Shown: positions 1 through 64,000 of the stretch, piece by piece | Numbering within the stretch: position 1 is the first letter of the stretch | How the letters are laid out: every line of letters begins with the position of its first letter | Assembly (NCBI GenBank): GCA_035546095.1 | Contig: DASZXB010000037.1 | Coordinates: 3,598 to 67,597, forward strand | DNA from: Verrucomicrobiia bacterium | GTDB lineage: Bacteria > Verrucomicrobiota > Verrucomicrobiia > Limisphaerales > UBA11358 | DNA length: 64,000 nt | Direction of reading: 5' to 3' | Position numbers and translations under genes: made by a program | The notes under the pieces: model-generated | The model's input: only the letters and a program-made list of their open reading frames with translations | Told to the model about the DNA's origin: nothing | Database searches by the model: none

Positions 1-154
1 AATTTATTGAGGCAGACCGTGACATGATTGAAACCGCTGCAGAAGCGGTGCGAGCTTTCGCATGGTGCGCGCTGGTTGGAATCGGGTTACAAATTGCTGC
101 CATATTTCACATCAAAAAGAGATGGAAGAAAATGCCTCCCGACAATTGACCGGA

Positions 155-619
155 TTACAAAAATTCCCATCGCTCAAACATCGCCGCCTGACCGCACAAT
201 TGATTGTCCGTGCTCAACAAATTCCAGACGATGGCGTTGCGGATGCGAAAACGTTTCCCGCTTTGGGAAATCCGAACGCCGGAATAATTTTCAATGAAAC
301 CATCGCGCGCAACTGTTTCCAAAAATCGCGCGCGTTCCGCGCGTTCGGGCACTTCGGCAGTCAGGCGCGACGGCGTGCGCGTGAATTCGTCCCACGACAT
401 TTCCCACAATTTGAGCGCGGCGCGATTGCCGTAATTCAAAACCGGGTCGGTCTCCGTGCCGTGTGAAACGAGAACGAACGGCGCCTCAAAAACATTGCGC
501 GCCAATCCCGCCGGATTGAACAGGCCGGGCAGCAAATCGCGTCCCGTCCATTTGCGGAAACTGCGCGCCAGCATTTGCGTGTGTGCGATGATGGCGTCGC
601 TTTGCCAGATTTCGTTCAC
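155..619 (-). CDS. MEKHLA domain-containing protein (PAS-like)
   Basis: The C-terminal ~140 aa of ORF 155..904 (LARSFRKWTGRDLL...VLNYGNRAALKLWEMSWDEF...FIENYSGVRISQSGKRFRIRNAIVWNL) fit the MEKHLA pattern. The upstream part of the ORF collides with the divergent gene starting at 720, so the start is set at in-frame GTG 619; ATG 574 is also possible. Confidence 0.7.
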   Translation of the reverse strand: MNEIWQSDAIIAHTQMLARSFRKWTGRDLLPGLFNPAGLARNVFEAPFVLVSHGTETDPVLNYGNRAALKLWEMSWDEFTRTPSRLTAEVPERAERARFLETVARDGFIENYSGVRISQSGKRFRIRNAIVWNLLSTDNQLCGQAAMFERWEFL

Positions 620-719
620 CGGACGATTGTGAATTTTCCACCGGCGGCGGGCAATGCGTTTTACAAATTGGCGAAGGCAATTTTTTGGTATAGGCTGCCA
701 TCGAACTTGGAAACGGAAC

Positions 720-1607
720 ATGGCCAAAAAAATTGAGATTCCCGAAAACCTCAAGGCGGATTTGCCGCCGACAAAATGGGGCAAAATCCTCGCCGCCACG
801 CCGGTCGTGATGGCGGTCGTCGCTACGATGCTCGCCGGCCTCGCGTCGAGCGAAATGACGAAGGCGCAATACGACCGCTCGCTCGGCGCGCAATTGCAAT
901 CCAAGGCCGGCGACCAGTGGAGTTATTATCAGGCGAAAAAATTGCGCGGCGCGGAAGCGCGCAACACGCTCGATTTGCTGGCAGCCGCTGCGGAATTCCA
1001 GCCGCTCGACGCATCCGTTTTGACCGACGCCGACGCCGCGACCATCACCGCGTTCACTCAAGGCGAATTGCCCAAAGTTGTTTCGGCAAAATTCGGCGAT
1101 AATGTGCAAACCGCGCTGGACGCGCTGGAAAATTCCGCGCCGGAACCGGAAATCGCCGCGAAGCTCGCCAATGTGAAAGACGCGGAACTGACCACCGCCT
1201 TGAACGATGCGAAGCAGGCCGCGATTGATTTCGACAACGCAACGAAGTCCATCAACAAAAATTCCGACAAGTTCGATGATGCGCTGATGCGCGGCGACAA
1301 GGATACATTTCGCGCTTTCAGCGCGGCGCGGTTGCGTTACACGGCGGCGCGTTATGATGCGGAATCCAAATTGAACGCGACCACCGCCGGTCTTTATGAA
1401 TTGCAAGTCCGCAAAAGCAATCTGTCCGCGGAAAAACATCATCGCCGCAGTCAGGAATTTTTTTACGGAATGCTCGCAGCGCAAATGGCGGTGATTATTT
1501 CCACGTTTGCGATTGCGGCGCGCAAACGGAATTTCCTGTGGTCGGTCGCGGCGGCGGCGGGATTGGCGGCGATTGCGTTTTCCGTCTACGTTTATCTGCG
1601 CGTTTAA
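720..1607 (+). CDS. DUF4337-like membrane protein
   Basis: Internal ATG at 720 (MAKKIEIPENLK). It has an N-terminal TM (ILAATPVVMAVVATMLAGLASS) followed by GDQWSYYQAKKLRG, a long helical region and a C-terminal TM pair (FFYGMLAAQMAVIISTFAIAA...). This layout is typical of DUF4337. Confidence 0.65.
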   Translation: MAKKIEIPENLKADLPPTKWGKILAATPVVMAVVATMLAGLASSEMTKAQYDRSLGAQLQSKAGDQWSYYQAKKLRGAEARNTLDLLAAAAEFQPLDASVLTDADAATITAFTQGELPKVVSAKFGDNVQTALDALENSAPEPEIAAKLANVKDAELTTALNDAKQAAIDFDNATKSINKNSDKFDDALMRGDKDTFRAFSAARLRYTAARYDAESKLNATTAGLYELQVRKSNLSAEKHHRRSQEFFYGMLAAQMAVIISTFAIAARKRNFLWSVAAAAGLAAIAFSVYVYLRV

Positions 1608-2884
1608 GCGACCCGCGAGGTCAGCCGGAATTTTCCCGAAGGCGCGGGCACTAGAACGTCTGCCTTTTCGATTTTGATTTCGTTGCGCGATTGCAACAAT
1701 AATTCCAAAAGCCGGCGCAAGTCGTTCAATTCACTTTCCGTTGGCGCGTTTGTTTCAGGCACAAAGCGCAAAACGCAGTCGCCATTTTCATTTTGCCGCA
1801 AGCCGTAATGCGCGATGCCATTTGTCTCCGCAAAACATTGGTCAATCTGCCAAACCGTTACACGCGAACCGTTACCGGCCAGCAGTGAATCACGCGCGCG
1901 CCCGTGAACGATGAAATGATTGCCATAAGGCTGCGTGACTTTTTCCGCCAAATCGCCGATGCGATAGCGCAACAGCGGCATGAAATCGTTGCTCAACGTC
2001 GTCACGACCAAATCGCCGATGCCGGAATCGTCCGCGTCCACAATTTCGAGAAATGCCGTGTCGTAACTGGGTTTCATTTCGCCGCGCTCGTTTTCCATCA
2101 GCAAATGGCCGGTTTCGGTCGAGCCGTAAAGATTGAACACCGGCACGCCGAAAACGCGCGCCAGAATTTTTTTATGGACGACGCTGACAAATTCGTAGCT
2201 GCACAAAATGAATTTCAGCGACGGAAATTGGATGCCGCGTTGTTCGCAGTAAATGGCGAAGCGCGCACCGTGAACCGGGTCCAAATCCAGAAATTGCGGC
2301 GACCAATTTGCAATCTCTTCGGCCATGCGCGCCAATTCCGCTTCGCTGACGAGAAATGGAATCCGCTGCAAATTGACGAACAGCGTGTTGCCGACCGTTC
2401 GTTGCGCGACGGATTGCCAAACTGTCGGGCAGGTAAATCCGTTGCACGCGGGCGGCACAATCGTGGCGCGGCGCACGTTGGGAAATTCGTCGAGAATTTT
2501 TGCGACAAAGGAATTGAGCCGCAGCGCGCGTTCTTCCTGCGCGTTCCACCAGCCGCGACCGAAAATGACCGGCAATCGTTCCGCCGTCGTGCCGGAAGTG
2601 TGCTCCAATTCAATTAGGTTTTTTTCCAGCAACGCATCGAGCGATTGTTCGCCGGAAAGAAAATTGCGCGGGAAACCGTTTTGGATTTCACGTTTGGCCA
2701 GCGGCGGCAGGCGTTTGAAACATTCCAGATTTTGCCGCCGGCAGCGGCCAAGTGAATTGCGATAGAGCGGCACATCGCGCCAACGCGGCAGGAGTTCTTC
2801 CAATTGCGCGAGTTGACTCGTTTCACGGATGAGTTCCGGCGTCGCAAGCATGGACGCAATATACACGAAATTGCGGCGAAGCAA
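1604..2884 (-). CDS. phenylacetate--CoA ligase family adenylate-forming enzyme (PaaK/CapK/F390-synthetase-like)
   Basis: 426 aa with a TSGTTAERLPV (AMP-binding P-loop-like) motif, YGSTETG and a C-terminal SGKFRL lysine motif. ATG 2851 is an alternative start. Confidence 0.8.
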   Translation of the reverse strand: MLRRNFVYIASMLATPELIRETSQLAQLEELLPRWRDVPLYRNSLGRCRRQNLECFKRLPPLAKREIQNGFPRNFLSGEQSLDALLEKNLIELEHTSGTTAERLPVIFGRGWWNAQEERALRLNSFVAKILDEFPNVRRATIVPPACNGFTCPTVWQSVAQRTVGNTLFVNLQRIPFLVSEAELARMAEEIANWSPQFLDLDPVHGARFAIYCEQRGIQFPSLKFILCSYEFVSVVHKKILARVFGVPVFNLYGSTETGHLLMENERGEMKPSYDTAFLEIVDADDSGIGDLVVTTLSNDFMPLLRYRIGDLAEKVTQPYGNHFIVHGRARDSLLAGNGSRVTVWQIDQCFAETNGIAHYGLRQNENGDCVLRFVPETNAPTESELNDLRRLLELLLQSRNEIKIEKADVLVPAPSGKFRLTSRVA

Positions 2885-2900
2885 AATCGCGCGGCGAAAA

Positions 2901-3629
2901 TTATTTCACCGCGATTGGACGAATCTTGATGTTGCGAAATTCCACGCTGCCGTGATCGCCTTGCAGTCCAATGTAACCAATATCAGATTTGGCAAAAAAC
3001 GGCATTTTGCCGAATTTGCTGGCGGCGATGCGCGCGTTGAAATCGTCGCTGTGCAAAACGTATTCAAAGTATTTCACGCCGTTGATTTCGTGGACGCATT
3101 TTTCGGGCGTGATGAGGATGCGGACATGATTCCATTCGCCGACCGGCTTGGTGGCGTCGAGAATTTTTCCCGTGGCGGGGTCAATCGGCGGCTGATAAAG
3201 CGCGTAAAGCCAGCCGCAACGTTGCGGGTCGGCGGCTTTTTGATTGTCTTCCAGTTGAAATTCCGGGCCGGTTGCCCAAATCGCGTTGCCCGCGTCGGTG
3301 ACATGATACATGATGCCGCTGTTGCCCGCCTCGGAAATATTGTAATCCAATTGCAATTCAAACCAACTGAACTGATTTGACGTGACGATGTCGCCCGCAT
3401 TGTGCGGATCGGCACAAACCAATGCGCCGTCCTTCACCTGCCAGCCGGAACGGACGCCGTCTTTTTTGAAATTGTGCCAGCCGGAAAAATCTTTGCCGTT
3501 GAACAAAAGTTGCCAGCCTTCAGCTTGCTCTTGCGGCGTCAATGTATTGATGGGCGCATCGTCAGCGAATGTCGGGAGCGCGATGGCCAGTGCTAATGCC
3601 TGAAAAACGAATGCGAATTGTTTGATCAT
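2901..3629 (-). CDS. DUF1080 (3-keto-disaccharide hydrolase) domain protein, secreted
   Basis: Signal peptide MIKQFAFVFQALALAIALPTFA, then GWQLLFNGKDFSGWHNFKK...WQVKDGALV...GDIVTSNQFSWFELQLDY...NSGIMYH...IGLQGDHGSVEFRNIKIRP, the classic DUF1080 pattern. Confidence 0.8.
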   Translation of the reverse strand: MIKQFAFVFQALALAIALPTFADDAPINTLTPQEQAEGWQLLFNGKDFSGWHNFKKDGVRSGWQVKDGALVCADPHNAGDIVTSNQFSWFELQLDYNISEAGNSGIMYHVTDAGNAIWATGPEFQLEDNQKAADPQRCGWLYALYQPPIDPATGKILDATKPVGEWNHVRILITPEKCVHEINGVKYFEYVLHSDDFNARIAASKFGKMPFFAKSDIGYIGLQGDHGSVEFRNIKIRPIAVK

Positions 3630-3673
3630 GAAAAATAAATACAAGCGAACGGGCTTAAAGCCAATGCAAAATT

Positions 3674-4933
3674 CTATGCCGATTTCGCACCTTTGCAGAT
3701 ATTGCGATAAAATTCGCCGACGCGCGTCATTTTGCGCGGCAGATTTTCATCGGCAAAATCCACGGAAAACAAACCGAATTTTTTGGTGTAACCGAATTGC
3801 CATTCAAAATTGTCGAGCAACGACCAGTAAAAAAACCCGCGCACATCCACGCCGGCGTTCATCGCATCGCTCAATTCATGCAAATGAAGTTTGAGATCGC
3901 CGATGCGAAAATCTTCGTCCGTCGAAGCCGCGCCGTGTTCGGTGATGTAAACCGGCAAGTTGTATTTGCGATAAAACTTTTTCAGCAATTTGCCAAATCC
4001 GGCCGGATGTCGCTCGAACATATCATCGCTGACAATGCCAAGCTGTTTCAATTTCTCGTGCGAAACGCCATTTGTCGGCACCAGCGCTTGAAAATGTTTC
4101 AGCCGCGCACGGCCATAATAATTCACGCCCAGAAATGTGGACGCTTCGCGTCGCGGGCCGCCCAAAAATTCGTTCAACACAAAACGATTGAAAGCGTGAT
4201 GTGAAATTTCCGCGAGTAAATGGTCCCAAAACGCATAGATTTGAAATGCGCCAAACGTCGTCCAATTTTTCGCGATGCCGATTTCGGGCAATTTCCCATT
4301 GGTATATTGCTGCCGGATCATTTCACTCGCGCGCATGTGGGCCTGCGCCATGTGCTGAATCACTTTGCGATACTTTAGAAATTTCCATTTTTCAAACGGC
4401 GGAAATCCGCCGAGCAGATACGTCAACGACGCGTAAGTGTCCGGCTCGTTGAACGTGTTCCAGATATGAACGCGATCTTTCAAGGCCGAAACCAGTTTCG
4501 TCGCGTAATCCACAAACATAGAAATCGTTTTTGGATTCAGCCAGCCGCCATTTTTTGTGATCCACAACGGATTGGAAAAGTGATGCAACACGACCATCGG
4601 CGTGATGTTCGCCGTTTTGAGCAAATCGAGCAGATGAACGTAGCGCGCCAATTCAGTTTGATTGAGCGGCGCAAATGGTTTGTCCTGCAGCCGCGACCAT
4701 TCGATGCCCATGCGATAGGCGTTCACGCCCAAACCGGCCATCAATTCCACGTCCTTTGCGTAAAAATGATAATGATTGCATGCGATGCGGCAATGTCCAC
4801 CATCTGACGCGACGTAATCCGTCCATTCATTGACGACATGACCTTCCACCTGCGTCGGCGAGGTCGCCGTGCCCCATAAAAAATTTTTTGGAAACTTAAA
4901 ATCCCCGGACATTTTCGCGGACAATATATTCAA
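3674..4933 (-). CDS. glycoside hydrolase family 1 beta-glucosidase
   Basis: FPKNFLWGTATSPTQVEG at the N-terminus, a TFNEP acid/base motif and an ITEHG nucleophile motif. ATG 4912 is an alternative start. Confidence 0.9.
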   Translation of the reverse strand: MNILSAKMSGDFKFPKNFLWGTATSPTQVEGHVVNEWTDYVASDGGHCRIACNHYHFYAKDVELMAGLGVNAYRMGIEWSRLQDKPFAPLNQTELARYVHLLDLLKTANITPMVVLHHFSNPLWITKNGGWLNPKTISMFVDYATKLVSALKDRVHIWNTFNEPDTYASLTYLLGGFPPFEKWKFLKYRKVIQHMAQAHMRASEMIRQQYTNGKLPEIGIAKNWTTFGAFQIYAFWDHLLAEISHHAFNRFVLNEFLGGPRREASTFLGVNYYGRARLKHFQALVPTNGVSHEKLKQLGIVSDDMFERHPAGFGKLLKKFYRKYNLPVYITEHGAASTDEDFRIGDLKLHLHELSDAMNAGVDVRGFFYWSLLDNFEWQFGYTKKFGLFSVDFADENLPRKMTRVGEFYRNICKGAKSA

Positions 4934-4961
4934 CCATAAATCAAACGACAGAATTCAATTG

Positions 4962-6206
4962 TTAAAATTTTGGCCTGACACTTTCCGCCATCGTACGCCC
5001 GGCGAGCCAGCCGGTCGTCCACGCCGCCTGAAAATTGAATCCGCCGGTAATGCCGTCAACATCCAGCACTTCGCCCGCGAAAAACAATCCCGGACAAATC
5101 CTGCTTTCCATCGTTTTGAAATTCACTTCGCGCAATTTAACACCGCCGCACGTCACAAATTCGTCTTTGTTCAAACTTTTGCCCGTCACCGAAAATTCTG
5201 TGTGCAACAATCGTTGAACCAATTGATGTTGAGCGGAACGCGAGAAATCCGCCCAACGCGCATCGGTCGCAACGCCGGACGCCAGCGCCAATTGTTCCCA
5301 CAATCGCGCCGACAGCGGTGCGATGGGTGAATTGACAATTTGTTTCGCCGGTTGCGATTTTCGGCGCGCCTGAAATTCTGCCGCCAATTTTTCCTCGTTC
5401 CAATCCGGCAGCCAATTGATTTGCAGCGTGAAATGATAATCTTTTTCGTGTAAAATCCGCGCGCCCCAGGCTGACAATCGTAAAATCACCGGTCCGCTTA
5501 ATCCCCAATGTGTGACCAGCAACGCGCCGCACTCTCGAAGCTTGGTTTGCAGAACAGACACGACCACATTTTCAACCGAAATTCCAGCGAGTTGCCGCAA
5601 CCATGGCGTCTCAATATGAAATGTAAATAGCGACGGCACGGGCGGCTCCAAAGTGTGGCCGAGCGAAACCGCCAGTTGTCCCAGCGCAGGCGTGCGGCAA
5701 CCGCCGGTCGCCAAAAGCAATTTGTCGCACAATAATTTTTCGCCATTGGAAAGTATCAATTCAAATTCACCGGCAGATTTTTTGAGGACACTTTCCACGC
5801 CGCAATTCGGTTTCAATTTCACTCCAGCGTCCCGCACGGCATTGAACAAACAATCCACAATTGTTTGTGATGAATCGGTGACCGGAAACATCCGGCCATC
5901 ATTTTCAGTTTTCAGTCTCACGCCGCGAGCCGCAAACCACGCCACGGTGTCACTCGCCTGAAATTGTTGGAATGGCGCGATCAATGCCCGTTCGCCACGC
6001 GGATAGCGCGTCACAAATTCCCGTTCGTTGAAACAGGCGTGCGTCACGTTGCAACGTCCGCCGCCGGAAATACGGACTTTGGAAAGAAATTGCGCGGTCT
6101 TTTCCAGAATGATGACTTCCGCAACACGATTTTTTTCGGCGCAGGCAATGGCGGCGAAAAATCCCGCCGCGCCGCCGCCGACAATCACGATGCGTTCCGA
6201 ATTCAT
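4962..6206 (-). CDS. NAD(P)/FAD-dependent oxidoreductase, HI0933/BaiN family
   Basis: Start at MNSERIVIVGGGAAGFFAAIACAE (Rossmann GxGxxG), then GGGRCNVTH and C-terminal FAGEVLDVDGITGGFNFQ. Confidence 0.85.
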   Translation of the reverse strand: MNSERIVIVGGGAAGFFAAIACAEKNRVAEVIILEKTAQFLSKVRISGGGRCNVTHACFNEREFVTRYPRGERALIAPFQQFQASDTVAWFAARGVRLKTENDGRMFPVTDSSQTIVDCLFNAVRDAGVKLKPNCGVESVLKKSAGEFELILSNGEKLLCDKLLLATGGCRTPALGQLAVSLGHTLEPPVPSLFTFHIETPWLRQLAGISVENVVVSVLQTKLRECGALLVTHWGLSGPVILRLSAWGARILHEKDYHFTLQINWLPDWNEEKLAAEFQARRKSQPAKQIVNSPIAPLSARLWEQLALASGVATDARWADFSRSAQHQLVQRLLHTEFSVTGKSLNKDEFVTCGGVKLREVNFKTMESRICPGLFFAGEVLDVDGITGGFNFQAAWTTGWLAGRTMAESVRPKF

Positions 6207-6298
6207 TGCAAAATGATACCAGAGACGCAGAGGCTTCAAACGATTTCGTGCTTTGCTTCGAGATTGAAAACTTCGGCGTTCACTTTATGATTTGATTC

Positions 6299-7429
6299 AT
6301 GCCCAAGAAAAACTTACCCACTCATTTTGTGCTGTCCTGCACAATAATTGGCCTGTTGATTCACACAAATTCTGTAACAGCTCAAACAACACGACCGAAA
6401 CCGCCCACGCGCAACCCGCACACGCCGGGATATGTCGCCGCCAAAGAATTGCCCGACGGCACTGTTCCTTCGCCTACGGAAGATGGAAATTTCATCATCG
6501 GCCCGACCCATTATCCCGCGCCGGAAATGGTGATGAACACCAACGCGCCGCAGGGGAAAATTTTTACTTTCACGATGAATTCTGCCGACAGTAAAATTTA
6601 TCCCGGCATCGCGCGCGTACCCGGCACATTTGGCACGCCCGACCCAAATGATCCCGCCAAACTGATTGTGACCACCAGTCATTCTGCGCCTTACACACGT
6701 CATGTCTCCGTTTTTGTTCCGGCGCAATATGTTCCCGGCACCATCGCACCGTTCATCATCGGCGCGGACGGGCCTGACCGCGCATTGTTCACAGCTTTGA
6801 ATAATTTGATCGCCGAGAAAAAATTGCCGGTGATAATCGGCATTTCCATCGGCAACGGCAGTGGCGACGCGCAAGGCAGCGAGCGCGGATTGGAATACGA
6901 CACGATGTCGGGTCGCTACGCGGAATTTGTCGAGAGCGAAGTGTTGCCGCTCGTGGAAAAAAATTGCGGCGTGAAACTGACCCAAGACCCCGACGGACGC
7001 GCGACGATGGGCGGCAGTTCCGGCGGATCCTGCGCGCTCATCATGGCGTGGTATCATCCCGAACTTTACCATCGCGTGCTGACGTATTCGGGAACTTATG
7101 TGAACCAACAATGGCCGCCGAACGCCGAAACACCGCACGGCGCATGGGAATTTCACGAGCATTTGATTCCCGAAAATCCGGCGAAACCCATCCGCATCTG
7201 GCTCGAAGTCGGCGACCGCGATTTGTTCAATCCAAACGTCATGCACGACAATATGCACGATTGGGTGCTGGCGAATGAAAACATGGCGCGTGTTCTCGCT
7301 GCAAAAAATTATCATTATCAATTTATCTTCGCCCGCAACGCTGGTCACGTGGACGGCAGGACAAAACAACAAACTTTGCCCGAAGCGTTGGAATGGTTGT
7401 GGAAGGATTATCAGCCGGTTACGAAATAA
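6299..7429 (+). CDS. secreted esterase-family alpha/beta hydrolase (enterochelin-esterase-like)
   Basis: Signal peptide, a GGSSGG nucleophile-elbow-like motif (ATMGGSSGGSCALIMAWYHPELY) and a C-terminal FARNAGHVD histidine. Confidence 0.7.
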   Translation: MPKKNLPTHFVLSCTIIGLLIHTNSVTAQTTRPKPPTRNPHTPGYVAAKELPDGTVPSPTEDGNFIIGPTHYPAPEMVMNTNAPQGKIFTFTMNSADSKIYPGIARVPGTFGTPDPNDPAKLIVTTSHSAPYTRHVSVFVPAQYVPGTIAPFIIGADGPDRALFTALNNLIAEKKLPVIIGISIGNGSGDAQGSERGLEYDTMSGRYAEFVESEVLPLVEKNCGVKLTQDPDGRATMGGSSGGSCALIMAWYHPELYHRVLTYSGTYVNQQWPPNAETPHGAWEFHEHLIPENPAKPIRIWLEVGDRDLFNPNVMHDNMHDWVLANENMARVLAAKNYHYQFIFARNAGHVDGRTKQQTLPEALEWLWKDYQPVTK

Positions 7430-7448
7430 TTTTCGACTTGCGAGAAAT

Positions 7449-8954
7449 TTAATTCTTCGCCCCGGTCAATTCCTCTTCAAAATCCACAATCTCTTTGATC
7501 TGCACCAAGAACCAGCGGTCAATTTTCGTAAGATTGAAAATTTCTTCGATGCTGAAACCGGCGCGTAGGGCGTGGCGGATGAAGAAAATGCGCTCGGCGT
7601 TCGGCACGGAAAGTTTTCGCGTAATCAAATCGCGCGGCAAAATGTCACGGTCGCCATAAACGTCCGCGCCGATGCGCCACGGTTTGCCGTCGCCGCCCAA
7701 TCCGCTGCGGCCAATCTCCAGCGAGCGCAGGCATTTCTGCAAACTTTCTTTGAATGTGCGGCCAATGGCCATCGCTTCGCCGACAGATTTCATCTGCGTC
7801 GTCAGCGTCGGGTCGGCCTGCGGAAATTTTTCAAACGCGAAACGCGGAATTTTGGTGACGACGTAATCAATGGTCGGCTCGAAGCTCGCGGGCGTTTCAC
7901 GCGTGATGTCGTTTTTGATTTCGTCGAGCAAATAACCGACGGCGAGTTTCGCGGCGATTTTGGCAATCGGAAAACCCGTTGCTTTTGAAGCCAAAGCGGA
8001 ACTGCGCGAGACGCGCGGGTTCATTTCGATGATGACCATGCGGCCATTGTCGGGATTGACGCCGAATTGGATGTTCGAGCCGCCGGTTTCCACGCCGACG
8101 GCGCGAATCACGGCGAAACTTTGGTCGCGCATGATTTGGTATTCTTTGTCGGTGAGCGTTTGAATCGGCGCGACGGTGATGCTGTCGCCGGTGTGGACGC
8201 CCATCGGGTCGAAATTTTCGATGCTGCAAATGATGACACAGTTGTCGGCACGGTCGCGCATCACTTCCATTTCGTATTCCTTCCAGCCGAGCAACGATTC
8301 TTCAATGAGAATTTCGTTCACGGGCGAAAGGTCAATGCCGTTTTTGGCGATGGCTTCAAATTCTTCCTGATTGTAACCGATGCCGCCGCCGGTGCCGCCG
8401 AGCGTGAACGCGGGGCGAATGATGAGCGGAAAGCGGCCAATTTTTTTGGCGACCTCGCGCGCTTCGTCCAAATTGTGCGCGACGCCGGAAATCGGAACGT
8501 CAAGGCCGATGCTCAACATCAAATCTTTGAACGCGAGCCGGTCTTCACCTTTGTGAATGGCTTCGGGTTTCGCGCCAATCATTTCGACGCCGTGCCGTTC
8601 GAGCGCGCCGTTTTTGTACAATGCCATCGCCGTGTTCAAAGCGGTTTGACCGCCGAGCGTGGGCAACAAAACCAATTTTCCTTTCGCGCCATTTTTTTTG
8701 ATTTCTGCAACTTCGCGTGCGATGATTTTTTCCACGGCTTCGGGCGTGATCGGCTCAATGTAAGTGCGGTCGGCGAATTCCGGGTCGGTCATAATCGTGG
8801 CCGGATTGGAATTGACGAGGACGACGCGGTAGCCTTCTTCCTTGAGAGCTTTGCAGGCTTGCGTGCCGGAATAATCAAATTCGCAGGCTTGACCAATGAT
8901 GATTGGGCCTGCGCCGATGATGAGGACGCTATGGATGTCGGTGCGCTTGGGCAT
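7449..8954 (-). CDS. carB: carbamoyl-phosphate synthase large subunit, N-terminal half only
   Basis: [62 protein letters not shown] plus ATP-grasp motifs. The ORF stops after [18 protein letters not shown], inside the region that is the oligomerisation domain in full-length (~1070 aa) CarB. The next gene downstream is convergent. Confidence 0.85.
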
Positions 8955-8968
8955 GGCAAATTAAACAG

Positions 8969-9021
8969 CCACAGATGAAACACGGATTGAGCGCGGATTA
9001 AAAGTCAAATCCATCGCTCAA
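8969..9021. repeat. CACRGAT-unit palindromic element (short copy)
   Basis: CCACAGATGAAACACGGATTGAGCGCGGATT ... AAATCCATCGCTCAA. It has phased CRCNGAT units and a TTGAGCGCGGATT/AATCCATCGCTCAA hairpin. It lies 15 nt upstream of the carB ATG and overlaps the ClC stop codon. Confidence 0.5.
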
Positions 9022-10739
9022 AAGCTGCTTTGCGCGGCGTTGATTTGCGCACGCAATAAGTCGTGCAGCGTGACGAGGCCGAGCAATTTTCCATTGGCGC
9101 CGTCGCAAATGACCGCCATGCCGGTCGGCGAATCGAGCAGCAGCGTTTGCAATTCGCGAATCGTCTGGCGCGGTTCGCAACGGATGACGGGCACGAGTTT
9201 CGGCGGACGTTTTTCGGCGATGGCTTCGGTTAATTCCACGCGCGAAACGATGCCGGTCAGTTTGTTTTCCTGCATCACGGGAAAATAGGCAAAGGCATTT
9301 TGTTTCAGAAGTTTTTCCACTTCCACCGGTTCCAACGTGTTCAAAATCACCGGCTGGAAATTGGCAATCGTCGAGATGGGCAATTTTTGCCAGCTTTGCA
9401 AATCGCGCGGCGGCAGCAATTTTTCCAGCTTGAAGCCGTCCTGTTCCAGAATCGCGTCGTAAAAATTTTCGCGCGTCAACCGGCGGGCGATGGCCTGACT
9501 AATGAGCGCGCCAATCATCAGCGCGGGCACGAGCGAAAATTCGTGCGTCATTTCAAACACGATGAGAATGCCCGTCACCGGCGCACGCACGACCGCGCCG
9601 AGACACGCGCTCATGCCGACGACGGCCAGCGTGAGCGCATCTTCGGCGGGCAAAGGAAATATCAGGCCAACGCCGCCCGCCAACAGCAAACCACTCATGC
9701 CGCCGAAAAATAATGTCGGCGAAAAAATGCCGCCGCAGCCGCCGTAGCCGTAGCACAAAACCGTCGCCAGTAATTTTGCGAACAACAGCACGCCGATGAT
9801 TTTCCACGTCAATTGGTGATTCAATCCGGCGGAAAGGTCGCCGTAGCCGAGACTGAAAACGCCGAGATGGCCGGTGACAAAAAATACGGACGCGCCGATG
9901 CCCCACGCCAGCGCCGCGCCGATGGCGGGTTTGAGCCAGCCGGGAATTTTGCCGGGACGTTTTTGTTTTTCGCGCAAGTCCAGCGTCGCTTTTTGGAAAA
10001 AAATTCCGGCCAGACTCGCCAGCGCCGCCGCGAACGGCGTCAACACATACGCGCGCCACGTCGGCGCTTCGACGTTCGCGATGGAAAACGCCGGATTTTT
10101 GCCGATCAATCCGTGAACGAGCAGCGCGCCAATCACCGAAGCGAGCAGCACGCTGCCGAGCAGACTGCTGTTCAAGTCCTGAATGATTTCTTCCAGCACG
10201 AACGTCACCGCCGCAATCGGCGTGTTGAACGCCGCCGCCAGTCCCGCCGCCGCGCCCGCCGCCGTCGCGCGCCGGCGATTTTGTTTGGCCTCGCCCGTCA
10301 ACGCCGCCAGTTGTGACGCCAGACCGGCGGCCAGATGAACGCTCGGCCCTTCGCGTCCCAGACTGCCGCCGCCGCCGATGCTCAAAATGCCGCCCAGAAA
10401 TTTCACCCACGCCGCGCGCCACGGAATGACGCCGAAATCCTTCCAGAACGCCACCTTTGCCTGCGGGATGCCGCTGCCCGCCGCCTCTTTGCAAAATGAA
10501 TTCAGCAAAAATCCGACGGCCAGCGCGCTGCCGACCATGACGGCGAAACTGCCGATTAAAAATGTCAAAGGCGACTGCGTTGACAATCGCACGAACGTCG
10601 CGTTATACAAAACGTTAATCAGCAATTGAAACGCCACCACCGCCAAGCCCGCGCCGACGCCGTAAAGACACGTCTGCAGAATGGTGCGGGTGTTTTTCGG
10701 AAGTTTTCCAAAATAACCGGCCAATGATGAAAATGCCAC
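9018..10739 (-). CDS. ClC family voltage-gated chloride channel / H+-Cl- antiporter with C-terminal CBS pair
   Basis: GSGIPQ, GREGP and GIFSPT selectivity-filter motifs. The C-terminal ~140 aa look like a CBS pair (VMQENKLTGIVSRVEL...LLGLVTLHDLL). Confidence 0.9.
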   Translation of the reverse strand: MAFSSLAGYFGKLPKNTRTILQTCLYGVGAGLAVVAFQLLINVLYNATFVRLSTQSPLTFLIGSFAVMVGSALAVGFLLNSFCKEAAGSGIPQAKVAFWKDFGVIPWRAAWVKFLGGILSIGGGGSLGREGPSVHLAAGLASQLAALTGEAKQNRRRATAAGAAAGLAAAFNTPIAAVTFVLEEIIQDLNSSLLGSVLLASVIGALLVHGLIGKNPAFSIANVEAPTWRAYVLTPFAAALASLAGIFFQKATLDLREKQKRPGKIPGWLKPAIGAALAWGIGASVFFVTGHLGVFSLGYGDLSAGLNHQLTWKIIGVLLFAKLLATVLCYGYGGCGGIFSPTLFFGGMSGLLLAGGVGLIFPLPAEDALTLAVVGMSACLGAVVRAPVTGILIVFEMTHEFSLVPALMIGALISQAIARRLTRENFYDAILEQDGFKLEKLLPPRDLQSWQKLPISTIANFQPVILNTLEPVEVEKLLKQNAFAYFPVMQENKLTGIVSRVELTEAIAEKRPPKLVPVIRCEPRQTIRELQTLLLDSPTGMAVICDGANGKLLGLVTLHDLLRAQINAAQSSF

Positions 10740-10799
10740 AGCGCCGTATCGTTGCCGAAATCATCGGGTATTTCAAGAATTCCGTCCGCCGCCGCGTTT

Positions 10800-11327
10800 T
10801 CAGTTTTTTATTTTCCGTTTCGATTCGGTGAAGAAGGTAAAATATCGCGAAGCGGCAAAACCAATCGGCAACAACAACGCGGCCAGAACCGTCCAATCGC
10901 GCCAGCCCTGATGCCGGAACATTTCCGCCGCCAGAATGAGAACGGCCAGCAGCAGCAACGTCAGTGAAATGCCGCGATGGAAGCGGCTTAATTCGGATTG
11001 CAGCCATGCGTCCATGCGGCTTTCCAAAACGCGACCATCATGGGAATCGGTGCATTTATGTTTGATATGGCAGCCGTTGCATTTGTGTTTGGGCGCGCGG
11101 TAGGTAGCGATTTTCCGCTGAAAATCCGTCTGTTCGCGCGTCAGGTGAATGCCAGTCGGACATTGCCAGACGTCCAGTTGCTTTTGGTAGGTGAAACCCG
11201 TGTGGCGGAAATGTTCCGATCGGCGATGCGAATGACGTGCGATGAGTTCCAAAATCACCGCGACGCCGACGAGCAACAGCGCGTAGCCGCCGGCCAAAAT
11301 CACTTCGATGTGGATACCGTGAAACAT
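10800..11327 (-). CDS. hypothetical membrane protein with Cys/His-rich cytoplasmic loop
   Basis: Start taken at MFHGIH (ATG 11327) because the upstream ATG at 11351 lies inside the hairpin repeat. One N-terminal hydrophobic segment (about 30 aa, possibly two TMs), a loop WQCPTGIH...KHKCNGCHIKHKCTDSHDG, and two or three C-terminal TMs. No family recognised. Confidence 0.55.
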   Translation of the reverse strand: MFHGIHIEVILAGGYALLLVGVAVILELIARHSHRRSEHFRHTGFTYQKQLDVWQCPTGIHLTREQTDFQRKIATYRAPKHKCNGCHIKHKCTDSHDGRVLESRMDAWLQSELSRFHRGISLTLLLLAVLILAAEMFRHQGWRDWTVLAALLLPIGFAASRYFTFFTESKRKIKN

Positions 11328-11337
11328 TTTATTTTTA

Positions 11338-11402
11338 GACACGAATTGCACGAATTTTCACGAATGATTTTTCAATTCGCGCTAATTCGTGAAATTCGTG
11401 TC
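11338..11402. repeat. CACGAAT-unit palindromic element
   Basis: GACACGAATTGCACGAATTTTCACGAAT-GATTTTTCA-ATTCGCGCTAATTCGTGAAATTCGTGTC. Three direct CACGAAT units at ~10 nt phase face three inverted units, giving a 65 nt imperfect hairpin that ends 11 nt upstream of ATG 11327. Confidence 0.7.
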
Positions 11403-11464
11403 AAAGTTTTTTATCCGCCGAATTTTTTCGTTTCACAAGTTTCACTGAATAATAAATATGCAAT

Positions 11465-11959
11465 TCAACTTGTTCTTTTGGAATATTCTTTTACAACAAA
11501 TTGTTTCGCAGGTGCGAGCGGAAAGGCGATTTCACTCCAAAGATTTTGGAATTGGCCGTTTTCATCATTCGCTTTTGCGTCACCAATGATAATGAGAAAA
11601 TTTCCATGTCCGTCGTGATAAAAATTTGCGCCAATGAGTGACGCACCATCATGCTCTGATGTGATGGGGAATGGCCAATAAATGTAGAAAAAAGCGGTAT
11701 CCAATTCGTAGAGCACATTTTCCGCTTCGCTAATCCACGATAACAGTGCCGGTTGGTTCACATAGTGCGTCACTTGGTCAATAGCAAAACCAACCAGTCT
11801 ATTTTGGTTGTCTTGAATGTGGTGATAAAACGGAACTTGTCCCGCAAAATTGTAATCGCATTTTTGGAATATGAATGTTTTAACATCCCATTCCAAATCA
11901 AGGTAGCCCGCCTGAAATCGGCGGGCTGCCTTGAAAATGATGAAGGATGGATAACTCAT
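11465..11959 (-). CDS. hypothetical cytoplasmic protein (candidate cognate/immunity partner of the upstream secreted protein)
   Basis: 164 aa with no signal peptide. Its ATG overlaps the stop of the upstream gene (ATGA at 11956-11959). The region is visibly AT-richer than its flanks. No family recognised. Confidence 0.6.
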   Translation of the reverse strand: MSYPSFIIFKAARRFQAGYLDLEWDVKTFIFQKCDYNFAGQVPFYHHIQDNQNRLVGFAIDQVTHYVNQPALLSWISEAENVLYELDTAFFYIYWPFPITSEHDGASLIGANFYHDGHGNFLIIIGDAKANDENGQFQNLWSEIAFPLAPAKQFVVKEYSKRTS

Positions 11960-13095
11960 CGCAACAAATAACCAAGCACAAGGTCGCTCGAACCCGGTGC
12001 GATATTATTGCACACTCCGGCAAAAATTGCAGCATCGCCGGTTTCGTCGTCGCCTCGAAGAATATCATTTGAATAAGCTAATGCTGCATTGATAAAATCT
12101 TGGGCATTGTCCGCTGCGTTTGCAATGATAAGGACTCCACCCAAAAGTGGAAGCACTTTGCCGAGTGTTCTTCCGATTCTGGTATGCAAAGAACGACAAA
12201 TAGCCTGTTCCCGTGTCCACTGAGTATGGATTGAGGCAATTTGTGCTCTGGTGGAAGCAGCAATATCTACAACAGTTTTTTCGCCCGAATTTATAGCTTG
12301 AATGAATTTGAAATTGTAATCTATTTGTTCAATTGCAAATTCCTCATATCGTTGAAGCAAATCAATCGGCACTTGATCAACTTTTGCTTGGGTTGGATTA
12401 CTGATAGCACCTGTGGTGAGAGAGGTGCCTTCGCCAAAAGCGTCTGCAAGCAAGTCCCGCTCTGCTTTTGTAAAATTAGCAGTCGGAGGAGTATCCAACG
12501 GCTTTACGAATGAATCATAGTGGTCAACGACTGCGGTAGTCCATCTCAAGTGCAATTCTCCCGGTGTTGGCTCGGTGGTAGTCATCGTGTTGGCGACGGT
12601 ATCGTTTGCATAAAGGAACGGACCAAGATTTCCAGCCGCGCCGGAATTAGTATCATAATTGAACACTTCCTCGCCTGAATAAACGCTTGGCGCGAATGGG
12701 TAACTAACATCACCATTGTCATCGAACACAAACGGATCAGTGCCGGTTAAAAGTTCTGTTCCGTTATCCAATCCGTCGCCGTCAAAATCTTCATCAAATT
12801 CACTAACGACATAGAAACCCGAACTGCTTGAAACAATCGCTCCTTGATTGGTGAAATCCGTTTGAATGCCATTGGTGGCGGCCAGCACATTTGTCAGCAG
12901 CATCCACGGAGTTGCCGCGCTCAAAGTCGTGCGGTATCCGATGATGAATGCTTGGTTGGTTTCGCTTGGCCAATGCAGCGCGGCGTTTGTGCCATTGTTA
13001 ATGGTCAACGAAACATTGGTGGTGGCGTGGCCGTTGCATAAAAAGGCCGTCCATAAAATCAAGGCGGCAACCATAGTTTGCAGAGTTCTTTTCAT
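11956..13095 (-). CDS. secreted protein with thrombospondin-type-3-like Ca-binding repeat and unknown helical C-terminal domain
   Basis: Sec signal MKRTLQTMVAALILWTAFLCNGHA and a beta-rich N-domain. DEDFDGDGLDNGTELLTGTDP is a TSP3-like DxDxDG motif. The C-terminal ~150 aa include a Gly/Ala-rich hydrophobic stretch, GKVLPLLGGVLIIANAADNA. Confidence 0.7.
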   Translation of the reverse strand: MKRTLQTMVAALILWTAFLCNGHATTNVSLTINNGTNAALHWPSETNQAFIIGYRTTLSAATPWMLLTNVLAATNGIQTDFTNQGAIVSSSSGFYVVSEFDEDFDGDGLDNGTELLTGTDPFVFDDNGDVSYPFAPSVYSGEEVFNYDTNSGAAGNLGPFLYANDTVANTMTTTEPTPGELHLRWTTAVVDHYDSFVKPLDTPPTANFTKAERDLLADAFGEGTSLTTGAISNPTQAKVDQVPIDLLQRYEEFAIEQIDYNFKFIQAINSGEKTVVDIAASTRAQIASIHTQWTREQAICRSLHTRIGRTLGKVLPLLGGVLIIANAADNAQDFINAALAYSNDILRGDDETGDAAIFAGVCNNIAPGSSDLVLGYLLR

Positions 13096-13180
13096 ATTTT
13101 TTCCGTGTTATTGTTTTTTTGGTTTCATTACGTCGCAACGCAACACCATTGCTCCTTCAATTACGTTGCTCACCATAATT

Positions 13181-13197
13181 AGGGCGTGTTACGCCCT
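13181..13197. promoter_or_regulatory. perfect 7-3-7 palindrome, candidate XRE operator
   Basis: AGGGCGT-GTT-ACGCCCT lies in the 136 nt divergent intergenic region, about 35 nt upstream of the XRE gene start. Confidence 0.3.
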
Positions 13198-13231
13198 TTA
13201 TGTCAACTATGAAATTTTAGGGTAATAAAGG

Positions 13232-13468
13232 GTGGCTAAAACCAAATTGCCGGTCGAACTTCGGAAACTCGGAGACAATATCCGCCGCATTCGCACTTCA
13301 TTGAAAATGTCTCAAGAGCGTTTGGCGGAATTGGCCGACATCAATTCACGCACCGTTCGCCGCATTGAAGCTGGAGAAATCAATACTCTCATCACAACCA
13401 TTGCAAGAATTCGCAAAGCATTAGGCTGCAAATGGGACGACCTCGCTCCCGCTGAATGGAAACGATAA
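13232..13468 (+). CDS. XRE-family helix-turn-helix transcriptional regulator
   Basis: GTG start. LGDNIRRIRTSLKMSQERLAELADINSRTVRRIEAGE is a canonical Cro/C1-type HTH. Confidence 0.85.
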   Translation: MAKTKLPVELRKLGDNIRRIRTSLKMSQERLAELADINSRTVRRIEAGEINTLITTIARIRKALGCKWDDLAPAEWKR

Positions 13469-13469
13469 T

Positions 13470-15758
13470 TCAGTATTTTTTCGTCTCGTGGATTTCTTCA
13501 AACAGCGTGCCGTCGGGAACTTCGCGCGGCGTTTGTTTTTTCATGTTCACCAAGCCGCGCCAGGTCAGCCACAAAATCGGCAGCGTACCGCCGAGGATGA
13601 ACAGCGCGTCGCCGGGCAAGCGCAGCCATTCAAACAGCGAGTTGGCGTGGCTGGAAATGAATTTCAACGAACGCGCGTCGAAATAGCTGACGCTGACGGA
13701 ATGATACAGTTGAATCAAGCCGAGCGGAAACAGCGTGGCAAAAACCATCCACGCGAGGCCGAGGTTGAGCGACCAAAAACTGATTTTCGCGGCGCGGTCG
13801 CTCCACAATTTTTCGGGAATCATGTAGCGCAGGCAAAAGAGCGCGAGACCGACCGCGAGCATTCCGTAAACGCCCATCATCGCGGCGTGGCCGTGATTGG
13901 CCGTGAGCGCGGTGCCGATTTCGTAATAGGAAACAATCGGCAGGTTGATGAGAAATCCGAAAATGCCCGCGCCGAGAAAATTCCAAAAACCGACGGACGC
14001 CAGAAACATCACCGACCAGAAATGCGGAAACGGCGTTTTTGCATTTGATTCCTGTTGCGCGCCGAGTTGGAGAAAGCTCCATGCCTCGACGGTCAGGAAG
14101 GTGAGCGGAATCACTTCCGCCGCTGAGAAAAACGCGCCCATCGCCATGTGCAACGCCGGTTCGCCGGAGAAATAAACGTGGTGCATCGTGCCGATGACGC
14201 CGCCCGCCGAATACAAAACCACGTCCAGATAAATCAGCCGCAGCGCGACGCGTTGATGGACGACGCCGAGCAGCACGAAAATGTAGGCGACCATGACCGT
14301 CGTGAACAATTCGAGAAAATCTTCCACCCACAAATGCACGACCCAAAACCGCCAGAAATCCGTCGTGGTGAAATTGGAATTGGTTTGCACGAGCAACCCG
14401 ACGGCGTAAAACGCGGGAATGGAAAGCGCGGCGAAGAAAAACAGCCACGGCATATTGCCCATGTGTTCATCGCGCAGACGATTTCGCAGGCCGCGAAAAA
14501 GAATCACGACCCAAAACGTGAGGCCGATGGTCAGCAGGATTTGCCAGAAACGTCCCAAGTCGAGAAACGTGAAACCTTGATTGCCGAACCATGACCAACC
14601 GCGTTCGATCCAATGAAAAACGCCCGCGTATTCGCCGGCCATGCTGCCGAAAACGACGAGCGCGAGCGCGCCGAGCAGCAAATAAGACAGGACATTTTGC
14701 CCGCGCGGTTCGCGGCCGGTGATCATCGGCGCGAGAAAAATTCCGGCGGCGAGATAAGATGTGGCGACCCAGAAAATCGCCAGTTGCAAGTGATAGGTGC
14801 GCGCGAGGTTGAACGGCAAAATTTGCGCGAGGTCGAAGCCGAAGAAATTGGAAATCTCCGCGCGATAATGTTCCGCCGCGCCGCCGAACATCGTTTGCAG
14901 GAAAAACAGCAGCGCCATGACGAAGAAAAATCCCGCGCACGCGCGTTGCGCCGGCGTGAGCATGACCTGGTCGGGCGGACGAAACGAAATGCGCTGTTCC
15001 TCGCGCCCGTGCCAGCCAAGAAAATTCCAGCGTCCAAACGCGGCGAACAGCAGCCCGATGCCGCCGAGCAGCGCGGCGAGCGACAACATGCTCCAGACGA
15101 CGGCTTCCGCCGTGGCGTGATTGTTCACGAGCGATTCGGGCGGCCAGTTGTTCGTGTAGGAATAATTTTTATCCGGGCGCAGCGTCGAGCCGGCCCACGC
15201 CGACCAACTGAAAAACGCGGTGAGTTGCCGGATTTTTTCCGGGTCGGTGATGGCGTTGGGACGCAAACCGAATTTCGTTGTGGGTGATCCAAAAAATTCG
15301 CCGTAGTAGGCGACTAGTTTTTGAAACGCGTCGGCTTGCGCGTCGCTGTAAATCAAAACGCCGGTCGCGGCGTCGTAACGATTCGTCTTGAAGTCGGCGA
15401 CGGTCTTTTCATGCGCGACGTCCAAAGCATTTCCGCCGTAAAAATCGATCGTCAGTTGGGCGGCGCGATGCAGATAGTCCGCCGTGAAATCCGGTCCGAG
15501 CCATGCGCCATGGCCGAAAATCGAGCCGTATTCCATCAAACCGTTCTGCAGAAAAACTTCCTGTCCGGCGGTGATGTCCGCGCCGGTGAAAAGAACGTTG
15601 CCGCGCGCGTCGGTGACTTTGGCGGGAATCGGCGGCTGGTCGGTGTAAGTGTAATACGCGAGCAGTCCCATGATGAAAAAGCCGAACAGCATCACGAGCG
15701 CGACGGCTTGCAGCCAGCCTTTGGAAATGAGCAGGGTTTTATTGGGAGATTCGTTCAT
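13470..15758 (-). CDS. norB: quinol-dependent nitric-oxide reductase (qNOR, long single-subunit NorB/NorZ type)
   Basis: 762 aa. An N-terminal TM plus a ~200 aa periplasmic extension are fused to a 12+ TM heme-copper-oxidase-type core with conserved His-containing helices (GHGAWLG..., HHVYFSG, ANHGHAAMMGVYG). Size and layout match qNOR. Confidence 0.9.
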   Translation of the reverse strand: MNESPNKTLLISKGWLQAVALVMLFGFFIMGLLAYYTYTDQPPIPAKVTDARGNVLFTGADITAGQEVFLQNGLMEYGSIFGHGAWLGPDFTADYLHRAAQLTIDFYGGNALDVAHEKTVADFKTNRYDAATGVLIYSDAQADAFQKLVAYYGEFFGSPTTKFGLRPNAITDPEKIRQLTAFFSWSAWAGSTLRPDKNYSYTNNWPPESLVNNHATAEAVVWSMLSLAALLGGIGLLFAAFGRWNFLGWHGREEQRISFRPPDQVMLTPAQRACAGFFFVMALLFFLQTMFGGAAEHYRAEISNFFGFDLAQILPFNLARTYHLQLAIFWVATSYLAAGIFLAPMITGREPRGQNVLSYLLLGALALVVFGSMAGEYAGVFHWIERGWSWFGNQGFTFLDLGRFWQILLTIGLTFWVVILFRGLRNRLRDEHMGNMPWLFFFAALSIPAFYAVGLLVQTNSNFTTTDFWRFWVVHLWVEDFLELFTTVMVAYIFVLLGVVHQRVALRLIYLDVVLYSAGGVIGTMHHVYFSGEPALHMAMGAFFSAAEVIPLTFLTVEAWSFLQLGAQQESNAKTPFPHFWSVMFLASVGFWNFLGAGIFGFLINLPIVSYYEIGTALTANHGHAAMMGVYGMLAVGLALFCLRYMIPEKLWSDRAAKISFWSLNLGLAWMVFATLFPLGLIQLYHSVSVSYFDARSLKFISSHANSLFEWLRLPGDALFILGGTLPILWLTWRGLVNMKKQTPREVPDGTLFEEIHETKKY

Positions 15759-15851
15759 AATTTTTTGACGATGGAGTTGTGGGGGTTTTACTTCAAGCGA
15801 CAGAGCGTGTCAAATTTCTCCGACATTCATTTCAGAGCGATGGCATCGTTT

Positions 15852-15929
15852 GGTGGGGCGAGCATCCTCGCGAGCCACGAACGGCTTAAGGCATGGCCAA
15901 GCCCGGCTCGCGGGGACGCTCGCCCCACC
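15852..15929. repeat. 78 nt GC-rich extended hairpin element
   Basis: GGTGGGGCGAGC-AT-CCTCGCGAGCC [28 nt loop] GGCTCGCGGGG-AC-GCTCGCCCCACC. There are 12 perfect outer pairs and 10 of 11 inner pairs. It sits in the 223 nt spacer between the cNMP-binding gene and qNOR. Confidence 0.75.
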
Positions 15930-15981
15930 GGCGGAAATCCAATGGATACCAGTGTGCCTTTGAAAAATCATTTGGGTTGGC

Positions 15982-16470
15982 TCAAGCCGCTAGCGACAAA
16001 TTTTTGCTTTGCGCCGCCAATTGCCCGCGCGTAGCTTGTAATCGTTCGATGAAAATTTGCGCGATGCGTTTCATCAATTCGTAGCCGAGGTCGTGGTCGT
16101 TTTCGCATTGCTCGCGCAGGCGTGTGCCGTAAAAAAAGATGGCCTTGACGGGCGACAGCGCGCGGGCGTTGAAATGCGAATAATACGGCGGAAACAGCCA
16201 CGACCAGCCCAGCACGCTGCCCGCGCCGACGGTTTCAATCGTCGCCGTGCCGCGTTCGTCATCGCATTTCGGGCAGGGCGATTCCAGCGCGACTTCGCCG
16301 CTCAACAGAATGTAAAAACGATTCGCCGGACCGCCTTCCTTGAAAATGAGTTCGTCCGTTTTGAATTCCGCCGGCATCGCGTTTTCCGCCAGCAATTCAA
16401 GTTGTTGGACGGATAATCCCTTAAGAAACGGTTGTGCCGCCAAAAGTTCAATCGCCGGATTGGTTTTCAT
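15982..16470 (-). CDS. stand-alone cyclic-nucleotide-binding (CAP effector) domain protein, no DNA-binding domain
   Basis: ATG 16470 is preceded by AAGGAG. The sequence FLKGLSVQQLELLAENAMPAEFKTDELIFKEGGPANRFYILLSGEVAL fits the domain. At 162 aa it ends without an HTH and carries an insertion, ESPCPKCDDERG. Confidence 0.8.
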   Translation of the reverse strand: MKTNPAIELLAAQPFLKGLSVQQLELLAENAMPAEFKTDELIFKEGGPANRFYILLSGEVALESPCPKCDDERGTATIETVGAGSVLGWSWLFPPYYSHFNARALSPVKAIFFYGTRLREQCENDHDLGYELMKRIAQIFIERLQATRGQLAAQSKNLSLAA

Positions 16471-16551
16471 GATAATATCTCCTTCACGTTTTTGTGCTAT
16501 GATGAAACGCCAGTCACGGCTGCAACTTAAAACAAAGCGCGCGCAAATACT

Positions 16552-16565
16552 TTGACCTGGGTCAA
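16552..16565. promoter_or_regulatory. FNR/Dnr-type operator TTGAC-N4-GTCAA
   Basis: TTGACCTGGGTCAA lies in the divergent spacer. A -10-like TAAGTT (minus strand, 16524-16529) sits ~29 nt from the box centre, which is class II spacing towards the cNMP-binding gene. The 19-mer TTGACYTGGGTCAAATCTT recurs at 23235. Confidence 0.6.
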
Positions 16566-16643
16566 ATCTTTGCCAATCACTGGAGCAAAAAATTTGACGG
16601 GGGCGGGTTGATTGCAAATATTGAGCCAAGAAGGAAACAATTG

Positions 16644-17102
16644 ATGCAACCAAGAATGGATTATGTGAAAGCGGCGCCGGACGGATACCAAGCCATAAGC
16701 GCGTTGGAAAGCTATGTGCGGCAAAGCGGCCTTGAACATTCCCTGCTGGAATTGGTCAAGACGCGTGCGTCGCAAATCAACGGCTGTGCCTTTTGCCTCG
16801 ACATGCACACTAGGGGCGCGCGCGCCGCCGGTGAAACCGAGCAGCGGCTTTACACGCTGTCGGCTTGGGAGGAAACGCCGTTCTTCACCGACCGCGAACG
16901 CGCCGCGCTGGCGTGGACGGAAGCCGTCACGCGCGTCGCCGACACGCATGTTCCCGACGATGTTTATGAGCGGGTTCGCCGGCAATTCACGGAGAAGGAA
17001 CTGGCCGACCTGACGCTGGCGATTGTGGCCATCAACGGCTGGAACCGGCTGTCCGTCGCTTTCCGCAAGGTGCCCGGCTTTTACCAGCCCACTAGGCCGT
17101 GA
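16644..17102 (+). CDS. carboxymuconolactone decarboxylase (AhpD-like) family protein
   Basis: LVKTRASQINGCAFCLDMHTRGARAAGETEQRLYTLSAWEETPFFTDRERAALAWTEAVT carries the CxxC-containing CMD/AhpD signature. ATG 16644 is preceded by AAGGAA. Confidence 0.85.
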   Translation: MQPRMDYVKAAPDGYQAISALESYVRQSGLEHSLLELVKTRASQINGCAFCLDMHTRGARAAGETEQRLYTLSAWEETPFFTDRERAALAWTEAVTRVADTHVPDDVYERVRRQFTEKELADLTLAIVAINGWNRLSVAFRKVPGFYQPTRP

Positions 17103-17209
17103 AGCAAAAATTTTGCCGCATAAAAGCCTTTTTCCCGACTCGTCAATGTCGGCAAAATCATTGAGGGAATTTTCGCTTCCCTCCACTCCATTGAAAAGAA
17201 TGGACGCGA

Positions 17210-19246
17210 TCAGGTAAAGCCCAGGCGATGCAATGTTTGATAAGCCACCAGCGCTGCGATGTAGGCCAGACCGCTCATGTAGGCGATCTGAAACAGCGGC
17301 CATTTCCACGAATTCGTCTCGCGCCGCACGACGGCGGTCGTCGAAAGACATTGCGCCGCCAGAATGTAAAACACGAGCAGGCTCGCGCACGTCGCCACGC
17401 TGAAAACCGGAGCGCCGTCCGAGCGTGTCGCGCGCCGCAGCGAATCGTAAAGCGAACCGCGATTGTTTTCCGCTGCGTCGCCGCCGACGCCATAGACAAT
17501 GGCCAGCGTCGAAACGATCACCTCACGCGCAGCGAATGAACTGACAATTCCAATTCCAATCTGCCAATCAAAGCCAAGCGGACGAATGGCTGGCTCAATC
17601 GCGCGGCCAATTTTTCCGGCGAAGGAATTTTCTAGGGAATTTTGCTGCGTCAGCCGGTCGGCGTCCGCGCGGATTTCGTCCGCCTTTTGCGCGTCACCGG
17701 ATTTTTCAAATTGCGCGGCTTGTTGCGTCATGGCGATGGCCGCCGCGGGCGGCGCGGATTTGGGATAATACGACAGTGCCCAGAGAATCAGCGAGACGGC
17801 CAGAATGATCGTGCCCGCCTGTTTTACGAAAATTTTCGCGCGGTCGAATGTGTGCAGCAGCGCGACGCGCAACGCGGGAATCCGGTATTGCGGCAGTTCA
17901 ATCATCAGCGGTTTACCGCCGCCGGGCAAAATCGTTTTGCGAAAAACCAGCGCGGCGCCCAGCGCGGCGGCGACGCCCGTCGCGTAAGCGCCGGTGAAAA
18001 TGGCGGCGGCTTTCAGCGGCGAATTGGGAAAAATCAGCGCCGTGACCATCGCATAAACCGGAATCCGCGCCGAACACGTCAGCAGCGGTGTGATCAAAAT
18101 GGTGACGAGCCGGTCGCGCGGATTTTCGATGACGCGCGCGGACATGATGGCAGGAATCGCGCAGGCGTGCGCCGAGAGCATCGGCACAAACGCCTTGCCC
18201 GGCAATCCAAATCGCCGCATGATTTTGTCCATCACAAACGCGGCGCGCGCGAGATAGCCGGTGTCTTCGAGCAGCGAGAGCGCGAAAAACAAAATGCAAA
18301 TCTGTGGCAGAAAAACGAGGATGCCGCCGACGCCGCCGGTGACGCCGTTGACCAGCAAACTTTGCAGATCGCCGGTGGAAATTTTTTCCGCGACCAATCC
18401 GCCAAGCGTGGCGAACAGATGGTCAATCAAATTCATCGGAATTTTCGCCGCCCAAAAAATCAGCGCGAACAGCGAAAGCATGACGAATAAGAAAACGGCG
18501 ACGCCGGCGACCGGATGCGTGAAAATTTTGTCCAATCTGTCCGTCCAAACGGAACGCTTGATGGCGCGCGCATCCAGAACGCGCGTGGAAATTTTTTCCG
18601 TCCAGTCGTAGCGCGCTTGAAACGCGCAGCCGGAACAGCCGGCGCAATTCAGTTTGAAATTGCCCGCCATTTCCGGCGTCGGAATTTTGGCGAGCCGCGT
18701 AATTTCATTTTTCAACTCGGAAACGCCCGAACCGTCGCGCGCGGAAATCGGAACGACGGCGCAGCCGAGTTCGTTCCGCAAGCGGGCAACGTCAATCCGA
18801 ATCTCGTCGCGCCGCGCCATGTCCATCATGTTCAGTGCGACGATGACGGGACGGTTCAATTCGAGAATCTGGCTGACGAGAAATAAATTGCGTTCGAGAT
18901 TGGTCGCGTCCACGACGATGAGCGCGGCATCCGGCGCAAGATTTTCCACGCCGCAGCGCAAGGCGTCGGCGGCGATTTTTTCCTCCGGTGACAAACCATC
19001 CAAACTGTAAAGTCCGGGCAAATCCACGACGACAATCTGTGCACCGCCGATTTGCAAGCGTCCAGTTCTGCGCTCGACGGTCGTGCCGGGAAAATTCGCG
19101 GTTTTTGCGCGCAGGCCGGTGAGCACGTTGAATAATGTGGTTTTGCCCGCATTTGGGTTGCCGACGAGCGCGAGCGTGAATTTTTTTTGCGCGCGCGATT
19201 TCGTTTGCGGTTCAATCACATTATCAGAGTGGTGACAATTGCTCAT
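17210..19246 (-). CDS. feoB: ferrous iron transporter FeoB
   Basis: N-terminal G-domain with GNPNAGKTTLFNVLTG, DLPG and NMMD motifs, followed by a polytopic membrane domain. 678 aa. Confidence 0.95.
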   Translation of the reverse strand: MSNCHHSDNVIEPQTKSRAQKKFTLALVGNPNAGKTTLFNVLTGLRAKTANFPGTTVERRTGRLQIGGAQIVVVDLPGLYSLDGLSPEEKIAADALRCGVENLAPDAALIVVDATNLERNLFLVSQILELNRPVIVALNMMDMARRDEIRIDVARLRNELGCAVVPISARDGSGVSELKNEITRLAKIPTPEMAGNFKLNCAGCSGCAFQARYDWTEKISTRVLDARAIKRSVWTDRLDKIFTHPVAGVAVFLFVMLSLFALIFWAAKIPMNLIDHLFATLGGLVAEKISTGDLQSLLVNGVTGGVGGILVFLPQICILFFALSLLEDTGYLARAAFVMDKIMRRFGLPGKAFVPMLSAHACAIPAIMSARVIENPRDRLVTILITPLLTCSARIPVYAMVTALIFPNSPLKAAAIFTGAYATGVAAALGAALVFRKTILPGGGKPLMIELPQYRIPALRVALLHTFDRAKIFVKQAGTIILAVSLILWALSYYPKSAPPAAAIAMTQQAAQFEKSGDAQKADEIRADADRLTQQNSLENSFAGKIGRAIEPAIRPLGFDWQIGIGIVSSFAAREVIVSTLAIVYGVGGDAAENNRGSLYDSLRRATRSDGAPVFSVATCASLLVFYILAAQCLSTTAVVRRETNSWKWPLFQIAYMSGLAYIAALVAYQTLHRLGFT

Positions 19247-19253
19247 AGCGTTT

Positions 19254-19514
19254 TCAAGTTTGCGCGCAATGTTCCGGCGCGCAGATTTCGACGCGGACGC
19301 GTGCGGCCAGTTCCGCCGAGAGGCCGAGCCGCGAATTGAAAACTTTGAGAATCAGCGGATCCCCGCCGCGCACCAATTCCACGCGGCGACCGGCGCAAAC
19401 GCCGAGCGTTTTCAATCGCTGAATTTCTTCGTCGTCCGTCGCGATGTCGCGGACGATGCCGCAAACGCGTGGCGGCAAATCGTTCAACCGGATGAATGGG
19501 CATGTCGCAGTCAT
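19254..19514 (-). CDS. feoA: FeoA family protein
   Basis: 86 aa SH3-like FeoA pattern (LNDLPPRVCGIVRDI...RLKTLGVCAGRRVELVRGGDPLILKV), located 8 nt upstream of feoB. Confidence 0.85.
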   Translation of the reverse strand: MTATCPFIRLNDLPPRVCGIVRDIATDDEEIQRLKTLGVCAGRRVELVRGGDPLILKVFNSRLGLSAELAARVRVEICAPEHCAQT

Positions 19515-19619
19515 TTTTTAATCAAGTCTGGCAAATCGGCGGATCCTCCGCTGTTGTTCGATTGCCAAAAGCCAGCCTCAAATTGCTCCTCCAAATTAGC
19601 GGTAAATTCGACGATTTCT

Positions 19620-19633
19620 TTGATTTGAGTCAA
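19620..19633. promoter_or_regulatory. FNR/Dnr-type operator TTGAT-N4-GTCAA
   Basis: TTGATTTGAGTCAA. A -10-like TAATTT (minus strand, 19593-19598) sits ~28.5 nt from the box centre and faces feoA. On the + side only a poorly spaced TACAAC (19662-19667) is present. Confidence 0.5.
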
Positions 19634-19709
19634 AACCTTGGCGCGGCGCTTGTGTCAGATTTACAACATGAGCGAAAATCTTCTGATTGATTTGACGTGG
19701 CAAAAAATT

Positions 19710-19838
19710 AACCACGGATGGACGCAGATGAGCACGGATTTTCAAGATGCAAATTTCACAAACCAGCATGGATTTAACCGGCGAAAAGTGAGCCTCCATT
19801 TGCTTTTTATCCGTGTCAGTCCGTGTTCATCCGTGGTT
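19710..19838. repeat. 129 nt CACGGAT-unit palindromic element
   Basis: AACCACGGATGGACGCAGATGAGCACGGAT ... ATCCGTGTCAGTCCGTGTTCATCCGTGGTT. Each arm has three ~10 nt-phased CRCNGAT units. The element ends 18 nt upstream of ATG 19856 and is followed by TTTCAATTCTTTTTT. Confidence 0.75.
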
Positions 19839-19855
19839 TCAATTCTTTTTTAATT

Positions 19856-20380
19856 ATGCCTGAAAAAATTGTGACCCTTGACGTTCGTGAAGACATTCGC
19901 AACGGGCGCGAACCGTTTTCAAAAATCATGTCCGCCGTCGCGGAATTGCACGCGGACGAAAATCTTTTACTGCTCGCGCCGTTTGAACCGAAGCCGCTGT
20001 TCGGCCTTTTGACTCGGCAAGGTTTTAATCATTTGGCGCGTGAAATGGAAAACGGCGATTGGGAAATTTTGTTTAGTAGGAGTCGAGGTGACGAAGCTCT
20101 GATTGAAAAACCGGAAATCCCAAAGCCAAAAACAGATCAGAGCCTCCTTACGTCGGCTCCTACAAAAATGATTGAAGTGGACGCGCGGGGACTCGAACCG
20201 CCGCAGCCGATGGTGAAAATTCTCGAAACGCTCGCGTCGCTGCCCCACGGCGCGGCCTTGCGCGCCCGCACCGACCGCCGCCCGATGCACCTTTACGCGC
20301 AACTCGAAGCACGCGGCTTCACTGGCCAAACCGAGGAACAAAACGATGGAAGTTTCCTTACCATTATCAAATCGCGTTGA
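19856..20380 (+). CDS. tandem DUF2249 domain protein (two domains joined by a repeat-encoded linker)
   Basis: Domain 1 is LDVREDIRNGREPFSKIMSAV...LLLLAPFEPKPLFGLL...GDWEILFSRS. Domain 2 is MIEVDARGLEPPQPMVKILETL...LRARTDRRPMHLYAQLEARGF. Both match the single-domain DUF2249 genes at 22099 and 28156. Confidence 0.8.
   Translation: MPEKIVTLDVREDIRNGREPFSKIMSAVAELHADENLLLLAPFEPKPLFGLLTRQGFNHLAREMENGDWEILFSRSRGDEALIEKPEIPKPKTDQSLLTSAPTKMIEVDARGLEPPQPMVKILETLASLPHGAALRARTDRRPMHLYAQLEARGFTGQTEEQNDGSFLTIIKSR
20076..20163. repeat. 88 nt palindromic element inside a CDS
   Basis: GTAGGAGTCGAGGTGACGAAGCTCTGAT [32 nt] ATCAGAGCCTCCTTACGTCGGCTCCTAC. 23 of 28 positions are complementary, or 25 of 28 with G-U pairs. 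One arm recurs at 38611-38631. Confidence 0.8.
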
Positions 20381-21746
20381 ACCGTCGAAGCGCGAAGCGT
20401 TGAAACCGAAAAATAATTCACCGGTTCAACCCTTCAATATTTCAACGGCGTCCATCGCCTTGCCGCTTTCATTCATCCTCGCCGGATTGCTCGCGCTTTT
20501 TACCGGCGCAAGCTGGCTCGTCCTCCAGCCGGAAATTTTAGCGGCTTATCATTACAACGCAAATGCCATCGCCGCGACACATTTGTTCGCGCTAGGCTGG
20601 CTGTGCAGCGTGGTCATGGGCGCGATGTATCAACTCGTGCCGGTCGCGCTGGAAACAAAATTGTTCAGCGAACGGCTCGCGAAAATTCAGTTCGTCTTTC
20701 ACATCGTTGGCTTCGTCGGAATGGTTTTGGCGTTTCGCGTTTGGAATATGAAATTCGTCGCCGCCTTCGGCTCAATTTTTGCCATCGGCGTCGCCTTGTT
20801 CATTTACAACGTCGCACGAACGCTGTTGCGAATTCCGAAATGGAACGTCATCGCCGCCGCCGTCGCGTCCGCGCTTGGCTGGATTTTGCTCACCGTCAGC
20901 GCCGGGCTTTTGATTGCGTCCGCAAAGACCGGCCACGCGAATTTCATGTTCCATTTCAATCCCATCGGCGCGATGCACGCGCACGCGCATTTGGGCACGC
21001 TGGGATTTTTCATCATGCTTATCGTCGGCGTATCTTACAAATTGATTCCGATGTTCACGTTGAGCGAAATTCAAAATCATCGCCGCGCGCTGGTATCCGT
21101 AATTTTGCTCAATGTCGGACTCGCCGGTTCGTTTGTTTCCATTTTGCTGCAACTCGTGGTCAAACCGCTGTTCGCGCTCATCATTGTCGCCGCGTTCGTG
21201 ATTTATGGCCGGGAAATGACGGCGATTTTGCGCGCGCGAAAACGCCGCGCGCTCGATTGGGGCGTAAGATATTTTTTGACGGCCATCGCGTTGCTCGCGC
21301 CGCTTTCAATTCTCGCGCTCATTTTGTCGTGGCCGAAACTGCCGCTGAATCCGTTCACCGGCCAGCTTGAAAATGTTTATGGCTTCGTCGCTTTTGTTGG
21401 CGTCATCTCGTTCGCGGTCATCGGGATGCTTTACAAAATCATCCCCTTTCTGGTGTGGTTTGGCATTTACAGCAAACACATTGGCTGCACGCAAGTGCCA
21501 GCGCTGGCGGAAATGGTTTCGGAAAAATTGCAAAGGCTCGGCTACGGGATTTTTCTCACGGCGCTGGCCGTGACCATTTTTGGAATTTTATTTTCAAACG
21601 CAATGGCCGTGCGAATTGGCAGCGCGTTTTTCGCTGCAAGTCTGACGACGCTTGCGCTCAATGTTGGAAAAATTCTGTCGCATTATTTTCAACCGAAACT
21701 TGCGCCGCTGGCCGCGCCAAAAAATTATGACCGGAACAAAAATTGA
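20346..21746 (+). CDS. 12-TM His-bearing membrane protein with internal 3x4-helix repeat (heme-copper-oxidase-subunit-I-like or NnrS-like architecture; family unassigned)
   Basis: 466 aa with about 12 hydrophobic helices. The motif G-x2-Y-x-[LI]-[VI]-P recurs in helices 2, 6 and 10 (THLFALGWLCSVVMGAMYQLVP; HAHAHLGTLGFFIMLIVGVSYKLIP; VYGFVAFVGVISFAVIGMLYKIIP). It overlaps the neighbouring genes by 35 and 20 nt. Confidence 0.8.
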   Translation: MEVSLPLSNRVEPSKREALKPKNNSPVQPFNISTASIALPLSFILAGLLALFTGASWLVLQPEILAAYHYNANAIAATHLFALGWLCSVVMGAMYQLVPVALETKLFSERLAKIQFVFHIVGFVGMVLAFRVWNMKFVAAFGSIFAIGVALFIYNVARTLLRIPKWNVIAAAVASALGWILLTVSAGLLIASAKTGHANFMFHFNPIGAMHAHAHLGTLGFFIMLIVGVSYKLIPMFTLSEIQNHRRALVSVILLNVGLAGSFVSILLQLVVKPLFALIIVAAFVIYGREMTAILRARKRRALDWGVRYFLTAIALLAPLSILALILSWPKLPLNPFTGQLENVYGFVAFVGVISFAVIGMLYKIIPFLVWFGIYSKHIGCTQVPALAEMVSEKLQRLGYGIFLTALAVTIFGILFSNAMAVRIGSAFFAASLTTLALNVGKILSHYFQPKLAPLAAPKNYDRNKN

Positions 21747-22044
21747 CGAAGCCGCCGTTCTCGAAACGCTGCACCAAATCATTGACCCGGAAATCGGTGT
21801 CAATATCGTTGACCTCGGTTTGATTTACGGCGTGGGCATCGCGGACGGAATGGTGCGCGTGAAAATGACGTTGACCACGCCCGGCTGCCCGATGCACGAC
21901 AGCATTTCTTGGGGCGTCAAAAACGCGCTGCTCCAGCTCGAAGGCGTCGACGACGCGGAAGTGGAAATTGTCTTCGATCCGCCGTGGCATCCGTCATTGA
22001 TGAGCGAACAGGCGCGCATCGCCTTGCGCGTCGGAAATTTTTAA
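21727..22044 (+). CDS. DUF59 / metal-sulfur cluster assembly factor (MIP18/SufT-like)
   Basis: LHQIIDPEIGVNIVDLGLIYGV...VKMTLTTPGCPMHD...VEIVFDPPWHPSLMSEQAR is the canonical DUF59 pattern. Confidence 0.85.
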   Translation: MTGTKIDEAAVLETLHQIIDPEIGVNIVDLGLIYGVGIADGMVRVKMTLTTPGCPMHDSISWGVKNALLQLEGVDDAEVEIVFDPPWHPSLMSEQARIALRVGNF

Positions 22045-22098
22045 CCAAAACAAAACATAAAAAACACAAACCAAAATCAAATTCCCGCCGACAAAATC

Positions 22099-22362
22099 AT
22101 GGATGTTCGTCCGATTCCGTGTTCCATCAAACATGGCCAGATCATCCAAAAATGGCTCGACCTCGCCGTCGGCGATTATTTCGTGCTACTCAACGACCAC
22201 GACCCGGTGCCACTGTATTATCAATTCGCCGCCGAATGGCCGCAGGCGTTTTCGTGGGAACATTTTAAACGCGGGCCGGATGAATTTCTCGTGAAAGTCA
22301 CGAAACAAAAATCGCCCGCAAAAAAGGCCGAAGCAGAAGCCGCCGGTTGCGGCAGCCATTGA
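22099..22362 (+). CDS. DUF2249 domain protein
   Basis: 87 aa: MDVRPIPCSIKHGQIIQKWLDLAVGDYFVLLNDHDPVPLYYQFAAEWPQAFSWEHF. Confidence 0.75.
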   Translation: MDVRPIPCSIKHGQIIQKWLDLAVGDYFVLLNDHDPVPLYYQFAAEWPQAFSWEHFKRGPDEFLVKVTKQKSPAKKAEAEAAGCGSH

Positions 22363-22363
22363 A

Positions 22364-23176
22364 ATGAAAACGGCAGCGACCGCTTTCAGGACTGTTTCCG
22401 CGCGCAAAATCATCAAATTGATTTTGCCGAAAGAACACGGAAGTTGGTCGCTCGCGCTGGAGCCGGTTATGCTCGGATTGCTGGTTGCGCCGTCGGCAGC
22501 GGGCAGCGCGCTGGCCGTCGCCGCGCTCGCGGGATTTTTTTTGCGGCGACCGCTGAAATCATTGTTTTGCGAACCATCCGCCGCGCATCGTCAATGGATG
22601 ATTTTCTGCGTGGTCGTTTTAATCATCGTTGCAATTGCCGGCTTGTGGGCGGCGGCGAAATTCGTCGGCGCGGAAAATCTCTGGCCGTTGATTCCAGCGG
22701 CGCTGGCCGGACTCGCGTTTGCATGGTTCGATTCGCGGAACGAAGCACGCGCGGAAGCGGCGGAACTGGCGGGCGCGATTGCATTTGGCATCCTGCCGGC
22801 GGCGTTCGGCGCACTCGCAGGCTGGAGCGCAATGGCATCGGTCGCGCTGGCTTTGGTGATGTTGGTTCGTTCCGTGCCGACGGTGATGTTCGTGCGGACT
22901 TACATGCGACTGAAAAAAGGTCGAACGACGACGCGCGTTCCTGCGTTAATTGCCGCCGGCGCGGGATTGCTGCTTACGATTGCCCTCGTCCTCACCCGGC
23001 TCGCGCCGTGGGCTGCGGCGATGTTTGCATTTTTGATTGCTGTGCTGACTTTTGGTTTGCTCGGCGACCATCGTCCTCGACTTGCCGCCAAAACAGTTGG
23101 GCTGATTGAAATGACTTTGGGCGCGACGATGGTTTTGACTTTGGCCGTCGCGTGGAAATTTTTTCAACAGCAATAA
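22364..23176 (+). CDS. YwiC-like family membrane protein
   Basis: N-terminal LPKEHGSWSLALEPVMLGLLVAP signature, followed by about 8 TMs. It begins 1 nt after the preceding stop codon. Confidence 0.8.
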   Translation: MKTAATAFRTVSARKIIKLILPKEHGSWSLALEPVMLGLLVAPSAAGSALAVAALAGFFLRRPLKSLFCEPSAAHRQWMIFCVVVLIIVAIAGLWAAAKFVGAENLWPLIPAALAGLAFAWFDSRNEARAEAAELAGAIAFGILPAAFGALAGWSAMASVALALVMLVRSVPTVMFVRTYMRLKKGRTTTRVPALIAAGAGLLLTIALVLTRLAPWAAAMFAFLIAVLTFGLLGDHRPRLAAKTVGLIEMTLGATMVLTLAVAWKFFQQQ

Positions 23177-23234
23177 GACGTTTAATATATAAGTAAAACT
23201 TAATAATTCAATAATTGATAAATAGTTAAACTTA

Positions 23235-23248
23235 TTGACTTGGGTCAA
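23235..23248. promoter_or_regulatory. FNR/Dnr-type operator TTGAC-N4-GTCAA with class II -10
   Basis: TTGACTTGGGTCAA. GATAAT at 23271-23276 lies 29.5 nt from the box centre, and ATG 23304 follows. The box and its flank match the 16552 site at 18 of 19 positions. Confidence 0.7.
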
Positions 23249-23303
23249 ATCTTCTTTCCGGCAGTCATCCGATAATTCTACTGCAATTAAAAAAATTGTG
23301 GTT

Positions 23304-23738
23304 ATGAACAACGACATCCTGTCATCGGACAAAGCGGAAACCCCCGGGCCATCGCCGCAAACCCCCGCCGTTGTTTATGCCTGCTCCGGCTGCTCGGACG
23401 CGGGTGAAATCGCCGATCGCGTTGCGCGGCAACTCACGCGCGAAGGCGCAGCGCAAATGTCCTGTCTCGCCGGAATCGGCGGGCGCGTGAAAAGCCTCGT
23501 CGTCAAGGCCGAAAAAGCCGAGCGCATTTTGGTCGTGGACGGTTGTCCGCTGAATTGCGCGGCGCACACGCTTCGGCTCGCGGGCTTTGAAAAATTCGAG
23601 CATCTCGAATTGCACAAAATCGGCATCCGCAAAGGCGCGTGCCCGGCGACGGATGAAAAAATTTCCGCCGGTGTCGCGGCGGCTAAAGGAATTCTTTCGC
23701 GCGAACAAACCATCAATGAAATCTGCCCTGAAATATGA
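23304..23738 (+). CDS. DGC-domain putative zinc-binding protein
   Basis: VVYACSGCSDAGEIADRVAR...ILVVDGCPLNCA carries the Cys pattern and DGC motif of the DGC domain family. Confidence 0.8.
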   Translation: MNNDILSSDKAETPGPSPQTPAVVYACSGCSDAGEIADRVARQLTREGAAQMSCLAGIGGRVKSLVVKAEKAERILVVDGCPLNCAAHTLRLAGFEKFEHLELHKIGIRKGACPATDEKISAGVAAAKGILSREQTINEICPEI

Positions 23739-25156
23739 AAAATAATTGCAACCGTAAAAAAATTCTTACCGGCGCACTCGCGTTAAGCGCCGCCGCCGCG
23801 TTGGCGCAACAAAAACCGTTCACGCAAGCGGGCACGGCCCAACCGCCGACATTGCCGCCGTTGCAGACCACGAACGCACCCGCCGCGGCAACGGGCGTGA
23901 GCACAAATGCGCCACTATTCAACAATTCGTTTGATAAATTTTTCAACGGCGAAATTCCCAGCGCCATCGCCAAAGGAAAATTTAATTTGGATGCGCGGCT
24001 TCGCTACGAGCAAGCGGATGAAGAGGGCGTTTCCGGCGTCACAAAAAATTCCTACGCGCCAACGTTGCGCACGATGTTCGGCTACACGACCGCGCCGCTT
24101 TACGGATTTCAGGGAATGCTTGAAGGCTTGAATGTCACGGCGTTCGGCGGGCAAAATAATTACAACGCCGCCGGTTCAAATGGCCAAGGCCGACGGCCGG
24201 TTGTGGCCGATCCGCCGTTGACGCGGCTCGATCAAGCGTGGTTGGGCTGGAATTACACGAACTATTTTTTCATCAAGGGCGGCGAGCAACGCATCAATCT
24301 GGACAATCAACGTTTCGTCGGCGATTCCAATTGGCGTCAGAACATTCAGACGTTTGATGCTGTCAGTCTCGGCAGCGAGCCTCTTCCCGGATTGAATTTT
24401 TATTACGCCTACCTTTGGGATGTTCATCGCGTTTTCGGAAACGTGAGCGGATTGCCCGCGGCGAACACGGATTTTGATTCGCGCTCGCATTTGATCAACA
24501 TCTCGTATTCCGGCTGGAAATACGGCACGTTCACCGGCTACAGCTATTTGCTCGACTTGCGCAATTTGGCCGGCGACGCCAATTCCTGCGAAACGTTCGG
24601 TGGCACTTTCGCTGGCAACGCGCCTATCACCGATAAAATCGCCGCCGATTATCGCGCGGAATTTGCGTATCAAAAAAATTGGGCCGATAGCCCGCTGCGT
24701 TACGACGCGACGTATTACAATCTCGAAGGCGGCTTGAACATCAAACCCATTGCGTTCGGCGGCGGCTACGAAGCCCTCGGCAGCGGCGCAAATTCCGGCA
24801 CGGGCGGCGGGCGCGCATCATTTCGCACGCCGCTGGCCACGCTTCACGCGTTCAACGGCTGGGATGATGTTTTTCTGACGACACCCGCGAATGGCCTCGA
24901 CGATTTATACAGCTACTTTCAAGTCACTTTGCCCGCGCAAATTCCCGTGCGGTTTGTGTTTCATAAATTCGACGCGGATTCCGGCGACGGCGATTACGGC
25001 AACGAGTTTGACGTCATGGCGTCCAAAAAATTCGGCAAGCACTGGAGCGCGCTGGTCAAATACGCCTATTTCCGGGGACAAGACGCGGCCGCGCCGTCCA
25101 TCGCCGGCAATGTGGACATCCAAAAATTCTGGGCGCAGGTGGAATTTACTTTTTGA
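23735..25156 (+). CDS. outer-membrane beta-barrel porin (alginate-export-family-like)
   Basis: Signal peptide, an LDARLRYEQADEEG-type opening strand, alternating amphipathic strands and a C-terminal aromatic residue (VEFTF). It has an ATGA overlap with the DGC gene. Confidence 0.65.
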   Translation: MKNNCNRKKILTGALALSAAAALAQQKPFTQAGTAQPPTLPPLQTTNAPAAATGVSTNAPLFNNSFDKFFNGEIPSAIAKGKFNLDARLRYEQADEEGVSGVTKNSYAPTLRTMFGYTTAPLYGFQGMLEGLNVTAFGGQNNYNAAGSNGQGRRPVVADPPLTRLDQAWLGWNYTNYFFIKGGEQRINLDNQRFVGDSNWRQNIQTFDAVSLGSEPLPGLNFYYAYLWDVHRVFGNVSGLPAANTDFDSRSHLINISYSGWKYGTFTGYSYLLDLRNLAGDANSCETFGGTFAGNAPITDKIAADYRAEFAYQKNWADSPLRYDATYYNLEGGLNIKPIAFGGGYEALGSGANSGTGGGRASFRTPLATLHAFNGWDDVFLTTPANGLDDLYSYFQVTLPAQIPVRFVFHKFDADSGDGDYGNEFDVMASKKFGKHWSALVKYAYFRGQDAAAPSIAGNVDIQKFWAQVEFTF

Positions 25157-25186
25157 ACCGGCAAAAAATTGAACCAAGAAAAATAT

Positions 25187-26692
25187 ATGAAAACGAATGT
25201 TTTGAAAATCAGCCTCGTGAGCCTTCTGTTGACGGTTGCAGTGATTTGTCCTTCAAAATCGGAAACGCCAATCGCCGTCACTCCTGAAATTATTGGCAGC
25301 GAAAACGCCGTCTTGACCGACGCGCCGGACGTGCCGCCACCCATCACACGCACGCACGCGACGAAAGTCATTGTAAATCTCGAAGTCAAGGAAGTCACCC
25401 GGCGACTCGCCGACGGCGTGGATTACACCTTTTGGACTTTTGGCGGCAGCGTGCCGGGGAAATTCATTCGGGTGCGCGAAAGCGACGAAGTGGAAATTCA
25501 TCTGGCCAACGCGCCGGACAGTAAAATGCCGCACAACATTGATTTGCACGCCGTCAGCGGGCCGGGCGGCGGCGCGGCGGCGTCATTTGTCGCGCCGGGA
25601 CATGAATCGCAATTCACCTTTCGCGCGCTCAATCCCGGACTTTACGTTTATCATTGCGCGACCGCACCCGTCGGAATGCACATCGCCAACGGAATGTATG
25701 GTTTGATTCTCGTCGAACCAACCAACGGCCTGCCGAAAGTAGACAAGGAATTTTACGTCATGCAAGGCGAATTTTACACCGCTGGGAAATTCGGCGATCC
25801 CGGCTTGCAACCGTTCGACCTGGACAAGGCGGTTGACGAGCGTCCGGCTTACGTCGTTTTCAACGGCGCGGTTGGTTCGCTCACGGACAGCAACGCGCTC
25901 ACGGCGCGCGTCAGCGAAAAAATCCGTTTTTTCGTCGGCAATGGCGGGCCGAATCTCGTGAGTTCATTTCACATCATTGGAAATATATTCGATAACGTTT
26001 ATGAAGAAGGCGGCACGATTGCGAATCAGCATAATGTGCAAACGACGCTGGTTCCGGCGGGTGGCGCGGCGATGGTGGAATTCACGCCCAAAGTTCCCGG
26101 CACTTACACTTTTCTCGACCATTCCATTTTGCGTGCCTTCAACAAAGGCTGCATCGGGCAATTGAAAGTGACCGGCGACGCGAACTGCGCGATTTTTTCC
26201 GGCAAACAAAGCGACACCATTTTTACCGAACCAGAAACCAATTCCGTTCCGGCGGTCAAAATTGAGCCGGTGGCCGCGAAGCCGGCGGAAAATTCCCAAT
26301 CCATTCCGGCAAACATGATCCCGGCCGTCGCAACGCAAATGGAATCGGGTAGACAGGTTTATCAACAAATCTGTTTCGTTTGCCATCAACCGAACGGCCT
26401 CGGCGTGCCGAATCAAATCCCGCCGCTGGCCGGCTCGGATTTTCTCGCGCATGAAAAAGTGGAATTGATTCGCACGTTGATTCAAGGACGCTCCGGCGAA
26501 ATTGTCGTCAATGGGAAAAAATTCAGCGGCATCATGGTTCCGCAGGCCAATCTGACCGACGATCAAATCGCCAACGTGCTGACGTTTGTGCGCAACAACT
26601 GGAACAATTCCGGCGACGCGGTGACGCCGGACGAAGTCCGCGCCGCGCGCGCCGGAGCGAAGCCGGTGGCCGCCGCAAATTCATTTGAATGA
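25187..26692 (+). CDS. nirK: copper-containing nitrite reductase NirK with C-terminal cytochrome c domain
   Basis: The HNIDLHAV type 2 Cu histidines and the YVYHCATAPVGMHIANGMYG His/Cys/His/Met ligand set are present. The C-terminal extension carries CFVCHQPNG (CxxCH) and a later Met. Confidence 0.95.
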   Translation: MKTNVLKISLVSLLLTVAVICPSKSETPIAVTPEIIGSENAVLTDAPDVPPPITRTHATKVIVNLEVKEVTRRLADGVDYTFWTFGGSVPGKFIRVRESDEVEIHLANAPDSKMPHNIDLHAVSGPGGGAAASFVAPGHESQFTFRALNPGLYVYHCATAPVGMHIANGMYGLILVEPTNGLPKVDKEFYVMQGEFYTAGKFGDPGLQPFDLDKAVDERPAYVVFNGAVGSLTDSNALTARVSEKIRFFVGNGGPNLVSSFHIIGNIFDNVYEEGGTIANQHNVQTTLVPAGGAAMVEFTPKVPGTYTFLDHSILRAFNKGCIGQLKVTGDANCAIFSGKQSDTIFTEPETNSVPAVKIEPVAAKPAENSQSIPANMIPAVATQMESGRQVYQQICFVCHQPNGLGVPNQIPPLAGSDFLAHEKVELIRTLIQGRSGEIVVNGKKFSGIMVPQANLTDDQIANVLTFVRNNWNNSGDAVTPDEVRAARAGAKPVAAANSFE

Positions 26693-26701
26693 AATCCGAT
26701 T

Positions 26702-27535
26702 ATGAATTTTAACGCAAAGACACAAAGACGCGGAGGCACGGGGATTGGAAAAATTTTCCTTTGCTGCGTCCTCGCCTCTTTGCGCCTTGGCGTTGATTCT
26801 TTCGCCGCCACAAACACGAGCGTCGTGCCCGCCGGCATGGTTCAAATTCCCGCCGGCGTTTATCGTCCGCTGCTGCGCGCGAAAACCGACGCGGCAGAAA
26901 TTCCCGTGAAAAGTTTTTTGCTCGACATCGAGCCGGTTTCCAACGGCGAATTTTTGGAATTCGTCCGCGTCCATCCGCAATGGCAACGCTCAAACGTCGC
27001 GCGCCTTTTTGCCGACGAATCGTATTTGAAAAATTGGGCGGGTGATTTGGAGTTGGGGAAAAATGCGCCGTCGAACGCGCCGGTCACGTTTGTCTCATGG
27101 TTCGCGGCGAAAGCCTACGCGCAATGGAAACACGAGCGGCTGCCGACCATCGCCGAATGGGAATTGGCTGCAAATGCCAGCACGACGCGTACCGACGGCG
27201 AAAATGCTCCGCAATTCAAAGCGGAAATCCTGAAGTGGTATTGCGAATCGTCCGCGACAGAATTTCTGCCGGTCGGCAACGGTGGAAAAAATTTTTACGG
27301 CGTCCGCGATTTGCACGGCCTGGTTTGGGAATGGGCCGCCGATTTTAATTCCGCGATTTTATCCGGCGATTCGCGCGCCGACGGCGCCGACGCGAAATTG
27401 TTTTGCGGCGCGGGCGCGCAAAGCGCACGCGCCGTGGACGATTATCCGGCGTTCATGCGATTTGCTTTTCGCAGCAGTCTCAAGGCGGATTATTGCATCC
27501 ACAATTTGGGCTTCCGCTGCGCCAAAGATTTATGA
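26702..27535 (+). CDS. nirV: NirV-type formylglycine-generating-enzyme (SUMF1) family protein
   Basis: FGE-sulfatase fold motifs (VSWFAAKAYAQW, NFYGVRDLHGLVWEW, GFRCAKD). It sits immediately downstream of nirK, as described for nirV. Confidence 0.8.
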   Translation: MNFNAKTQRRGGTGIGKIFLCCVLASLRLGVDSFAATNTSVVPAGMVQIPAGVYRPLLRAKTDAAEIPVKSFLLDIEPVSNGEFLEFVRVHPQWQRSNVARLFADESYLKNWAGDLELGKNAPSNAPVTFVSWFAAKAYAQWKHERLPTIAEWELAANASTTRTDGENAPQFKAEILKWYCESSATEFLPVGNGGKNFYGVRDLHGLVWEWAADFNSAILSGDSRADGADAKLFCGAGAQSARAVDDYPAFMRFAFRSSLKADYCIHNLGFRCAKDL

Positions 27536-28146
27536 AAACAAAACTCTCAACCGCCATCGTGGCCGCGCTTTTTTTCCAACTTGGAATTTCGGGCGCGACA
27601 GAAACCAATTCCATTCATCGCTCGTGCTGCGCGATGAATTTGTCCGCAAAAAAATTCACCGACCAATCGCTTTATCAAGTCGAATCGGTTTGGACAACGG
27701 ATGCGCAAAAACAAATCAAACTGGGCGCGCTCGCGGGAAAACCGCAGGTCGTTTTGATGTTTTACTCGCGCTGCACGACGGCCTGCCCGATTTTGGAAAA
27801 TGAATTGCGGCAGATTGAAGCCGCGCTGCCGCCGGAAACGCGCGCGAAAACCGGCTTTACCTTGATTTCGTTTGACAGCGAGCGTGACACGCCGGCGGCG
27901 CTCGCCGAATATCGGAAAGTCTGGAATTTGCCGGAAAATTGGACGCTGCTTTCCGGCCAGCCGGACGACGTTTTGGAACTGGCCGCGTTGCTCGGAATCC
28001 AATTCAAAAAATCCAGCGATGGCGAAATCGCGCACTCGAACGTCATCACGCTTTTGAACGCGCAAGGCGAAATTGTTTTTCGGCAAACCGGATTGAACGC
28101 CGGCGCGGATGAAATGGTTCGCCGGATTGAACAAATTGTGGAATAA
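27532..28146 (+). CDS. SCO/SenC family copper chaperone (thioredoxin fold)
   Basis: Signal/anchor MKTKLSTAIVAALFF, a VLMFYSRCTTACP CxxxC copper motif and a downstream His (EIAHSNVITLL). It has an ATGA overlap with nirV. Confidence 0.85.
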   Translation: MKTKLSTAIVAALFFQLGISGATETNSIHRSCCAMNLSAKKFTDQSLYQVESVWTTDAQKQIKLGALAGKPQVVLMFYSRCTTACPILENELRQIEAALPPETRAKTGFTLISFDSERDTPAALAEYRKVWNLPENWTLLSGQPDDVLELAALLGIQFKKSSDGEIAHSNVITLLNAQGEIVFRQTGLNAGADEMVRRIEQIVE

Positions 28147-28155
28147 TCCATCGTC

Positions 28156-28410
28156 ATGCCGCCGCTGAACCAGTTCAAACGCTTTGACGTTCGCGATTTG
28201 ATTCGTCGCGGCATTGAACCGTTTCCTGAAATCCGCCGGCGCGTGGACGCGCTCAAGCCGGACGAAGGATTGATTGTCGTCGCGCCGTTTTTGCCGTCGC
28301 CGCTCGTGGAAATTTTGAGCAGTGAGGGATTTACATCGAAAGTGGAGCGCGGCGGCGGCGCGGACTGGCTGGTTTATTTTTGGCGCGAAACCGATTTGAC
28401 CTCACCATGA
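28156..28410 (+). CDS. DUF2249 domain protein
   Basis: 84 aa: FDVRDLIRRGIEPFPEIRRRVDALKPDEGLIVVAPFLPSPLVEILSSEGF...ADWLVYFWRE. Confidence 0.8.
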   Translation: MPPLNQFKRFDVRDLIRRGIEPFPEIRRRVDALKPDEGLIVVAPFLPSPLVEILSSEGFTSKVERGGGADWLVYFWRETDLTSP

Positions 28411-29123
28411 GCGCTGTCACCAATTACAAAACGATTGCGTTGATCAACACGCTGCGCAGTTGCCAGCTTTTCACGGGACTGCCGCAACTGGATTTGGAAA
28501 AAATCGCGGACGTGACGGTTTTGAAATCGCTGGAAAAGGACGATTATCTTTTTCGCGAAGGCGATCCGGCGCACGGCTTTTATGTCGTTCAACGCGGCGC
28601 GGTTAACGTGCATCGCGTCAGCGCCACGGGCAAGGAGCAGGTCATTCACGTTTTTCGCGCGGGCGATTCGTTTGCGGAAGTCGCGCTGGCTTCCGAACGC
28701 GGCTACCCCGCCGATGCGCGCGCCATCGAACCGACGCAGGTTTTGCTCGTGCAAAAGGCCGGGATTTTGGAATTGCTCAAACGCCAGCCGGAACTCGCGC
28801 TGCGAATGCTCGGCTCGATGAGCAGCCATTTGCGCGTGCTGGTTGGACAGCTTGAAGATTTGACGCTGAAAGACGTCGAAACGCGGCTGGCGAACTGGCT
28901 GGTGAAGCGTTGCGCGAATCCGCAAAGCGAAACGTCGGTGAAAATTGAATTGGCGATGACCAAGCGGGTTCTTGCGGCGGAACTCGGCACGGTGAGCGAA
29001 ACGTTTTCGCGCACGCTCGCAAAATTTCGGGAGCAAAAACTGATTTCAGTAAAAGGCAAAACCATCACGGTTTTGTCGCCGATAAAATTGCGTGCGCTGT
29101 TGCGGCGTAATTTGGGCGAATGA
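28407..29123 (+). CDS. Crp/Fnr family transcriptional regulator, Dnr/NnrR-like
   Basis: cNMP-type beta-roll (YLFREGDPAHGFYVVQRGAVNVHR) plus an HTH with the E--SR recognition motif (VSETFSRTLAKF) that reads TTGAT half-sites. It lacks the N-terminal Cys cluster of O2-sensing FNR. It has an ATGA overlap with the upstream gene. Confidence 0.9.
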   Translation: MSAVTNYKTIALINTLRSCQLFTGLPQLDLEKIADVTVLKSLEKDDYLFREGDPAHGFYVVQRGAVNVHRVSATGKEQVIHVFRAGDSFAEVALASERGYPADARAIEPTQVLLVQKAGILELLKRQPELALRMLGSMSSHLRVLVGQLEDLTLKDVETRLANWLVKRCANPQSETSVKIELAMTKRVLAAELGTVSETFSRTLAKFREQKLISVKGKTITVLSPIKLRALLRRNLGE

Positions 29124-29131
29124 CAGATGGG

Positions 29132-30148
29132 TTAGAAAAATTTCTGCTGATTTCCTGTTGCGGCTTTCAATCCTAATTTTTGGTAGCTCAATTCCGTTGC
29201 CACACGACCTTGCGGCGTGCGGTTCAGGAATCCTTCCATGATTAAATACGGCTCATAGACTTCCTCAATCGTGTCCGGCTCTTCGCCGACGGCGACGGCG
29301 AGCGAATTGACGCCGACGGGTCCGCCGCCGAATTTCACAATGACGGTTTCCAAAATGCGCTTATCCATTTCGTCCAGACCGTTTTGGTCAATTTCCAACA
29401 TCGCCAGCGCTTTGTCGGCGATGGGTGCAGTGATTTTGCCGTCGTGCTTCACTTGCGCGTAATCGCGGACGCGGCGGAGCAGATTGTTCGCGATGCGCGG
29501 CGTGCCGCGGCTGCGGTGCGCGATTTCCAGCGCGCCGGATTTTTCGATTTCCACGTTCAGTAAATTCGCCGAGCGAATGATAATCGCCTGCAATTGTTCG
29601 GCGTGATAGTAATCCAATCGTTCGCGCATTCCAAAACGCGTGAGCAGCGGCGCGCTCAACAAACCGCTGCGCGTGGTCGCGCCAATCAAAGTGAAGCGCG
29701 GCAAATTTAATCTGACGCTGCGCGCGTTCGGTCCTTGGTCAATGATGATGTCGAGTTTGAAATCTTCCATCGCCGGATACAGATATTCCTCGATGGTTTT
29801 TTGCAGGCGATGAATTTCGTCAATGAACAGCACGTCGCCTTCTTCGAGATTGGTCAACAGTCCGGCGAGGTCGCCAGCCTTTTCAATCGTCGGGCCGCTG
29901 GTGCTTTTGAGATTTGTGCCCATCGCTTTGGCCAAAATGTTGGCGAGCGTGGTTTTGCCGAGACCGGGCGGGCCGTTGAGTAAAATGTGGTCGAGCGGTT
30001 CTTTTCTTTTTTTCGCGGCGGCGACGGAAATTTCCAATCGCTCTTTGACTTTTGGCTGGCCGGTGAATTCGGAAAAGAGCGACGGGCGCAGCGTCATTTC
30101 CAACGCCGCGTCCGGTTTATTCAAGGTGGAAACCGCGCGTTCGGACAT
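29132..30148 (-). CDS. ruvB: Holliday junction branch migration helicase RuvB
   Basis: [19 protein letters not shown], Walker [10 protein letters not shown], Walker [10 protein letters not shown], and [16 protein letters not shown]. Confidence 0.95.
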
Positions 30149-30286
30149 CGCGGGAAAGATTGCGGAAACCGTGCGCAGCGGCAAGCCGCGATTCCGCCGA
30201 CCATAGAAAACACATGAAATAGGGCACTTTTTTCAATAAAAAATGCTGGAAAATCGGCTGGACATCAGGCAAGCTGCGCGCCCTTT

Positions 30287-32758
30287 ATGGGACGAAAGAA
30301 ATCATTCCTGCGCGGCGCGATGGCGTTGAGCGTATGGTCGTGCGCCGCAAATGCGTTCGCGGGCGACGCGGACATCAATCTGCCTTCGTTGCAGGACACC
30401 ACGTTTTTTGGCGGTCATTTGAGCGGCCACGCCATTTTGTTTTTCGGCCTCGCCGTTTGCGTCGTCGGCGCGTTGTTCGGACTGTTTCAATACAAACAGA
30501 CCCGCGCGTTGCCCGTTCACAAATTGATGGCGCATGTCTCCGATGTCATTTGGGAAACGTGCAAAACCTATTTGCTGCAACAGGGAAAATTTCTCGCCGC
30601 GCTCTGGGCGCTCATCGCGCTATGCATCATTTATTATTTCTGGCAACTGCAAAAAAAATCCGTCGGCGACGTTCTGATTATCCTCGCGGCTTCCATTCTG
30701 GGAATTCTCGGCAGTTACGGCGTCGCGTGGTTCGGAATTCGCATCAACACGACAGCCAACTCCCGCGCCGCATTTGCCTCGCTTAAAGGCAATTCGCTCA
30801 AAACACTGTTTATCCCGCTCAAAGCCGGCATGAGCATCGGTTTACTGCTCGTGTGCGTAGAATTGTTCTGCATGATTTCCATTCTCGCGTTCATTCCGCG
30901 CGAATTGGCCGGACCGTGTTTCATCGGATTTGCCATCGGTGAATCGCTCGGCGCGGCGGCCTTGCGAATCGGCGGTGGCATTTTCACCAAGATTGCGGAC
31001 ATCGGCAGCGACTTGATGAAAATCGTTTTCAACCTGCCGGAAGACGATCCGAAAAATCCCGGCGTCATCGCCGATTGCACCGGCGACAACGCGGGCGATT
31101 CCGTCGGCCCGACGGCGGATGGTTTTGAAACTTACGGCGTCACCAGCGTCGCGCTCATCGCCTTTCTCGCGCTCGCGCTCGTCGCTTCGCCGATTCTCTG
31201 CGGCAAATTGATTGTCTGGCTGTTCGCGATTCAAAGTCTGATGGTGCTCGCGTCACTGTTTTCCTATTACGCGAACCGTTTCATGAGCGGAATCCTTTTC
31301 GGCGGTAAAAAACATTTCAATTGGGAATCGCCGCTGACCAATCTCGTCTGGACGAATTGCATCGTCGCCATCGTCGTCGCCTTTGGCGCGAGCAAATTGT
31401 TGCTCGGCGATTTGACCGACGCGACCGGCGCGGCGCTGCCGAATCTCTGGTGGTCGCTGGCCGGAATCATTTCCTGCGGCGTGCTGGCCGGCGCGCTCAT
31501 CATGGAATTTACCAAAATTTTCGTCAGCACCTCGTCCAAGCACGTGCAGGAAGTCATGCGCTCGTCCGAACAAGGTGGCGCGTCGTTGAACATTCTGTCT
31601 GGTTTCGTAGCCGGAAATTTTTCCGCGTTTTGGATGGGACTCGTGATTTTATTCCTGATGTTCATCGCCTATCTTTTTTCGCAGAACGGTGATTTAACGC
31701 GGCTCATGCCAGTGGAATTTGGTTTTGCCGCGCCGATTTTTGCGTTCGGCCTCGTTGCCTTCGGTTTTCTGGCGATGGCGCCGGTGATTGTCGCCGTGGA
31801 CAGCTTTGGACCCGTCACCGACAACGCGCAATCGGTTTATGAATTGAGCCAAATCGAACACGCGCCGAACATCGCGGCGGAAATCGAAAAAGATTTCGGC
31901 TTCAAACCTGATTTTGGTAGCGCGAAGCTGGAATTGGAAAAAGGCGACGGCGCGGGCAACACGTTCAAGGCAACCGCAAAGCCTGTATTGATTGGCACGG
32001 CGGTCGTCGGCGCAACCACGATGATTTTCGGCATCATCATGCTGCTCCAAAATGCTTTCGGCAACGCCGCGAGCAGCTTGAGTTTGATTGAGCCTCAAAT
32101 CGTTTTCGGTCTGCTCATGGGCGGCTCGGTGATTTACTGGTTCACCGGCGCGAGCACCCAAGCCGTCGTCACCGGCGCGTATCGCGCGGTCGTGTTCATC
32201 AAGAAAAATCTGAATCTGCAAAAAGCCGAAGCTTCGATTGAGGACAGCAAAAAAGTCGTCGAGATTTGCACGGTTTACGCGCAGCGCGGACTCATCAACA
32301 TTTTTATCGTCGTGTTCGCCTTCGCGCTCGGCCTGCCGTTTTTCAACCAATACTTTTTCATCGGCTACCTGATTGGTATCGCGTTCTTCGGATTGTTTCA
32401 GGCCATTTTCATGGCCAACGCCGGTGGCGCGTGGGACAACGCCAAGAAAATCGTCGAAGTGGATTTGCGCCAAAAATCCACCGACCTGCACGCCGCCACC
32501 GTCGTCGGCGACACCGTCGGCGACCCGTTCAAAGACACCAGTTCCGTCGCGATGAATCCAATTATCAAATTCACGACGCTGTTCGGTCTGCTCGCGACGG
32601 AAATCGCCGTGACGATGAAAAAAGCCAACGCCGATTCGCACCAGCACTCGCATTTGTCCTACGTCATTGGCGCGATTTGCTTTGTGATTGCGCTCATCTT
32701 CGTCTGGCGCTCGTTTTATCACATGCGGATTCCCGACGACAAAACCGTCGCAAAATAA
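30287..32758 (+). CDS. hppA: membrane-bound ion-translocating pyrophosphatase
   Basis: GGGIFTKIADIGSDLMK, DCTGDNAGDSVGPTADGFETYG, GGAWDNAKK and GDTVGDPFKDTSSVAMNPIIKF. 823 aa. Confidence 0.95.
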   Translation: MGRKKSFLRGAMALSVWSCAANAFAGDADINLPSLQDTTFFGGHLSGHAILFFGLAVCVVGALFGLFQYKQTRALPVHKLMAHVSDVIWETCKTYLLQQGKFLAALWALIALCIIYYFWQLQKKSVGDVLIILAASILGILGSYGVAWFGIRINTTANSRAAFASLKGNSLKTLFIPLKAGMSIGLLLVCVELFCMISILAFIPRELAGPCFIGFAIGESLGAAALRIGGGIFTKIADIGSDLMKIVFNLPEDDPKNPGVIADCTGDNAGDSVGPTADGFETYGVTSVALIAFLALALVASPILCGKLIVWLFAIQSLMVLASLFSYYANRFMSGILFGGKKHFNWESPLTNLVWTNCIVAIVVAFGASKLLLGDLTDATGAALPNLWWSLAGIISCGVLAGALIMEFTKIFVSTSSKHVQEVMRSSEQGGASLNILSGFVAGNFSAFWMGLVILFLMFIAYLFSQNGDLTRLMPVEFGFAAPIFAFGLVAFGFLAMAPVIVAVDSFGPVTDNAQSVYELSQIEHAPNIAAEIEKDFGFKPDFGSAKLELEKGDGAGNTFKATAKPVLIGTAVVGATTMIFGIIMLLQNAFGNAASSLSLIEPQIVFGLLMGGSVIYWFTGASTQAVVTGAYRAVVFIKKNLNLQKAEASIEDSKKVVEICTVYAQRGLINIFIVVFAFALGLPFFNQYFFIGYLIGIAFFGLFQAIFMANAGGAWDNAKKIVEVDLRQKSTDLHAATVVGDTVGDPFKDTSSVAMNPIIKFTTLFGLLATEIAVTMKKANADSHQHSHLSYVIGAICFVIALIFVWRSFYHMRIPDDKTVAK

Positions 32759-32796
32759 ACTCGAAAACGCGCGCGCAAAATTCCACATTGGAATTT

Positions 32797-33951
32797 GTGT
32801 CCGTCATCGAACGCCAAATTCAAGTCCGCTGGCAACTGCGCGTCTTTTTCACTGAAGACGTTTTCGCGCCGGACAATTTGACTTTGCAAAACGCGCTCGC
32901 CGACGGTGTGCCCAAAAAAGTTCTCGTCGTCCTCGAAGATTCGCTCGCGCTGGCGCAGCCGAATCTGGAAACACAAATCGAAAATTATTTTTCAACGCGC
33001 GCAAAACAATTGCAACTCGTCCGTCCGCCGCTGTTAGTGGTCGGCGGCGAGCCGTCCAAAAATTCATTCCAACTCGTCACCGAAATTCTTTCGCGCATTG
33101 ACCGTCACCATATTGACCGCCACTCGTATTTGATTGTTGTCGGCGGCGGCGCGCTGCTCGATGTCACCGGACTTGCCACCGCCACCGCGCATCGCGGCGT
33201 GCGCCACGTCCGCATTCCCACGACGACGCTTGCGCAGGCCGATTCCGGCGTCGGCGTGAAAAATGGCATCAATGCGTTCGGCAAAAAGAATTTCATGGGC
33301 ACATTTGCGCCGCCGTTCGCCGTCATCAATGATTTTAATCTGCTCGCCACACTCAATCCGCGCGACAAACGCGCCGGTTACGTCGAAGCCGTCAAAGTCG
33401 CCTGCATCCGCGACGCAAATTTTTTCGCCGAAATCGAACGCGACGCGCCAAAGCTGATTTTGTTTGAGCCGGGCGCAATGAAAAATCTGATCCGCCGCTG
33501 CGCCGAATTGCATTTGAATCACATTGCCACAAGCGGCGACCCGTTTGAAACCGGCTCGGCGCGTCCGCTGGACTTCGGCCATTGGTCGGCGCACAAACTG
33601 GAGCAACTTTCCAACTTTCAAATCCCGCACGGCGAAGCCGTCGCCATCGGCATCGCGCTTGACGTGATTTGCTCGCGCGAAACCGGCTTGCTCGACGCGC
33701 CATCCTGCGAACGCATTTTGAAATTGCTCGAACGACTCGGTTTCAAATTGTTCGCCAACGAATTATTGAACGCCGATGCCAACGAAAATTGGCAAATCCT
33801 CGCCGGCCTCGAAGAATTCCGTGAACATCTCGGCGGCGAATTGACGATTACACTTTTGCGTGAAATCGGCCGCGGCGTTGAAATCCACGAAATGAATCCG
33901 CAAAAAATTCTCGCCGCGATTCACGAACTGCGCGACCGTTTCTCAAAATGA
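32797..33951 (+). CDS. 3-dehydroquinate synthase family protein (sugar-phosphate-cyclase-like, EboD-like)
   Basis: VVGGGALLDVTGLATATAHRGVRHVRIPTTTLAQADSGVGVKNGINAFGKKNFMGTF and RPLDFGHWSAHKLE. The start is GTG 32797 or TTG 32788; the longer ORF from 32266 overlaps hppA. Confidence 0.8.
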   Translation: MSVIERQIQVRWQLRVFFTEDVFAPDNLTLQNALADGVPKKVLVVLEDSLALAQPNLETQIENYFSTRAKQLQLVRPPLLVVGGEPSKNSFQLVTEILSRIDRHHIDRHSYLIVVGGGALLDVTGLATATAHRGVRHVRIPTTTLAQADSGVGVKNGINAFGKKNFMGTFAPPFAVINDFNLLATLNPRDKRAGYVEAVKVACIRDANFFAEIERDAPKLILFEPGAMKNLIRRCAELHLNHIATSGDPFETGSARPLDFGHWSAHKLEQLSNFQIPHGEAVAIGIALDVICSRETGLLDAPSCERILKLLERLGFKLFANELLNADANENWQILAGLEEFREHLGGELTITLLREIGRGVEIHEMNPQKILAAIHELRDRFSK

Positions 33952-35372
33952 ATCGTCTCGCGGCCATCAACGTTGTCGGCCTCACCGAATCGCTCATTGG
34001 CGAGCACACGCCGCACATCGCCAAATTTGTTAAAGGCGGCGAGCTCGCGCACATTTTACCGGCATTTCCCGCCGTCACTTGCGTCGCGCAATCCAATTAT
34101 CTCACCGGCAAAAATCCGTCGCAACACGGCATCGTCGGCAACGGCTGGCTCAATCGCGAATTGTCCGAAGTCCAATTTTGGAAACAATCCAATCACATCG
34201 TCACCGCGCCAAAAATTTGGGACGAACTTCGCAACCGATTCAACGATTCAACGATTCAACGATTCACGACGGCCAATTGCTTCTGGTGGTTTAATATGTA
34301 TTCGAGCGTGGATTATTCCATCACGCCGCGCCCGATGTATCCTGCCGACGGCCGGAAATTTTTTGACGTCTATTCGTGGCCGTATTCTATCCGCACCGAA
34401 ATCAAAAAGGACTTGGGCGAATTTCCGTTCTTCGGATTTTGGGGTCCGGCGGCGGGCGTAAAGACTCCACAGGGTTCGGCAGATTCTGCGACGCGTTGGA
34501 TTGCTGAATCCGCCAAATGGATTGAGAATAAATTTTCGCCGGCGCTGAATCTGATTTACCTCCCACACTTGGATTACAATTTGCAACGGCACGGAACTTA
34601 CGACAATTCCGGCAAATTAAATCCGAAAATCACTCCCGATTTACAGGCGATTGATTCCATCGTCGGTGACTTGATTGATTTTTTAACAAAGCGTGGCACG
34701 CAAATTGTCCTGCTTTCCGAATACGGAATTACAAATGTGAACACGCCGATTCATCTCAACCGAATTTTTCGCGAGCACGGCTGGCTGACGGTGAAAGATG
34801 AATTGGGTTTGGAAATTCTAGACGCAGGCGCGAGCAAAGTTTTCGCCGTTGCCGACCATCAAATCGCGCATATTTATCTAAATGACAAATCGCTGGAAAA
34901 ACCCGCGCGCGACGTTCTGGAAAAAACGTCCGGCGTCGAAAAAATTCTTGGCGAATCAGAGAAAATTGCCTTCGGAATTTCGCATTCGCGCGCGGGCGAT
35001 TTGATTGCCGTCGCCGCTGAAAATGCGTGGTTCAGTTATTATTACTGGCTCGACGATGCGCGCGCGCCGGATTTTGCGCGCACGGTGGACATCCATCGCA
35101 AACCCGGCTACGACCCGGCGGAATTATTTCTCGACCCGAAAATTTCATTCCCAAAATTAAAAATAGCGCGACGATTGCTGCAAAAGAAACTTGGCTTTCG
35201 CATGTTGATGGACGTGATTCCACTCGACGCGAATTTGGTGAAGGGCTCGCACGGCCGAAAACCGGCGGACAAAAAAGATTGGCCGATTTTGATTTCGCAG
35301 AAAAACTTGAACGTAGCAGAAATGGATTCGACGGATGTTTTTCAAATCTTATTGCGACACATTTTAAGCTGA
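33948..35372 (+). CDS. alkaline phosphatase / nucleotide pyrophosphatase-phosphodiesterase family protein (EboF-like)
   Basis: N-terminal INVVGLT...PAVTCVAQSNYLTGK (the metal-site Thr/Ser region of type I phosphodiesterases), then LPHLDYNLQRHG and SEYG. It has an ATGA overlap with the upstream gene. Confidence 0.75.
   Translation: MNRLAAINVVGLTESLIGEHTPHIAKFVKGGELAHILPAFPAVTCVAQSNYLTGKNPSQHGIVGNGWLNRELSEVQFWKQSNHIVTAPKIWDELRNRFNDSTIQRFTTANCFWWFNMYSSVDYSITPRPMYPADGRKFFDVYSWPYSIRTEIKKDLGEFPFFGFWGPAAGVKTPQGSADSATRWIAESAKWIENKFSPALNLIYLPHLDYNLQRHGTYDNSGKLNPKITPDLQAIDSIVGDLIDFLTKRGTQIVLLSEYGITNVNTPIHLNRIFREHGWLTVKDELGLEILDAGASKVFAVADHQIAHIYLNDKSLEKPARDVLEKTSGVEKILGESEKIAFGISHSRAGDLIAVAAENAWFSYYYWLDDARAPDFARTVDIHRKPGYDPAELFLDPKISFPKLKIARRLLQKKLGFRMLMDVIPLDANLVKGSHGRKPADKKDWPILISQKNLNVAEMDSTDVFQILLRHILS
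34232..34266 (+). repeat. 8 nt tandem repeat (CGATTCAA x ~4) inside a CDS
   Basis: caac-CGATTCAA-CGATTCAA-CGATTCAA-CGATTCA. The unit length is not a multiple of 3. It is translated as FNDSTIQRF. Confidence 0.9.
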
Positions 35373-35382
35373 TTGGCGCAAT

Positions 35383-35417
35383 AAAAAACCGGCTGGAAAA
35401 ATCCAGCCGGTTTTTTG
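35383..35417. terminator. bidirectional Rho-independent terminator
   Basis: AAAAAA-CCGGCTGG-AAAAAT-CCAGCCGG-TTTTTT lies between convergent genes. Confidence 0.85.
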
Positions 35418-35430
35418 TTCATCAAACAGC

Positions 35431-36840
35431 TCAGCTAATCTGCCATGGCGCACGGTATTCGCGCGTGAGCAATTTGCTCGCTTCAGGGTCGCCGATGATT
35501 TTCTCGTGTTTGACGTCCCAATTGATTTTTCGTCCGACACGCATCGAAATGAGTCCGAGATGGCCGGGAATCGCGGAATGATGTCCGACTTCCACCGGCG
35601 TAATCGTCGGCTTGCGCGATTTCACGCAATCCAAAAAGTTTTGCTGGTGATTGTTCGAGACGTAAAGTTTGATCTTGCGTAATTCCTCCGGCAGCGATTT
35701 GCCCTTTTTCCAATCGGGATTCGACGCGTCAAAGCCGCCACGGTCCACCCAAACCCAGCCTTCCGTGCCGATCCATTTCACGCCGCTGCGGATGTCATCG
35801 TAACCGCCGGCAATCGTCATCGTGATATTTTTCGGATATTTCGCTTCAATCCGGTATTTAGGCGACGTGTTCCAAACGGCGTCCGGCGCGGGAAATTCTC
35901 CGTGGCCTTCAATTTCGGAGGGGCCGGACAAATCAAATCCCAAACCCCAGTGCGCGATGTCGCAATGATGGCCAATCCAATCCATCAATTGACCGCCACC
36001 GGTGTCGTAATTCCAGCGCCAGTTTTTGTGTAAGCGCGCGGTGATGTAAGGCTCCATTTGGGACGGGCCAATCCACGTGTTGTAATCCAGTTCCGCCGGC
36101 GGTTGTTCGACGAGCGCGTTCCAGGCGTCCGAGCCGGGCGTGATTTTCGTGAGGTCAAAGTCGTCGGCATTTTTGTTGAACAATTTCGCCAATTTTTCCT
36201 TCGCAGTTTTTCCTTCGCCGGAAAAATCCACCCAACCGGCGGGCAATCCGACTTCAACGTGCGTGACTTCGCCAATCAATCCATTGCGAACAATTTCCGC
36301 CGCCTTGTGAAACGTCGGCACCGACCGTTGCCATGAACCCATTTGCCAGATGATTTTATTTTTTTCGACCGCGCGGACAATGGCTTGTTGCTCGGCAATT
36401 GTTTTCGCCAGCGGCTTTTCACCATAAACATCCTTTTTGCGGCGCGCCGCTTCGGTCGCGACCAGTTCATGCCAATGGTCCGGCACGGCAATCATCACCG
36501 CGTCAATGTCCTCGCGCGCGAGCAATTCGTGGTAATCGTGGTAGCCCTTGCAATCCTTGTTGCCGTAATGGTCGTTGACCAAGTCGAGCGCGCTTTGCAG
36601 ATGATTCGCATCAATGTCGCACGCGGCAATGACCTGACAATCATTCAACGCCAGAAACGCTTGCGTGTTGCCCGGCCCTTGCCAGCCCATGCCGATAACA
36701 CCGAGGTTGATGCGATTGGAAGGGCGCGGACGGCTTTGGCCGGTGGCACAGCCCGGTAAAATTAACGGCAAGACCATGGCTGCGCCGGTCGTGGCGATAA
36801 AATGACGACGATCCATTTTTTGAGTAGAATTCTTTTTCAT
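35431..36840 (-). CDS. Gfo/Idh/MocA family oxidoreductase with TAT signal
   Basis: Twin-arginine signal MDRRHFIATTGAAMV and an NAD-binding INLGVIGMGWQG Rossmann motif. 469 aa. Confidence 0.9.
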   Translation of the reverse strand: MKKNSTQKMDRRHFIATTGAAMVLPLILPGCATGQSRPRPSNRINLGVIGMGWQGPGNTQAFLALNDCQVIAACDIDANHLQSALDLVNDHYGNKDCKGYHDYHELLAREDIDAVMIAVPDHWHELVATEAARRKKDVYGEKPLAKTIAEQQAIVRAVEKNKIIWQMGSWQRSVPTFHKAAEIVRNGLIGEVTHVEVGLPAGWVDFSGEGKTAKEKLAKLFNKNADDFDLTKITPGSDAWNALVEQPPAELDYNTWIGPSQMEPYITARLHKNWRWNYDTGGGQLMDWIGHHCDIAHWGLGFDLSGPSEIEGHGEFPAPDAVWNTSPKYRIEAKYPKNITMTIAGGYDDIRSGVKWIGTEGWVWVDRGGFDASNPDWKKGKSLPEELRKIKLYVSNNHQQNFLDCVKSRKPTITPVEVGHHSAIPGHLGLISMRVGRKINWDVKHEKIIGDPEASKLLTREYRAPWQIS

Positions 36841-37053
36841 GACGAATCAATTGATTGGTGAACCGTTAATATCCAAATAGCAGAGCCGGATGCCAATCCG
36901 AAAGTTACTAAAATTTCATCCTCGTTTTCGGGGAGGCGGAAATGTGCCAAACGTGCCAACGCGCGCGAAAAATCAATCAGTGAGGCGGGATTCTACTGAG
37001 TCCAAATTAAAAACTTTGTCGGATTTTGACGCCGCCGGTTGTTTAATAAATGA

Positions 37054-38511
37054 GTGAACGCGAAATCGGATGTCCAACTGTTGCGCGAATACGCCGCGCG
37101 CGGTTACGAAGCCGCCTTCGCCGAAATCGTCCGGCGGCATTTGGCCTTGGTTTATTCCGCCGCGCTGCGACAGGTGGAGTCACCCACAGCAGCAGTCGAC
37201 ATCGCGCAAAGCGTTTTTGTTGACCTCGCGCGCAAAGCGGCGTCTGTTAGTGAAAAGTTTTCCACCGACGCCTCATTGCTTGGCTGGTTGCATCGCAGCG
37301 CGCGTTACGCCGCGCTCAATCATTTGCGCGACACGCGCCGCCGTCTCACGAACGAAAGGCAGGCTATGGAACAACTTCTCGTCAATTCCGAATCCGAAGC
37401 CGACTGGGAACAAATCCGTCCCGCGCTCGATGAAGCCCTCGACAACCTCGCCGATGACGACCGTGAAATTTTGTTACTTCGTTATTTTGAAAATAAAAAT
37501 CTGCGCGAAGTCGGCGAGCAATTGAACATTTCCGACGATGCCGCGCAAAAACGCGTGAGTCGCGCCGTGGAAAAATTGGGGGAATTCTTCTCCAAACGAA
37601 ATATCACCATCGGCGCAAGTGGATTGACTGTTCTGATTTCCGCCAATGCCGTTCAATCCGCGCCGATGGAATTAGCCATGACCATTTCTACTGCTGCCGC
37701 TTTAACCGGAACGACTATTTCAACTTCCACGGCTATTGCCACAACCAAAGTGATTGCCATGACTACCTTACAAAAATCCATCATCGGCGCAGCCTTTGTT
37801 GCAGCCGTCGGCACGGGAATCTTTGAAGCGCATCAAAACTTCCAACTGCAAAATCAGATTCAAACATTTCAGCAACAGCAAGCGTCATTGACCGACCAAA
37901 TTCAACAATTGCAACATGAACACAACAACATGACAAACCAATTGGCCGATTTGCTCGCGGAAAACGCGCAATTGAAATCCGGTTCAAATGAAAATGAACT
38001 TTTAAGATTGCGCGCCAAATCAACGCGACTAGACGAGTTGGCCAACGAAAACAATAATCTGAAAATGAAAGTCAGCGAATTGGAAGGACGCTGGTTTAAT
38101 GTTACAAACGCGCCACAATACTCAGGACCATACTTTCCAAGAGGCAAATGGGAGATATATGGAAATGGCGATCCTCTGGAAATACTTCTTTCAGCGGCAA
38201 CAGCAGCAATCAATGATGACCAAGCAAAACTTTCTGCATTGATTTCCAATACTAATAACCTGTCGCTTTTTTCAAAAAAACGCTGGGATACCGTCAAAGG
38301 GATTCAAAGCCTAAAAGTAAGTTATATTAACAACAACGGCAAAGAAACCGCTATCGAAGATACAATTCTTATGAGACAGGTTGTTACAGGTGAACAAATT
38401 GACCCAAATCAACCTCCAGCACTGACCGACCTTATGCAAACTGCTCCAGAAAGTCATCGCTGGTATTTTTCAAAAACAGAAGATGGCTGGAAAATTACCG
38501 GCGGCGATTAA
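37054..38511 (+). CDS. sigma-70 (ECF-type) factor fused to a ~300 aa TM/coiled-coil/C-terminal domain
   Basis: GTG start. Region 2 is FAEIVRRHLALVYSAALRQV and region 4 is REILLLRYFENKNLREVGEQLNISDDAAQKRVSRAVEKL. Hydrophobic segments and a Gln/Asn-rich coiled coil follow. Confidence 0.8.
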   Translation: MNAKSDVQLLREYAARGYEAAFAEIVRRHLALVYSAALRQVESPTAAVDIAQSVFVDLARKAASVSEKFSTDASLLGWLHRSARYAALNHLRDTRRRLTNERQAMEQLLVNSESEADWEQIRPALDEALDNLADDDREILLLRYFENKNLREVGEQLNISDDAAQKRVSRAVEKLGEFFSKRNITIGASGLTVLISANAVQSAPMELAMTISTAAALTGTTISTSTAIATTKVIAMTTLQKSIIGAAFVAAVGTGIFEAHQNFQLQNQIQTFQQQQASLTDQIQQLQHEHNNMTNQLADLLAENAQLKSGSNENELLRLRAKSTRLDELANENNNLKMKVSELEGRWFNVTNAPQYSGPYFPRGKWEIYGNGDPLEILLSAATAAINDDQAKLSALISNTNNLSLFSKKRWDTVKGIQSLKVSYINNNGKETAIEDTILMRQVVTGEQIDPNQPPALTDLMQTAPESHRWYFSKTEDGWKITGGD

Positions 38512-38610
38512 GCGTCCTTGCTGCAATGTCGCGGCGGGAACCCGCGCCTACGGCACTCAAAATTTGTCTGACGAATTTTCACAAAAGGCAATGAAGGAAA
38601 CGAAAGTTTT

Positions 38611-38631
38611 GTAGGAGCTGACGTAAGGAGG
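38611..38631. repeat. solo arm of the GTAGGAGCYGACGTAAGGAGG element
   Basis: GTAGGAGCTGACGTAAGGAGG matches the reverse complement of 20143-20163 at 20 of 21 positions. No partner arm lies nearby. Confidence 0.6.
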
Positions 38632-38784
38632 TGCTGGCCAAACATTTGAGGCGATAATGTCATTTGGCTGGCAGGAACGCTTGCGGGCGTCCGTGGTCGC
38701 GCTACAGCGCGCCTCTGCCGATTAAACCACCGTCTTCGTTCCCTTTGTTTGCTTCTGTGAAAACTTTTCGCTAAATTTGTCGAA

Positions 38785-39165
38785 ATGAAAGTCGGCAAAT
38801 TGCTGCATACGCGCTATCGCGTGAACGATTTGGAACGCACCGTGAAATTTTATCGCGACGTGCTTGGCCTCGAAGAAACCCGCCGCCACAAATCGCCGCG
38901 CGGCTCGGAACTCGTTTTTCTCAAAGCGCCCGGCAGCGCTGAGGAAATTGAAATCTGTTATTTCCCCGGTAGCGAACCCGTAAAATGCCAGTCTGACCTC
39001 ACGCACCTTGCGTTTGAAGTCGAAAGCCTCGCGGAATTTGAAAAACATCTGGCCAGACTCGACATCAAATTTTCCGATGGTCCGACGACAACTTCCAGCG
39101 GCAGCGTCATCGCTTTCGTGGACGCGCCGGAAGGTTACGAAATTGAACTGATTCAGAAAAAGTAA
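38785..39165 (+). CDS. VOC family protein (glyoxalase I-like)
   Basis: LLHTRYRVNDLERTVKFYRDVLGL...THLAFEVESL...FVDAPEGYEIELIQ shows the paired beta-alpha-beta-beta-beta module pattern. Confidence 0.85.
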   Translation: MKVGKLLHTRYRVNDLERTVKFYRDVLGLEETRRHKSPRGSELVFLKAPGSAEEIEICYFPGSEPVKCQSDLTHLAFEVESLAEFEKHLARLDIKFSDGPTTTSSGSVIAFVDAPEGYEIELIQKK

Positions 39166-39213
39166 TCGCATTTTCCCAACTCCTAACTTCCATCTTCCAA
39201 CTGCTAAATCAAA

Positions 39214-40113
39214 ATGAGTGTTTTAATTGTCGGTTCCACGGCACTGGATTCCATCAAAACTCCAAACGCGGAAAATCCGAAACTGCTCGGCGGTTCAGCC
39301 AGCCACGCGTCGGTCGCGGCCAGCTTTTTTTCGCCGGTGAAATTGATCGGCGTCGTCGGCGAGGATTTTCCGAAAAAATACCTTGAATTGTATCGCCGGC
39401 ACAAAATTGATTTGGGCGGATTGCAGATTGTGCCCGGCAAAACATTTCATTGGAGCGGCGAATACGAAATCAACATGAACAACCGCCGCACGCTGCTGAC
39501 CGAACTCGGCGTGTTTGAAAATTTCACGCCGCATTTGCCCGACGCGCACAAAAAATCCGAATTCGTCCTGCTCGCGAACATCGCGCCTGCGCTGCAACAT
39601 CACGTCCTCGACCAGATGGCGCGCCCGAAATTCGTTGTCGCCGACACGATGGATTTGTGGTTGAACATCGCGCTCAATGATTTGCTGAAATTGCTGCCGC
39701 GCCTTGACGGTTTTGTTTTGAACGACAGCGAAGCGCATCAATTGACGAAGGAAGACAATGTGTTTCTAGCGTTGAAGAAAATCCACAAACTCGGCCCGAA
39801 ATACGTCATCATCAAAAAAGGTTCGCACGGCGCGATTTTGTCTTCGCCCAAAGGACTGTTCATTTGCCCCGCGTATCCGCTGCGCGAAGTCGTTGACCCG
39901 ACCGGCGCGGGTGATTCCTTTGTCGGCGGCCTGATGGGATTTCTCGCGACGGCCAAAGGTTCGATTGAAAATAATTTCCGCCGCGCGATGATTTACGGCA
40001 GCGTCACTGCTTCATTTTGCTGCGAAGGATTTGGTTTGAACCGCACCACTAAAATCAAACGCGCTGACATCGAGAAACGCGTGAAGGATTTAGAAAGACT
40101 GACGAAGTTTTAG
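39214..40113 (+). CDS. PfkB family carbohydrate/nucleoside kinase
   Basis: N-terminal VGSTALDSI and a C-terminal DPTGAGDSFVGG anion-hole motif. Confidence 0.85.
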   Translation: MSVLIVGSTALDSIKTPNAENPKLLGGSASHASVAASFFSPVKLIGVVGEDFPKKYLELYRRHKIDLGGLQIVPGKTFHWSGEYEINMNNRRTLLTELGVFENFTPHLPDAHKKSEFVLLANIAPALQHHVLDQMARPKFVVADTMDLWLNIALNDLLKLLPRLDGFVLNDSEAHQLTKEDNVFLALKKIHKLGPKYVIIKKGSHGAILSSPKGLFICPAYPLREVVDPTGAGDSFVGGLMGFLATAKGSIENNFRRAMIYGSVTASFCCEGFGLNRTTKIKRADIEKRVKDLERLTKF

Positions 40114-40124
40114 TGGGTTGAGTT

Positions 40125-41174
40125 TTACTTGCCGCCGTGATCAATTAAAAGTTGTTTAATTGTTTCACTTCTTGCCCATTTTAATGGCGTATCCCCGTTT
40201 TGTAATTTCGCATTTGGATTAGCTCCTTGCATCAAAAGCCATTTGACAAGTTCTGTATCATCCGACTGAACAGCCACAAAAAGAAGCGTGTGTCCATAAT
40301 CCGTAGTCTTGTAATCAATGCCGACGTTAAACTGTTTCAGCAATATTTTCAAAACCTCAATGTCATTGGTTTTCGTATTGTCCGCTTCGGCATGAGTGCA
40401 CGCATTGTAAAAAATATCCTGTAATTGAGACTTGGGAATTTCCTTTGCGAGATTAGATTGCAGTAGTCGTGCAAGAATATTTGTATGGCCATCTTGTGCC
40501 GCCATTCGGATGCACCAGTAATATTCATAAGGATAAAAATCTTTTGGAAGTTGGTTGATGAGAATATCAAACGCTTCTTTTTGGTTCCAGCGAACGCTCC
40601 AAAGCAAAGGCGTGCCAGACACCGGCTCGTTTGGCCAAGTGTAAGGCGCTCCATTTGTGAGGAGTTCGCGAATTCGTTGAGTATCTCCATCAATCGAGGC
40701 ACGAATCAGTTCTTTGTATGATTTGAAAGCAGGATTGTCTTCGTCCGGCAAAAGTTTTCCATTAAAACGAAAATCGTTGTCACCGGCGGGTAGATAAATT
40801 TTCAAAACAAACTTTTTCTCCGGCGTATAAACAAAATAGACTGTCCCTTGTTTTGCTTTTTTGAGTTTGATCCAAGTTGTGTCCAGTTTGTCAGTTTGCG
40901 TCACTCCATTTGAATCTTGGTATTCAATTTGAAAATATTGTGGAAGTGTCCACGGAAACATATCTTCATCATAAATTGAAGCGTGTTGGTAGGGATTAAG
41001 AACACCGCAACTCATCAATCTCTTTCCGTCACCAAAAAAGTGAGTTACGAGAACTTCATTCGTGCTTTTGTTGCAGAAACAATATTCACCATCTTGCAAA
41101 CGCAAGGTCGCAAACGTGGAAAAAGAAAAACAAACGGTAAAGCAGGACAAGATGAGGTAGAACTTTGCATTCAC
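40125..41174 (-). CDS. secreted ankyrin-repeat protein
   Basis: The start is set at GTG 41174 because the longer ORF overlaps the helicase gene. Signal-like KFYLILSCFTVCFSFSTFA, and ANK repeats (DGHTNILARLLQ; GHTLLFVAVQSDDTELVKWLLMQGANPNAKLQNGDTPLKWA). The gene is clearly AT-richer than its neighbours. Confidence 0.75.
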   Translation of the reverse strand: MNAKFYLILSCFTVCFSFSTFATLRLQDGEYCFCNKSTNEVLVTHFFGDGKRLMSCGVLNPYQHASIYDEDMFPWTLPQYFQIEYQDSNGVTQTDKLDTTWIKLKKAKQGTVYFVYTPEKKFVLKIYLPAGDNDFRFNGKLLPDEDNPAFKSYKELIRASIDGDTQRIRELLTNGAPYTWPNEPVSGTPLLWSVRWNQKEAFDILINQLPKDFYPYEYYWCIRMAAQDGHTNILARLLQSNLAKEIPKSQLQDIFYNACTHAEADNTKTNDIEVLKILLKQFNVGIDYKTTDYGHTLLFVAVQSDDTELVKWLLMQGANPNAKLQNGDTPLKWARSETIKQLLIDHGGK

Positions 41175-41223
41175 AATGACAATTAAGCGATTCCTCTCAA
41201 TTCTTGCAATGGAATAAAGCAGC

Positions 41224-42465
41224 TTACCTTCTCCGTCTTGCTGGGCCAAAATGATACCCACCACGCACGCGGACGGCGCGGGTTTTGCCGGGAAATCCAC
41301 CCTGTTTGCCGGATTTGTTTTCGTCAAACAGAGTCGTGTAGCGGTAATCGAAATTTTCCAGTTTCACGCGCTCGATTTTTTTGCCGATGAAACGTTCGAT
41401 GGAATAAACGTGGCTGGAATCTTCGGCGGTCATAATCGTGAAGGCGTCGCCGGTGGCCTCGGCGCGTCCGGTACGCCCGATGCGATGAATGTAATCTTCG
41501 GGATGTTGCGGCACGTCGTAATTGACGACATGGCTGACGTCGGCGATGTCGAGTCCGCGCGCGGCGATGTCTGTGGCGACGAGCACTTCAAAACGTCCGT
41601 CGCGAAAACCTTTGAGCGCCTGTTCGCGTTCGCGTTGCGTGCGATTGGAATGTAAAACCGCGACGGCGTGATTGTTGCGCTTGAGTGTGTGCGCGATGCG
41701 GTCGGCTCCGTGTTTCGTGCGGCAAAAAACGATGACGGAATCGTAGTGAACGGAATCGAGCAACTTGAGCAGCAAATCGGTTTTTTGCGAATCGGCGACG
41801 GGATAAATGACGTGCTTCACCGTTTCGGCGGGCGAACGGCGCGCGCCGATTTCGACGGTTTCCGGCTCGCGCATCGCCCATTTGATGAGCGTTTCGATTT
41901 GCGGCGGAATCGTCGCGGAAAAAAGCGACGTATGGCGTTGACGTGGACAGCGTTCGACGATTTTGCGAACGTCCGGCAAAAATCCCATGTCGAGCATCCG
42001 GTCGGCTTCATCCAAAACGAGAAATTCAATTTTGTCCAAACGCACCGTGCCGTGTTCGATGTGGTCGAGCAAACGTCCGGGCGTGGCGACAATGATGTCC
42101 GTGCCTGTGCGCAGCGAATCATTTTGCCGCCCGTAACCGACGCCGCCGAAAACGACCGTGACGCGCAAATCCGTGAAGCGCGCGTAATCGCGAAAACCGG
42201 TTTCGACTTGCGCGGCGAGTTCGCGCGTGGGTTCGAGGACAAGTGCGCGCGGAAATTTTTCGGGTGAACGCTTTTCAAGTTTGGAAAGAATTGGCAGGGC
42301 GAACGCGGCGGTTTTACCCGTGCCGGTTTGCGCGCTGCCGATGACGTCTTTGCCGGACAAAATCAGCGGAATCGCGCGCAGTTGGATGGGCGTCGGCTCA
42401 ACGTAACCCATCGCTTTGACGCCTTCGACAATTTTTTCGGAAAGCCCTAATTTGCTAAATGCCAT
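41224..42465 (-). CDS. DEAD-box ATP-dependent RNA helicase (RhlE-like)
   Basis: Q-motif region, AQTGTGKTAAF, DEAD, SAT and HRIGRTGRA. Confidence 0.95.
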   Translation of the reverse strand: MAFSKLGLSEKIVEGVKAMGYVEPTPIQLRAIPLILSGKDVIGSAQTGTGKTAAFALPILSKLEKRSPEKFPRALVLEPTRELAAQVETGFRDYARFTDLRVTVVFGGVGYGRQNDSLRTGTDIIVATPGRLLDHIEHGTVRLDKIEFLVLDEADRMLDMGFLPDVRKIVERCPRQRHTSLFSATIPPQIETLIKWAMREPETVEIGARRSPAETVKHVIYPVADSQKTDLLLKLLDSVHYDSVIVFCRTKHGADRIAHTLKRNNHAVAVLHSNRTQREREQALKGFRDGRFEVLVATDIAARGLDIADVSHVVNYDVPQHPEDYIHRIGRTGRAEATGDAFTIMTAEDSSHVYSIERFIGKKIERVKLENFDYRYTTLFDENKSGKQGGFPGKTRAVRVRGGYHFGPARRRR

Positions 42466-42506
42466 AAAGTAGTTTAGCAGCGGACGGAATTATTGAAAGC
42501 AGCGAA

Positions 42507-44165
42507 TTACGACGGCGACGGTTTTTCATCGCTCGAATTGTCCGGCGCAAACGGTTCACCATTTTCTTCCGGTGGAGAAATTTGTGCTTCGGCGGGCGTC
42601 ACTGATTCAGTTGAAACAATTTCACTTTCTGCCGCAGATTTTTCTTCGACAGTTTTTTGTTCGTCCGCTTTCTTTTCCGATTTTTCCGGCTTCGGCGGTT
42701 TGGGCAACGGTTTCTTTGCTGTTTCCATCCGGCCATCGGCAAATTCCAAAACCGCTCCGGCGTGAATCAGCCAATGCAAATCCACCAGCACGGCGGTTTG
42801 CTCCGCCGTCGGCTCGGTGACCGGCAACGCCGCCGGTTCCGCAGGCGTGGGCGTGGCTTCGGCTGCGGGCGCAGAAGTGGATTCTGCAACAGCTTCAGTT
42901 TTCGGCGCAGCTTCAACTTTTTCAGTTTTTTCAACTTTCGGTGTCGGCGCGAGCGCTTCAATCAATTTTTTGCGCGTGCACTTCGGCGTGGCGTTGATGA
43001 AATTGACAATGCGCTTGATGCTTTCGGAAACCGGCGTGGTTTCAATGTCAAGGAACAGCGGACGCGCAACACTGACGTGAACGGCCATTTTGTTCACCTT
43101 GAAAAATTGCAAACCGTGCGCGGCGAATTGGTGGCTCAATTTTGTCGCCACTTGCAGCGGAAAATGTTTTTGATTTTCCCATTCCTTGCGGATGAGACGG
43201 TAAAGTCCCGTGCTCTTCAAATTGCGGCTGGCCGCGCCCGTGACGGTGTGCGCTTCGACCGCTTTGATGATGGAATCTTTGTGCGTCGCGCGAAAATGTT
43301 TTTCGACTTCTTCAAGACTCGCAAGTTTGAGCGGCTCGGCGACGTTCAGCGCGGCGTATTCCGTTTTGAAACTTTGCTCTTCGAGCCATTTTTTGACGAC
43401 GGCTTCGTCCTTCACGATTTTCACGCGCGCTTTGAAAACGTCGAACGGCATCCGCGCAAATTTTTCCGCGTGCAACTTGCGGAGTTGATTTTGGTAATCG
43501 TGATAATTCGGCGGGCCGAGAATCACGCCGCTCATGCCGCATTGCGCGACAAAAGTATAAGTGCCTTTCGGCGGCTCGGTCGGCGTGCGTTCGGTCTGAT
43601 AGAACGTGGCGAAATGATTTTTGAGAACGTGCGCGACGGCTTCGTCCTCGCTTGTCCATGGCGTGTCGTCCAGTGCGCAGACAAAAATTTGTTGCGCCGC
43701 TGTGCCGTCGGCTTTTTTCTTCGTCGTGAGTTGGACGGAATAACGTTCCGCCTTTTGCAAAATCAATTCCGCGATTTGAAACAGCGGATACGCACGCCCT
43801 GTGACGCGAATTTGTCGCGCGAGTTGCTCCACGCCTTTTTCTTCGGGCAAAATGGCGACATTCAATTCCGGCAATGGAACAGGCGGTTCGACATTTTCGC
43901 GACGCTCATCGCGTCCACGATTTTCGCCGCGACGAAAATCGCGTTTGCCGCCGGGTTTGCCGCCAAATTTTCTTTCACCGCGCGGACGGTCGCCGCCACC
44001 AAATCCGCTTTCGCGACGCGGACGACGTTCGCCACCGCGACGTTCGGGTTTTACGCCTTCGTTGCCGGTGAATTTTTCAAATTTGTTCGTCTCGGTTTTG
44101 CCCTGCGCCCAAGCGGGCTGGAACAGGGTGTCCAAATCGAGACCTAAATCAGGCACAGTGCTCAT
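42507..44165 (-). CDS. hypothetical protein with N-terminal Arg/Gly-rich tract and acidic Pro/Glu/Lys-rich tail
   Basis: 552 aa, 41 nt upstream of the helicase gene on the same strand. It has an RGG-like tract (ERRGGERRPRRESGFGGGDRPRGERKFGGKPGGKRDFRRGENRGRDERR), a ~300 aa globular middle and a low-complexity tail. No family recognised. Confidence 0.7.
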   Translation of the reverse strand: MSTVPDLGLDLDTLFQPAWAQGKTETNKFEKFTGNEGVKPERRGGERRPRRESGFGGGDRPRGERKFGGKPGGKRDFRRGENRGRDERRENVEPPVPLPELNVAILPEEKGVEQLARQIRVTGRAYPLFQIAELILQKAERYSVQLTTKKKADGTAAQQIFVCALDDTPWTSEDEAVAHVLKNHFATFYQTERTPTEPPKGTYTFVAQCGMSGVILGPPNYHDYQNQLRKLHAEKFARMPFDVFKARVKIVKDEAVVKKWLEEQSFKTEYAALNVAEPLKLASLEEVEKHFRATHKDSIIKAVEAHTVTGAASRNLKSTGLYRLIRKEWENQKHFPLQVATKLSHQFAAHGLQFFKVNKMAVHVSVARPLFLDIETTPVSESIKRIVNFINATPKCTRKKLIEALAPTPKVEKTEKVEAAPKTEAVAESTSAPAAEATPTPAEPAALPVTEPTAEQTAVLVDLHWLIHAGAVLEFADGRMETAKKPLPKPPKPEKSEKKADEQKTVEEKSAAESEIVSTESVTPAEAQISPPEENGEPFAPDNSSDEKPSPS

Positions 44166-44194
44166 GGAAAATGCGAAAAATGGTTCGGCGAAAA

Positions 44195-44434
44195 TTAAGC
44201 AGTCTGCAACTCGCGCGCATGGGTAATTTCCCGTTTATGAACCGGACGGACATCTGCGGCCTCGACGGTTGCCACCGCCGCCGTTGTTCCGTCCAGCGCG
44301 ACAAATTCAACTTCGTAAGCGCGTCCGTCGCGATACAAATGCACGACCGTTCCCACGTCGCCTGCTTCCAATCCTTTGGCGGGCAAATCGCGGGTCAACA
44401 CGACGCGGTCATGTTCTTTAATTCCAGATTTCAT
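44195..44434 (-). CDS. DUF4926 domain protein
   Basis: HDRVVLTRDLPAKGLEAGDVGTVVHLYRDGRAYEVEFVALDG fits the DUF4926 pattern. It has an ATGA overlap with the upstream reading frame. Confidence 0.75.
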   Translation of the reverse strand: MKSGIKEHDRVVLTRDLPAKGLEAGDVGTVVHLYRDGRAYEVEFVALDGTTAAVATVEAADVRPVHKREITHARELQTA

Positions 44435-44731
44435 TCTTTGCGCGGATAAGCGGACACCAGTCTAGCGGTTTCCAATCCTTTGTCCACAATCCAAATTGCC
44501 TGCACTTTTGCCAGTCTGCCGCCCGGCGTTTGAATCCGGCCAACGATAACATATTTCTGGCCGTGCGGCGATGAGGCGCGATACGTCACTTCCGCTTCGC
44601 GCGCCAACTCCAGAAAGGCCGCCGCCAAAAAACTGCGCCTTGCCGCCGTTGTCGGGATGTGAAGCGTCGAGCAAATAATTTTCAATCTTGTCGCGCTCGA
44701 CAATCGCCTTGTCCGCGTTCGGCAGTTTCAT
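44431..44731 (-). pseudogene. DUF6883 domain gene interrupted by a 1 nt frameshift in a homopolymer
   Basis: The N-terminal part (MKLPNADKAIVERDKIENYLLDASHPDNGGKAQFF) and the C-terminal part (LAAAFLELAREAEVTYRASSPHGQKYVIVGRIQTPGGRLAKVQAIWIVDKGLETARLVSAYP) lie in adjacent frames. They join at the A6/T6 run 44627-44632, and removing one base restores a single ORF. Confidence 0.7.
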
Positions 44732-44796
44732 TTGGGGAATTTATGCTGCACAGATTTTGAAAAATCCGGCGCAGAAAGCAAGCGTGCTTCGAGAAG

Positions 44797-45282
44797 TTAA
44801 ACTTGCCGCTTAAATGTTCGGGCAATGTCTGGATACTTTTTGCGTTTGTGATATGGCATAACCGTTTTGAGCGCGTTTGCGAGCACCCATTGCAAATAAG
44901 AATCACGTTCCGACTGAAAATGTTTGAGGAGAGCAGATTCGACAGCAACTCCAGCGTCTTTAATTGTAAGTGCTCGAATAATACCTTCGCGGATAACTCG
45001 ATGGTGTGGAATGTCAAGATGACGAACGAGAACTGAATACAATTCGGGATAAGGCGCTGAAGTGTTTACAAGGTCATAAACAGAAGAAACCGCCACGCCA
45101 TGTTCGCGAAGCTCCGCAGTCAATGCAGCATCTTCCGGTGCATAGATAGCTTGATTTGCTGCAATTTGCTTTTCGCGTTCCCACAATCTCGCTTGATATT
45201 CTGAATTAGCTTTAAGCTCGCGAGCAAATTCTTCAGCAGTTTTGGTTTTTTCATTTGAATTATCCCGCTGCCGGAGTTCCAC
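44797..45282 (-). CDS. hypothetical protein (helical repeat-like)
   Basis: 161 aa ORF, AT-rich. Its ATG overlaps the last 23 nt of recA. No family recognised and the start is uncertain. Confidence 0.45.
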
Positions 45283-46315
45283 TCTTCTTTGCCAAAATTT
45301 CGTCCACGATTTTCTGTTTCAATTCCGGTTTTTCTTCGAGCGATTTTTTGGCGGCGTCGCGTCCTTGACCAATCAGCGCGCCGTCGAATTGCAGCCACGC
45401 GCCTTTTTTCTCCACCACGCCAAGTTCGATGCCCACGTCCAAAATGCTGCCTTCCTTGTCTATGCCATGATTGTAAATGATGTCGAACTCGGCTTCGGCG
45501 AACGGCGGCGCGACTTTGTTCTTCACGATTTTCACGCGCGTGTGATTGCCGATGGCGTTGCCGGCGGAATCTTTCAGCGTGTCTTTGCGGCGGATGTCAA
45601 TGCGCACGCTGGCGTAAAATTTCAGCGCCTTGCCACCGGGCGTTGTTTCGGGATTGCCGAACATCACGCCGACTTTTTCGCGCAACTGATTCGTAAAAAT
45701 GCACGTCGTCTTGGATTTATTCAAAATCGCCGTGAGTTTGCGCAACGCCTGTGACATCAATCGCGCCTGCATTCCCATCGTGTGCATTCCCATTTCGCCT
45801 TCGAGTTCAGCTTTGGGCACGAGCGCAGCGACGGAATCAATCACAATTACATCCAAAGCATTCGAGCGCGCGAGCGTTTCGCAAATCGTCAACGCTTCTT
45901 CGCCGGAATCCGGCTGCGACACGAGCAAATCATCCAGATTCACGCCGAGTTTTTTGGCATAACCGGGGTCGAGCGCGTGCTCGGCGTCAATGAACGCGGC
46001 GAGTCCGCCCGCTTTTTGCGCGTTGGCGATGACGTGCAGCATGAGCGTGGTTTTGCCGGAAGATTCGGGGCCGAAAATTTCAATTACGCGACCGCGCGGC
46101 AAACCGCCGACACCGAGCGCGAGGTCAATCGCCAGTCCGCCCGTGGGAATGACTTCGATTTTTTTCTGCGCGTGCGCTTCGCCGAGGCGCATGATCGCGC
46201 CTTCGCCGTAATTTTTCGTGATGTCGGAAATTGCGGCGTCCAGCGCGCGTTCGCGGGCGGCGGAAGTTTTGGTTTCGGAGTTTTTTTCGACGGATTTTTC
46301 TGCGGATTTGGCCAT
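45260..46315 (-). CDS. recA: recombinase RecA
   Basis: [17 protein letters not shown] Walker [20 protein letters not shown] and the [12 protein letters not shown]2 region. Confidence 0.97.
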
Positions 46316-46417
46316 AAAATTTCGAGATTTTGACGTTGAAAACGACGGTAGCGAACGATTGTGAAATGGTCAATCGAATTGAATTGAAAACGGCGCGCGT
46401 TTTCGCAAATTGTTCGT

Positions 46418-46933
46418 GTGAAATTTGCCAATGTTTTTGCATTGTTGCTGCTGGCAGTGATTTTCGCCGGTTGCAAAAAATCGGAAACCGCCACCGCGCC
46501 GCGAAGCGCAGAGGATTCATTGCCGACGCGCGCGCAACCGAAATTGCCGACGCTGAAAATTTATCTCGGCGCGGAAACGCTGGACGCCGAACTGGCCACG
46601 ACGCGGCAGGAGGAAGAGACCGGCATGATGTTCCGCACGAACATTTTGGAAACCGACGCGATGCTATTCGTCTTTCCCTTTCCGCAGCGCGCGAATTTCT
46701 GGATGAAGAATTGTCCCGAATCTATTTCCGCCGCCTACATTTCGCCCGACGGCGTGATTCAGGAAATCCATCATTTGGAAAAAGAGGACACGAACACGAT
46801 TTCGTCCGCGTCGGAAAGTATCGGCTACGTTTTGGAAACCAAAGACGGCTGGTTCGGGCGGCACAATGTCACCACCGGCATGGTGATCCGCACGGAACGC
46901 GGTTCGTTGCATGACACATTTTTTGGGAAATAA
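46418..46933 (+). CDS. DUF192 domain lipoprotein
   Basis: GTG start and lipobox LLLAVIFAGC, then DAELATTRQEEETGMMFR...AMLFVFP...FWMKNCPESISAAYISPDGVI. Confidence 0.85.
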   Translation: MKFANVFALLLLAVIFAGCKKSETATAPRSAEDSLPTRAQPKLPTLKIYLGAETLDAELATTRQEEETGMMFRTNILETDAMLFVFPFPQRANFWMKNCPESISAAYISPDGVIQEIHHLEKEDTNTISSASESIGYVLETKDGWFGRHNVTTGMVIRTERGSLHDTFFGK

Positions 46934-46935
46934 TT

Positions 46936-48045
46936 TCAGGCGAGACGGACGGCTTTTCCGGTTTTGGCGGATTCGTAAATCGCCATCATGATTTTCACGT
47001 CGCGCAAACCTTCTTCGCCGGAAGCGCGCGTCGGGCGATTTTCCAAAATGCACTGCGCGAAGTCGTCCATTTCGGCGGCGAACTGGTCAATCTGCGGAAG
47101 TTCAATCATTTCTCCGTCGCTGCGCCGACCGAAAATGCCGCCGTAGCCGTAAGCCGAATCCAGCCCGAACCAGCCGCGTTCGGCAAATACCCGGAAATTG
47201 TCAATGCCGCCAACTTTATACGTCGCGCTGCAATGTGCGAGCACGCCGTCTGGAAATTTCATCTGCCACACGACGGATTCCTCAACTTCCTTGAATTTCA
47301 CCGGGTCGGTCACAGTCGTAATCGCGGAAATTTCAACCGGTTCTTCGCCGGAAATGTAGCGCGTCGCCTGCAACGCATAAATGCCCACGTCCATGAGCGG
47401 CCCGCCGCCGGCCAAGTCCTTTTTCAATCGCCATTGTGTCGGGTCGCCAATGGCAAAACCGAATCCGGCTTCGATGATTTTCAAATCGCCCAAAACTTTT
47501 TCGCGCGCGAGCCGGACACATTCCAGATTATTCGGTTCGAAATGCAGGCGATAACCAATGGCCAATTGTTTTCCGGCTTTTTTACATTCGTCAATCATCT
47601 GCTGACATTTGGCGACGGAAATTTCCATCGGTTTTTCGCACAACACGTGTTTGCCCGCGCGCGCGGCTTTGATGGTGTGCTCGGCGTGCAGCGCGTTGGG
47701 CGTGACGACATAAACCACGTCAATGTCGGGATTATTCGCCATTTGTTCCATGTTGTCGTAGTCGTAAATGTTCTTGTCGGGAATGTCGTATTGCGCCTTC
47801 CAGCGTTCGGCTTTTGCCGGATGGCCGGTGACGATGCCGGTGAGTTTGCAAAATTTTGTCTTCTGCAACGCGGGCGCAAGTTGATGCGTGCTCAAATTGC
47901 CGAGACCAGCGAGCGCGAAACCGATTTTGCGCGAGGGTTCCGCAGATTGCGCGCAGGAACTCAACATACCGATGAACGGCAAACTCGCGGCGGCAACGGA
48001 AGTGGTTTTGATGAAATCACGGCGGGAATGAAGTTTGGTTTTCAT
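46936..48045 (-). CDS. Gfo/Idh/MocA family oxidoreductase with TAT signal
   Basis: SRRDFIKTTSVAAASLPFIG twin-arginine signal, IGFALAGLGNLS Rossmann motif and EKPM. Confidence 0.9.
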   Translation of the reverse strand: MKTKLHSRRDFIKTTSVAAASLPFIGMLSSCAQSAEPSRKIGFALAGLGNLSTHQLAPALQKTKFCKLTGIVTGHPAKAERWKAQYDIPDKNIYDYDNMEQMANNPDIDVVYVVTPNALHAEHTIKAARAGKHVLCEKPMEISVAKCQQMIDECKKAGKQLAIGYRLHFEPNNLECVRLAREKVLGDLKIIEAGFGFAIGDPTQWRLKKDLAGGGPLMDVGIYALQATRYISGEEPVEISAITTVTDPVKFKEVEESVVWQMKFPDGVLAHCSATYKVGGIDNFRVFAERGWFGLDSAYGYGGIFGRRSDGEMIELPQIDQFAAEMDDFAQCILENRPTRASGEEGLRDVKIMMAIYESAKTGKAVRLA

Positions 48046-48119
48046 GGCGAAAATTCAGTTGGCTTGGATGACTCAGAAAATGCTCGCCGTTTCGCCAATG
48101 CGCAAACTAAATTATTTCC

Positions 48120-49403
48120 ATGTCGCGTGCCCAATCTGAAAAACTTTTTGCCGAGGCGCTGAAATTTATTCCCGGCGGTGTGAATTCGCCGGTGCGCGCA
48201 TTTCGCGCCGTCGGTGGAAATCCGTTTTTTGTCAGCAAAGCGCGCGGCGCAAAAATTTGGGATGTGGACGGCAACGAATTGATTGATTACGTCGGCACGT
48301 GGGGACCGGCGATTCTCGGCCACGCGCATCCGAAAATTATTTCCGCCGTGAAAACCGCCGCCGAATTAGGAACGAGTTTCGGCATTCCCAATCCGCTCGA
48401 AGTGAAAATGGCGAAGTTGATTTGTGAATTTATTCCGTCAATTCAAAAGGTGCGGATGGTGAATTCGGGAACGGAAGCGTGCATGAGCGCAATCCGCCTC
48501 GCGCGCGGTTTCACAAAGCGCGACAAGATTATTAAATTCGACGGTTGCTATCATGGTCACGCAGATTCACTTTTGGTCAAAGCTGGCAGTGGCGCGTTGA
48601 CGTTTGGCAATCCCGACAGCGCGGGCGTGCCGGTGGCGTTCACGCAACACACTATCGTCGCGCCGTTCAACGACGTGGACGCGCTGAAACATATTTTTGC
48701 GGCGAACAAAAATGGAATTGCCGCGATTATCGTCGAACCGATTCCGGGCAACGCGGGTTTATATTTGCCGAAACCCGGCTATCTGGAATTTTTGCGCGAA
48801 ATCACAAATTCAAATGGCGCGCTGTTGATTTTCGACGAAGTGATGACAGGATTTCGCCTCTCGCGCGGCGGCGCGCAGGAACGATTCAACATTTCGCCGG
48901 ACTTGACGTGTCTCGGCAAAATCATCGGCGGCGGTTTGCCGGTCGGCGCGTTTGGCGGACGCGCGGAAATCATGGACTTGCTCGCGCCGCTCGGGCCGGT
49001 TTATCAAGCCGGAACGTTGAGTGGCAATCCGGTCGCGATGGCGGCGGGAATCGCGGCGTTGGAAGAATTGAATCGCGGAGATCAATATGCGTTGCTCGAA
49101 AATCTCGGCGCGCAACTCGAAGCGGGAATTGGCGACGCGGCGCGCTCGGCAAAAATTCCAATTCAATTCAATCGCTGCGGCTCGATGTTCTGCATTTATT
49201 TCACGAGCGAGCCGGTTTGGAATTTATCCGACGCCATGAAAAGCGACCGCGAGCGGTTCAAGAAATTTTTTCACGGAATGTTGAACGCAGGCATTTACCT
49301 TGCGCCGTCGCAGTTCGAGGCCGGCTTCATTTCCACTGCGCACACGACGGTGGACATTGAAAAAACGGTGCAAGCGGCAATGAAAGTTTTGCGTGGACTG
49401 TAA
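48120..49403 (+). CDS. hemL: glutamate-1-semialdehyde 2,1-aminomutase
   Basis: [34 protein letters not shown] and [13 protein letters not shown] (the PLP lysine). Confidence 0.95.
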
Positions 49404-49491
49404 CCTTCGATTTTCGCAAGCGTCTGACCAGACAGCTCCCCGGCATAAGGCTGTGGGAAATTAACGTAATTAACATAAAATCGGACGGTTT

Positions 49492-49914
49492 ATGAAAACA
49501 AAAAGAACGACACTTATCGCGGCGCTGGCCGTTGGCGGTTTGCTGGCCTTGGGCACGGCTTTGCACGCGGATGACAGCACGAACACTCCGCCTGCTGCGC
49601 CGACGCCCAAAAACAACTCCGGCGGACACATGCGCGGGCCAAACATTGATCAAATTGCCAAGCGGTTGGATTTGACCGACGACCAGAAGCCGAAGGTCAA
49701 AACGATTCTTGACGAACGAAACGACAAGATGCGCGCGGTGATGCAGGATAAAGACGCGTCGCGCGATGACAAAATGGCCAAAATGAAAACGATCCGCGAG
49801 GATACCGATACGAAAATGAAAGCCGTTCTCACGGCAGATCAATTTGCGAAATGGCAAAAGATGCAGCCGCAACCGCGCCAACACCGCGCGCCCAGCGACT
49901 CATCGCAGAATTGA
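49492..49914 (+). CDS. periplasmic Spy/CpxP-like (LTxxQ-type) small protein
   Basis: Signal peptide, two L[DT]xDQ helices (LDLTDDQKPKVKTIL; LTADQFAKWQKM) and a charged helical composition. Confidence 0.55.
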   Translation: MKTKRTTLIAALAVGGLLALGTALHADDSTNTPPAAPTPKNNSGGHMRGPNIDQIAKRLDLTDDQKPKVKTILDERNDKMRAVMQDKDASRDDKMAKMKTIREDTDTKMKAVLTADQFAKWQKMQPQPRQHRAPSDSSQN

Positions 49915-49935
49915 GTTTTGTGGGGGGTAGTAATC

Positions 49936-49962
49936 AAGGACGGCTCGCGCCGTCCTTTTTTG
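49936..49962 (+). terminator. Rho-independent terminator
   Basis: GGACGGC-TCGC-GCCGTCC is followed by TTTTTTGTTTTT. Confidence 0.8.
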
Positions 49963-50058
49963 TTTTTCAGCGGCATTTACTTTTCCCGGCGGATGTTGCG
50001 GCAAGAGCCGTGAAATTCATTTGAGCAAGTGCGTTGACGCCGCTATGGTGATGGGGCT

Positions 50059-50135
50059 GCGCGCGTAGCTCAACTGGATAGAGCGTCGGCCTCCGGAGCC
50101 GAAGGTTGTGGGTTCAACTCCCGCCGCGCGCACCA
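50059..50135 (+). tRNA. tRNA-Arg (anticodon CCG)
   Basis: Hand-folded cloverleaf. Acceptor GCGCGCG/CGCGCGC, D arm GCTC-AACTGGATA-GAGC, anticodon arm TCGGC-CTCCGGA-GCCGA, T arm GTGGG-TTCAACT-CCCGC, discriminator A and an encoded CCA. Confidence 0.9.
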
Positions 50136-50195
50136 TCTTTTGTTTTATCGGTGAGTGGATGAATTGCCGGTTTTGCAATTAAGAATTATTGTGCA

Positions 50196-53100
50196 ATGAT
50201 GACCGTCATGTTCCGTAATGCTTTCTTTCTTTCCGCGTGGACGGCGGGTTTTGTTTTTTTTAATTCACATCCGGTTTATGCGGACAGTTCAAATTGGTTT
50301 GCGCGCGTATGGCAATCGGATGATGGATTGTCGGACAACAATGTCACCGGCGTTGCGCAGACATCAGACGGTTATTTATGGGTGGCGACGCAAGGCGGCT
50401 TGGTGCGTTTTGACGGCGTCCAGTTCAAAAGACTTTCGTTGCCGACAATTTTGGGAATGCCGGTGGGGATGATTCGCGCATTGACGGTTTGCAACGGGGA
50501 CCATTTGTGGCTGGCGTTGGAAGGCGGTGTGGTGATTTCCGTGAGTCCTTACGAAACCAAGATTTACACCACGGCGCAGGGATTGCCGGGAGTCCGTCCG
50601 GCCTCCATCACCGAAGATGCGGATGGTTCGGTTTGGGTGGGATATTGGGATGACTCCGCCTGTCGAATTGCAAACGGTGAAGTAAAGCGTTTCACAAACA
50701 AAGAGGGATTACCCTACACCGGGTTTTGTTCATTGGTGACTGACGTTAAGAAACAACTGTGGTTTGCCGAGGGCAATCATGTTGGCATTTTCCGCGACGG
50801 CAGATTTGCTTCTTTAATAACCACGCCCGGACGGCTGGCGGGCATTGCGGCAAAGGATGACGGAGGTATTTGGATTGTCGCCGGTCGGAAATTATTCAAA
50901 TACGAAACCGGTGAAACTTTGACGCAAGTGGCCGAACTGCCGGCGTCCGGTGAAAATATCGAGCCGCTGGCTCTGTTTGAGGACCGGACAAAGGCGGTTT
51001 GGATCGGCACCGCGGCAAACGGCCTGTTTCGTTTTGATGGCACGAATGTCTCTCATGTGCGCGCATCCCACGAAGAAGTCAGAAGTGTCACGGAAGATCG
51101 CGAAGGCAACATTTGGGTTGGTTCCAGCGGCTCCGGCTTAAGCCGTTTGTCATTGCGCGCGTTGGAATTGCTTGGCGTGGAGCATGGCCTGCCTTTTGAA
51201 ACTGTGCAGTCGGTTTGCGAAGACGCGGACAGTAATCTGTGGGTTGTCGCGCCGAATGGTTCTTTGGTGCGCCAACAGGGCAAGGACTGGCAATTGATGA
51301 ATGGCAATCCCGAATGGCCCGGCGGACAAGCTTCCTGTGTCGCTGCGGACGAGATTGGCAAAGTCTGGATTGGCACGGTGAACAACGGCTTATACGAATG
51401 GAATGACGGCCATTACTCTGTGATTCGCAAAACCAACGGTCTGGCCAGCGATAAAGTTTGGACCTTGATGACGGATTCCCAAAATGACATTTGGATTTCC
51501 TTGAGCAATCCCAATTGCGTGGAGCGCCTGCGCGACGGAAAATTTCAAAAATTTGATTTGCCCGTCGGCAGTCATTTTGCGCGGGCGATGGTGGAAGACG
51601 CGGCGCACGTCATTTGGATGGGAACCGAGGATGGAAAATTGTTGCGGGTGAAGGACGGCGTTTTGTCGGATGAAACGGCGCGCACGTTGACGAAGTTGGT
51701 GCCGATTCGATGTCTGCAAGCGACTGCCGACGGAAGTTTATGGATTGGCTACGCCAGCGCGGGTTTGGGCCGGCTCAAGGACGGACGATTCACGCAAATC
51801 GGCGCGGAACAGGGATTGCCCGATGATTTCATTTCTCAAATTCTGCCGGACGATTTTGGCCGGCTGTGGATTGCCAGCAACAAAGGCATTTTTGAAGTGC
51901 AACAGCCGGAATTGGAAACCGCCGGCGAACCGGTGAAAAATGTCCAGCCCATGCTCTTCGGAAAAAACGAGGGTTTGCCGAGTCTTCAAGCGAATTTTGG
52001 CTATGGGCCGAATTTCATACGGTTGCGGGATGGCCGGCTCTGTTTTTCCATGTTGACCGGCCTCGTGATGGTGAATCCGCAAAAAATTTCCATCCATCAA
52101 CAAGCCGTTCCGGTTTTGATTGAGCGCGTGAGTGTGGACGGCAAAATTTTGCCGTTCCCCGGATACAATCAACTATTGGGAAACGAACTGACCGCGTCGA
52201 ATGAATTTCAATCTGTCCACGCGTTGGAGATTCCGCCCGAACATCGCGAATTGAAAATTGATTACAATGCGCTCGGCTTTGCCGCGCCGCAGAATGTCCG
52301 TATGCGTTATCAATTGCTCGGATACGATCGACAGCCGGTCGAGACGACGCAGCGAAGCGTGACGTATTCGCAAATCCCGCCGGGGCGCTATCAATTTCAA
52401 GTCACGGCGTGCAACGATTCCGGCGTGTGGAATCAAACCGGCGCGCAATTGAATTTTATCGTGGACCCGTTTTTCTGGCAGACTTGGTGGTTTCGTGCGG
52501 CGGCATTGCTGGCATTTACCGGCGTGATTGTCGTGGCAATTTATTATATTTCCGTGCGCCGTTTGCATCGTAAGGTGTGGCGGCTGGAACAGGAATCAGC
52601 AGTCGAAAAAGATCGCGCCCGCATCGCCAAGGATTTGCATGACGACTTAGGCGCACATTTGAGCCAAATCGCCATGTTAAGCGAACTGGCGCAGACGGAT
52701 TTGGAAAAGCCGGCGCAGGCGAGAAGTCACATTGACCAGATTTTTCGCAACGCCCGATTGCTCACCCGTTCGCTCGATGAAATCGTCTGGGCGGTCAATC
52801 CTAAAAACGACACGCTGGAACGGTTTGTGGCGCATGTCTGTCAATTCGCACCGGAATTTTTGCGAACGGCGGACATCCGCTGTCGGTTGGACATGCCGAT
52901 GGATTTGTCCTCGCTTCAGCTTGCTTCCAATGTTCGTCATCAACTTTATCTCGGTTTCAAGGAATCATTGCACAACATCGTCAAGCACGCGGAAGCCACC
53001 GAAGTCTGGTTGCGGCTCAAATTGACGGATGGCACGATTGTTTTCACCATTGAAGATAACGGTCGGGGTTTTGAGACCAGTAAAGTTTTCAAGAATGGCG

Positions 53101-53222
53101 AAGATGGGTTGCTCAATCTGCATGACCGCATGGCGGAAATCGGCGGACGTTTTGAGCAGGAAAGCCAGCCGGGACAAGGCACGCGCACGATTTTTATCGC
53201 GCCAATCTATTCAAGACCATGA
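50196..53222 (+). CDS. sensor histidine kinase with periplasmic two-component-regulator beta-propeller repeats and Y_Y_Y domain
   Basis: Many Reg_prop-type repeats (DGxLWIGTxxGL), a YQFQVTACNDSGVWN Y_Y_Y motif and one TM. HisKA_3 is shown by RIAKDLHDDLGAHLSQI and HATPase by HNIVKHAEA...DNGRGF...GGRFEQES. Confidence 0.9.
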   Translation: MMTVMFRNAFFLSAWTAGFVFFNSHPVYADSSNWFARVWQSDDGLSDNNVTGVAQTSDGYLWVATQGGLVRFDGVQFKRLSLPTILGMPVGMIRALTVCNGDHLWLALEGGVVISVSPYETKIYTTAQGLPGVRPASITEDADGSVWVGYWDDSACRIANGEVKRFTNKEGLPYTGFCSLVTDVKKQLWFAEGNHVGIFRDGRFASLITTPGRLAGIAAKDDGGIWIVAGRKLFKYETGETLTQVAELPASGENIEPLALFEDRTKAVWIGTAANGLFRFDGTNVSHVRASHEEVRSVTEDREGNIWVGSSGSGLSRLSLRALELLGVEHGLPFETVQSVCEDADSNLWVVAPNGSLVRQQGKDWQLMNGNPEWPGGQASCVAADEIGKVWIGTVNNGLYEWNDGHYSVIRKTNGLASDKVWTLMTDSQNDIWISLSNPNCVERLRDGKFQKFDLPVGSHFARAMVEDAAHVIWMGTEDGKLLRVKDGVLSDETARTLTKLVPIRCLQATADGSLWIGYASAGLGRLKDGRFTQIGAEQGLPDDFISQILPDDFGRLWIASNKGIFEVQQPELETAGEPVKNVQPMLFGKNEGLPSLQANFGYGPNFIRLRDGRLCFSMLTGLVMVNPQKISIHQQAVPVLIERVSVDGKILPFPGYNQLLGNELTASNEFQSVHALEIPPEHRELKIDYNALGFAAPQNVRMRYQLLGYDRQPVETTQRSVTYSQIPPGRYQFQVTACNDSGVWNQTGAQLNFIVDPFFWQTWWFRAAALLAFTGVIVVAIYYISVRRLHRKVWRLEQESAVEKDRARIAKDLHDDLGAHLSQIAMLSELAQTDLEKPAQARSHIDQIFRNARLLTRSLDEIVWAVNPKNDTLERFVAHVCQFAPEFLRTADIRCRLDMPMDLSSLQLASNVRHQLYLGFKESLHNIVKHAEATEVWLRLKLTDGTIVFTIEDNGRGFETSKVFKNGEDGLLNLHDRMAEIGGRFEQESQPGQGTRTIFIAPIYSRP

Positions 53223-53293
53223 TGAAAACGAATTTCAACCTTCGGCAGAATTGCCGACTGTCGGCATTTGGCTGGACCGCTTAACCTGAAAGA

Positions 53294-53938
53294 ATGATGG
53301 CTGTTAAACAAACACCGATAACCATCGCAATCATTGAAGACGACGCCGGATTGCGCGAGAGTCTGCGCGGCATTGTGCAACGCGCGCCGGATTGCCGGTG
53401 CGTCGGCGCTTTCGGCAGCGCCGAGGAAGCGTTGCAGGCGATTCCCGAATTGAATCCCACGGTGGTTTTGATGGACATCAATTTGCCCGGCATGGACGGC
53501 GTGGAATGTGTGCGGCGCATGGTTGAATCGGAGCCGCATCCGCAAATCATCATGCTGACAGTTCATGAAGACACGGATTTCATTTTTGAATCACTGGCGG
53601 CGGGCGCGTCCGGTTATTTGCTCAAGCCGGTGCGCGCCGTTGAATTGCTGGCGGCGGTCAAGAATGTCCATGCCGGCGGCGCACCGATGACCAGCAGCAT
53701 TGCGCGCAAAGTGGTGCAGTCGTTCAAACAAACCAAACCATCGCAGAACGAGGTGGATGAATTGTCTCCGCGCGAGCAGGAAATACTGGATTATCTGGCC
53801 AAAGGTTACAGCTACAAGGAAACTTCAGAACAAATCGGCATCAGTTACAGCACGGTTCATACGCACATCGAACACATTTATCATAAATTGCACGTTCGTT
53901 CCCGCGCTCAAGCGGTGGCTAAATATCTGGGGGTTTGA
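53294..53938 (+). CDS. NarL/FixJ-family response regulator (LuxR-type HTH)
   Basis: Receiver domain with IIEDD...VVLMDINLPGMDG...K, and an HTH with LSPREQEILDYLAKGYSYKETSEQIGISYSTVHTHIEHIYHKLHV. Confidence 0.9.
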   Translation: MMAVKQTPITIAIIEDDAGLRESLRGIVQRAPDCRCVGAFGSAEEALQAIPELNPTVVLMDINLPGMDGVECVRRMVESEPHPQIIMLTVHEDTDFIFESLAAGASGYLLKPVRAVELLAAVKNVHAGGAPMTSSIARKVVQSFKQTKPSQNEVDELSPREQEILDYLAKGYSYKETSEQIGISYSTVHTHIEHIYHKLHVRSRAQAVAKYLGV

Positions 53939-54060
53939 CATTTAAGATGATTGCCGATGCAAAACATCGGCAGTTTTGCTGACTTCACAAGATGAAAAAT
54001 CGTTCTAAATTGAAACCATACAAACACGCTAGATTTAATCCGTCCATGTTTACGTTTTTC

Positions 54061-54789
54061 ATGAACCGGAAAAACCGGGGTTTTACGCTCATCGAATTGC
54101 TGGTGGTTATCGCGATCATCGCGATTCTGGCAGCGATGCTGTTGCCTGCTTTGGGACGGGCAAAGCAAAAGGCGATTGGCATTCAATGTGTCAACAATGG
54201 TAAACAATTCATGCTGGCTTGGATTATGTATGCCGATGACAACAACAATTATCTTGTCCCCAATCCATCATCATCAATGAACCCGACCACAAGCACGGCT
54301 TGGGCGGCGGGAGATATGTCTAATCCCAATGACGCCACCAATGAAGCGCTCATCGAAAATGCCATGTTATATCCTTACACAAAATCCATTGGAATCTACA
54401 AATGCCCCGGCAATCAAAAGGACATGTTGCGTGGAATTTCAATGAATTGTTACATGGGATCAACAAATGGCGCCATTAACTTCGGGCCTAATTATCAAAA
54501 TTATACCAGACTAACTTCAATCAGAAACCCCACCGACCGGTTTGTGATGATTGATGAAGATGCTGGAACAATTAACGATGCGTGTTTTCGTATTGACGCG
54601 CCGGCTGCTTCTCCTTGGATGCTTGATTGGCCTGCGGTGTATCACCTGAATTGCAGCGGCATATCTTACGCTGACGGCCATGCTGGCCTACATCGCTGGA
54701 GGTATATCAAACCTCCAAATTTTGCTCCCACTTCGAGCCAACTAAGTGACTTAAATGATTTGATTAACATGGCCACTGAACACAAATAA
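54061..54789 (+). CDS. prepilin-type N-terminal cleavage/methylation domain protein of the H-X9-DG class
   Basis: MNRKNRG|[24 protein letters not shown] leader plus hydrophobic helix, and a C-terminal [12 protein letters not shown] match to the H-X9-DG motif. Confidence 0.85.
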
Positions 54790-54811
54790 ACCCAACAACC
54801 AAGAATCCGTT

Positions 54812-57800
54812 ATGAAAAAATCCATCATGGTTTCCGTGCAAACAGCGGTGATTGCCGCGAGTTTTGCCTTGTCATTGCCGCTGCGCGCAACCGTCACCAA
54901 CATCGTCTGCAATTCCGCCGACTACACCTGCCAGCCGACAAGCGGCGTCAACAATCCCGTGTCCAGTTCGACGGACGCGATTGGATTCGCCGGTTCGCCC
55001 GGTTCGAGCTGGTGCGCCATTTTGATGTTTCCGTTGCCCACGCTGCCGCCGGGGAAAATAGTCGGGCCGCAAACCACCTTGTCGGTGACTTTAAGCGCCG
55101 TCGGCGCCAGCACGACCATCAACGGCGACCTTTGGGGCGTCGCGAATTTTCGGAACACTTTGCCGGGAGCGACGCCTGATTCAACTTACTGGTATTATCT
55201 TGCCAACAATACCGGTCCGGGAAGTAATCCCACACCAACCGACACAAAACTGATGGATAATTTTCTTACCCCAAGCCTGATTAACCAAGCCGGTGCAATT
55301 GTTTCGACGCCGACTGGAACGACCAATAATCTTCAGAATTACATCCAAAATTTTTATATCAACAATCCCGGTTATGACGCTTCCGTGTCGCAAGCTTATG
55401 TCTGGGTGCGGATAAATCCCGACTCCGTTTCAACTTCGACCGCCAACCGGTATGTGATTGTTGCCGGTGACAGCAGCACTTCCAAACCCACTTTGAATCT
55501 GGATATTGCGGATATTCCGACAAACACTTTAGTTTGGAACGGCAACGCATCGGCTGTCTGGGACGATTCGACCGCGAATTGGAAATCCAACAATATCGCC
55601 GGATTCGTTTATCAGGACGGAGCTAATGTGATTTTTGATGACACGTTCAGCGCCAATCCGGCAGTCACATTGAACACGACGGTGTTGCCCACCAGTGTGA
55701 CGGTGAACAATAGCGTGGCCAATTACTCCATCAGCGGCTCAGGGAATATCAGCGGCACGGCATCGTTATTGAAACTGGGAACCGGCACTTTGGTTTTGGA
55801 CACGGACAATGATTATTCCGGCGGAACAATTCTGGCGGGCGGTGTTTTGCAAATCGGCAACGGTGACACGCACGGTTCAATTGGTTCCGGTCCATTGACC
55901 AATACCATCAACGGAACAGCGCTGGTATTCAATCGCACGGATGCCATCAGCGTGAATACCATTACCAGAAATGCTTCTTACAATGCCAGTATTGTCGTGA
56001 ACTCAGGTTCAGTCAGTTTGGGTGGAACCGGTGATAATTCCGGCACGCTGGCTACGGTCAACAGCGGCGGCACGTTGATTTTGGCCAAACCGAGCGGCAG
56101 CGCGGCGCACGCGCTGGGTTCTTCCAGCACCATCAACGCCGGCGGCGTTATGCAATTGGGCGGCACAGGCGGCGACCAGATTTATCAAAGCGCTTATATC
56201 ACCAACAACGGCACGTTCGATTTGGCCGGATTGAGTGAAGGATTTAACGGCATGACCGGCAACGGCTTGGTGACCAGTTCTATCTCTGGAAATTCAACCT
56301 TGCAACTCGGTGATGGCGGCGGCACGGCTACATTTGCTGGCGCGATTGAAGACGGCGCGGGAACTGTCACGTTGATCAAGACCGGCGCGGGAACTCAAAC
56401 TTTGACCGGAACCAATACTTATTCGGGCGGAACCACGGTCAACGGCGGCAAATTGGTGGTTTTGACCAGCGGCAACGGCGGCGATTATACGGTCACCAAT
56501 TCCGCGACATTGGGCGTCAGCGTGGCGGCGATAAACGCGGCGCTTAACATAAATAATTTGAATTTGGGAGCAGCTAAAATTGAATTCCAAAGTATCAACA
56601 GCACCACCGTGGCTCCGCTTCAGGTCGGCGATTTAACTCTCAACGGCACGGTTACGATAAATATCACCAACAACAGCATTACCTATCTTCCCGGACAAAG
56701 TTATCCGTTGATTGCTTATACCAATTTGTCCGGCAGCGGCGGTTTCGTTATCGGCACGTTGCCGACAGGCGTGTCGGGCAGTTTGGACACCAGCGCCAGC
56801 CCGATTAAATTTGTCGTTTCAAATGTTCCAGTCACGTGGAACGGTAATGTTTCCGGTGTGTGGGACATCAACACCACGCCCAATTGGAAATTCGGGACTC
56901 TGACTGGATTGGTTTATCCCGACAATGAACCGGTGACGTTTGACGATACGCTAAGTGGCACTTCATCCATTGATTTGGAAGCGTATGTCAATCCGCTGAG
57001 TGTTACCTTCAGCAATTCCACTCATGCCTACGTCATTAGTGGACCCGGCGACATTTCCGGGCCGGGCCTGCTTACCAAGACTGGCACGAACATTTTGATT
57101 CTGGACACGGACAATGATTATTACGGTGGGACGGTATTGTCAGGCGGCACATTGCAAGTTGGAAACAACGATACGCACGGCAGCCTCGGCACGGGACCGC
57201 TCACCAATCTGGTGGGTGGAACTGTTTTGGCATTCAACCGGACAGATTCCATCACCGTTAACACAATCACCAGAACCACAGTGGACAACAGCGCGCATAT
57301 CGTGGTCAATTCCGGCATCGTATCGTTGGGCGGAACCGGAGACAACGCTGGCACCTTGGCAACGGTCAATAGCGGCGCCACATTGATTTTGGCGAAGGAC
57401 AGCGGCAGCACCGTTCACGCCCTTTCCGGCATCGGCGGATTGGTGATTAACCCCGGCGGCACCATGCAATTGGGTGGTTATGGCAATGACCAGATTTACA
57501 CAAGTTCAATCCTCACCGACAACGGCACGTTTGACATGGCCGGCTACAATGAAGGGTTCGATGGTCTCAACGGCAATGGAATTGTCACCGATTTAGCCGG
57601 TGGCAGTTCAACGTTGCAATTAGGAGAAAATAACGGTTCCTACACGTTTGACGGCACCATTGTAAATGGCAACGGAGTTTTGGGATTAACTAAAGTCGGC
57701 ACCGGCACATTGATCTTGACCGGCGCCAGCTCTTATAGCGGAGATACGACCGTGAGCACTGGCAAACTGGTTACGACAACGGCCAGCACTGGTGGTGGTA

Positions 57801-58357
57801 ATTACACCATTGCGGACGCTGCGGCTTTGAGCGTGAATGTGGCCACAGCCAATGGTTCACTTAGTATCTATTCATTAATGCTGGGTGCTTCATCGCTTGA
57901 GTTTCAAAACTTGAACAGTACGACCCAAGCAGCTATCACTGCTCAAGCGATTAACCAGACTGGCAATGTTGTCATAAATGTGACCAGCGGCTCTTTTGTC
58001 GCGGGTCAGAGCTATCCGCTTCTGAGCTATTCGAGTTCGTTTGGTAGCGGCACTTTTACTCTCGGCACATTGCCTGCCGGAGTGACGGCCACGTTGAACG
58101 CCAGCGCCAGCCCGATTACGCTGCAGGTTTCCAGCGTTGTGAACACGACGCCGACCAATATCGTGACGACATACACCAATGGCACGCTGACATTGCAATG
58201 GCCGGCGGATCATATCGGCTGGCTGTTGGAATCCAATTCCATTGATTTGGGCAACACTAACGATTGGTTTGTGATTCCAAATTCTTCCGGCACAAACGTC
58301 ATAAATATCCAGGTTGACCCGAATTCACCGCACGTTTTCTACCGGATGCGCCATTAA
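54812..58357 (+). CDS. large secreted autotransporter-associated beta-strand-repeat (PATR) protein
   Basis: Signal peptide, repeated GTLxLxxxNxYSGGTxxxGGxLxxG units and an internal ~434 aa duplication. 1181 aa. Confidence 0.85.
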   Translation: MKKSIMVSVQTAVIAASFALSLPLRATVTNIVCNSADYTCQPTSGVNNPVSSSTDAIGFAGSPGSSWCAILMFPLPTLPPGKIVGPQTTLSVTLSAVGASTTINGDLWGVANFRNTLPGATPDSTYWYYLANNTGPGSNPTPTDTKLMDNFLTPSLINQAGAIVSTPTGTTNNLQNYIQNFYINNPGYDASVSQAYVWVRINPDSVSTSTANRYVIVAGDSSTSKPTLNLDIADIPTNTLVWNGNASAVWDDSTANWKSNNIAGFVYQDGANVIFDDTFSANPAVTLNTTVLPTSVTVNNSVANYSISGSGNISGTASLLKLGTGTLVLDTDNDYSGGTILAGGVLQIGNGDTHGSIGSGPLTNTINGTALVFNRTDAISVNTITRNASYNASIVVNSGSVSLGGTGDNSGTLATVNSGGTLILAKPSGSAAHALGSSSTINAGGVMQLGGTGGDQIYQSAYITNNGTFDLAGLSEGFNGMTGNGLVTSSISGNSTLQLGDGGGTATFAGAIEDGAGTVTLIKTGAGTQTLTGTNTYSGGTTVNGGKLVVLTSGNGGDYTVTNSATLGVSVAAINAALNINNLNLGAAKIEFQSINSTTVAPLQVGDLTLNGTVTINITNNSITYLPGQSYPLIAYTNLSGSGGFVIGTLPTGVSGSLDTSASPIKFVVSNVPVTWNGNVSGVWDINTTPNWKFGTLTGLVYPDNEPVTFDDTLSGTSSIDLEAYVNPLSVTFSNSTHAYVISGPGDISGPGLLTKTGTNILILDTDNDYYGGTVLSGGTLQVGNNDTHGSLGTGPLTNLVGGTVLAFNRTDSITVNTITRTTVDNSAHIVVNSGIVSLGGTGDNAGTLATVNSGATLILAKDSGSTVHALSGIGGLVINPGGTMQLGGYGNDQIYTSSILTDNGTFDMAGYNEGFDGLNGNGIVTDLAGGSSTLQLGENNGSYTFDGTIVNGNGVLGLTKVGTGTLILTGASSYSGDTTVSTGKLVTTTASTGGGNYTIADAAALSVNVATANGSLSIYSLMLGASSLEFQNLNSTTQAAITAQAINQTGNVVINVTSGSFVAGQSYPLLSYSSSFGSGTFTLGTLPAGVTATLNASASPITLQVSSVVNTTPTNIVTTYTNGTLTLQWPADHIGWLLESNSIDLGNTNDWFVIPNSSGTNVINIQVDPNSPHVFYRMRH
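55526..58135 (+). repeat. in-frame tandem duplication (2 x ~1302 nt) within the PATR protein gene
   Basis: Copy 1 begins TLVWNGNASAVWDD and copy 2 begins VPVTWNGNVSGVWDI. The Trp codons at 55535 and 56837 are 1302 nt apart. The copies stay collinear to SPIKFVVSN and SPITLQVSS and are diverged at the protein level. Confidence 0.85.
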
Positions 58358-58461
58358 ACGTGTCTTTGATTTGAATTTTAGACACGCCAAGGTTGAGCAA
58401 ATGCCGTTTGTCGCCCGTCCGGCGGCAAACGGCGAAACTTTTCAGGATAAACCACAAATTC

Positions 58462-60633
58462 ATGCTGCTTAAAATTGTCCAAGTCACACTAATTTTTTTA
58501 GGTGTTCCAATTGTAATGTTGGCGACGGATTCTTCGCCGGAAAAATACCTCTCCCTGTTGCAAAAACCCGACACGCTGGAGCAAGCCGAAAATCAAGCCC
58601 GACAACTCATGCAGGCCGTGACGCCCGAAGAACGATTTGATTTCGTTTGCGGCAGCGGTTTTGGCGTTCGCGCCATTCCGCGATTGGGCATTCCTGAATT
58701 ACGTTTCGGCGACGCCAGTTGCGGTTTGCGGATTGCCGCCGACCCGACTGGAAAGCATGTGACCACGGCATTTCCCTGCACATTGTTGCTGGCGGCGACC
58801 TGGGACACCAACGCTTTTCAGGAATATGGGAAATCGGTGGCCGAGGAATTTCGCGCGGACGGACGGCATTTCATTCTCGGTCCCGGCATGAATCTTTATC
58901 GTAACTCGAAAGATGGTCGCAATTTTGAATTTTTAGGCGAAGACCCGTTTCTGGCAGGCGAAGCGGTCGCGGCATATGTTCGCGGGGCGCAGAGCGTCAA
59001 TGTCGGCGTGACATTGAAACATTTTATCGGCAACGAAACCGAAAACCGGCGGCGCGCGGAAAACACCATCGTGGACGACCGGACGTTGCATGAAATTTAC
59101 ATGGCTCCGTTCAAGGCCGGCATTGATGCGGGCGCGTGGGCGGTGATGACTTCCTACAATCTGGTCAACGGAGAATGGGCGGGACAAAGCAAATTTGTCA
59201 GCACTGAATTGCTGCGCCATCAACTCGGATTTCAATATCTGATTATGACGGATTGGAGTTCGGCCTGGCACGGCGATTTGCTGGCGCAATCGGGAAACGA
59301 CCTCGAAGAACCAAACGGCTACGCGCTGAAACTGGACCGCGCCAAAGTTTTCGGCAGTGCGGACATTGACCGCATGGCGGTGGATATTCTCAAAACCGGT
59401 ATTGCGTCCGGCATTTACGAATTGGAGGCGAAAAAGGAATTTAAGAAACCCGAATGGCTGGCCAAATATCCCGAACACGAAAAGTTTGCCGGACAGGTCA
59501 ACCGCGAAGGAATTGTGCTGCTCGCCAACAATGGACTTTTGCCGCTGAAATCCGAAATGGCAGGAAAAATTCTCGTCAGCGGAAACGCCGCGGCGTTGAA
59601 AGAATTGAGCGGCGGCGGTTCGGGACACGTCGTCGGTTACAACTTGAACACTTATCTTCAAGCGGTTCAAAAAACCTTTGGCGTCAGCAATGTCATTTAT
59701 TCCGAGAATCCAACCGACGACGAAATCCGTTCGGCCAGACTGGTTTTATTGTTCGCCGGGCGGACGCCGCGCAGCGGATACGAAGGCGAAGCGTCCAATC
59801 ACGCCTTCGAGTTGCCCGACGACGCTTTGATTTCGCGTTGCACCAAATTGAATTCCCGGACAGTCGTGAATTTGATTTGCGGCGGCGGCGCGCAAATGGA
59901 TTGGGCTAATCAAGCCGCGGCCATTGTCCTCGCATTTTATGGCGGGCAAACGGGACCGACTGCGTTGTTGGATGTTCTGACCGGAAACACAAATCCGTCC
60001 GGCAAACTGGCGTTCACGATTGAAAAACATTTTCAGGATTCCTGCGCCGCCGGCGATGACGATTTGGTAAAAACAGGGAAGATAATCGTTGACCCCAAAG
60101 ACCTTGCCCGGCGCGCCGGAGCATCGCGCTGGAGCGATTTTGTGTCCCGACAGGGGAACAACGAATTTTATACTTACGATTTGGAATACAAGGAAGGCAT
60201 TTTTGTCGGGTATCGCTGGTATGACGAAAAAAACATCCAACCGCGTTTTCCTTTTGGCTTCGGCCTTTCTTACACCAAGTTCGCCTACTCCGGTTTGAAC
60301 GTCGTTGCCGATGAAAATAAACCGGCATCGCCTTCGGCAACTGTCAGCTTCAAAATCGCCAATGTCGGGAAACGCGCCGGCGATGAGATTGCGCAGGTTT
60401 ATGTCGAATATCCGCAAACCGACGTTCCGCAACCGAAAAAGGAACTGAAAGGGTTCGCCCGCGTTCATTTGTCTCCCGGCGAAACCAAAGAAATTTCCGT
60501 TCATCTCGGCACGAACGCCTTCTCCTTCTGGCATCCGCAAAAAAAAGTTTGGATGCCGGCAACCGGCGTTTTCAAAATTGACGTGGGCGCGTCTTCTCAA
60601 GACATAAGATTGTCCCAAAATGTAAATTTTTGA
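58462..60633 (+). CDS. glycoside hydrolase family 3 beta-glucosidase-like enzyme
   Basis: Signal/anchor at MLLKIVQV, KHFIGNETE, an MTDWSS nucleophile region (SDW-type) and a C-terminal Fn3-like domain (VSFKIANVGKRAGDEIAQVYV). Confidence 0.9.
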   Translation: MLLKIVQVTLIFLGVPIVMLATDSSPEKYLSLLQKPDTLEQAENQARQLMQAVTPEERFDFVCGSGFGVRAIPRLGIPELRFGDASCGLRIAADPTGKHVTTAFPCTLLLAATWDTNAFQEYGKSVAEEFRADGRHFILGPGMNLYRNSKDGRNFEFLGEDPFLAGEAVAAYVRGAQSVNVGVTLKHFIGNETENRRRAENTIVDDRTLHEIYMAPFKAGIDAGAWAVMTSYNLVNGEWAGQSKFVSTELLRHQLGFQYLIMTDWSSAWHGDLLAQSGNDLEEPNGYALKLDRAKVFGSADIDRMAVDILKTGIASGIYELEAKKEFKKPEWLAKYPEHEKFAGQVNREGIVLLANNGLLPLKSEMAGKILVSGNAAALKELSGGGSGHVVGYNLNTYLQAVQKTFGVSNVIYSENPTDDEIRSARLVLLFAGRTPRSGYEGEASNHAFELPDDALISRCTKLNSRTVVNLICGGGAQMDWANQAAAIVLAFYGGQTGPTALLDVLTGNTNPSGKLAFTIEKHFQDSCAAGDDDLVKTGKIIVDPKDLARRAGASRWSDFVSRQGNNEFYTYDLEYKEGIFVGYRWYDEKNIQPRFPFGFGLSYTKFAYSGLNVVADENKPASPSATVSFKIANVGKRAGDEIAQVYVEYPQTDVPQPKKELKGFARVHLSPGETKEISVHLGTNAFSFWHPQKKVWMPATGVFKIDVGASSQDIRLSQNVNF

Positions 60634-60639
60634 ATCGCG

Positions 60640-62826
60640 TCATTTTGCCGGAATTAGTTGAAAATCCGGCGCGCCGAATTGCCACAGCAAAAACGTCAAC
60701 ATGTCGGCAAATTGTTCTTCACCCTGCTTTTTGGTGCTGCCAATGCCGTGTCCGGCTTCGTAATCCACGCGCAACAAAATCGGCTTGCCGCTCGCGGTGG
60801 CGGCTTGCAAACGCGCGGTCATTTTCGCCGATTGCCACGGCTCGACGCGCGGATCGTTGATGCCGGTCGTCAGTAGCACGGCGGGATATTTCGTTCCATC
60901 CGCGACGTGATGATATGCGCTCATCTCGTAAAGCGCCTTGAATCCGCCTTCGGTTTTCACGCTGCCAAATTCGGGAATGTTCGGCACACCGTTGGGCGTC
61001 GTTTCGATGCGCAACATATCCAGACAACCGACTTGAATGATGGCTGCGCCGAACAAATCAGGACGTTCGGTAATCGCGCGGCCAATCAAAATGCCGCCCG
61101 CGCTGCCGCCGGTTCCGCCAAGTTTGGCCGGCGAAGTGTATTTGTTTTGAATCAGATATTCCGCGCAGGCAATGAAATCTTTCCACGTGTTCGGCTTGGT
61201 TCGTTTGTAACCGGCTTTATACCAATCCTCGCCGTATTCGCCGCCACCGCGCACGTGGGCGACGGCATAAACGCCGCCTTTTTCATACCACGCCAGCAGC
61301 GCGGGACTGAAACCGGGGTCGCGTGAAATACCATACGCGCCGTAGCCCGCCAGTAACGCGGGATTCGAGCCGTCCAATTTGACGCCGCGTTTGTAAATGA
61401 TGGACAACGGAACCATCACGCCATCGTGACTGCGCGCCTTGACCTCGACGGATTCCAAATCGTCCGGCGCGTCATATTTGCCCAACGGTTGCAATTCTGC
61501 GTTGGTGATTTTTTTGGTTTTCGGATCATAAACATAAATCTGCCCGGCCTTCGTCCACGTGGCCATGTCCAGCAATGTTCCGTTCATGCGCGAATCGGTT
61601 GCCATGAGCGACAACGAACCGTCAAATGGCAGCGCGATTTGCTCCGTTTTTCCGTCAAATGACACACGCAAGAGCCGCCCAATGCCGCCGTCACGCAATT
61701 GCGCGTAAAGCGCGTCCTTCGCAACGGCCAAGCCGGTAATCACCGCGTCGCCGGTGGGCACAATTGTTTTGGCCGTCGTCAAATCCGGTTTGGCCAATGA
61801 AGTTTTGATGATTTCAAAGCGCGGCGAATTTTTGTGCGTCTGCAGATAAATTTCTTTTCCGTTCACAGCAAAATCCGTGACGCCGTCCTCGACGTCGCAA
61901 ATTTTTTGCCACAGCGCATTGGTTTTGCCGACGGACGCGAGCAGCGCGGCGTATAAAGTCATTTCACGCCGCGTTCCATGCTCAATCACGCCGAAAGCGT
62001 ATTTGGAATTGGGAACGACGCTCACAAAAGAATCGTCCGCTGCGTCCATTTTCACCAGCGGCGAAACTTCGTAGCCGAAAACCGCCATGTCCTTGTCGGC
62101 GTCGCCGCCAACTGTATGCAAATAGACGCGACTTTTCTGGTAACGCTCCGTTTCCGCCATGCCGGATTCCAATTTTTGCAGGCGATTGTAGAAAAACGAT
62201 TTTCCATCGGGACGCCAGTTGACGCCGCCGAATTGCGCGCGGTCAATCGGCGAATCCACTTCCTTGCCCGTCGCCGTTTCCAGCACGTGAATCGCCGCGT
62301 CTTCCGAACCGGCGGCAGAAAGTCCGCACGCGACGAATTTCCCGTTGGGCGACGGTTCGTAATAATTGATCGCGAACGGTTTGCCCGCGGCTTTCGCAAA
62401 TTTCTCCGGGTCAAGCAGCAAGGTTTCCTTTCCGTCCAAACCATTGCGCACGTAAAGTTTGAACGTATTGTCCTGCGGCAATCGTTTTTCGTAAAAATAC
62501 AATCCATTCGGCAGCCGGCGAACATCGCCGACGCGTGCGGCCACGGCGTTGTCCAATTCCTGAATCCGCGCGAGCAAGGCTTTGCGCGCCGGAATCCCGT
62601 CCAACTGCGAGCGCGTGAAATCATTTTGCGCCTTTATCCACGCTGTGACGTTGGTGTCCGCCAGATTTTCCATGTAACGATACGGGTCGTTCACGGCCAC
62701 GCCGAAATAAACATTCGTCACGTTTTCCACCGGCGCGACGGGCGGTATTGGCGCGGCAATCAAACAATTCAAAACCAATTGCAGACAAAAGCCCGCAGCC
62801 CACATTTTTTTCATCGTCGCCGTCAT
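60640..62826 (-). CDS. prolyl oligopeptidase family (S9A) serine peptidase
   Basis: N-terminal DPYRYMEN, a beta-propeller region and a GGSAGG nucleophile motif. The C-terminal region contains DPRV and EAGHG. Confidence 0.9.
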   Translation of the reverse strand: MTATMKKMWAAGFCLQLVLNCLIAAPIPPVAPVENVTNVYFGVAVNDPYRYMENLADTNVTAWIKAQNDFTRSQLDGIPARKALLARIQELDNAVAARVGDVRRLPNGLYFYEKRLPQDNTFKLYVRNGLDGKETLLLDPEKFAKAAGKPFAINYYEPSPNGKFVACGLSAAGSEDAAIHVLETATGKEVDSPIDRAQFGGVNWRPDGKSFFYNRLQKLESGMAETERYQKSRVYLHTVGGDADKDMAVFGYEVSPLVKMDAADDSFVSVVPNSKYAFGVIEHGTRREMTLYAALLASVGKTNALWQKICDVEDGVTDFAVNGKEIYLQTHKNSPRFEIIKTSLAKPDLTTAKTIVPTGDAVITGLAVAKDALYAQLRDGGIGRLLRVSFDGKTEQIALPFDGSLSLMATDSRMNGTLLDMATWTKAGQIYVYDPKTKKITNAELQPLGKYDAPDDLESVEVKARSHDGVMVPLSIIYKRGVKLDGSNPALLAGYGAYGISRDPGFSPALLAWYEKGGVYAVAHVRGGGEYGEDWYKAGYKRTKPNTWKDFIACAEYLIQNKYTSPAKLGGTGGSAGGILIGRAITERPDLFGAAIIQVGCLDMLRIETTPNGVPNIPEFGSVKTEGGFKALYEMSAYHHVADGTKYPAVLLTTGINDPRVEPWQSAKMTARLQAATASGKPILLRVDYEAGHGIGSTKKQGEEQFADMLTFLLWQFGAPDFQLIPAK

Positions 62827-62948
62827 AAGTTTAATTGTTGTGCTTCGACATTGTGCGGGATTGACCGGTTCAATTCCAGCAAACGCGTCTGCGAATTTTT
62901 GCGATTTCGTTTGACGCGGCTTGCCGAAAGCGCGAAAACAAGTCCACC

Positions 62949-63578
62949 GTGAAACCGAAAAACCTGTTTCTGGGACTGTGCGTGGCCGTGCTGCTGGTCA
63001 GCGAATTTTTTCTCTTCTCGGCCAACCGGCAAAAGGACGCGGCGTTAAGCGCGTTGCAAGACGCGAAGCAGCAAATCAGCCAATTGCAAAAGGAATTGCA
63101 GCAGGCGACCAATTTCAATGTGACCACCCGCAGCGTGGAATACTCGCGTTTGCGGGCGGAAAATCAGGATTTGCCGCGTTTGCGGGGACAACTTCAGCAA
63201 TTGACGACGGCGAATCAGCAATTGAAACAGCAGTTGGAGGAGGCGCGTGGACAGGCGCAGCAGCAACAACAGCAATTGCAACAGTTGCAGGCGCAAAATC
63301 AGCAACGGGAGCAACAGGCGGAAATGGCAGCGCAGGAGCAATCCGAGACCGAAGAGGAAAATGCCTGCCTCAATAATCTCCGCCAGATTGACGCGGCCAA
63401 GCAACAATGGGCGTTGGAAAATAATAAAACCGCCGACGCCGTTCCGGGTGAGCGGGATCTGTTGCCGTATTTCAAAAATCAGACGTTTCCGGTTTGTCCT
63501 TCGGGCGGCGTTTATTCAATCAACGCGGTCGGTGTTTCCCCGTCTTGTTCCATTCACGGGACATTGCCGTCACAATGA
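62949..63578 (+). CDS. membrane-anchored Gln-rich coiled-coil protein with Cys-containing C-terminal domain
   Basis: GTG start, TM LFLGLCVAVLLVSEFFLF, a long QQLxxL heptad region and a C-terminus of CLNNLRQIDAAKQQWALENNK...VCPSGGVYSI...CSIHG. Confidence 0.6.
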   Translation: MKPKNLFLGLCVAVLLVSEFFLFSANRQKDAALSALQDAKQQISQLQKELQQATNFNVTTRSVEYSRLRAENQDLPRLRGQLQQLTTANQQLKQQLEEARGQAQQQQQQLQQLQAQNQQREQQAEMAAQEQSETEEENACLNNLRQIDAAKQQWALENNKTADAVPGERDLLPYFKNQTFPVCPSGGVYSINAVGVSPSCSIHGTLPSQ

Positions 63579-63657
63579 TTGTAAAAATTTTGACCACCGG
63601 CGATTTGCTGATTTTCATTCTTGGCTTTCGTTGTTTCTCGCGTAAATTGTGCGCTCC

Positions 63658-64000
63658 ATGATTGAGACCGACATCGAACTTTTGAAAGGCATCGCGAATC
63701 AACTGCGAATCCATTCCATTAACGCGACCACCGTGGCGGGCAGCGGACATCCCACCTCGTGCCTCTCGGCGGCGGACCTCGTGGCCACGCTGTTTTTCGG
63801 CCACATGAAATATGACCCGAAAAATCCGCGTTATTACAACAATGACCATTTTATTTTGTCGAAAGGCCACGCCGCGCCGTTGCTTTACGCGGTCTGGGCG
63901 GAAAACGGTTTTCTGCCGATTCCCGAATTGCTGACGCTCCGCCAGCTTAACAGCCCACTTGAAGGTCATCCGACGCCGCGCTTGCCGTTCGTGGATGTCG
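63658..64000 (+). CDS. tkt: transketolase (N-terminal part; runs off the window)
   Basis: Hand translation from ATG 63658 gives [57 protein letters not shown]...[19 protein letters not shown], the canonical TPP-binding N-terminus. There is no stop codon before 64000. Confidence 0.85.

What the first reader, a model, noticed from the sequence alone, without database searches (positions are those of the whole stretch)
20346..21746. Unassigned 12-TM His-bearing membrane protein with a 3x4-helix repeat between DUF2249 and DUF59 genes in a nirK/qNOR neighbourhood
The 466 aa protein has about 12 hydrophobic helices. A clear internal threefold repeat places G-x2-Y-x-[LI]-[VI]-P in helices 2, 6 and 10 (THLFALGWLCSVVMGAMYQLVP / HAHAHLGTLGFFIMLIVGVSYKLIP / VYGFVAFVGVISFAVIGMLYKIIP). 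A pseudo-threefold 12-helix bundle with His at the start of the repeat helices is the architecture of heme-copper oxidase/NOR subunit I. The HAHAH-LG-x-GF helix also recalls NnrS. However, helix 10 has no His, so the canonical six-His ligand set of HCO/NOR enzymes is not present. The gene overlaps its neighbours by 35 and 20 nt (DUF2249x2 upstream, DUF59 downstream), which implies co-translation. I read it as a candidate new metal- or heme-binding membrane component for NO or nitrite handling or metallocentre delivery, not a known NOR.
Basis: partly seen in the sequence, partly recalled or inferred. Interest (0 to 1): 0.75.

Follow-up and report, generated by a model that had tools for sequence, protein, structure and literature searches.

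The report
Haem-oxidase-like membrane protein of denitrifiers
The gene encodes a stripped-down relative of the respiratory haem-copper oxidases that keeps only two of the six metal-binding histidines. It travels with two small cytoplasmic proteins (DUF2249 and DUF59) inside denitrification gene clusters of many bacteria and archaea. This family has been described by computation but never tested, so it is not a new kind of protein.

Summary
ORF 20346-21746 (+) encodes 466 aa with 12 TM helices and a true 3x4-helix repeat (hhalign 98.5-98.7%). The G-x2-Y-x-[LI]-[VI]-P motif sits at aa 92, 228 and 360, and the gene overlaps its neighbours by 35 and 20 nt.

The protein is not unassigned. It passes Pfam COX1 (41 bits, cut-off 34.8). 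Its family profile hits cbb3 CcoN at E=1e-12. The AF2 model (pLDDT 93.6) matches only HCO/NOR subunit I (TM 0.63-0.69).

Only H79 (TM2) and H213 (TM6) are invariant in 105 diverse homologues. By repeat register they sit at the symmetric equivalent of the bis-His low-spin haem site. No CuB/FeB ligands and no TM10 His exist, so it is not an oxidase or NOR. H215 and Y345 co-occur in about 60% of members and may form a second site.

DUF2249 (76/79 loci) and DUF59 (77/79) are near-obligate neighbours, and natural HCOH-DUF59 fusions exist. The module lies in nirK, nor, nos or nar clusters in more than 10 phyla. Examples are Thermus (directly after drpAB), S. meliloti pSymA (between nnrS/nirK and hemN/nor) and Haloferax.

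It fits the 'HCO homology' proteins of Pei et al. 2014 and is distinct from NnrS. The function is untested. My best inference is a haem-b membrane partner of DUF2249/DUF59 that supports denitrification.

The parts
19620..19633 (.). FNR/DNR-type palindrome TTGATTTGAGTCAA in the feoA / DUF2249x2 intergenic region. It is the likely regulatory site of the operon.
   Evidence: Similar boxes lie at 16552-16565 (upstream of the cNMP-protein/qNOR operon) and 23235-23248 (upstream of the DGC-porin-nirK operon). The window has 25 matches against 11.6+-3.8 in shuffles.
19856..20380 (+). DUF2249 x2 protein. It is DrpB-like but lacks the DUF1858 domain. The ORF extends to GTG 19823; the likely start is ATG 19856.
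   Evidence: Pfam DUF2249 E=3.4e-34 with 2 stretches and TusA-like E=1e-8. A homologue lies upstream of the HCO-like gene in 76/79 loci.
20346..21746 (+). Target: a 466-aa, 12-TM HCO-superfamily protein ('HCOH' type). It consists of three 4-helix units: aa 32-164, 165-300 and 301-452.
20580..20582 (+). Codon of H79 (TM2). It is invariant and sits at register -13 from G92, the position equivalent to CcoN H347 (low-spin haem b ligand).
   Evidence: 105/105 in alignment A1.
20982..20984 (+). Codon of H213 (TM6). It is invariant and sits at register -15 from G228, the position equivalent to CcoN H60 (low-spin haem b ligand).
   Evidence: 105/105 in A1.
20988..20990 (+). Codon of H215 (TM6, register -13). 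It is conserved in 66/105 members. With H213 it forms an HxH motif like that of HCO TM10.
21378..21380 (+). Codon of Y345 (TM10, register -15). It occupies the position of the high-spin haem His of HCOs and co-occurs with H215.
   Evidence: In A1, 62 members have both residues, 37 have neither and 6 have one. In the 79 loci, Y345 occurs without H215 in 13.
21727..22044 (+). DUF59 / FeS_assembly_P (SufT-like) protein. Its start overlaps the target gene by 20 nt.
   Evidence: Pfam E=3.9e-22 and TIGR02945 E=3e-31, below cut-off. It is downstream of the HCO-like gene in 77/79 loci. It is fused to the C-terminus of homologues P0198, P0211 and P0257.
22099..22362 (+). Single-domain DUF2249 protein (DrpA-like).
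   Evidence: Pfam E=1.9e-19. It recurs after DUF59 in many Verrucomicrobial loci.
22364..23176 (+). YwiC-like membrane protein. It is probably the last gene of the operon, with a 1-nt gap. It is not a conserved part of the module (2/79 loci).

Best explanation
The gene encodes a non-catalytic member of the haem-copper oxidase superfamily, a three-unit 'HCO homology' protein.

**Cofactor (inferred).**
- It keeps the 12-helix pseudo-threefold scaffold.
- It keeps only one haem site of the low-spin bis-His type, formed by the invariant H79 (TM2) and H213 (TM6) in the outer third of the membrane.
- In this subfamily there may be a second site made by H215 and Y345.
- It has no CuB/FeB centre, so it cannot reduce O2 or NO the way oxidases and NORs do.

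**Module (shown by context).** It is the membrane subunit of a conserved, translationally coupled module: DUF2249 (DrpB/DrpA-like), the HCO-like protein, and DUF59. This module is expressed together with denitrification genes. In this window that is probably through an FNR/DNR-type box.

**Mechanism (inferred).** The b-haem binds NO or exchanges electrons at the periplasmic side of the membrane. The strongly conserved cytoplasmic face docks DUF59 and DUF2249. That face comprises the ends of TM2/6/10 and the RxRRxLD and KIxPFLVW...Y...G...VP loops. Together they protect, repair or mature iron/Fe-S-containing centres while NirK produces NO. This would be an NnrS-like or RIC-like accessory role.

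**Shown versus inferred.** Shown here: the fold, the repeat, the invariant His pair, the missing ligands, the module conservation, the fusions and the genomic context. Inferred: haem binding, complex formation in this organism, and the physiological role.
For: **Superfamily membership**
- Pfam COX1 scores 41 bits against a gathering cut-off of 34.8. 69 of 105 family members hit COX1.
- The family profile hits cbb3 CcoN 9g6b_A at E=1.4e-12, 3mk7_A at 4e-11 and cNOR NorB 3o0r_B at 7e-4.
- All top-50 Foldseek hits to the pLDDT-93.6 model are HCO/NOR subunit I, with TM 0.60-0.69.

**Ligand set**
- Only H79 and H213 are invariant among 105 sequences at 25-56% identity. Both are kept in the Thermus, Sinorhizobium and Haloferax homologues and in all complete sequences of the 79 loci.
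- In the HMM alignments, H79 aligns with CcoN H347 and H213 with CcoN H60. I recall these two as the axial ligands of haem b in cbb3 oxidase. The residue numbers themselves were re-derived from the alignment offsets.
- Register analysis (-13/-15 from the motif Gly) puts H79/H213 at the symmetric equivalent of that site.

**Module**
- DUF2249 is present in 76/79 loci and DUF59 in 77/79, across Verrucomicrobiota, Methylomirabilota, Ignavibacteria, Bacteroidota, Bacillota, Nitrospirota and others.
- Three independent HCOH-DUF59 fusion proteins exist.
- The gene overlaps are 35 and 20 nt here, 4 nt in Thermus and 14 nt in S. meliloti.

**Denitrification link**
- 25 of 79 loci carry nirK, qNOR or nos genes within 10 kb or less.
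- Thermus order: narGHJI-narK-drpA-drpB-4TM-protoglobin-HCOH-DUF59.
- S. meliloti pSymA order: norD-hemN-...-DUF2249-HCOH-DUF2249x2-DUF59-...-nnrS-nirK-nirV.
- Haloferax has the gene next to DUF2249, halocyanin and nirK.
- FNR-type boxes lie in front of three operons of the island.

**Functional hints from the literature**
- Thermus DrpB is membrane-bound without a TM segment. drpAB mutants make nitrate reductase protein but show little activity (PMC6282519).
- DUF2249 occurs fused to hemerythrin and to an Fe-S carrier NTPase, and DUF2249 genes are induced up to 2^8.65-fold under denitrification in Haloferax (PMC11218638).
- NnrS protects the iron pool from dinitrosyl-iron formation (PMC9246220).
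Against: - No biochemical datum exists for any member. Haem binding is inferred only from homology and register, and I could not read model coordinates to measure the H79-H213 geometry.
- A six-coordinate bis-His haem does not readily bind NO.
- The Fe-centre protection or repair role rests on guilt by association: DUF59, RIC-like domain combinations of DUF2249, and the NnrS analogy.
- The Thermus genetics points at least as much to regulation as to maturation.
- Only about a third of loci show an N-oxide gene within the available flank. Many contigs are short, and the loci are phylogenetically clustered.
- The H215/Y345 coupling is not phylogeny-corrected. It is looser in the nearer-relative set, where Y345 occurs without H215 in 13 of 79.
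Confidence: 0.45

Rival explanations
1. Signal transducer. The haem of the HCO-like protein senses NO, O2 or the redox state in the membrane. It relays the signal through its cytoplasmic face to DrpB/DrpA-like DUF2249 proteins. These in turn modulate Crp/FNR- or Rrf2-type regulators of denitrification. On this view it is the missing membrane component of the Thermus DrpAB 'nitrate sensor' model.
For: - In Thermus the gene lies in the same string directly after drpA-drpB.
- DrpB binds the membrane without a TM segment, and drp mutants deregulate dnr/nar promoters (PMC6282519).
- A DrpB-architecture gene (DUF1858 + 2xDUF2249) immediately precedes the HCO-like gene in Ignavibacteria, Bacteroidota and NC10.
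- Crp/FNR genes occur in 31/79 loci and Rrf2 genes in 10/79.
- A protoglobin (sensor globin) gene sits inside the Thermus cluster.
Against: - This does not explain the near-obligate DUF59 partner or the HCOH-DUF59 fusions.
- No output domain or DNA-binding domain is found in the module.
- Regulators are common in any denitrification island.
- The Thermus paper reports drpAB as a bicistronic operon.
Confidence: 0.25
2. Cofactor-insertion or assembly scaffold. The protein would be a membrane chaperone. Together with DUF59 and DUF2249 it would hand iron, haem or copper to NOR, NirK, Nos or Nar subunits during their maturation, analogous to Surf1, CtaG or NorQD.
For: - DUF59 family members act in Fe-S and metal-centre maturation (family knowledge; Pfam FeS_assembly_P).
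- The Thermus drpAB double mutant makes nitrate reductase protein with little activity.
- SCO1/SenC and NirV-like FGE genes accompany the module in several loci.
- In four Ignavibacteria-type loci the gene pair follows nosD and the ABC (nosF-like) gene after a roughly 0.8-kb gap that I did not annotate.
Against: - The client enzymes differ between loci (Nar, NirK, qNOR, NosZ), and they share no single cofactor.
- There is no direct evidence.
- Many loci have no visible client gene.
Confidence: 0.12
3. Cofactor-less channel or transporter. It would carry, for example, nitrite, NO or a metal ion. The two His would bind a transported metal or line a pore rather than ligate haem.
For: - The HCO scaffold has three pores.
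- The invariant polar residues Q96, K364 and R298 lie at the cytoplasmic ends of helices.
- feoAB is adjacent in this window.
Against: - The His pair sits exactly at the register of a haem site of the superfamily.
- FeoB is a neighbour in only 5/79 loci.
- No similarity to any transporter family was found in Pfam, NCBIfam or PDB.
Confidence: 0.1
4. A genuine but very divergent oxidase or NO reductase catalytic subunit. [quoted passage not shown]
For: - Pfam COX1 hit above threshold.
- Names given by NCBI and JGI to relatives.
- HCO fold.
- Location next to nirK and qNOR.
Against: - Four of the six canonical His ligands are missing from the whole family. There is no HH pair in TM7, and TM10 has no His.
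- No subunit II, CcoO or NorC partner is in the operon.
- A bona fide qNOR is already encoded 4.6 kb away.
Confidence: 0.03

Closest known systems
Catalytic subunit I of haem-copper oxidases and NO reductases (cbb3 CcoN, e.g. PDB 3mk7/9g6b; cNOR NorB 3o0r; qNOR)
   Same: - 12 TM helices in three homologous 4-helix units, with N-in topology.
- The G-x2-Y-x-hydrophobic-x-P motif follows the His-bearing second helix of each unit.
- H79 and H213 align with the two axial ligands of the low-spin haem (CcoN H347 and H60).
- Pfam COX1 is passed, and Foldseek TM-scores are 0.63-0.69.
   Different: - No high-spin haem ligand and no CuB/FeB ligands (the TM6/TM7 set is absent as such).
- No His in TM10.
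- The haem site is cyclically shifted by one unit, lying between units 1 and 2 instead of 3 and 1.
- No CcoO, NorC or subunit II partner. The partners are DUF2249 and DUF59 instead.
- Sequence identity is 10-14%.
'HCO homology' (HCOH) proteins, three-evolutionary-unit class (Pei, Li, Kinch & Grishin 2014, Protein Sci 23:1220)
   Same: As I recall the abstract, these are 12-TM, three-unit proteins. They have two conserved His, one predicted haem, and a genomic context in denitrification and NO detoxification. PMC11218638 confirms that the paper links DUF2249 to the HCO superfamily.
   Different: - I could not read the paper. I therefore cannot say which of its named families this is.
- I also cannot say whether it reported the DUF59 fusions, the H215/Y345 pair or the Thermus drpAB adjacency.
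- No experimental work on the family is known to me.
NnrS (PF05940), the haem- and copper-containing membrane protein of denitrifiers and Vibrio
   Same: - A 12-TM membrane protein encoded in nirK/nor islands.
- A local H-A-H...G-F...P motif in a His-bearing helix.
- It is the proposed functional analogue: it protects the iron pool from NO (PMC9246220).
   Different: - No significant sequence similarity. The Pfam NnrS model hits 1/105 members at E=0.004, and hhalign gives E=0.29-0.85.
- In S. meliloti pSymA both genes are present about 2 kb apart, so they are not orthologues or simple substitutes.
DrpA/DrpB of Thermus thermophilus (DUF2249; DUF1858 + 2xDUF2249)
   Same: - The module's DUF2249 genes have the same domain types.
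- In other phyla the upstream gene has the full DrpB architecture.
- In Thermus the HCO-like gene and DUF59 follow drpAB on the same strand.
   Different: - DrpA and DrpB are partners, not homologues, of the target.
- The window's upstream protein lacks DUF1858.
- The published model does not include the HCO-like protein.
Single-unit 4-TM HCO-like proteins (DUF2871-like)
   Same: - They have the same repeat unit, with an HxH motif 13 and 15 residues before the motif Gly.
- They are encoded next to the module in 15/79 loci and in Thermus.
   Different: They have one unit only (about 150 aa). None is present in this window.

Membership tests
Haem-copper oxidase superfamily (Pfam COX1, PF00115; fold level) | Sequence match to the COX1 model above the curated gathering score | tested here: met
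   41.0 bits against 34.8, E=1.5e-10. 69 of 105 family members match at E<=0.01. The profile hits cbb3 CcoN in PDB at E=1.4e-12.
Haem-copper oxidase superfamily (Pfam COX1, PF00115; fold level) | 12 TM helices arranged as three homologous 4-helix units (pseudo-threefold) | tested here: met
   The AF2 model has 12 helices at pLDDT 93.6. All top-50 Foldseek hits are subunit I, with TM up to 0.69. hhalign between the units gives 98.5-98.7%.
Functional oxidase / NO reductase catalytic subunit (A/B/C-type HCO, cNOR, qNOR) | Six conserved His: TM2, TM6, TM7 x2 and TM10 x2, ligating the low-spin haem, the high-spin haem and CuB/FeB | tested here: not met
   Only H79 (TM2) and H213 (TM6) are invariant. 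TM7 has no conserved His (H245 is variable). TM10 has Y345 and F347 at the His positions.
Functional oxidase / NO reductase catalytic subunit (A/B/C-type HCO, cNOR, qNOR) | Electron-entry partner or domain: subunit II/CuA, CcoO, NorC, or the fused cytochrome-c-like domain of qNOR | tested here: not met
   None is present in the operon or in 79 related loci. The window's real qNOR has the NorB cytochrome-c-like domain.
Functional oxidase / NO reductase catalytic subunit (A/B/C-type HCO, cNOR, qNOR) | O2 or NO reduction activity | not testable with these tools
   This needs purified protein.
HCOH, three-unit class (Pei et al. 2014) | HCO homologue with 12 TM helices, three units, only two conserved His (one haem), and a denitrification or NO context | tested here: met
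   meet the description as I recall it from the abstract. Assignment to one of the paper's named families could not be checked because the paper is not held.
HCOH, three-unit class (Pei et al. 2014) | Actual binding of a b-type haem by the two His | not testable with these tools
   This is inferred from the alignment to CcoN H347 and H60 and from register symmetry.
NnrS (PF05940) | Match to the NnrS model or profile | tested here: not met
   No hit for the target. One of 105 members matches at E=0.004, below cut-off. hhalign against S. meliloti NnrS gives E=0.85, and against a 17-sequence NnrS profile E=0.29. The NnrS profile was shallow, at 65% identity or more.
Conserved DUF2249-HCOH-DUF59 module | DUF2249 gene(s) and a DUF59 gene adjacent on the same strand and tightly coupled | tested here: met
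   The window overlaps are 35 and 20 nt. DUF2249 is present in 76/79 loci and DUF59 in 77/79. HCOH-DUF59 fusions exist.

The most novel reading that the evidence does not exclude
The HCO-like protein is the so-far overlooked membrane core of a widespread DrpB/DrpA(DUF2249)-DUF59 system. In the H215/Y345 subfamily, to which this gene belongs, it would be a di-haem protein. Its TM6 H213-x-H215 motif would bridge a bis-His haem and a His/Tyr-ligated haem, re-using the HxH bridging principle of oxidase TM10 in a cyclically shifted position. The complex would couple NO or redox events at the membrane either to Fe-S/iron-centre maintenance or to regulator control during denitrification. That would explain how Thermus DrpB attaches to the membrane and why drpAB mutants make inactive nitrate reductase.
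Probability: 0.25. Interest if true: 0.7.

Novelty: new member of a known kind. Interest (0 to 1): 0.5.

Why it matters
- **Annotation.** Denitrification islands from Thermus, rhizobia, haloarchaea, Verrucomicrobia, Ignavibacteria and NC10 carry this three-gene module. No member has been studied, and the membrane protein is mis-named 'cbb3-type oxidase subunit I' in databases. That name can inflate counts of oxidases or NORs in metagenome surveys.
- **Biology.** If the inferred role holds, it would add a widespread accessory system to the short list (NnrS, RIC/YtfE, NorQD, NirV, SenC) that lets denitrifiers survive their own NO.
- **DUF families.** It would give the DUF2249 and DUF59 families a membrane partner.
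- **Evolution.** The protein is a natural 'minimal' HCO scaffold with one haem site shifted by one repeat unit. That bears on how oxidases and NORs arose from a 4-helix ancestor.
- **Tractability.** Orthologues exist in S. meliloti 1021 (pSymA, between nnrS and hemN) and in T. thermophilus, so experiments are straightforward.

Tried and rejected
- **Single-sequence search of PDB.** It found nothing. Only the family profile found CcoN and NorB.
- **NCBIfam.** It gave only a far-sub-threshold cbb3 hit.
- **Pei et al. 2014.** I tried to read it by PMC id and by DOI, but it is not held. The mapping to their family names is therefore open.
- **The search for related loci.** A trimmed 11-sequence alignment A3 worked, so the loci are biased towards nearer relatives.
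- **NnrS membership.** It was rejected after Pfam and two hhalign comparisons.
- **True NOR or oxidase.** It was rejected on the ligand test.
- **PDB searches with the two DUF2249 proteins.** They gave nothing useful.
- **Literature.** Searches for DUF2249+DUF59, the S. meliloti locus tags SMa1255-1262, and DUF2871/HCOH returned nothing relevant.
- **Subfamily context.** I asked whether the H215/Y345 subfamily has a different gene context from the rest. No clear difference emerged.
- **Terminator scan.** It is not above the shuffle background, so the hairpin at 22011-22032 is only a hint.
- **Model geometry.** I could not measure His-His distances because model coordinates are not exposed by the tools.


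Full report
**1. Observation**

The ORF at 20346-21746 (+) is real. It encodes 466 aa from an ATG preceded by GAGGA at 20333-20337. An identical protein is deposited as a 'hypothetical protein' of a Verrucomicrobiae MAG (P0001).

The motif G-x2-Y-x-[LI]-[VI]-P occurs at residues 92, 228 and 360. An AlphaFold2 model built on 105 diverse homologues is very confident (pLDDT 93.6, pTM 0.91) and has 12 long helices. Loop charges follow the positive-inside rule for an N-in/C-in topology; this is my own reading of the sequence.

I cut the family alignment into three 4-helix units (aa 32-164, 165-300, 301-452) and compared them profile against profile. The probabilities were 98.5-98.7% and the E values 5e-16 to 2e-15, each over all four helices. 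The threefold repeat is therefore far beyond chance. The 35-nt and 20-nt overlaps with the DUF2249x2 and DUF59 genes are as stated.

**2. What the protein is**

It is not unassigned.
- It passes Pfam's COX1 model (41 bits, cut-off 34.8), and so do 69 of 105 diverse relatives at E<=0.01.
- The single sequence finds nothing in PDB. The family profile finds cbb3 oxidase subunit CcoN (9g6b_A E=1.4e-12, 3mk7_A 4e-11) and cNOR NorB (3o0r_B 7e-4).
- All top-50 Foldseek matches to the model are subunit I of oxidases or NORs, over the whole length. TM-scores are 0.60-0.69 at 10-14% identity.
- An exhaustive search finds 2133 50%-identity cluster representatives at E<=1e-3, of which 185 are at E<=1e-30. 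Typical relatives are 410-450 aa long and 26-40% identical.

**3. Ligand analysis**

In the 105-sequence alignment the only invariant residues are H79, G92, H213 and P367. No other His reaches 80%.

Each unit has its motif Gly (G92, G228, G360), and His positions can be given as a register relative to it. The CcoN stretches printed give this map:
- H60 sits at -15 in unit 1.
- H207 sits at -13 in unit 2.
- H345 and H347 sit at -15 and -13 in unit 3.

I re-derived these residue numbers from the alignment offsets. From my own knowledge they match the published ligands: haem b by H60 + H347, haem b3 by H345, and CuB by H207.

In HCOs, then, a site is formed by the -13 residue of one unit and the -15 residue of the next unit. 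In the target, H79 is -13 of unit 1 and H213 is -15 of unit 2. That is exactly such a pair, shifted cyclically by one unit. HMMER itself aligns H79 with H347 and H213 with H60. The simplest reading is one bis-His b-type haem in the outer third of the membrane.

The TM7 His pair and both TM10 His are absent; the TM10 positions hold Y345 and F347. There is therefore no binuclear centre, and the protein cannot be an oxidase or NOR of the known kind.

One extra feature stands out. H215 (-13 of unit 2) makes an H-x-H motif on TM6 like that of oxidase TM10. Y345 (-15 of unit 3) forms the next symmetric pair with it. In the broad alignment the two co-occur: 62 sequences have both, 37 have neither and 6 have one (Fisher p=2e-21, not phylogeny-corrected). 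Among the 79 nearer loci Y345 is sometimes kept without H215. This may be a second His/Tyr site in the subfamily to which the window gene belongs. The Thermus, Sinorhizobium and Haloferax proteins lack it.

**4. Surroundings in the window**

The region 13.4-29.1 kb is a denitrification island. Its genes, in order:
- qNOR (13470-15758, -)
- a cNMP-binding protein without an HTH domain (15982-16653, -)
- a CMD/AhpD-like gene
- feoB and feoA (-)
- DUF2249x2, the target, DUF59, DUF2249 and a YwiC-like gene (+)
- a DGC-domain gene, a porin-like gene, NirK with a C-terminal cytochrome c, a NirV-like FGE-sulfatase gene and SCO1/SenC (+)
- a full Crp/FNR regulator (28380-29123, +)
- ruvB, which ends the island

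Near-perfect FNR/DNR-type palindromes lie in three intergenic regions: 16552, 19620 (in front of the module) and 23235 (in front of the nirK operon). The window has 25 matches to the relaxed pattern against 11.6+-3.8 in shuffles. Co-regulation with nirK and nor is therefore likely, but it is inferred.

**5. Related loci**

A scan of one genome per GTDB species returned 547 relatives, of which the best 80 were kept. One locus (L018) had no complete ORF, which leaves 79. I searched their ORFs with the window's proteins and clustered them all against all.

Core partners:

| Neighbour | Loci (of 79) | Position |
|---|---|---|
| DUF59 | 77 | normally immediately downstream, same strand |
| DUF2249 | 76 | normally upstream |

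In Ignavibacteria, Bacteroidota and NC10 the upstream gene has the complete DrpB architecture, DUF1858 + 2xDUF2249.

Further recurrent neighbours (Pfam checks):

| Neighbour | Loci (of 79) |
|---|---|
| small cupin | 31 |
| Crp/FNR | 31 |
| NirK | 15 |
| single-unit 4-TM HCO-like protein (sub-threshold COX1 / DUF2871) | 15 |
| Rrf2 | 10 |
| NirV-like FGE | 10 |
| SCO1 | 9 |
| NosZ | 7 |
| qNOR | 5 |

In four Ignavibacteria-type loci the HCO-like gene and DUF59 follow nosD and an ABC (nosF-like) gene. About 0.8 kb between that gene and the HCO-like gene was not annotated.

Altogether 25 of 79 loci hold a nirK, nor or nos gene within about 1.0 Mb of summed flank. By my rough estimate, about one such gene would be expected at random even if every genome had all five genes. 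The enrichment is therefore large, although the loci are not independent.

Three representatives (P0198, P0211, P0257) are natural fusions of the HCO-like protein with a C-terminal DUF59 domain. This places DUF59 at the cytoplasmic C-terminus and argues for a physical complex.

**6. Model organisms**

A tblastn search against plasmids found homologues in 124 records.
- **T. thermophilus SG0.5JP17-16 pTHTHE1601.** The order is narGHJI - narK - DUF2249 (DrpA) - DUF1858+2xDUF2249 (DrpB) - a 144-aa 4-TM COX1-like protein - protoglobin - the HCO-like protein (383 aa) - DUF59, with a 4-nt overlap.
- **S. meliloti 1021 pSymA.** The order is norD - hemN - NYN - pirin - DUF2249 - HCO-like protein (452 aa) - DUF2249x2 - DUF59 - an unknown gene - nnrS - nirK - nirV.
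- **Haloferax gibbonsii pHGLR1.** The gene lies with DUF2249, a metal-dependent regulator, halocyanin and nirK.

All three proteins keep H79 and H213. The presence of a bona fide NnrS (380 bits) next to the module shows that the two are different proteins. Profile comparisons with NnrS are not significant.

**7. Literature**

Only two held papers mention DUF2249.
- **Thermus (PMC6282519).** DrpA and DrpB modulate the dnr and nar promoters. DrpB is membrane-bound although it has no TM segment. The double mutant makes nitrate reductase protein with little activity.
- **Haloferax mediterranei (PMC11218638).** DUF2249 genes and a neighbouring cupin, a 'hypothetical' gene and a 'pseudo' gene in the nirK cluster are induced 2^3 to 2^8.65-fold under denitrification. 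One DUF2249 domain is fused to an Fe-S carrier NTPase. This paper cites Pei et al. 2014 for a link between DUF2249 and the HCO superfamily.
- **Pei et al. 2014.** This paper was not readable here. As I recall its abstract, it defined 'HCO homology' proteins, including NnrS and other 12-TM families with two conserved His and one predicted haem, in denitrification and NO contexts. The present family fits that description.
- **NnrS.** It is reported to protect the iron pool from dinitrosyl-iron complexes rather than to remove NO (PMC9246220).

**8. Mechanism**

- **Shown here:** HCO fold and repeat; an invariant His pair at a haem-site register; loss of the catalytic ligands; an obligate DUF2249/DUF59 partnership with fusions; residence in denitrification islands in more than 10 phyla of Bacteria and in Archaea.
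- **Inferred:** The protein binds a b-haem (perhaps two in this subfamily) near the periplasmic face. Its conserved cytoplasmic face docks DUF59 and DUF2249. That face comprises GAxYQLxPV, GVSYKLxPMF, RxRRxLD and KIxPFLVW..Y..G..VP.

I commit to an accessory role in keeping iron and Fe-S centres functional while NO is produced, which would be NnrS- or RIC-like. Confidence is about 0.45 for the whole statement. The main rival is a sensor-transducer role feeding DrpB-type proteins and Crp/FNR regulators (0.25). Further rivals are a cofactor-insertion scaffold (0.12), a cofactor-less channel (0.10) and a true reductase (0.03).

**9. Novelty and verdict**

The protein, however, belongs to a family that is already recognisable with Pfam and was described computationally in 2014. 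It is a new member of a known, experimentally untouched kind.

Several points may go beyond the earlier description, but I could not check that paper. They are the near-universal DUF59 partner and its fusions, the adjacency to Thermus drpAB, the co-residence with nnrS in S. meliloti, the cyclically shifted haem-site register, and the H215/Y345 pair.

Interest is 0.5. The result is useful for annotation, because the automatic 'cbb3 oxidase subunit I' name is wrong. It also points to tractable experiments in model denitrifiers. It is not a categorically new system.

Noticed in passing
L039 11450-11905, L041 6013-6468, L053 8208-8744, L081 5521-5955 (Thermus), and 11 more loci: A roughly 150-aa, 4-TM single-unit HCO-like protein is encoded next to the 12-TM gene in 15/79 loci and in Thermus. 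Its Pfam hits are sub-threshold: COX1 profile positions 310-412 and DUF2871. It carries an H-x-H motif 15 and 13 residues before the motif Gly, so a homotrimer could in principle rebuild a 12-helix bundle with His pairs at every interface. None is present in this window.
   Followed up: partly
window 16552-16565, 19620-19633, 23235-23248, 38399-38412: Near-perfect FNR/DNR-type palindromes (TTGAY-N4-RTCAA) lie in the three intergenic regions that precede the qNOR, module and nirK operons. A fourth lies at 38399, near the end of an ECF-sigma-like gene. A full Crp/FNR regulator is at 28380-29123. The cNMP-binding protein at 15982-16653 (-) has no HTH domain.
   Followed up: partly
P0198, P0211, P0257 (homologues); P0151: Three representatives are fusions of the HCO-like protein with a C-terminal DUF59 domain. 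P0151 (862 aa) is a tandem of two HCO-like copies, which would make 24 TM helices.
   Followed up: partly
L081 5958-6797 (Thermus thermophilus pTHTHE1601): A protoglobin-domain gene (a sensor-globin type) sits between drpB/the 4-TM gene and the HCO-like gene, directly downstream of the nar operon. The published 'bicistronic' drpAB operon is followed on the same strand by four more genes of this module.
   Followed up: no
L004, L007, L008, L010, L016, L017, L021: Contigs labelled 'uncultured Bifidobacteriaceae/Bifidobacterium' carry a module 50-62% identical to the Verrucomicrobial one. They have the same gene order, and L017 also has nirK and qNOR. The taxonomic labels of these MAGs look wrong.
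   Followed up: no
window 23235-28146: The nirK operon has unusual company. A DGC-domain protein and a porin-like outer-membrane protein (weak Alginate_exp hit) lie upstream. NirK carries a fused C-terminal cytochrome c. A NirV-like FGE-sulfatase protein and SCO1/SenC follow. The DGC gene recurs with the module in 6 Verrucomicrobial loci.
   Followed up: partly
window 22011-22032: A GC-rich hairpin followed by a T-run lies at the 3' end of the DUF59 gene. It could partially terminate transcription after the three-gene core. Terminator-like hits in the region are not above the shuffle background.
   Followed up: no
window 17210-19514 (-): feoB and feoA (ferrous iron uptake) are transcribed divergently from the module and share the intergenic region with the FNR-type box. 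FeoB is a neighbour in only 5/79 related loci, so the link is probably local.
   Followed up: partly
window 11956-13095 (-): A 379-aa ORF next to the qNOR gene has no Pfam match at E<=1e-4.
   Followed up: no

Follow-up and report, generated by a model that had tools for sequence, protein, structure and literature searches.

We analysed a 64,000-nucleotide window from a soil Verrucomicrobiia metagenome-assembled genome (MAG) and found, from six-frame open reading frames and inspection of start codons, 12 genes between positions 19856 and 29123, all on the + strand (Table 1). The original prediction had correctly described these genes as co-oriented but had counted eleven. Its two-block layout was borne out, with a 127-nt AT-rich spacer (23177–23303) dividing the blocks, as were its within-block junctions of −35 to +54 nt and its three ATGA overlaps (23735, 27532 and 28407). 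The domain calls also held against Pfam and NCBIfam, the weakest being the porin, which falls under its cut-off, and recounting in Pfam again gave four DUF2249 domains in three genes. The DUF59 (FeS_assembly_P), YwiC and DGC domains all exceeded their Pfam cut-offs. This arrangement repeats in dozens of other genomes.

Table 1. Features of the locus and its upstream neighbourhood; block one runs from the tandem DUF2249 gene to the YwiC-like gene, block two from the DGC gene to the regulator.
Feature	Position	Strand	Evidence
Quinol-dependent NO reductase (qNOR)	13470–15758	−	Pfam NorB_cytochrome_c-like 1.9e-52 plus COX1 3.7e-50
Crp-like protein of 162 aa with a cNMP-binding domain only, lacking an HTH	15982–16470	−	Pfam cNMP_binding only
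FNR/Dnr-type box TTGACCTGGGTCAA	16552–16565		exact TTGAY-N4-RTCAA; between divergent cNMP(-qNOR) and AhpD-like genes
AhpD-family (carboxymuconolactone decarboxylase-like) protein	16644–17102	+	NCBIfam ahpD_dom 59 bits, cut-off 27.8
feoAB ferrous-iron transporter (FeoB 17210–19246, FeoA 19254–19514)	17210–19514	−	Pfam FeoB_N, Gate, FeoB_C
FNR/Dnr-type box TTGATTTGAGTCAA	19620–19633		exact match; between divergent feoAB and DUF operon
129-nt element, 30-nt imperfect terminal inverted repeats	19710–19838		repeats 19710–19739 / 19809–19838, 77% complementary
Tandem DUF2249 protein (DUF2249x2), 174 aa	19856–20380	+	Pfam DUF2249 2.7e-34, 2 stretches
12-TM haem-copper-oxidase-superfamily homologue (HCOH), 466 aa	20346–21746	+	Pfam COX1 41 bits, cut-off 34.8
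DUF59/SufT-like Fe-S assembly-factor domain protein, 105 aa	21727–22044	+	Pfam FeS_assembly_P 2.1e-22
Single DUF2249 protein	22099–22362	+	Pfam DUF2249 1.9e-19
YwiC-like polytopic membrane protein	22364–23176	+	Pfam YwiC 62.5 bits
FNR/Dnr-type box TTGACTTGGGTCAA	23235–23248		exact match; its centre lies 62 nt before ATG 23304
DGC-domain protein, six conserved Cys	23304–23738	+	Pfam DGC 5.4e-28
Putative outer-membrane beta-barrel (AlgE/Alginate_exp-like), signal peptide	23735–25156	+	Pfam Alginate_exp 22.8 bits, cut-off 25.2
NirK, copper nitrite reductase carrying a class I cytochrome c at its C-terminus	25169 (TTG) or 25187 (ATG)–26692	+	TIGR02376 355 bits, cut-off 296
NirV, FGE-sulfatase-domain protein, signal peptide	26702–27535	+	Pfam FGE-sulfatase 2.8e-34
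SCO1/SenC copper chaperone, CxxxC plus His	27532–28146	+	Pfam SCO1-SenC 1.5e-15; ATGA overlap with nirV
Single DUF2249 protein, translationally coupled to regulator	28156–28410	+	Pfam DUF2249 2.3e-13
Crp/Fnr-family regulator, Dnr/NnrR type	28407–29123	+	Pfam cNMP_binding plus HTH_Crp_2

The tandem DUF2249 protein that opens block one has a TusA-like C-terminal domain (Pfam TusA, 8.3e-09) with GLEPPQP where TusA has its Cys motif; its conservation was assessed over 54 homologues. The single DUF2249 protein of this block conserves Cys8, His12 and Asp33-His34-Asp35 in 57 homologues. The DUF59 protein scored 108.7 bits against NCBIfam SUF_assoc, below the cut-off of 143.4, and alignment of its homologues revealed a conserved TTPGCPM motif with its Cys kept. 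Reading the sequences, we saw no signal peptide in the soluble DUF proteins, whereas NirK, NirV, SCO and the porin have export signals.

The original prediction held that the genes beyond the textbook nirK set belong to no described pathway. This did not hold for all of them: the 12-TM protein, whose identity had been missed, is a member of the haem-copper oxidase (HCO) superfamily, and an association of HCO homologues with DUF2249 was already in the literature. An AlphaFold2 model of this protein (pLDDT 93.4, pTM 0.91) matched cbb3 CcoN, bo3 CyoB and NorB in Foldseek at TM scores of 0.63–0.70. Across 60 diverse members the only invariant histidines are H79, which aligns with the haem-ligand histidine of CcoN, and H213; H215 is 75% conserved. 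Of the six histidines that canonically bind metal, four are lost, namely the His-His pair of TMH7 and the His-x-His of TMH10 (here Tyr345/Phe347), so a binuclear haem/FeB or CuB site cannot form, and with only two invariant histidines the protein is no canonical oxidase or NO reductase. Judged from the alignment, it may bind haem through H79 and H213. The YwiC-like membrane protein had no detectable relatedness to it (hhalign probability 1.4%).

In block two, homologue alignment backs ATG 23304 as the start of the DGC protein. Copper-ligand motifs are readable in the NirK translation, and its C-terminal extension matches Pfam Cytochrom_C, with a CxxCH motif reading CFVCH. The Crp/Fnr-family regulator lacks the FNR Cys cluster, its recognition helix reads E-x2-SR, and no NCBIfam equivalog scored above its cut-off.

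The qNOR and stand-alone cNMP-binding protein expected upstream are both there, on the − strand, with a GAAGGAG ribosome-binding site preceding ATG 16470 of the latter; the qNOR–cNMP–AhpD gene order recurs in a related locus (L072). The qNOR is 94% identical in nucleotides to its orthologue in an independent MAG (L003), which keeps the gene order at 88–94% nucleotide identity across the whole region, including feoAB. FeoA was called by the look of its translation, without an NCBIfam match. Relatives usually carry a cupin gene ahead of the DUF operon, where the window has the inverted-repeat element: window positions 19709–19855 stand in for L003 9209–9513, the body of the L003 cupin gene, and tblastn found no cupin gene in the window.

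The nearly identical operator of the original prediction proved to be TTGACCTGGGTCAAATCTT at 16552 and TTGACTTGGGTCAAATCTT at 23235, which agree at 18 of 19 positions; the box at 23235 is likely to mark the promoter of the second operon. Sites within one mismatch of TTGAY-N4-RTCAA number 22 in the window, compared with 9.9 ± 3.0 in shuffled sequences, and none of 100 shuffles reached 22. The 1.26 Mb of sequence from related loci contains 162 exact boxes, where the information content of the pattern predicts about 5; for about three quarters of these boxes, a module gene starts no more than 400 nt downstream. Of 67 related loci, 45 have such a box ahead of the core operon, before either its cupin or its DUF2249x2 gene. 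Among the 24 fully flanked cores that lack a neighbouring NirK or qNOR, 16 have one, and boxes are also seen in related loci upstream of the DGC or NirK gene. These shared boxes support co-regulation.

The core operon, consisting of DUF2249x2, the HCO-like protein, DUF59 and DUF2249, was found in the Verrucomicrobiota loci counted below and also in Opitutae, Bacteroidota and Ignavibacteria, and its trio also lies on two metagenome contigs of unknown taxon. Counts refer to 43 fully flanked Verrucomicrobiota loci at species level, with N-oxide linkage scored within 10 kb of the core. All 43 carry the HCO-like and DUF59 genes, 42 the DUF2249x2 gene and 36 the single DUF2249 gene. Linkage to nirK or nor elsewhere, as the original prediction implied, was found in 18 loci (NirK in 16, qNOR in 6); we estimate the chance expectation at well under 1%. 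In the other 25 neither gene lies within 10 kb and the flanks are heterogeneous, and one contig (L085) carries no N-oxide gene at all. NirK is accompanied by NirV in 15 of its 16 loci and by SCO in 15. The DGC gene occurs in 11 of the 43 loci, YwiC in 3 (6 of 80 loci overall, every one with NirK or qNOR) and the porin in 1, that of L003. YwiC and the DGC protein are lineage-specific add-ons, as is the porin in Verrucomicrobiota, where both YwiC and the porin are rare; in Bacteroidota, an Alginate_exp-family gene sits at the matching position upstream of the NirK–cytochrome c gene in L083, L087 and L088.

Bacteroidota cores adjoin a porin–NirK-c–NirV–SCO cassette near a cNOR, and their HCO-like protein is only 28% identical to that of the window. 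Fusions of DUF2249 occur there with ScdA_N-hemerythrin, which is the RIC/YtfE architecture, and with DUF1858. In Ignavibacteria the core lies beside a nos cluster and an Rrf2 regulator. Within Verrucomicrobiota, one position is filled by a hemerythrin in some loci and in others by YgbA_NO, a protein stimulated by NO, or by the DGC protein. The locus is a mosaic of the core operon, a periplasmic cassette (porin, NirK–cytochrome c, NirV and SCO) and a tightly coupled DUF2249–Crp/Fnr pair. Documented here are the fixed partnership of the HCO-like protein with DUF2249x2 upstream and DUF59 downstream, and FNR-box control, across Verrucomicrobiota.

We favour, with slightly better than even confidence, an N-oxide-responsive FNR-box island of three units that provides NO damage control and sensing alongside N-oxide respiration. 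The island would be governed by a Dnr/NnrR-type regulon and built from units with separate evolutionary histories. Its periplasmic cassette would produce NO, with NirV and SCO serving NirK maturation. The HCO-like protein may hold one b-type haem near the periplasmic face, through His79 (TMH2) and His213 (TMH6), and meet NirK-made NO there. Its conserved cytoplasmic loops (R298/R300/D304 and K364/W371/Y375) could cooperate with the DUF2249 and DUF59 proteins, so that iron and Fe-S centres in the cytoplasm suffer less damage from NO or are repaired after it, and the third DUF2249 protein may adjust the Dnr-type regulator. A link to iron repair is supported by the Bacteroidota DUF2249–RIC-type fusions, the hemerythrin/YgbA_NO/DGC interchange and the conserved DUF59 cysteine. 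The adjacency of DUF2249 and Crp genes and the published work on DUF2249 genes in Thermus and Haloferax, both described below, also favour this reading. The module would be neither a second NO reductase nor a Cu/Fe assembly line for periplasmic enzymes. A copper nitrite reductase operon has been spliced into a widely conserved module, centred on a pared-down relative of respiratory haem-copper oxidases, that most likely aids in sensing or surviving self-made nitric oxide. Given that 25 of 43 cores lack NirK and qNOR within 10 kb and that L085 shows no N-oxide gene, the primary signal could be something other than NO, such as a shortage of oxygen or some other stress perceived through an FNR-type regulator.

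The same genes might instead serve signal transduction, with the HCO-like haem protein as a membrane sensor of NO (or O2), DUF2249 adaptors relaying to the Crp/Dnr-type regulator and a mainly transcriptional output. Dnr-type regulators are not known to carry a sensory Fe-S cluster and so need a cofactor or partner, and a DUF2249 gene adjoins the Crp gene, usually overlapping it, in 32 of 34 occurrences. The core also lies behind the regulator's presumed box, which would form an autoregulatory loop. We nevertheless consider a pure relay rather unlikely: DUF59 and the RIC/hemerythrin fusions suit it poorly, and a Crp gene lies in the flanks of 29 of the 43 cores but is missing within 10 kb of 14, with the Rrf2 regulator in its place in Ignavibacteria. 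Evidence from Thermus points both ways, as DrpA and DrpB change DnrS and DnrT levels and expression becomes nitrate independent, but the double mutant loses enzyme activity as well as regulation (PMC6282519).

A catalytic reading, in which the HCO-like protein consumes NO as a minimal enzyme of a new kind (a reductase, or dioxygenase-like), is fed by cytoplasmic electron donors and backs up or replaces qNOR, seems to us improbable. It has the HCO/NOR fold with conserved histidines at haem-ligand positions, and the core is often linked to NirK with no NOR within 10 kb (16 NirK versus 6 qNOR). P450nor and flavohaemoglobin are single-haem proteins that do NO chemistry, so a catalytic role is conceivable. 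However, the ligand losses leave no binuclear site, the operon has no conserved redox partner (cytochrome c, quinol site or flavoprotein), and a complete qNOR is already encoded in the window.

The original prediction offered, as one of two readings, a dedicated module that would assemble, repair or traffic the Cu and Fe centres with which NirK and NOR reduce N-oxides in the periplasm. The physical linkage to NirK, NirV and SCO, the putative metal-binding proteins (DUF59 Cys, the six DGC cysteines and the DUF2249 Cys/His/Asp motif) and the adjoining feoAB genes speak for it. We find it very unlikely for the DUF block, because the soluble DUF proteins lack export signals and most cores have no NirK within 10 kb, and NO sensing or cytoplasmic iron-centre protection or repair fits better. 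Furthermore, NirK co-varies with NirV and SCO, not with the core, and many organisms that lack such genes have an active NirK (PMC4770552). The other alternative of the original prediction, an NO-detoxifying accessory system, is viable. Chance juxtaposition or mis-assembly, a concern because the source is a MAG, has a negligible probability and is refuted by synteny, given L003 and the many further assemblies and phyla.

In 2014, Pei, Li, Kinch and Grishin (Protein Sci 23:1220) reportedly described HCO-homology (HCOH) proteins, among them NnrS, which Bartnikas in 2002 is said to have presented as a haem-containing membrane protein. The link between DUF2249 and HCO homologues is credited to Pei et al. 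2014 in a paraphrase of that paper (PMC11218638) and so predates this analysis. HCOH proteins reportedly resemble the window protein in having 12 TM helices in three four-helix evolutionary units, the HCO fold, two conserved histidines and one haem at most, and in a genomic context of denitrification/NO genes and DUF2249. NnrS itself belongs to the NnrR and NorR regulons and is a membrane protein that contains haem (PMC3345576), but the window protein has no Pfam NnrS match and its HCOH likeness is at the superfamily level.

By domain and context, the locus resembles that of Thermus thermophilus DrpA, a small DUF2249 protein of a denitrification island under Dnr-type control that, with DrpB, affects the Dnr regulators (PMC6282519). 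DrpA influences how much of the Dnr regulators is present and how active an Fe-S-containing N-oxide reductase is; in the drpA/drpB double mutant, nitrate reductase protein is made but has little activity (PMC6282519). By contrast, drpA and drpB lie downstream of the nar operon with no HCO-like or DUF59 gene described there, and DrpA, reported to lie in the periplasm, has been proposed to sense nitrate (PMC6282519), whereas the window DUF2249 proteins lack export signals. The di-iron repair proteins RIC/YtfE/ScdA/DnrN/NorA are likewise NO-regulon members. In Bacteroidota the DUF2249–ScdA_N-hemerythrin fusion is the first core gene, and Verrucomicrobiota relatives have a hemerythrin gene at the place that YwiC, DGC and the NirK cassette occupy in the window; the window encodes no hemerythrin or ScdA_N domain. 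The DUF59 protein shares its fold family and conserved Cys with SufT-type Fe-S maturation factors, but its scores miss the NCBIfam cut-offs for SUF_assoc and SufT, and it accompanies an HCO-like membrane protein, not sufBCD.

As in Rhodobacter sphaeroides-type operons, nirK is followed by nirV, with an FNR-type box upstream and NnrR/Dnr control by a Crp/Fnr regulator without the Cys cluster (PMC4770552, which cites Jain and Shapleigh 2001 on nirK–nirV), and NirK with a C-terminal cytochrome c was already known in Verrucomicrobia (PMC4770552). The window differs in its additional upstream DGC protein and porin, its downstream SCO and DUF2249–regulator pair, and the insertion of its NirK operon inside a core–regulator arrangement conserved in relatives. 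The Haloferax mediterranei nirK–nor cluster is archaeal, with another regulator and motif and no HCO-like or DUF59 partner reported, but there too DUF2249 genes adjoin nirK and nor and share a promoter motif, and denitrifying conditions induce all four of the Haloferax DUF2249 genes (log2FC 3.2 to 8.7; PMC11218638).

Twelve genes, all on the + strand, lie between 19856 and 29123 according to ORF listing, translations and inspection of start codons, rather than the eleven of the original prediction. Every domain that had been named there was confirmed by Pfam and NCBIfam, the porin being the weakest call, and the "nearly identical operator" upstream proved real: the boxes at 16552 and 23235 have 18 of 19 bases in common (TTGACYTGGGTCAAATCTT). 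Rfam returned zero matches over 13000-30500 and thus no RNA elements. Scans for sigma-70 promoters and terminators found none beyond chance level, so the operon boundaries rest on gaps and FNR-type boxes only.

Coordinates of genes and exact FNR/Dnr-type boxes at the locus and upstream of it
Feature	Position	Strand	Remark
qNOR	13470-15758	-	upstream of locus
cNMP-domain-only protein, 162 aa	15982-16470	-	upstream of locus
Box 16552	16552-16565		TTGAY-N4-RTCAA, intergenic, cNMP-only gene / AhpD-like gene
AhpD-like gene	16644-17102	+	upstream of locus
feoAB	17210-19514	-	upstream of locus
Box 19620	19620-19633		TTGAY-N4-RTCAA, intergenic, feoA / first DUF gene
Tandem DUF2249	19856-20380	+	first gene
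12-TM HCO-like	20346-21746	+	-35 nt to previous gene
DUF59	21727-22044	+	-20 nt to previous gene
DUF2249 (middle, single)	22099-22362	+	+54 nt to previous gene
YwiC	22364-23176	+	+1 nt to previous gene
Box 23235	23235		TTGAY-N4-RTCAA, intergenic, 62 nt before DGC start
DGC	23304-23738	+	127-nt spacer to previous gene
Porin-like	23735-25156	+	ATGA overlap with previous gene
NirK-cytochrome c	25169 or 25187-26692	+	+12 nt to previous gene (from 25169)
NirV	26702-27535	+	+9 nt to previous gene (nirK stop)
SCO	27532-28146	+	ATGA overlap with previous gene
DUF2249 (third)	28156-28410	+	+9 nt to previous gene
Crp/Fnr	28407-29123	+	ATGA overlap with previous gene

We scanned one genome per GTDB species with an 8-sequence alignment, kept the best 80 loci from the 492 relatives found, all of them Verrucomicrobiota-like, and searched their ORFs with the window proteins. 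Counts were made on the 43 loci whose flanks reached at least 6 kb upstream and at least 8 kb downstream. The gene for the haem-copper-oxidase-like (HCO-like) 12-TM protein and DUF59 were present in 43 of 43, the tandem DUF2249 gene in 42, the single DUF2249 gene in 36 and an upstream cupin gene in 30. Crp (29 loci) and the third DUF2249 (24) followed, then NirK (16), NirV (15), SCO (15), DGC (11), YgbA_NO (7), qNOR (6), YwiC (3), hemerythrin (3) and the porin (1). The order in many relatives was cupin, tandem DUF2249, HCO-like, DUF59, DUF2249, one of hemerythrin, YgbA or DGC, and a DUF2249-Crp pair, with the NirK-NirV-SCO cassette divergent or absent. YwiC, DGC and NirK-NirV-SCO were placed between the core and the DUF2249-Crp pair in the window and five other loci, and among those five the porin was found only in L003, an independent MAG locus 88-94% identical to the window. 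NirV and SCO accompanied NirK (15 loci each versus 16 with NirK), and the third DUF2249 adjoined Crp in 32 of its 34 occurrences. Set against the order in relatives, the locus is therefore a mosaic in which NirV and SCO move with NirK and the third DUF2249 moves with Crp.

Linkage of the core to nirK or nor genes elsewhere, as originally anticipated, is real but facultative: NirK or qNOR lay near the core in 18 of the 43 loci, and the linkage recurred in Bacteroidota. A screen of the flanks of cores lacking NirK and qNOR for a hidden common partner found none; the neighbours were unrelated and heterogeneous, the top family being Alginate_exp (3 of 95 neighbouring ORFs), with NrfA seen once. 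More distant contexts were found through cluster representatives and P0220, a diverse-profile search having listed only close Verrucomicrobiota relatives. In the three Bacteroidota loci (L083, L087 and L088), where the HCO-like protein is 28% identical to that of the window, the order DUF2249-ScdA_N-hemerythrin, DUF1858-DUF2249, HCO-like, DUF59 directly abuts SCO, NirV, NirK-cytochrome c and an Alginate_exp porin, and L083 and L087 carry a cNOR-like gene pair a few kb away. An Ignavibacteria locus (L084) has a nos cluster, Rrf2, tandem DUF2249, HCO-like, DUF59 and cupin, with a suf operon nearby. Cupin, tandem DUF2249, HCO-like and DUF59 stand alone in an Opitutae locus (L089), with an exact box 48 nt upstream. 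Two loci without assigned taxon hold the trio of tandem DUF2249, HCO-like and DUF59: L085 has the trio only and no N-oxide gene, and in L086 it is joined by Crp, hemerythrin, a cytochrome c and a COX1-like gene of 151 aa that may be a single unit.

Several features of these neighbourhoods were observed alongside. The cupin gene (~130 aa) sits directly upstream of tandem DUF2249 in relatives including L003; at 19634-19855 in the window all that is left of it is its first ~70 nt, the gene body being swapped for 147 nt. Within these 147 nt lies a 129-nt, MITE-looking element (19710-19838) with 30-nt imperfect terminal inverted repeats, present as a single copy in the window. In several MAGs the core (cupin, tandem DUF2249, HCO-like, DUF59, DUF2249) is present as two or three paralogues (loci L013/L022/L040, L027/L033/L081, L076/L077, L023/L070, L008/L072 and L052/L075), some NirK-linked and others standing alone, which suggests functional diversification inside one genome. 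A divergent MarR-family regulator and a CLC-type chloride/anion channel with CBS domains flank the core in many loci including L001 and L002 (~10 of 43), and may be relevant to how nitrite/nitrate or anions are handled; all that the window has is a distant CLC homologue (~9195-10760, - strand).

Exact boxes were enriched in front of genes of these loci. In 78 related loci (1.26 Mb in total) we counted 162, where the pattern's information content predicts ~5, and about three-quarters of them lay within 400 nt upstream of cupin, tandem DUF2249, DGC, NirK, YgbA or qNOR genes. The 350 nt upstream of 45 of 67 core operons contained one, among them 16 of the 24 fully flanked cores with neither NirK nor qNOR nearby, which argues that the core is a predicted target of an FNR-box regulator in its own right, independently of NirK. 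Two further exact boxes in the window, at 38399 and 53468, fall within long ORFs and were put down to chance. The Crp/Fnr protein at the end of the locus combines a cNMP-like domain with an HTH whose E-x2-SR recognition helix (SETFSR) suits such boxes. Regulators of the Dnr/NnrR class have an E-x2-SR helix for TTGAT-N4-ATCAA, no FNR-type N-terminal Cys cluster, and NO responsiveness. Because the FNR cysteine cluster is missing and there is a single N-terminal Cys, its sequence makes the regulator a candidate for the Dnr/NnrR kind rather than for FNR proper, with a predicted response to NO; no NCBIfam equivalog reached its cut-off on this protein.

In ~21 loci of the range L003-L082 the box centre lay exactly 42 nt before the first start (longest ORF) of the first core gene, an unusually fixed spacing, which would mean that 5' leaders are very short or missing, or that starts were mis-called. 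The box at 19620 is common to the divergent feoAB and DUF operons, with 112 nt between its centre and the feoA start and 229 nt to the start of DUF2249, and the layout is identical in L003; because the box is shared, iron uptake may be co-regulated with the N-oxide genes. The cNMP-only protein, which has no HTH, sits between the box at 16552 and qNOR, with a 223-nt gap to qNOR that makes co-transcription uncertain. The order qNOR-cNMP-AhpD also occurs in L072, and the protein could serve the Dnr-type regulator as a ligand-binding partner or act as its anti-activator.

The HCO-like protein matched Pfam COX1 (41 bits, cut-off 34.8) and belongs to a family of 2133 clusters at 50% identity (E <= 1e-3). 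We modelled it with AlphaFold2 from an alignment of 60 homologues that are 25-55% identical to the window protein, also used for the conservation counts, and obtained twelve long helices (pLDDT 93.4, pTM 0.91). Foldseek matched this model to cbb3 CcoN, bo3 CyoB, aa3 subunit I (CoxA) and NorB with TM 0.63-0.70 at ~12% identity, and the motif G-x2-Y-[QK]-L-[IV]-P recurs after helices 2, 6 and 10, once in each of the three units, as the three-fold repeat of the superfamily. If the fold is defined by 12 TM helices, arranged as three pseudo-symmetric units of four helices each, and by a structural match to subunit I/NorB, the model places the protein in the haem-copper oxidase superfamily. Catalytic oxidases and NORs have six His, in TMH2 (low-spin haem), TMH6 and the TMH7 His-His (CuB/FeB), and the TMH10 His-x-His (both haems). 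Across the 60 sequences, the only invariant His were H79 (TMH2) and H213; H215 (TMH6) was kept in 75%, a conserved His pair in TMH7 was absent, and helix 10 has Tyr345-x-Phe347 in place of the His-x-His of oxidases and NORs. No binuclear haem/Cu or haem/Fe site can therefore form, and the missing TMH7 pair and TMH10 His-x-His rule out a catalytic oxidase, cNOR, qNOR or newer NOR subunit. NnrS (PF05940) was likewise rejected, as Pfam at E <= 0.01 reported COX1 only. Profile-to-PDB alignments matched His79 to the His that ligates haem in CcoN helix 10, and also to its symmetry mates. When residues are placed from sequence and secondary structure, not coordinates, and the positive-inside rule is applied to the modelled helices, both termini would be cytoplasmic, His79 and His213 would each lie some seven residues short of where helices 2 and 6 end on the periplasmic side, and the best conserved polar residues (R298, R300, D304, K364, W371 and Y375) would be on the cytoplasmic side. 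Pei et al. reportedly described in 2014 three-unit "HCO homology" proteins with 12 TM helices, about two conserved His and no more than one haem, in a denitrification/NO and DUF2249 gene context; the window protein matches that definition in fold, His count and denitrification/DUF2249 context. At 10672-11127 in L086, the 151-aa COX1-matching protein directly follows DUF59, beside the 12-TM form, and may be a homologue of a single four-helix "evolutionary unit" of the superfamily.

The three DUF2249 (PF10006) genes scored 117.3 bits over two stretches, 69.7 and 50.2 (cut-off 29.5). Although the C-terminal domain of the tandem protein matches TusA (8.3e-09), it has GLEPPQP at the Cys motif, kept in 54 homologues, and we rejected a TusA sulfur carrier because the Cys of GL-x-CP-x-P is missing. 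The middle DUF2249 protein has a conserved Cys8, His12 and Asp-His-Asp at 33-35. DUF59 matched Pfam FeS_assembly_P (79.6 bits), with the Cys of TTPGCPM conserved, and scored below cut-off against the SufT/SUF-associated NCBIfam equivalogs TIGR02945 (108.7 versus 143.4) and TIGR03406 (103.4 versus 202.6); a literature search found no paper joining DUF59 with nirK. DGC (PF08859) scored 97.6 bits (cut-off 27), its six Cys conserved in 18 homologues. Neither the tandem DUF2249 protein nor DGC gave a meaningful match when searched by sequence against the PDB. YwiC (PF14256; 62.5 bits, cut-off 25) is not another HCO homologue (hhalign probability 1.4%). Among the best 80 of the 492 relatives, YwiC-like genes occurred in six loci (L003, L004, L017, L020, L029 and L072), always directly after the single DUF2249 and always where NirK or qNOR was present. 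Bacillus subtilis ywiC lies between the nar operon and fnr, and YwiC may be a genuine accessory membrane protein of N-oxide respiration.

NirK exceeded the TIGR02376 cut-off (355.4 versus 296.3 bits) and matched Pfam Cytochrom_C; the type 1 and type 2 Cu ligand motifs (HNIDLH and YHCA...H...M) and a C-terminal CFVCH in its translation place it in the cytochrome-c-fused class of copper nitrite reductases. Such fusions in Verrucomicrobia, and nirK-nirV pairs, are already known (PMC4770552). NirV, directly downstream, matched FGE-sulfatase (Pfam, 119.4 bits) behind an N-terminal signal-like sequence, and SCO matched Pfam SCO1/SenC (57.8 bits) and has the CTTAC (CxxxC) and AHSN (distal His) of a copper chaperone with a thioredoxin-like domain. 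The porin-like protein, a putative outer-membrane beta-barrel of the AlgE kind, scored 22.8 bits against Alginate_exp, below the 25.2 cut-off; Bacteroidota genes in the same position are recorded as Alginate_exp. Translations gave a hydrophobic leader for each of NirK, NirV, SCO and the porin, and none for tandem DUF2249, DUF59, both single DUF2249 proteins or DGC.

These leaders bear directly on the original proposal that the DUF block assembles the metal centres of periplasmic enzymes. The DUF proteins appear to be cytoplasmic, only NirV and SCO keep company with NirK, and the 10 kb around most cores hold no NirK; we regard this proposal as very improbable. We lean instead, with modest confidence, towards NO sensing together with protection or repair of iron centres, a mechanism that presumes NO responsiveness, haem binding and the formation of a complex. 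NO would come from NirK, with NirV and SCO serving its maturation and a dedicated outer-membrane channel perhaps supplying it; qNOR would clear the NO; and the conserved inner-membrane and cytoplasmic module would handle its consequences. We favour sensing and repair because of the recurring partners, namely RIC-type ScdA_N-hemerythrin fusions, free hemerythrin, the NO-stimulated YgbA, the DUF59 Fe-S factor, and regulators of the Rrf2 and Dnr types. The literature on DUF2249 proteins is in line with this: DrpA and DrpB of Thermus change the levels of regulators, a mutant in both showing little nitrate reductase activity (PMC6282519), and in Haloferax denitrification strongly induces the DUF2249 genes (PMC11218638). 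The latter source also cites Pei et al. 2014 for an association of DUF2249 with the HCO superfamily.

That the core serves mainly as a regulatory relay seems unlikely to us, and we give still less credence to the HCO-like protein being a new minimal NO-consuming enzyme. A bolder form of the sensing and repair reading is doubtful at present: the trio might constitute a phylum-spanning membrane complex in which a relic of the oxidase haem site detects or consumes NO at the membrane, and TusA-fold DUF2249 adaptors link this event both to the rescue of Fe-S and iron centres and to haem-less Dnr-type regulators, which would be controlled directly. If true, this complex would represent a new pathway of NO signalling and defence, and a functional "missing link" from MAPEG-like four-helix units to the respiratory oxidases.

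NirK-type denitrifiers of the Verrucomicrobiota and Bacteroidota are abundant in soils, many with an incomplete pathway, and the way they deal with the NO they produce influences NO and N2O emission. Large and widespread (2133 clusters at 50% identity, 492 hits among GTDB species representatives), the core trio lies inside an N-oxide regulon. The locus and its Bacteroidota parallel thus offer a genetic and biochemical entry to the role of HCO-homology proteins and DUF2249 domains, to the source of the NO signal for Dnr-type regulators, and to which of NirV, SCO and the porin are true accessory genes of NirK. HCO homologues with DUF2249 neighbours were reportedly already recognized by Pei et al. 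in 2014; new here are the fixed three- to four-gene core and its FNR-box control across Verrucomicrobiota, the tight DUF2249-Crp pairing and, in parallel in two phyla, a core joined to a porin-NirK-NirV-SCO cassette.
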